Assembly: GCA_051117555.1 (NCBI GenBank)
Contig: JBNPEG010000008.1
Span: 1-13,500 of the forward strand
Direction of reading: 5' to 3'
Length of the DNA: 13,500 nt
Source: Elainellaceae cyanobacterium
GTDB taxonomy: Bacteria > Cyanobacteriota > Cyanobacteriia > CAZCXK01
The notes under the pieces are model-generated. The model did no database searches and was not told the DNA's origin. It worked only from the letters and a program-made list of their open reading frames with translations. The number at the start of each line of letters is the position of its first letter. The stretch's first letter is position 1. The translations under genes were made by a program, and so were the position numbers. This document shows, piece after piece, positions 1 to 13,500 of this stretch.

Positions 1-126
1 GCAAGACATTGTGCTATTCCAAGTGCGTGAATATGCTGAAGCACTCTATCCGTTTGCTACTGCACTACCTCAGATTTGGGGAAGTGCCTGTCCCAGCATA
101 GATTCATACCCTTATTCAGCAACGCC
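1..126 (-). mobile_element. Probable end of an IS5-like element or MITE, extending left out of the window
   Basis: The minus strand reads TTAG|GGCGTTGCTGAATAAGGGTATGA. The GGC terminus and the adjacent CTAA (127-130) fit IS5-family ends and their YTAR targets. A 21/24-identical copy lies at 2046-2069. No transposase is visible, and the family assignment is from recall. Confidence 0.55.
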
Positions 127-143
127 CTAATTGTTAATGTCAT
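57..143 (-). pseudogene. 5' stub of a gene divergent from the LysR gene, apparently interrupted after about 5 codons
   Basis: ATG at 143 follows a purine-rich GAAGGGA, with in-frame ATGs at 155, 164 and 170. The frame reads MTLTI, enters the IS-like end and stops at 57-59. This is the usual position of a LysR target gene. Confidence 0.35.
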
Positions 144-227
144 GGTTGAATTCATTCCCTTCATTGCCATAGTTCCACCATAATTCGACTCACAAAGAAT
201 GTTAATATAGCTTGCGCGCTAAGCACC

Positions 228-244
228 TTTGCATTTTTTGCAAA
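228..244. promoter_or_regulatory. LysR-type T-N11-A recognition box
   Basis: Dyad TTTGCA-N5-TGCAAA containing T230-N11-A242, about 20 nt upstream of the LysR start and between divergent start codons. Confidence 0.65.
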
Positions 245-263
245 ACTGGAGGTTACGCAGGAA

Positions 264-1193
264 ATGGATCAACTCGCGGCAATGCGATCATTTGTCAAAG
301 TGGTTGAAACAGGTGGATTCTCGGAAGCCGCACGACAACTGAGCCTTGCGGTATCTTCGGTTACTCGGCAAGTCAATGCTCTCGAATCTCTGTTGAACAC
401 TCAGTTGCTCAATCGTTCTACTCGCAGTATCACTCTTACGCCACAGGGGTATAAATACTACGACAAGGTAGTACAGATTTTGCAAGATGTAGAAGAAGCC
501 AATCTCTGTGCCATGGAGCAGGGTGATATTCCTCGTGGGATTCTGCGAGTGAGTTTACCCGTTGCATTCGGACGACTCCATATCGCTCCGATTCTCGGTG
601 ATTTTCTGACTCAATATCCAGATATTCAGCTTGAGCTTCAGGTAAGCGATGGTTTAGCCAATCTAGTTGAGGAAGCGCTTGATGTCGTGATTCGTATTTG
701 CAACCTCGATCATTCCAATGCTTATCTGATCGTTCGCAAATTAGCTGCCTTTAATCGCTTAGTCTGCGGTAGTCCAGCATATTTTGAGCAATATGGGGAA
801 CCTATTCATCCAAATGAATTAGTTCAGCATAACTGTTTATTATTTGCACATTCTCAGGGCTATAAAAGTTGGCGATTCCAGAGAGGAACCGACGTTTACG
901 ACATACGTGTGCAGGGTTCCTTGGTAGCAAATAATTCGGAGATACTTCGCCAAGTATGTTTAGACGGTATTGGACTGATCTTTATGCCAACTTGGCTAAT
1001 TGGAGAAGATCTTCGAGCAGGACGGTTACAAACCGTATTGACTACCTTTCAAATCTATCCTCAAGACGAGATGGATAGGGGGATTTATGCACTTTATCTG
1101 CCCAATCGCAGACATTCCTTGAGAGTTAAAACATTTATTGACTTCCTCATCGAACGGTTTGGGAATCAGCCTATGGGGGAACCGTTTGAGTAG
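264..1193 (+). CDS. LysR-family transcriptional regulator (CrgA/DmlR-like)
   Basis: 309 aa. N-terminal LysR HTH (FVKVVETGGFSEAARQL...VTRQVNALE...LLNRSTRSITLT) and a CrgA-like effector domain (PRGILRVSLP, LVEEALDVVIR). GGAGG lies upstream. Confidence 0.95.
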   Translation: MDQLAAMRSFVKVVETGGFSEAARQLSLAVSSVTRQVNALESLLNTQLLNRSTRSITLTPQGYKYYDKVVQILQDVEEANLCAMEQGDIPRGILRVSLPVAFGRLHIAPILGDFLTQYPDIQLELQVSDGLANLVEEALDVVIRICNLDHSNAYLIVRKLAAFNRLVCGSPAYFEQYGEPIHPNELVQHNCLLFAHSQGYKSWRFQRGTDVYDIRVQGSLVANNSEILRQVCLDGIGLIFMPTWLIGEDLRAGRLQTVLTTFQIYPQDEMDRGIYALYLPNRRHSLRVKTFIDFLIERFGNQPMGEPFE

Positions 1194-1308
1194 GTTGCGT
1201 CAATGACGCACCTTCCTCTGTACATTGCATCAACACAGCAGGCAATACAATGGGCGATCGCACTTATAGATTGATATGCGGTGCGTTTGCTTCGCAACAC
1301 ACCCTTGC
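1190..1308. repeat. Inverted pair of REP-like hairpins (REPIN-like doublet)
   Basis: GTAGGTTGCGTCAATGACGCACC at 1190-1212 (+) and GCAAGGGTGTGTTGCGAAGCAAACGCACC at 1308-1280 (-). Both end in ACGCACC and are in opposite orientation, 67 nt apart. Confidence 0.6.
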
Positions 1309-1355
1309 ATGATTACTACTACTCGCGCGAAGGGGCGATCGCACGCTTCTGCCTT

Positions 1356-1383
1356 GTAAGGGCTTTGCATGCAAAGCCCCTAC
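1356..1383. repeat. 28-bp GTAG-type REP-like palindrome
   Basis: GTAAGGGCTTTGCATGCAAAGCCCCTAC is self-complementary except for one pair and starts GTAGGGGC on the minus strand. It lies between converging genes. Confidence 0.7.
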
Positions 1384-1400
1384 CCTGATATGGGCTACTA

Positions 1401-1685
1401 CTACTGCTCGTGCGATCGCCAGCGAATCAAATAACTCATCACGTCACCCTCCTCTGGTGTAATTACGATGACTGTTTCAGGCACTGTGATCAACTGACTC
1501 CATAACCCTTGCTCCACATAGTTGAGCACATGCAAACGGTTAATCGTGTGCCGCACTCCTGCACGAGACCCGAGCAGAATATGACGCAAGGGTTCTCGAC
1601 TGGGTTGACCCGATGGGGATGCTATCAATAGGGGCTCTGTCGCCTCACTGCGAGAGCGAGACGAGGATAGATACGGTACTAACAT
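1401..1685 (-). CDS. Small cyanobacterial hypothetical protein (94 aa)
   Basis: Start moved from 1781 to the ATG at 1685, which has GGAGG 8 nt upstream. A disordered S/P-rich N-terminus precedes REPLRHILLGS...TINRLHVLNYVEQGLWS...GDVMSYLIR, which I recall from an uncharacterised cyanobacterial family. Three tandem TAG stops follow. Confidence 0.75.
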   Translation of the reverse strand: MLVPYLSSSRSRSEATEPLLIASPSGQPSREPLRHILLGSRAGVRHTINRLHVLNYVEQGLWSQLITVPETVIVITPEEGDVMSYLIRWRSHEQ

Positions 1686-1773
1686 GAGGGATTCCTCCAA
1701 CGTAATGGGGTAAGAATCCCAAAAATTTAGCCACCCCAGACATGGTGCAGTGCGGGGTGGCCTCAGGTAACAT
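1645..1773 (-). CDS. Putative 42-aa upstream ORF overlapping the small-protein start
   Basis: GGAGG (1786-1782) lies 8 nt before ATG 1773. The frame reads MLPEATPHCTMSGVAKFLGFLPHYVGGIPHVSTVSILVSLSQ to TGA at 1647-1645, out of frame with the main ORF. Confidence 0.3.
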   Translation of the reverse strand: MLPEATPHCTMSGVAKFLGFLPHYVGGIPHVSTVSILVSLSQ

Positions 1774-1870
1774 AGGCACATCCTCCGCGACAGGCGTAAT
1801 CTGTCGTGGGGGTCAGGTATCGGGAGTTGTTTGCACCAACTCTCGGTACCGCCTGACTAAATTTTTGGGG
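1688..1870 (-). ncRNA. Multi-branch structured RNA element (5' leader or antisense RNA)
   Basis: Perfect 13-bp closing stem 1718-1730/1857-1869. Inner hairpins at 1730-1761, 1782-1812 and 1812-1857. An RBS-covering hairpin at 1688-1720. Complementary motifs at 1743-1749 and 1832-1838. Confidence 0.65.
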
Positions 1871-1905
1871 AAACCAAGCTGTTAGACAAACAGCTATAGC
1901 ATCCA

Positions 1906-1934
1906 ACGCTATCGGATTTGGGGATGCGAGTCAA
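1906..1934 (-). promoter_or_regulatory. Predicted sigma70-type promoter for the leader and small protein
   Basis: Minus strand TTGACT (1934-1929), 17-nt spacer, TAGCGT (1911-1906). Predicted transcription start near 1899. Confidence 0.5.
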
Positions 1935-1998
1935 GTCAAAACGGCTACCAAACCTCAGCAATATCTGGATACAACCCATTGATGGCGAACTGCCAATG

Positions 1999-2069
1999 TT
2001 ATTAATGCAACGCCCAATCTGATGGGAGTAACGGGTTTAGTGGGGTCATACTATTATTCAGCAGCGCCC
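1999..2069 (-). mobile_element. Two degenerate IS/MITE terminal-repeat relics
   Basis: TCATACTATTATTCAGCAGCGCCC (2046-2069) matches 104-127 at 21/24 positions. TTATTAATGCAACGCCC (1999-2015) shares the GCAACGCCC end. All three have the same orientation. Confidence 0.45.
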
Positions 2070-2272
2070 AAATAATGGATATACGCCTTTCAGGTATCTA
2101 AAATAACAGACCCATGATGACAACCTAATAAAGTTATCTTAATCAAACTGCGTTCTAATCCTAAACAGTGGAGAGCGACAATAGGCCGTCGGTGGTCAAT
2201 TCGATCGGCACTGATTCAATATGGGGGAGTCGTCCCTGTAGCAGTTTTATTAGACTTTCTGGAGGAGATTAC

Positions 2273-4789
2273 ATGGTTTCTACGACACCTAACACGATTC
2301 AGTTTGAAGACGATCGCACAGGGTTAAGTGTCGAAACCCTACGGCGTGCCATTGCGGATAATCTCTTCTATCTCCAAGGCAAGTTTCCAGGGATTGCGAC
2401 CCAAAACGACTATTACATGGCCTTGGCCTATACCGTGCGCGATCGCCTCCTACACCGATGGTTAAACACCACACGAATCTATCTCGAACAGAAAGTCCGT
2501 GTTGTGTGCTACCTATCTGCTGAGTTTCTAGTTGGCCCTCATACGGGCAAAAATCTAATCAACTTAGGCATCTATGACGAGGTAAAACAGGCCGTTGAAG
2601 AGTCTGGACTAGATCTCGATGAATTGCTGGAGCAAGAAGAAGAACCAGGTTTGGGCAACGGGGGGCTGGGTCGGTTAGCCGCTTGTTATTTAGATTCTCT
2701 CTCAACCCTTGAAATTCCAGCCGTTGGATACGGGATTCGCTACGAATTTGGCATCTTTGATCAAGAGATTCGAGACGGATGGCAGGTTGAAATTACGGAT
2801 AAGTGGTTAGCACCAGGAAACCCGTGGGAGATCGCTCGTCCTGAAGCCTCCGTGCAGGTCAAGTTTGGAGGACATACCGAATCATACACCGATCAGCAGG
2901 GCTGTTATCGAGTCAGATGGGTGCCTCATAGCCTTGTCAAAGGCGTTCCGTATGACACCCCCATCGTTGGCTATCAGGTCAATACTGCAAATACCTTACG
3001 CCTATGGAGAGCCGAGGCCCCTGAGTCATTTAACTTTCAGGCATTTAATGTAGGCAATTATTATGGTGCGGTTGACCAAAAGGTTGTGTCTGAAAACCTG
3101 ACAAAAGTTCTCTATCCCAATGATGAACCTATTCAAGGCAAGCAACTCCGTCTCCAGCAGCAGTACTTCTTTGTGTCATGTTCTCTGCAAGACATGATTC
3201 GTATTCATTTAGCGACGAATCAGTCGTTAGACACATTTCATGAAAAATTTGCGGTTCAACTCAATGACACCCATCCGTCTATTGGGGTTGCAGAACTGAT
3301 GCGGCTGCTGATTGATGACCATGGCATGGGCTGGGATCAAGCTTGGCATGTCACCCAAAATGCTTTTGCCTTTACCAATCATACTCTACTGCCTGAAGCG
3401 TTAGAAAAGTGGCAGATCGATCTATTTGGAAATCTTTTGCCTCGCCACTTAGAAATCATTTATGAGATCAACGAGCGATTTCTCAATCAGGTGCGGATTC
3501 GATTTGGAGGGGATGGTCGGCTCAGTGACCTATCACTGATTGATGAAGGGGGCGATCGCTACGTTCGCATGGCGCATCTTGCCTGTGTGGGCAGTCATAA
3601 GATTAACGGCGTCGCTGAACTTCATTCAGAATTGATTAAGCAAACTATTCTGCGTGACTTCTACGAGATTAGCCCTGAGAAATTTTGCAATGTTACTAAC
3701 GGTGTAACCCCTCGTCGATGGATACTATTGAGCAATCCTCAACTGGCCGATTTGATTAATCGAAAAATCGGAGGAAACTGGGTCAAACATCTAGAAGAAT
3801 TGCGACAGCTAGAAACATGGGTAGACGATCCTGACTTTCGATCGGAATGGAGACAGATTAAGCAGTCGGTTAAGCAGAATCTGACAGAGCGCATTCGCGA
3901 TCGCACGGGCGTTATTGTCAATCCCAACTCGCTATTTGATATTCAAGTCAAACGAATTCACGAATATAAGCGGCAGCATCTCAACGCTTTACACATTCTC
4001 ACCCTCTATCATCGCCTCAAACACAATCCTGACCTAGATATTGTGCCGCGTACGTTCATCTTTGGTGGCAAGGCAGCCCCCGGCTATTTCATGGCCAAGT
4101 TAGTCATTAAGCTGATTACCTCAGTCGGTGAGGTGATCAATCAAGATCCTGATGTGCGCGATCGCCTCAAGGTCGTATTCTTGCCAGACTATAACGTGAC
4201 CAATAGCCAACCGGTTTATCCGGCTGCCGATCTATCAGAACAAGTCTCAATGGCAGGCAAAGAAGCATCCGGAACGGGAAACATGAAGTTTTCCTTGAAC
4301 GGTGCATTGACGATTGGCACCCTCGATGGAGCAAACCTTGAAATTCGGGAAGAGGTCGGAGCTGAAAACTTTTTCTTATTTGGGCTGACGGCATCTGAAG
4401 TCAATGACGTTAAAGCAAAGGGGTATCATCCTTGGGAGTACTACCAGGCAAACGACCAACTGCGAGCTGTGATTGATTGGCTTGGGTCTGGATTGTTTTC
4501 TCGCGGCGATACCAGCCTGTTTCGCCCTCTAATTGACTCGTTGATGCATGACGACCCGTTCATGCTGTTTGCAGACTATCAGTCCTACATCGACTGCCAA
4601 GATCGGGTGAGTCAAGCCTATCGAGATCAAGACAACTGGACTCGCATGTCTATCTTGAATGCGGCTCGTACGGGTAGGTTTTCGAGCGATCGCGCAATTC
4701 GCGAATATTGCCAAACCATCTGGAATGTCAAGCCTGTGACGATTGAGCTTCGTGATTATGTTCAAGCAAATGCTGGCTTAAATGCATAG
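2273..4789 (+). CDS. glgP: Glycogen/starch/alpha-glucan phosphorylase (GT35)
   Basis: Motifs GLGNGGLGRLAAC, QLNDTHP, NGVTPRRW, QVKRIHEYKRQ and the PLP-lysine signature EASGTGNMKF. Start placed at ATG 2273 (838 aa) after GGAGGAG at 2261-2267. Confidence 0.97.
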   Translation: MVSTTPNTIQFEDDRTGLSVETLRRAIADNLFYLQGKFPGIATQNDYYMALAYTVRDRLLHRWLNTTRIYLEQKVRVVCYLSAEFLVGPHTGKNLINLGIYDEVKQAVEESGLDLDELLEQEEEPGLGNGGLGRLAACYLDSLSTLEIPAVGYGIRYEFGIFDQEIRDGWQVEITDKWLAPGNPWEIARPEASVQVKFGGHTESYTDQQGCYRVRWVPHSLVKGVPYDTPIVGYQVNTANTLRLWRAEAPESFNFQAFNVGNYYGAVDQKVVSENLTKVLYPNDEPIQGKQLRLQQQYFFVSCSLQDMIRIHLATNQSLDTFHEKFAVQLNDTHPSIGVAELMRLLIDDHGMGWDQAWHVTQNAFAFTNHTLLPEALEKWQIDLFGNLLPRHLEIIYEINERFLNQVRIRFGGDGRLSDLSLIDEGGDRYVRMAHLACVGSHKINGVAELHSELIKQTILRDFYEISPEKFCNVTNGVTPRRWILLSNPQLADLINRKIGGNWVKHLEELRQLETWVDDPDFRSEWRQIKQSVKQNLTERIRDRTGVIVNPNSLFDIQVKRIHEYKRQHLNALHILTLYHRLKHNPDLDIVPRTFIFGGKAAPGYFMAKLVIKLITSVGEVINQDPDVRDRLKVVFLPDYNVTNSQPVYPAADLSEQVSMAGKEASGTGNMKFSLNGALTIGTLDGANLEIREEVGAENFFLFGLTASEVNDVKAKGYHPWEYYQANDQLRAVIDWLGSGLFSRGDTSLFRPLIDSLMHDDPFMLFADYQSYIDCQDRVSQAYRDQDNWTRMSILNAARTGRFSSDRAIREYCQTIWNVKPVTIELRDYVQANAGLNA

Positions 4790-4914
4790 AGTCAAACTCC
4801 GTTAAGCGGCTATCAAACCCGCATTCTCATGTCTCACCAGCAAAACTTTTATCGGGCGATTCAATAACGCGTAGACAGGGATCAAGCATGAGGCTTAGAT
4901 ACAGGGTGCTATAT

Positions 4915-4964
4915 CCAGATTCGTGCCAGATTCGTGCCAGATTCGTGCCAGATTCGTGCCAGAT
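4915..4964. repeat. 11-bp tandem repeat, 4.5 copies
   Basis: (CCAGATTCGTG)x4 plus CCAGAT, all perfect copies, between converging glgP and the desulfurase gene. Confidence 0.95.
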
Positions 4965-4987
4965 GGCGATATTTTTCGAGAATCGGC

Positions 4988-6154
4988 TTAAACGGGAGAA
5001 AGCACTCGTTCAGACATGAGTCGCCCCAAAATTTGCTTGAGCACCATCGCTGTCCAGTCGATGTCTGCCTGCGTGGTAAACCGTCCTACTGTTAGACGAA
5101 TGCCACATTTGGCAGCTCGCGAGTCGCAGCCCATCGCCGTCAGAATTGGACTGGGTAACAGTTTGCCACTGTGGCATGCTGATCCAGCGCTAATGCCTAT
5201 CCCTGCCAAATTCATATGACGAACTAACGTTTTACCGCTGAGATGTTCACCATCGCCGCTTTTGAGATAAAAGCTGACATGGTGAGGCAACCGATGCAGG
5301 CGATCGCCCGTCGGGATTAAGTCAGATACATCGGCAAGCTGATCAAACAGGCGATCGCGCAGTTGCATGAGCCGAAGCGATTCATCTGCCATCTCCTGCT
5401 GAGCTAGACTCGCCGCCAGGCCAAAGCCTGCGATTATCGGTACAGCCTGCGTTCCGGAGCGAATTTTGAATTCTTGCCCACCGCCCCCCAGAAGCGGCAT
5501 CAGGTCAACCCCCGGACGAACATATAACGCTCCTGCGCCTTGCGGACCATAGAGCTTATGGCTTGACATTGACACCAGATCGACGGGCAATCTCTGCACA
5601 TCGATGGGTAAGCGCCCTACCACTTGAACTGCATCGGTATGGAATACGATTTCATGGCGACGGGCAATTTGTCCGAGGGCTTCAATGGGTTGAAGTGTGC
5701 CCACTTCACTTTGCCCATAGATAAGCGAGATCAACACCGTATCCGAGCAAATAGCGGCCTCCAGATCCAGCGGATTGATGCGTCCTTGGGAATTGACGGG
5801 AAGGCGTGTCACCCGCCAACCGCGCTGCTCCAAAAAGTAAGCGGGTTCTGCGACGGCAGAATGCTCGATGCTAGAAATAATCAGATGCTGAGGCGTGGCA
5901 TAACGTTGAGCGACACCCATGACGGCTAGATTGTCAGACTCTGTGCCGCCCGATGTAAAGACAATCGACTCTGGCACTGCGTTCAACAAGTCGGCAACCT
6001 GAAGGCGCGATCGCTCAACGACCGTTGCCGAGCGTGCTCCCCACTGATGCAGGCTAGAAGGATTTCCCCACTGCTCTGTCATGATCTCGTGCATCAGGGC
6101 GATCGCCTCGGGTCGAGTCGGCGTTGTTGCACTATAGTCCAGATAAATTTGCAT
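4988..6154 (-). CDS. iscS: Cysteine desulfurase, IscS/NifS group I (PLP-dependent)
   Basis: Motifs IYLDYSATTP, GNPSSLH, FTSGGTESDN, HTDAVQ, PLP-lysine SSHKLYGPQG, RSGT and the catalytic SAGSAC. No isc, nif or suf neighbours, so the symbol is family-level only. Confidence 0.93.
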   Translation of the reverse strand: MQIYLDYSATTPTRPEAIALMHEIMTEQWGNPSSLHQWGARSATVVERSRLQVADLLNAVPESIVFTSGGTESDNLAVMGVAQRYATPQHLIISSIEHSAVAEPAYFLEQRGWRVTRLPVNSQGRINPLDLEAAICSDTVLISLIYGQSEVGTLQPIEALGQIARRHEIVFHTDAVQVVGRLPIDVQRLPVDLVSMSSHKLYGPQGAGALYVRPGVDLMPLLGGGGQEFKIRSGTQAVPIIAGFGLAASLAQQEMADESLRLMQLRDRLFDQLADVSDLIPTGDRLHRLPHHVSFYLKSGDGEHLSGKTLVRHMNLAGIGISAGSACHSGKLLPSPILTAMGCDSRAAKCGIRLTVGRFTTQADIDWTAMVLKQILGRLMSERVLSPV

Positions 6155-6348
6155 AAGAGATAATTCAGCTAGCCTCTCTTTTCAGCATATAGTGCCAATT
6201 GCCGATGCAACCATCAAACTGTTCGACTCTTTTAGATTCTAATCTGCGATTCATGTGCCGCATGAGAGCTCTCTCCCCTGATTGAAGGATGTTGAATACT
6301 TCTGTTTTGAATTAGTTTGAGAAGTCCGGCCATTTCTACTATCAGGCT

Positions 6349-7737
6349 ATGCGCGCATCATCACCATTTTCTCAACTCGCTCACGAAATTAGGGAATCTA
6401 CGGGATTGGCGATTCCCCTAGCCAGTGCCCAGCTTTCTCAAGCAGCAACTGGCTTTACAGATACCGTCATGCTGGGATTATTGGGCAGTCAAGCTTTAGC
6501 AGCCGGAGGACTGGGGGCTGTGACGTTTTCCGGGCTGCTGATTATCTGCACTAGTATTGTGTCTGCTGTCAGCCCCCTCGTTGCCGAGGCATACGGTGCA
6601 GGACAAACCAGCAGAGTTGGACAAGTTGCTAATCATGGATTGTGGCTAGCTGTGCTGCTTTCGGTTCCCATTATGCTGCTGATCTGGAACGCAGGCCCAC
6701 TCCTCAGCCTGCTTGGGCAGCAGCGTGAAAATAGTGTGCTGGCTGTGACATATTTACGAGGGATTGTTTGGGGATTTCTCCCTGCTTTAGCATTTGTGAC
6801 GCTAAAAAGCTTCGTGACGGCGCTATCCAAACCTCGCGCGGTGATGGCGGTGATGGTAGGTAGCGTCATCCTCAATGGAATTGCTAACTATGTGCTCATG
6901 TTCGGGAAGTTCGGGTTTCCAGCCCTGGGACTAGCCGGTACCGGATGGGCGAGTGCGATTGTCTATTGGATCATGTTTTTGGCGTTGGCGCTCTATATCG
7001 TAGATCAGCGATCGCTCAAAGGATATCGAGTCTTTCAAGACGTGTTTTATTTTAACGCCTCTTTGTTTTGGGAAATCGTTAGAATTGGCTGGCCGATTGG
7101 TGTACTCGCTGCCTTTGAAACCGGCATGTTTACTATTACCACCTTCTTGGCCGGGCAGATGGGCACCACGACTCTAGCCGCCCACCAAATTGCGCTCCAG
7201 ACCGCATCCGTTACCTTCATGGTGCCGCTGGGTATTTCACAAGCCGTGACCGTGCGCGTCGGGCAGTTGATCGGGCAGAAAAATCCTGAAGGGGCTCGAC
7301 TGGCAGGCTATGTGGGGATTGCTCTGGGGGCAATATTTATGGGCATCATGGCAGTCTTGATGTGGGCATTTCCCAATGGCATCATTTCGGTATACTTAGA
7401 CATTCGAAATCCTCAAAATCAGCCCGTCATGGCGATCGCAGCGGCACTGTTAAGCGTAGCGGCTGTTTTTCAAATTTTTGATGGCATCCAGGTGATTGCG
7501 GCAGGTGCCCTACGAGGTCTAAAAGATACTCGCATTCCGATGGTGATTGGCATCATTTCGTATTGGCTGGTGGGGTTCAGCAGCAGCTTTATCTTAGGAA
7601 TCATGCTGGGATGGGGAGGTGTGGGTCTTTGGTTTGGGCTAGCCGTTGGGCTCTCAGTTGCTGCAACGGTGCTGACCTGGCGATTTTGGGGATTGATTAC
7701 TCCCGCTGTCAAAACGCAAGAATCTTGGAAATACTGA
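6349..7737 (+). CDS. MATE family efflux transporter (NorM-like)
   Basis: 462 aa with about 12 hydrophobic segments. Motifs DTVMLGLLG, FGKFGFPALGLAG, LAAHQIALQ, FQIFDGIQVIAAGALRGLKDT. Confidence 0.93.
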   Translation: MRASSPFSQLAHEIRESTGLAIPLASAQLSQAATGFTDTVMLGLLGSQALAAGGLGAVTFSGLLIICTSIVSAVSPLVAEAYGAGQTSRVGQVANHGLWLAVLLSVPIMLLIWNAGPLLSLLGQQRENSVLAVTYLRGIVWGFLPALAFVTLKSFVTALSKPRAVMAVMVGSVILNGIANYVLMFGKFGFPALGLAGTGWASAIVYWIMFLALALYIVDQRSLKGYRVFQDVFYFNASLFWEIVRIGWPIGVLAAFETGMFTITTFLAGQMGTTTLAAHQIALQTASVTFMVPLGISQAVTVRVGQLIGQKNPEGARLAGYVGIALGAIFMGIMAVLMWAFPNGIISVYLDIRNPQNQPVMAIAAALLSVAAVFQIFDGIQVIAAGALRGLKDTRIPMVIGIISYWLVGFSSSFILGIMLGWGGVGLWFGLAVGLSVAATVLTWRFWGLITPAVKTQESWKY

Positions 7738-7820
7738 AATTTTTTGATTTCTGTTAGTCTGCTCAGTTCATCGGGCACTACTAAAACGCAATAGTTGTTG
7801 GCGTTAAATGGGTGTGTTGC

Positions 7821-9242
7821 ATGCGACTAAGTCAGACTTGGCTGCGGTTAAGATGGGCAATTTTACTGGGTTTCGTCACAGGGTTGAGTGCCTGCCGGAC
7901 TGGGGTGGCTCAGTCTCCCCGCCTCGAACCGCTCCCGCAAGATCCGCTGATCTACGCTTATTTCAACTACTCGCAAGCGGCTGCCTATCTCAATCCGTAT
8001 CGAGACCAGGAGCGGCTGGGGGATAATCTCGAACAGGCGATCATCGATGCGATCGCCTCTGCCCAGTCGTCGATTGACGTTGCGGTTCAAGAATTGCGGC
8101 TGCCCAGAGTGGCGGAGGCATTAAAAGAACGACATCAGGCGGGGGTAACCGTGCGCGTCATTTTGGAGAATAGTTATAGTCGCCCGTGGAGCAGTTTTAC
8201 GTCCCAAGAGATTAGCCAACTCGATGAGCGCGATCGCTCGAAATATCTAGATTTTGTGATGCTTGCTGATGGCGATCGCAACGGACAGCTATCTCCAGAC
8301 GAAATTGACCGCAGCGATGCTCTAGTGATCCTTCAAAACGCCGGTATTCCGTGGCTTGACGATACGGCAGATGGATCAAAGGGCAGTGATTTGATGCATC
8401 ACAAATTTATCGTGGTCGATCGGCGAATTGTCGTTGTGGGCTCTGCAAACTATACCCTAAGCGGCATCCACGGCGATATGCTGCGCCCCGACAGCCGAGG
8501 AAATGTCAATCATCTGTTGAAGATTGATAGCGTTGAGGTCGCGCGTCTCTTCTCCGACGAATTTAATCTTCTCTGGGGAGATGGCCCCGGCGGCGCATTA
8601 GACAGCAAATTTGGCTTGCAAAAACCCTATCGTCCGCCTCAGCGGGTGGCATTGACCCCCACCTCAAGCATCACCATCCAGTTTTCACCTACCTCTACCT
8701 CTCTTCCTTGGAATCAGAGCGTGAATGGCTTGATTGGCGAAACATTTGGGCGCGCAACCCGCTCGATTGACCTGGCACTGTTTGTGTTTTCTGACCAAAA
8801 TCTTGCGAATATACTTCAGACTCAGCAACAGCCAGGACTTCAAATGCGATCGCTGATTGATTCGGGATTTGCCTATCGCAACTACAGTGAAGCCCTTGAT
8901 ATGCTTGGCATTGCGCTGAAAGACAATCGGTGTCGCTACGAAGACGATAATAATCCGTGGCTCAACCCGTTGTTGACTGTCGGCGTTCCTCAACTTGCAG
9001 AGGGTGACGTTCTTCACCACAAGTTTGGTGTCCTTGACGCGCAAACTGTAATCACCGGATCGCAAAATTGGAGCGAAGCCGCCAATCACAGCAACGATGA
9101 AGATTTACTTGTGATTGAGAATTCTACCGTCGCAGCTCATTTTCAGCGAGAGTTTGACCGTCTCTACGCCACAGCACAGGTTGGCATTTCAACCGGCCTC
9201 CAAGAAAAATTGCACCATCAGCAAACTCGTTGCCCAGCGTAG
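7821..9242 (+). CDS. Phospholipase D-superfamily lipoprotein with two HKD motifs, similar to cyanobacterial competence protein ComA
   Basis: HKD motifs MHHKFIVVD...GSAN and LHHKFGVLD...GSQN. A basic then hydrophobic signal ends in the lipobox LSAC. Start placed at ATG 7821. Confidence 0.85.
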   Translation: MRLSQTWLRLRWAILLGFVTGLSACRTGVAQSPRLEPLPQDPLIYAYFNYSQAAAYLNPYRDQERLGDNLEQAIIDAIASAQSSIDVAVQELRLPRVAEALKERHQAGVTVRVILENSYSRPWSSFTSQEISQLDERDRSKYLDFVMLADGDRNGQLSPDEIDRSDALVILQNAGIPWLDDTADGSKGSDLMHHKFIVVDRRIVVVGSANYTLSGIHGDMLRPDSRGNVNHLLKIDSVEVARLFSDEFNLLWGDGPGGALDSKFGLQKPYRPPQRVALTPTSSITIQFSPTSTSLPWNQSVNGLIGETFGRATRSIDLALFVFSDQNLANILQTQQQPGLQMRSLIDSGFAYRNYSEALDMLGIALKDNRCRYEDDNNPWLNPLLTVGVPQLAEGDVLHHKFGVLDAQTVITGSQNWSEAANHSNDEDLLVIENSTVAAHFQREFDRLYATAQVGISTGLQEKLHHQQTRCPA

Positions 9243-9499
9243 TGTCATGTCTAATCCAATCAAATTTATGTGGAAGGAGAGAAAGGCTCTAGCCTATTTG
9301 TTTCGTATAGTGAGGACATATTTTTGCTGGTCTTAGCGAATAAAACAGCAAAGCAGGGCTTTCTCATGTCAGAAATCAGACGATTTATGCCAGCCATTGA
9401 ACCGTATCTGGCTTAGTCACTCGTGATGCACCACTGAATGCGATTAGGCATCAAACTGGATGGGCTCTGATTCCCATCTCAGCCTATCGAAGAGATGAC

Positions 9500-9529
9500 T
9501 TGACTCAAGATTCTCTAAATCTTTATAGT
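9500..9529 (+). promoter_or_regulatory. Predicted sigma70-type promoter upstream of the SRPBCC gene
   Basis: TTGACT (9500-9505), 18-nt spacer, TATAGT (9524-9529). Confidence 0.45.
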
Positions 9530-9662
9530 TTGCATGCAAATGAGACGTAGAACTTTATTATTCACCTGCTATTCTGCTGATGGTTTAAATTAGCAAATCC
9601 GATGAAGAGCCTAGCTAGTTTCAAATTCGTCAAGTTCTCAATCTCTTACTGAATGTGCGATC

Positions 9663-9713
9663 GCCCAAGTCGCAGTGCCCAAGTCGCAGTGCCTGGGTCG
9701 CAGTGCCTGGGTC
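9663..9713. repeat. 14-bp tandem repeat, about 3.6 copies in two variants
   Basis: (GCCCAAGTCGCAGT)x2, GCCTGGGTCGCAGT, GCCTGGGTC. It begins inside a HIP1 site (9657-9664). Confidence 0.9.
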
Positions 9714-9769
9714 CACTTAGTAAGAGTGAGATGCTTCGAGTTGTATTATGCAGGAGTTTCAAACTCAAT

Positions 9770-10348
9770 ATGACTTCATTCGCCACTCTAGGATCTGTTG
9801 ACACCGCATCGAGTCTGGTTGATCACGGGACCCAAACTGCTTTGTTAAAAGGCGAAATCCTTTTAGAAACTCAGCCCCATTCGGCATGGGGGGGCGTCGT
9901 TACCGCTCAGATGTATATTCCTATCGGGCGATCGCAGGTTTGGCAGCAACTCACCGACTATCCTCAGTGGGTCAACTTTTTTCCAGATGTCATTCGCAGC
10001 GAGGTCATTTCTCGAGGAGATGGATTAACTAAAGGCGGAAAACGGCTTTACCAGGTCGCTCGTAAGGCGTTCTTCCTGTTTACAGCTCAAGTTGAAGTCC
10101 ATCTTCGTGTATTTGAAACCGCCCATGCCAGTACGTGGCAACAGATTCGATTTTTGATGGAAAGAGGCAGTTTCAACGATTTCTCAGCCGATCTAAAACT
10201 TCATGACTACAGCAGTGGCACTCTATTGACCTATACGGTGAAAGCGACTCCTGCATTTCCGGTGCCAACTGCTCTGATTCAGCAGGCAATGCGGTTAGAT
10301 TTACCTGATAATATGCGAAGCATGCGTCGAGTATTATGCAAGCAATAG
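9770..10348 (+). CDS. SRPBCC / polyketide cyclase-dehydrase family protein
   Basis: Pattern VTAQMYIP...QVWQQLTDYPQWVNFFPDVIRSEVI, GSFNDFSADLKL, TLLTY and a C-terminal helix. Start placed at ATG 9770 (192 aa) after CAGGAG. Confidence 0.85.
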   Translation: MTSFATLGSVDTASSLVDHGTQTALLKGEILLETQPHSAWGGVVTAQMYIPIGRSQVWQQLTDYPQWVNFFPDVIRSEVISRGDGLTKGGKRLYQVARKAFFLFTAQVEVHLRVFETAHASTWQQIRFLMERGSFNDFSADLKLHDYSSGTLLTYTVKATPAFPVPTALIQQAMRLDLPDNMRSMRRVLCKQ

Positions 10349-10393
10349 TTAGATTGACAACCGGTTCGATAGTCTAAGGTTTTTTTAATCTCT

Positions 10394-11149
10394 ATGGCAT
10401 ATTTACCTACCGTGTTTCGAAGTCTGCGCTTGGTCTTAGTTTCGTTGGGAATCGCAAGCATGTCCTCCGTTACAAGTTTTGCGCAGGCTGCGAGTCCTCC
10501 GGTTGAGCAAGACGACTTCAGCAGTGAGATGATAGAATCGCCAGCTGCTCAGCGGCTAATGGAAATGTTTTCTCCCGACATTCAGTCGGTGTTGAGTGCG
10601 TGTGCTGAGAATGGGGGAGTCGATTTAGACGCGGGTGAAACTGCTGATGGAACTCTAGTCTGCGGAGACGGAACTCCAAATACTGAAACGCCCTACTCAA
10701 CTTATTTGAGTACAGTGTCAAACCTATTGGCAGCTAGTGGTTTGGTTGGCTTTCGGGCCGTTATCGATTCCAATCCTCAAATCAGCCCTGAGCTGATTTC
10801 GACCTATCTATCGAGTTCTCAAGGGGCTGATATTTTGCGGTCGGCTGTTGAAATGGGCATCGCTCAGAGTCAACTTTTGCCAGGAGTTGTGCCTGAGTCT
10901 TCAATGATATTGGTTGATGAAGTGATTAGTCGAATGCTTCCTACATTGCAAAGTCCTGCTGCTTTGGGCGATTTAATGGGAACGCCAGAACAATATAACC
11001 AAGTCGTTAGTAATTTCTGCACTGCTCCGGGAATGCCCGTCGAGCAAGCAACGCAGCTCGTCGCTGGATTAAGCACCCTTCAGCTTTATTCAATTTGCAT
11101 TCAAGAGTCAGGAATTGCGAGTCAAGTTCAGCAGATGCTCGATCCATAA
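10394..11149 (+). CDS. Secreted acidic hypothetical protein
   Basis: 251-aa ORF with a Sec-like signal (RSLRLVLVSLGIASM...FAQA), an acidic mature part and four Cys. Confidence 0.75.
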   Translation: MAYLPTVFRSLRLVLVSLGIASMSSVTSFAQAASPPVEQDDFSSEMIESPAAQRLMEMFSPDIQSVLSACAENGGVDLDAGETADGTLVCGDGTPNTETPYSTYLSTVSNLLAASGLVGFRAVIDSNPQISPELISTYLSSSQGADILRSAVEMGIAQSQLLPGVVPESSMILVDEVISRMLPTLQSPAALGDLMGTPEQYNQVVSNFCTAPGMPVEQATQLVAGLSTLQLYSICIQESGIASQVQQMLDP

Positions 11150-11283
11150 TTGATTGCATCGAGGATACCGATTCTGGTGCAGTTCTTCACGACACTGCTT
11201 TGATTAGCCTGCACAGAAGATATCTCTATCCCGATGCAGGCTATTGGGTCACTCATAATCTGTATGCCTCAGTGTGAAGCACC

Positions 11284-11880
11284 TCAACGAATATGGCTGT
11301 CACCGGATACGTCGAAGATGCTATCGCCGCGATCATAGAAATGAAGCCGTCCGTATCCTAAAAACTGTCCTTGGGGTGTCTCTCCGTCTGGAAACGCTGT
11401 CACGCCAAACAGATAGACCCCTGACCGACGAGGATTCCGCTCTGGTTCAAGCCGGATCGTGATATCGGTTCCGGGCGGAACAGGCGGATCAAAATTGACG
11501 GTAATAGACTGGTCATCACGATTCCAAACAACATCGCCCAAGCTCAACTCACTGCCCCTATTCCGGTGACTCCCTGTAAATGCCTGAGTGTCTTCAGGAT
11601 TGTATTGAATCTCTCGCACAAAGCTTTCTCCATCGCGCTGAGCAATGACGACCTGTTGCAAGGGTTCTCCTGCATTTTCAGGAATGCTTAGGTCAAAATA
11701 GTATCGGACTCTGCTATCAGACACGGTCCGCCGAGTGGTGGATGCCTGAAGCAGACTAGGCGGATGATCAAATGCAACTCGCCCATCTGGAAACTGAACT
11801 GCACGGCTTGGCATAGTCAATATGCTGCCGATACTCAGAGATGCGGCTAAGCTTATGCTGACCCATTTTCCACTATCCAT
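11284..11880 (-). CDS. DUF2808 domain secreted protein
   Basis: Signal peptide, then YYFDLSIPENAGEPLQQVVIAQ, FDPPVPPG, NPRRSGVYLFGVTAFP and QFLGYGRLHF, as recalled for cyanobacterial DUF2808. GGAGG at 11895-11891. Confidence 0.85.
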   Translation of the reverse strand: MDSGKWVSISLAASLSIGSILTMPSRAVQFPDGRVAFDHPPSLLQASTTRRTVSDSRVRYYFDLSIPENAGEPLQQVVIAQRDGESFVREIQYNPEDTQAFTGSHRNRGSELSLGDVVWNRDDQSITVNFDPPVPPGTDITIRLEPERNPRRSGVYLFGVTAFPDGETPQGQFLGYGRLHFYDRGDSIFDVSGDSHIR

Positions 11881-12263
11881 CGTGTTGCTACCTCCAAAAC
11901 CTTTGATTTACTGTAATGAAAGTTCTAGAAATCCGTCATTAAAGCACGTCGCTGAATTAGTGTGGTGACTGTTTCTGGGAAACTCATTCCTTTGGCAGCA
12001 ATCGACTTAGCATTTACCGCAGATCTGTAGCAGCATCTCTGTCAAGCGATCGCCCCAGTGCTTACGATGCTTGTCCCTCCAAGGTAATTCAGGTGTCTCT
12101 TCCGGACTCCCTATATTAAAGATACGCAATCAGTTCACTAAATTGCGTAAAGCAAATCTGGTGATGCGTCGCTAGACACAAAATATAGCCCTACGGGCTC
12201 AGATTTGTATGTAGAATCCAAGCGCCGCGCGGGTTCTTAACACGTTCAGCTTCGAACCTTTGC

Positions 12264-13193
12264 TCAAGGCTGGGCTAACCAAGCGCTCAAGTCTTGTTGA
12301 ATCAAATCTTGAAGTTTTAGAATATCGTCGCGATAAATATTGAGAAGATTTTGTCGGGTATCGGGAGAAAGCGGCTGAGCCTTTGATTTTTCTGCCGAGT
12401 TGATTTGAATGAGGCGATCGCGCCAATACTGCCGGGTGTTGACTGGAACCATGAGTTTGAGTGCCGATGCTGCAATTGAACGCACTGGATTTCGGGTTCG
12501 CAGCATCTGATTCACCCATGAACTTTTTGGCACTTGAGCAACCTGTTCTCGTTTGCTGGTATCGGCAGCAAAAGCAGAATCAACGCCCACAAATTGATAA
12601 AGATTTTGCATCATCGCTAACGGATCGCGGCACAAATCATCGTAGAGATAGACCTTGATTTGATGGCGATCGAACATGCTGAAATAATGACTCAGCGGCT
12701 CATAATAAAATCCCTTTTTGAGAGTAAATGATTGATGCTCTGGAAATCGACGAATTTGTTCGGTCAGGCTTTCTTTGACGTTAATTGCTTCGCGGACATG
12801 CATTAGATAGTCGGAATAGGCGCGTTCAACCGGGTTGCGTAAAATCGCAACGAGTTTTGCCTGAGGAACGTATCGCTGAATGAGCCTTGACGAGGAGGTG
12901 TAGTGAAAGAGGTAGTTAGGAGACGCTTCGCCAATGGCAATTTCGTCTGTTATGCCCTTGAACAAGTTGCAATATTTTTCAAATGTGTCAATTCGTTCGA
13001 GTCGCCCCTGTTGAATCCTTTCTTGATTCACCTGCGCACGAATTGCCGGATCGACACTTTCCCAGTCTCGTTCTAGGAAATTTGTTTCCTTCACAGGACT
13101 CATATAAATCTGAGGATGCTGCTTAAGGTAATGGTAGACAGACGTAGTTCCAGCTTTCTGGACACCAATGATTAAAAAGTTGGGCAGCTTCAT
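12264..13193 (-). CDS. PAPS-dependent sulfotransferase
   Basis: 5'-PSB loop PNFLIIGVQKAGTT, KE motif, GEASPNY and the 3'-PB motif LRNPVERAYS. Confidence 0.92.
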   Translation of the reverse strand: MKLPNFLIIGVQKAGTTSVYHYLKQHPQIYMSPVKETNFLERDWESVDPAIRAQVNQERIQQGRLERIDTFEKYCNLFKGITDEIAIGEASPNYLFHYTSSSRLIQRYVPQAKLVAILRNPVERAYSDYLMHVREAINVKESLTEQIRRFPEHQSFTLKKGFYYEPLSHYFSMFDRHQIKVYLYDDLCRDPLAMMQNLYQFVGVDSAFAADTSKREQVAQVPKSSWVNQMLRTRNPVRSIAASALKLMVPVNTRQYWRDRLIQINSAEKSKAQPLSPDTRQNLLNIYRDDILKLQDLIQQDLSAWLAQP

Positions 13194-13221
13194 TGCAGGG
13201 TTCCACGTTGTCTAGACAGTT

Positions 13222-13249
13222 GAAATGCTGATTAGAAATGCTGATTAGA
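13222..13249. repeat. 13-bp tandem duplication
   Basis: (GAAATGCTGATTA)x2 followed by decayed CTGACT copies. Confidence 0.8.
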
Positions 13250-13310
13250 TACTGACTAGGCTGACTGGGATCATTCATGCCTTGTCATTGCGAGAAGATA
13301 TGTTAAGGCT

Positions 13311-13345
13311 CGATCTTAATGTCGCGATCTCAATGTCGCGATCGC
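13311..13345. repeat. 14-bp tandem duplication ending in a HIP1 site
   Basis: CGATCTTAATGTCG, CGATCTCAATGTCG, CGATCGC. Confidence 0.8.
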
Positions 13346-13380
13346 CATACCAATCGTAACAAAATCAAAAGTTTGTAGAC

Positions 13381-13500
13381 TCATATCTTGCACCTGGTAA
13401 TTTGAACTTCAATTCCCTGCTGTTGCAACAAGGAACGTTTTCGTTCGATATCGGCTAACAACAGTGTCACTAAAACATCTGCCAAAGCGGCTTCTAGCAC
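13381..13500 (-). CDS. Probable 3' end of a gene entering from the right edge (product unknown)
   Basis: Open frame from the window edge, VLEAALADVLVTLLLADIERKRSLLQQQGIEVQITRCKI, to TGA at 13383-13381. Same strand as the sulfotransferase. Confidence 0.45.
   Translation of the reverse strand: MLEAALADVLVTLLLADIERKRSLLQQQGIEVQITRCKI

Follow-up and report, generated by a model that had tools for sequence, protein, structure and literature searches.

Type I toxins are usually hydrophobic peptides of under 60 amino acids. In the Sib/Ibs family of E. coli, which is made up of paralogous loci, each cis-encoded antisense sRNA acts on its cognate mRNA only; the copies are told apart by two short variable recognition domains lying inside conserved sequence, and the sRNAs act at target sites located both in the translation-initiation region of ibsC and in its open reading frame (ORF) (Han et al. 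2010, PMC2943612, in excerpt). According to the portion of a 2025 article on which we draw (PMC12390103), type I systems had until then been known from Proteobacteria, Firmicutes and Tenericutes alone, and the first cyanobacterial candidate, proposed there, is a 63-aa membrane protein.

The locus described here lies in a 13,500-nt stretch of DNA from an Elainellaceae cyanobacterium (contig JBNPEG010000008.1, positions 1 to 13,500; hereafter the window). The mRNA of a small gene encoding a 94-aa protein has a leader that extends on the minus strand from nt 1899, the predicted start, to nt 1686, and that comprises, in the direction of transcription, a 5′ stem-loop, then a four-way junction whose outer helix, P1, surrounds hairpins Ha, Hb and Hc, and finally a short helix over the ribosome-binding site (RBS; Table 1). 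This cloverleaf is a genuine conserved structured RNA element, the 5′ leader of a many-copy cyanobacterial small-protein gene. Its perfect outer stem, its three hairpins and its place between a promoter and the small gene had been described in a first-pass annotation of the window, and the sequence bears out each of these. Folded as the minus strand, the 171-nt stretch 1710-1880 has an energy of -68.1 kcal/mol (z -4.84), which none of 200 shuffles equalled; the plus strand of the same stretch reaches -81.2 kcal/mol (z -6.22). The boxes of the proposed promoter, TTGACT-17-TAGCGT, are present, and a TAnnnT hexamer occupies the homologous position in other copies, but a consensus scan did not flag the promoter: the simple scan missed TAGCGT because only three of its six positions match. 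At the equivalent place of other copies we found TTGAC(T/G) and TAnnnT separated by 17-18 nt, with TAGCGT, TAAATT, TATGAT, TACAAT or TACGCT as the -10 equivalent, and other genomes carry there the canonical promoters TTGACG-17-TACAAT and TTGACG-18-TACGCT.

Table 1. Positions of the small gene, the parts of its leader and the predicted promoter and antisense features in the window
Feature	Positions	Strand	Remarks
Small gene, 94 aa (P0001)	1401..1685	-	multi-copy cyanobacterial family; 94-aa frame 1685..1404
RBS hairpin	1688..1720	-	GGGAUUC (1720-1714) pairs with GAAUCCC (1695-1689)
P1, mRNA 3′ strand	1718..1730	-	pairs with 1857-1869
Hairpin Hc	1730..1761	-	8-bp GC stem; 16-nt loop, partly conserved
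Antisense -10 box TAACAT (predicted)	1768..1773	+	in the Hb-Hc linker
Candidate cis-antisense sRNA	1780..1866	+	about 85-90 nt; Hb′, Ha′, U run 1862-1866; 3′ end uncertain
Hairpin Hb	1782..1812	-	12 positions; loop 1794-1800; predicted antisense-RNA target
Hairpin Ha	1816..1850	-	14 positions; loop 1830-1836; possible basal extension to 1857; predicted antisense-RNA target
P1, mRNA 5′ strand	1857..1869	-	pairs with 1718-1730, perfect 13 bp
5′-terminal stem-loop	1877..1895	-	7-bp stem, 5-nt loop; leader fold
Sense -10 box TAGCGT (predicted)	1906..1911	-	expected start near 1899
Sense -35 box TTGACT (predicted)	1929..1934	-	17-nt spacer to -10 box

The source genome contains 22 copies of the element, and all 21 that could be tested are directly upstream of a paralogue of the small gene, on the same strand; the 22nd is at a contig end. 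Over all genomes, which represent several cyanobacterial families, 84 of 89 copies are placed in the same way before an ORF of the protein family; strains of Nodosilinea, Leptolyngbya, Kaiparowitsia and Sphaerothrix are among the carriers. In an alignment of 61 copies, 60 of them distinct (A8), 86.0% of cells were paired compared with 67.6% after shuffling, compensatory changes were found at 39 of the 46 pairs, and the covariation score was reached by none of 500 shuffles. By helix, and among the 60 distinct copies, such changes affect all 12 pairs of P1, all 14 of Ha and 10 of the 12 of Hb, although these counts are not of independent events, since copies within a genome are kin, and although A8, like alignment A9, was fitted to the structure of the covariance model. 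RNAalifold, applied independently to 11 distant copies, recovered the four helices again. The unpaired residues of the junction are conserved in the consensus of the copies. Two further alignments do not enter the counts: a covariance-model alignment (A3), dropped because it contained eight matches in which the nearly palindromic structure had been hit on the reverse strand, and a MAFFT alignment of both subgroups (A5), in which the P1 strands were out of register.

Whether or not an antisense RNA is produced, the leader constitutes a well-supported family of structured RNAs that Rfam 15 lacks. A cmscan of the whole window against its 4227 families, at E up to 1, returned nothing at 1700-1900, in keeping with the first-pass remark that the element was not recognised as a named riboswitch, and five other copies gave no match above a family's gathering score. 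Model R3 had no match in 48 loci of more distant family members (the best f3 hits, the f7 genomes, a Nodosilinea group at 48% identity and heterocystous forms), so either many relatives of the protein lack the leader or their leaders are too diverged for detection. As to other Rfam 15 models, the sole match in the window is to an unrelated snoRNA model at 11479-11578, and a sub-threshold match to a miRNA model (E 0.06) clips the end of one copy (L126) on the other strand.

The 94-aa protein itself has no match in Pfam, NCBIfam, PADLOC or PHROGs, the only Pfam hit being a chance one (E 0.12), and none of 66 family members carries a Pfam family. No PDB sequence matched below E 0.45. An AlphaFold2 model (mean pLDDT 80.2) combines a helix with two strands, one long and one closing, and has no membrane helix; it gave no Foldseek match at E 0.001 or better, and its best VIA-align Z, 4.3, is below the meaningful level. 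The ESM Atlas returned unnamed cyanobacterial clusters only. The family, which comprises at least 456 clusters at 50% identity, consists of proteins of 78-100 aa that are predicted to be soluble and alpha/beta. In the window the gene has a LysR regulator and a glycogen phosphorylase as neighbours, with no phage genes nearby, and we found no conserved partner gene, as no neighbouring family occurs in more than three of 22 loci. Full-text searches of the literature turned up no account of either the RNA or the protein family. A 2026 screen of 202 cyanobacterial genomes was anchored on KEGG orthologue groups (PMC12873609); its main text has no passage on glgP or such repeats, and its supplements could list a structure at such loci.

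We compared the two strands of the element. An A-C mismatch on the sense strand is a G-U pair on the antisense strand. The ratio of A-C to G-U on the sense strand was 112:2 in Ha and 84:6 in Hb, as against 12:55 in P1 and 6:45 in Hc; that is, the wobble pairs of Ha and Hb are nearly all on the plus strand and those of P1 and Hc mostly on the mRNA strand. The same asymmetry was seen in 28 copies from other genera, which had not been used in model building (47:2 for Ha, 28:10 for Hb, 1:15 for P1 and 3:8 for Hc). Folding energies divided the helices in a similar manner: among 87 copies the antisense strand was stabler for Ha in 83 and for Hb in 71, and the sense strand was stabler for Hc in 64. 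For the region of the 5′ stem-loop (79 distinct copies), the sense strand was stabler in 60 and the antisense strand in 17.

On the plus strand, the linker between Hb and Hc contains a predicted -10 box. In 51 of 61 copies, compared with a mean of 17.6 after shuffling, a TAnnnT hexamer precedes Hb′ (the antisense-strand complement of Hb) by 8-10 nt. The letters of the box, counted over 47 distinct copies, were T in 45, A in 47, A at the fifth position in 44 and T in 42, which corresponds to TAnnAT with positions 3 and 4 free, often with TGn upstream. Among the independent 28 copies, a strict TAnnnT stands 7-11 nt ahead of Hb′ in 18, and the remaining ten have NAnnAT at 8 nt. The length of the linker ranges from 14 to 28 nt, and the motif keeps a fixed distance from Hb, not from Hc. 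Inspection of the sequence and letter counts gave no convincing -35 box for this promoter in the window.

A transcript from this box would begin with hairpin Hb′ and continue with Ha′, the complement of Ha. Region 1780-1866 folds at -45.0 kcal/mol (z -6.14) on the plus strand and at -32.6 kcal/mol on the sense strand. We did not find a canonical terminator of the predicted antisense RNA in the 87 copies: a run of at least four U starts 6-13 nt past Ha′ in only 47 of them, and it is not adjacent to the stem. Since Ha and Hb are better formed on the opposite strand and a -10 box lies just upstream of them there, recognition between the leader and a cis-antisense RNA is likelier than recognition within the leader. 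Judged from the sequence, the element probably carries a small antisense RNA gene, with the fast-changing loops giving each copy an address of its own.

The rate at which these loops change was estimated from 65 pairs of copies that are at least 90% identical elsewhere. In such pairs the Ha loop differs at 49% and the Hb loop at 39% of positions, as against 3.1% in stems and 5.2% in other unpaired columns. In 38 pairs, the two loops together differ at 46.2% and fourfold synonymous sites at 15.8%, a roughly threefold faster change, and the rest of the leader differs at 4.3% compared with 46% for the loops. The 22 copies of the source genome have 22 distinct Ha/Hb loop pairs, which is the pattern of paralogues separated by variable recognition regions, as in Sib/Ibs; a second genome has 13 loop pairs in 14 copies and only 6 distinct Hc loops. 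The loop of the 5′ stem-loop also varies between near-identical copies. The Ha loop of the paralogue on contig C21 (93% identical) and that of the window copy are exact inverse complements, and the Ha and Hc loops of the C21 copy carry the same-sense word. YUNR U-turn motifs were not decisive as to strand (37 sense and 42 antisense in Ha loops, 9 and 28 in Hb loops). Mimicry of an anticodon by the Ha loop was considered and dropped, as its U2/A6 pattern is symmetric under reverse complementation and many of the loops have 6 nt.

With the observed conservation of structure, linkage to the gene, strand asymmetry, -10 motif and loop hypervariability taken together, we lean towards reading the locus as a structured leader with a cis-antisense sRNA, in an arrangement that resembles type I toxin-antitoxin or Sib/Ibs loci. 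The box in the linker would drive synthesis of the antisense RNA, consisting of the complements of Hb and Ha. Loop-loop contacts at the two hairpins would join this RNA to the leader from the same locus, and it would thereby lower expression of the small protein. It might do so through decay set off by duplex formation, by releasing the 3′ strand of P1 so that the RBS closes, or by favouring termination at Hc and its U run. Since both partners would come from the same DNA, a change in a loop would keep the cognate pair matched and break pairing with other copies, which would account for the individual loop pair of every copy in a genome.

We analysed the region through which such control might act. 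The RBS hairpin contains the Shine-Dalgarno (SD) sequence GGAGG (1698-1694, minus strand), and its 5′ arm has GGG in common with P1. In distant copies GCGCUCCUU pairs with AAGGAGCGU to fill the same role, again overlapping P1; the overlap with the P1 3′ strand is 3 nt in close copies and 5-7 nt in distant ones. The mean predicted probability of the SD being unpaired in the free leader was 0.25 (partition function, 77 copies), and it changed little, to 0.20 and 0.21, when the antisense target was masked; in individual copies masking made the SD more paired in 16 of the 77 and less paired in 5, and left the rest unchanged. As the SD is mostly paired already and masking has little effect, thermodynamics alone does not support a relay from P1 to the SD. 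On the sense strand Hc is followed, at an offset of 4, by a run of at least four U in 52 of 87 copies; a 4-nt gap between stem and U run is non-canonical for a terminator, and inspection found no anti-terminator alternative to Hc.

The closed RBS could also belong to a leader that acts only in cis, as a riboswitch or through binding of a protein, perhaps its own product, and in which the junction serves as aptamer or platform, P1 decides whether the RBS closes and no antisense RNA is made. A covarying structured domain in the 5′ UTR of one gene family is what characterizes cis-regulatory leaders, and the conserved unpaired residues of the junction, the sense-strand wobble pairs of P1 and Hc, the two sequence-unrelated versions of an RBS helix that overlaps the P1 3′ strand and an SD predicted to be mostly paired would all suit such a function; the A-C mismatches and the AUnnUA linker could then be features of the sense RNA. 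We nevertheless regard this explanation as unlikely, though a serious contender, for it leaves unexplained why Ha and Hb are systematically better on the other strand, why an exact -10 pattern stands at a fixed distance from Hb and why loops unique to each copy outpace synonymous sites. In addition, up to 22 copies of an aptamer per genome, each before a paralogue, would be unusual for a metabolite sensor.

The U run after Hc admits another function for the sense strand, namely a stable non-coding RNA that ends at Hc and the U run, has its ends sealed by P1 and works with or against the small protein, for example as a type III RNA antitoxin or in a ribonucleoprotein, with the loops addressing nucleic acids in trans. 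Hc is GC-rich and followed by the U run in the proportion of copies given above, the two ends of the RNA would be brought together by pairing in P1, and RNA and protein are almost always linked. This possibility is doubtful, however, given the non-canonical gap between stem and U run, the absence of tandem repeats of the ToxI type, the lack of a PADLOC match for the protein and the antisense-strand wobble pairs of Ha and Hb, for which it offers no explanation.

The first-pass annotation had instead suggested a cyanobacterial analogue of the C4 and CI RNAs of phages P1/P7 and P4, or a new cis-regulatory motif: on this view a cloverleaf is processed out of the leader, and a 7-nt kissing or pseudoknot contact within the molecule, between the apex of Ha and the loop of Hc, regulates the gene downstream. 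Both 7-mers exist in the window (TGGTGCA at 1743-1749 and TGCACCA at 1832-1838, plus strand), and a match of this length is rare, at 2 in 87 copies compared with 0.1 per 87 for mismatched partners. The contact proved specific to the window copy and shows no covariation: in 79 of the 87 distinct copies no complement between the Ha and Hc loops exceeds 4 nt, and among the others the longest measures 5 nt in four, 6 nt in two and 7 nt in two, a distribution equal to that of mismatched partners, and the closest relatives of the window copy score 4, 4 and 3. The proposed kinship fared no better, with no match of the window to the Rfam C4, c4-2 and c4-a1b1 models at E up to 1, none to the C4 families in the five other copies, no phage genes nearby and no PHROGs match for the small protein, so that we consider regulation of this kind very improbable. 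Least probable of all is the MITE or small mobile repeat, with the 13-bp stem as its terminal inverted repeats, that the same annotation had mentioned: the sequence is repeated in the genome, many copies are near contig ends and an IS200-like transposase gene is near 3 of 22 loci, but the copies stand in one orientation directly upstream of paralogues of one gene (21/21 and 84/89), the repeat unit includes the gene, with homology continuing past both arms into gene and promoter, the stems differ by compensatory changes (12 of 12 pairs in P1) and are not identical ends, the copies, which share 72-79% DNA identity with the exception of the 93% pair, are old, and the locus is at the same place in a sister genome (L020).

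If the structured leader is indeed controlled by its own antisense RNA, a more far-reaching proposal can be put forward, which we hold only tentatively: that these loci form a class of addressable sense/antisense modules that is new and widespread among cyanobacteria, with up to 22 orthogonal copies per genome, in which every leader has its own two-hairpin antisense RNA; that the soluble protein is a toxin or growth regulator, making this a non-membrane type I family; and that new specificities arise in single steps, by inversion of a hairpin tip or by mutation focused on the loops, with selection driving the loops apart faster than neutral drift would. The class would span Elainellaceae and Nodosilinea together with thin filamentous forms that are Leptolyngbya-like or related. 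Were the antisense RNA real, the loci would amount to a large, naturally occurring collection of RNA-RNA regulator pairs that share one scaffold and are orthogonal to one another. They would provide a direct way into how paralogous antisense systems avoid cross-talk and, given the inverted loops of the window and C21 copies, a route to the origin of new specificities, as well as a toolbox of orthogonal riboregulators for cyanobacterial engineering and a regulatory handle on a large multi-copy protein family that has no Pfam match. Type I-like antisense control is barely described in cyanobacteria, where a first candidate was claimed in 2025 (PMC12390103, in the portion cited above); that candidate is unrelated to the protein family described here.

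How, then, does the locus compare with systems already described? With P1/P7 C4 and P4 CI it shares a small structured leader region in which short loop motifs are proposed as recognition elements, but it differs from them in having no Rfam match, no phage context and no conserved loop complementarity. A further comparison is with the type I systems tisB/istR-1, zorO/orzO, dinQ/agrB and symE/symR. There, an sRNA transcribed opposite the leader pairs with the 5′ UTR, as is predicted here; their primary leaders are structured with a closed RBS, which compares with the low predicted accessibility of the SD in this element; and duplicated copies occur in both. We know of no counterpart to the four-way junction and the predicted two-hairpin antisense RNA. 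In pT181 and pIP501 attenuation and in the CopA/CopT kissing of R1, recognition is by hairpin loops, and loop changes create new specificities, as they would here. Unlike those replicons, the present element is chromosomal, has up to 22 copies and is associated with no replication gene; a gap of 4 nt separates its Hc stem from the U run, and no anti-terminator was found by inspection. The order of parts is shared with these systems: promoter, target hairpins, a (here predicted) antisense promoter on the opposite strand, GC hairpin with U run, RBS and gene. As to Sib/Ibs, there is no relationship in sequence or in Rfam, and here the start codon lies about 100 nt downstream of the predicted overlap. 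Ibs toxins are very small and hydrophobic (IbsA has 19 aa), whereas the proteins here, at 78-100 aa, predicted to be soluble and alpha/beta and with no membrane helix in the model, depart in both size and hydrophobicity from what is usual for type I toxins. What the two would have in common is the plan of a multi-copy type I family, in which the Ha and Hb loops would be the counterparts of the two recognition domains and the predicted antisense RNA that of the Sib RNA.

The first-pass annotation had read the minus-strand 5′ leader of the small gene P0001 as a cloverleaf RNA, and all the stems it listed are present in the sequence where it placed them (table), as is the TTGACT-17-TAGCGT motif ahead of the leader. 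Positions 1710–1880 fold stably on both strands (−68.1 kcal/mol, z −4.84, on the minus strand; −81.2 kcal/mol, z −6.22, on the plus strand), with none of 200 shuffles as stable in either case. The Rfam 15 scan that the annotation had recommended returned no family for the leader region even at E ≤1, and five other leader copies gave no match above a family's gathering score. The sole Rfam match within the window, to a nematode snoRNA model at 11479–11578, we read as chance; a tRNA and tmRNA search of the window found nothing.

Leader helices, predicted antisense −10 box and genes of the window
Feature	Position	Strand	Basis or detail
P1 outer helix, 13 bp	1718-1730 with 1857-1869	minus (mRNA)	read from sequence
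Hc, 8-bp GC hairpin	1730-1761	minus	read from sequence
Hb, 12-position hairpin	1782-1812	minus	read from sequence
Ha, 14-position hairpin	1816-1850	minus	read from sequence
Predicted antisense −10 box, TAACAT	1768-1773	plus	linker hexamer
P0001 ORF, 94 aa	1685..1404	minus	start codon 8 nt past GGAGG
LysR regulator	264-1193	plus	Pfam
Glycogen phosphorylase	2168-4789	plus	Pfam
Class-V aminotransferase	4988-6154	minus	Pfam
MATE transporter	6349-7737	plus	Pfam
Phospholipase-D-type protein	7812-9242	plus	Pfam
Polyketide-cyclase/START protein	9653-10348	plus	Pfam
ORF without Pfam assignment	10394-11149	plus	Pfam
DUF2808 protein	11284-11880	minus	Pfam
Sulfotransferase	12264-13193	minus	Pfam

Six copies of the leader element were found in the genome (G000) by BLAST and nhmmer. 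Repeat homology extends beyond both P1 arms, from about 1409 to 1940, so the repeat unit takes in the minus-strand small ORF and the promoter region. A covariance model (R1) built from 12 close copies (alignment A2) detected further copies, with quite different stem sequences, ahead of distant paralogues, and two widening rounds yielded an alignment of 61 copies (A8). In A8, which was fitted to the model, 86.0% of cells pair versus 67.6% in shuffles, and compensatory changes occur at 39 of the 46 pairs. Its covariation score was equalled by none of 500 shuffles and collapsed when partners were slid by 1–3 columns. RNAalifold, given a plain MAFFT alignment of 11 distant copies, recovered P1, Ha, Hb and Hc unaided, with 11 compensated pairs.

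A second model, R2, matched 12 of the 151 genomes sampled from the phylum, with at least 18 copies in G000 and 14 in one complete genome. We counted 22 copies in G000; 21 are followed immediately by a family ORF in the same orientation, and the remaining one lies 65 nt from a contig end. Over all genomes, a family ORF begins 20–32 nt past the model's end in 84 of 89 copies; of the five others, two are loci cut short, two are weak hits and one is followed by another ORF. Apart from the family ORF, no gene recurs in more than three G000 loci. This linkage to one gene family led us to reject a MITE with the 13-bp P1 arms as terminal repeats, the alternative named in the first-pass annotation. The leader is, in our reading, a new family of structured RNAs linked to one family of small proteins, and its loops, very probably used in recognition, diversify rapidly.

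Many G000 copies lie less than 2 kb from a contig end (contigs C65, C152, C219, C71, C95, C240 and C187). The repeated module probably breaks the assembly, which makes 22 a lower bound for copy number. An IS200-like Y1 transposase gene is found near 3 of the 22 copies (C152, C187, C203) and not near the other 19, on the strand opposite the leader and 180–1000 nt upstream of it; that of C152 (L092, 420–1226, plus strand) encodes 268 aa and matches Pfam Y1_Tnp at E 5.5e-19. At the orthologous locus of the sister genome (L020; G003, contig C382), the 5′ half of the leader is absent and the ORF intact. Aligned to window positions 1830–2110, its sequence jumps from the Ha apex to a match at about 2053–2110, so that about 200 nt including the sense promoter are missing; the gap may reflect either a true deletion or a join made in assembly. 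Short tandem repeats adjoin several copies: some, with units equivalent to about seven residues, lie immediately 3′ of the gene (C21, C168b, C71), and an AAGGCA-type repeat separates leader and start codon in two (C219 and C95; L097, L099).

P0001 was assigned to no family in NCBIfam or Pfam, and its relatives, from Elainellaceae and other cyanobacteria, are annotated only as hypothetical proteins. The protein family occurs in 50 of 401 genomes sampled across the phylum, with 21 matches in G000 (E ≤1) and 456 clusters at 50% identity (E ≤0.001); a Pfam search of 66 members gave no match. One G000 ORF (L061, contig C168, copy a) has, relative to two near-identical relatives, a 2-nt deletion and then a 26-nt insertion that scramble the conserved LRHxxxGS stretch, and may be decaying. 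Much of the protein family carries no leader detectable with model R3: none was found at 48 loci (L031–L056, L148–L165) comprising the best-scoring relatives in genome family f3, genomes of family f7, a Nodosilinea subgroup and heterocystous forms. In f3 genomes it is a more divergent subfamily, with proteins beginning MSQEF, that has the leader upstream.

The mismatches in the helices differ by strand. On the mRNA strand, non-Watson–Crick cells of A8 are mostly G-U in P1 (55 G-U, 12 A-C) and Hc (45 and 6), in contrast to Ha (2 and 112) and Hb (6 and 84). Since each A-C becomes G-U when the opposite strand is read, it is on the window's plus strand that Ha and Hb are well-formed hairpins. The same pattern was seen in 28 independent copies from genera left out of model building (Kaiparowitsia, Trichocoleus, Sphaerothrix, Almyronema, Nodosilinea, Phormidesmis, Leptolyngbya foveolarum and others), with G-U/A-C counts of 2/47 for Ha, 10/28 for Hb, 15/1 for P1 and 8/3 for Hc. 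Folded alone, the antisense strand is the more stable in 83 of 87 copies for Ha (mean −21.2 versus −14.3 kcal/mol) and in 71 of 87 for Hb, and the sense strand in 64 of 87 for Hc and 60 of 79 for the 5′ stem-loop. In the window, 1780–1869 folds at −45.0 kcal/mol (z −6.14) on the plus strand versus −32.6 kcal/mol on the minus strand.

The Hb–Hc linker is variable in sequence and length (14–28 nt). On the plus strand, TAnnnT stands 8–10 nt before the base of Hb′, the plus-strand complement of Hb, in 51 of 61 copies, versus a shuffled mean of 17.6. Among 47 distinct copies the fixed letters of the hexamer are T in 45, A in 47, A in 44 and T in 42, around two free positions; TGn often lies immediately upstream, and deviating copies have TAAAAC or CATAAT at the same place. 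The strict hexamer is present in 18 of the 28 independent copies, the other 10 having NAnnAT 8 nt from Hb′. The hexamer is anchored to Hb, not Hc, and has the form expected of a −10 box, in part an extended one. The window's TAACAT would set a start at about 1779–1781, at the foot of Hb′. The window shows no clear −35 box for it. Downstream of Ha′, the complement of Ha, a U run begins only at 6–13 nt and in only 47 of 87 copies, leaving the 3′ end of the predicted antisense RNA undefined. From sequence, a cis-antisense partner for the leader is probable.

The first-pass annotation had proposed contact between complementary 7-mers in the Ha apex and Hc loop. These are present in the window copy but peculiar to it: across 87 distinct copies the longest Ha/Hc-loop complement is distributed as among mismatched partners, and in the three closest relatives it is 4, 4 and 3 nt. 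Its idea of an undescribed riboregulatory element held in spirit but not in mechanism. Taken together with the stem bases on either side, the window Ha loop (1830–1836) exactly matches the inverse complement of the one in two copies otherwise about 93% identical, the paralogue on contig C21 (L058) and an orthologue-like copy in genome G002 (L022); from the alignment, the difference is a minute inversion of the hairpin tip, a change known from plastid non-coding DNA.

Within 65 pairs of copies at least 90% identical outside the two loops, differing columns made up 49% in the Ha loop, 39% in the Hb loop and 11% in the Hc loop, versus 3.1% in stems and 5.2% in other unpaired positions. In 38 pairs with ORFs of equal length, 46.2% of Ha and Hb loop positions differed, compared with 15.8% of fourfold-degenerate third positions and 3.7% of first and second codon positions. 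The two loops thus change roughly three times as fast as the best available neutral proxy, in pairs that are related rather than independent and whose rates gene conversion could distort. The 22 copies of G000 have 22 different Ha/Hb loop pairs, and the 14 of the complete genome have 13, but only 6 different Hc loops.

The mRNA strand reads promoter (TTGACG-17-TACAAT and TTGACG-18-TACGCT in other genomes), 5′ stem-loop, P1 5′ strand, Ha, Hb, linker with the predicted antisense −10 box, Hc and P1 3′ strand, then a helix that covers the ribosome-binding site and has bases in common with P1, and the start codon. The linker promoter would drive a two-hairpin antisense RNA, Hb′ then Ha′, which would pair with the leader of its own locus, loop–loop contacts first. 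Because both RNAs are copied from the same DNA, a mutation in a loop leaves the cognate pair matched and breaks the match to every other copy, which would explain the unique loop addresses and let a tip inversion alter specificity in a single step. The small gene would probably be repressed, through duplex-dependent decay, through release of the 3′ strand of P1, which could then close the ribosome-binding site, or through termination favoured at Hc, which on the sense strand has a U run of at least 4 at offset 4 in 52 of 87 copies. In partition-function modelling of 77 copies, the Shine–Dalgarno sequence of the free leader was mostly paired already (mean unpaired 0.25), and masking the antisense target altered this little (pairing rose in 16 copies and fell in 5). 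Together with the lack of a clear −35 box and the distant, inconstant U run, this keeps a purely cis-acting leader a serious rival; another is a stable leader RNA working together with the protein.

The layout, with its predicted antisense RNA, resembles that of type I systems in which an sRNA base-pairs to the 5′ UTR, and also the countertranscript-driven attenuation known from plasmids pT181 and pIP501. Type I systems typically encode a short hydrophobic peptide, whereas the leader's protein, at 78–100 aa, is no such peptide and is modelled as soluble and α/β, and membership of the class is not established. According to a 2025 paper, type I systems were until then known from three other phyla only, and the first cyanobacterial candidate that it proposes is unrelated to the P0001 family (PMC12390103). 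Our literature search found no description of the leader RNA; no loci of this kind are mentioned in the main text of a 2026 study that screened 202 cyanobacterial genomes, anchoring on KEGG orthologue groups (PMC12873609). In its predicted logic the leader comes closest to Sib/Ibs of E. coli, in which five cis-encoded sRNAs each repress the cognate mRNA only, by way of two recognition domains whose exchange transfers specificity (PMC2943612).
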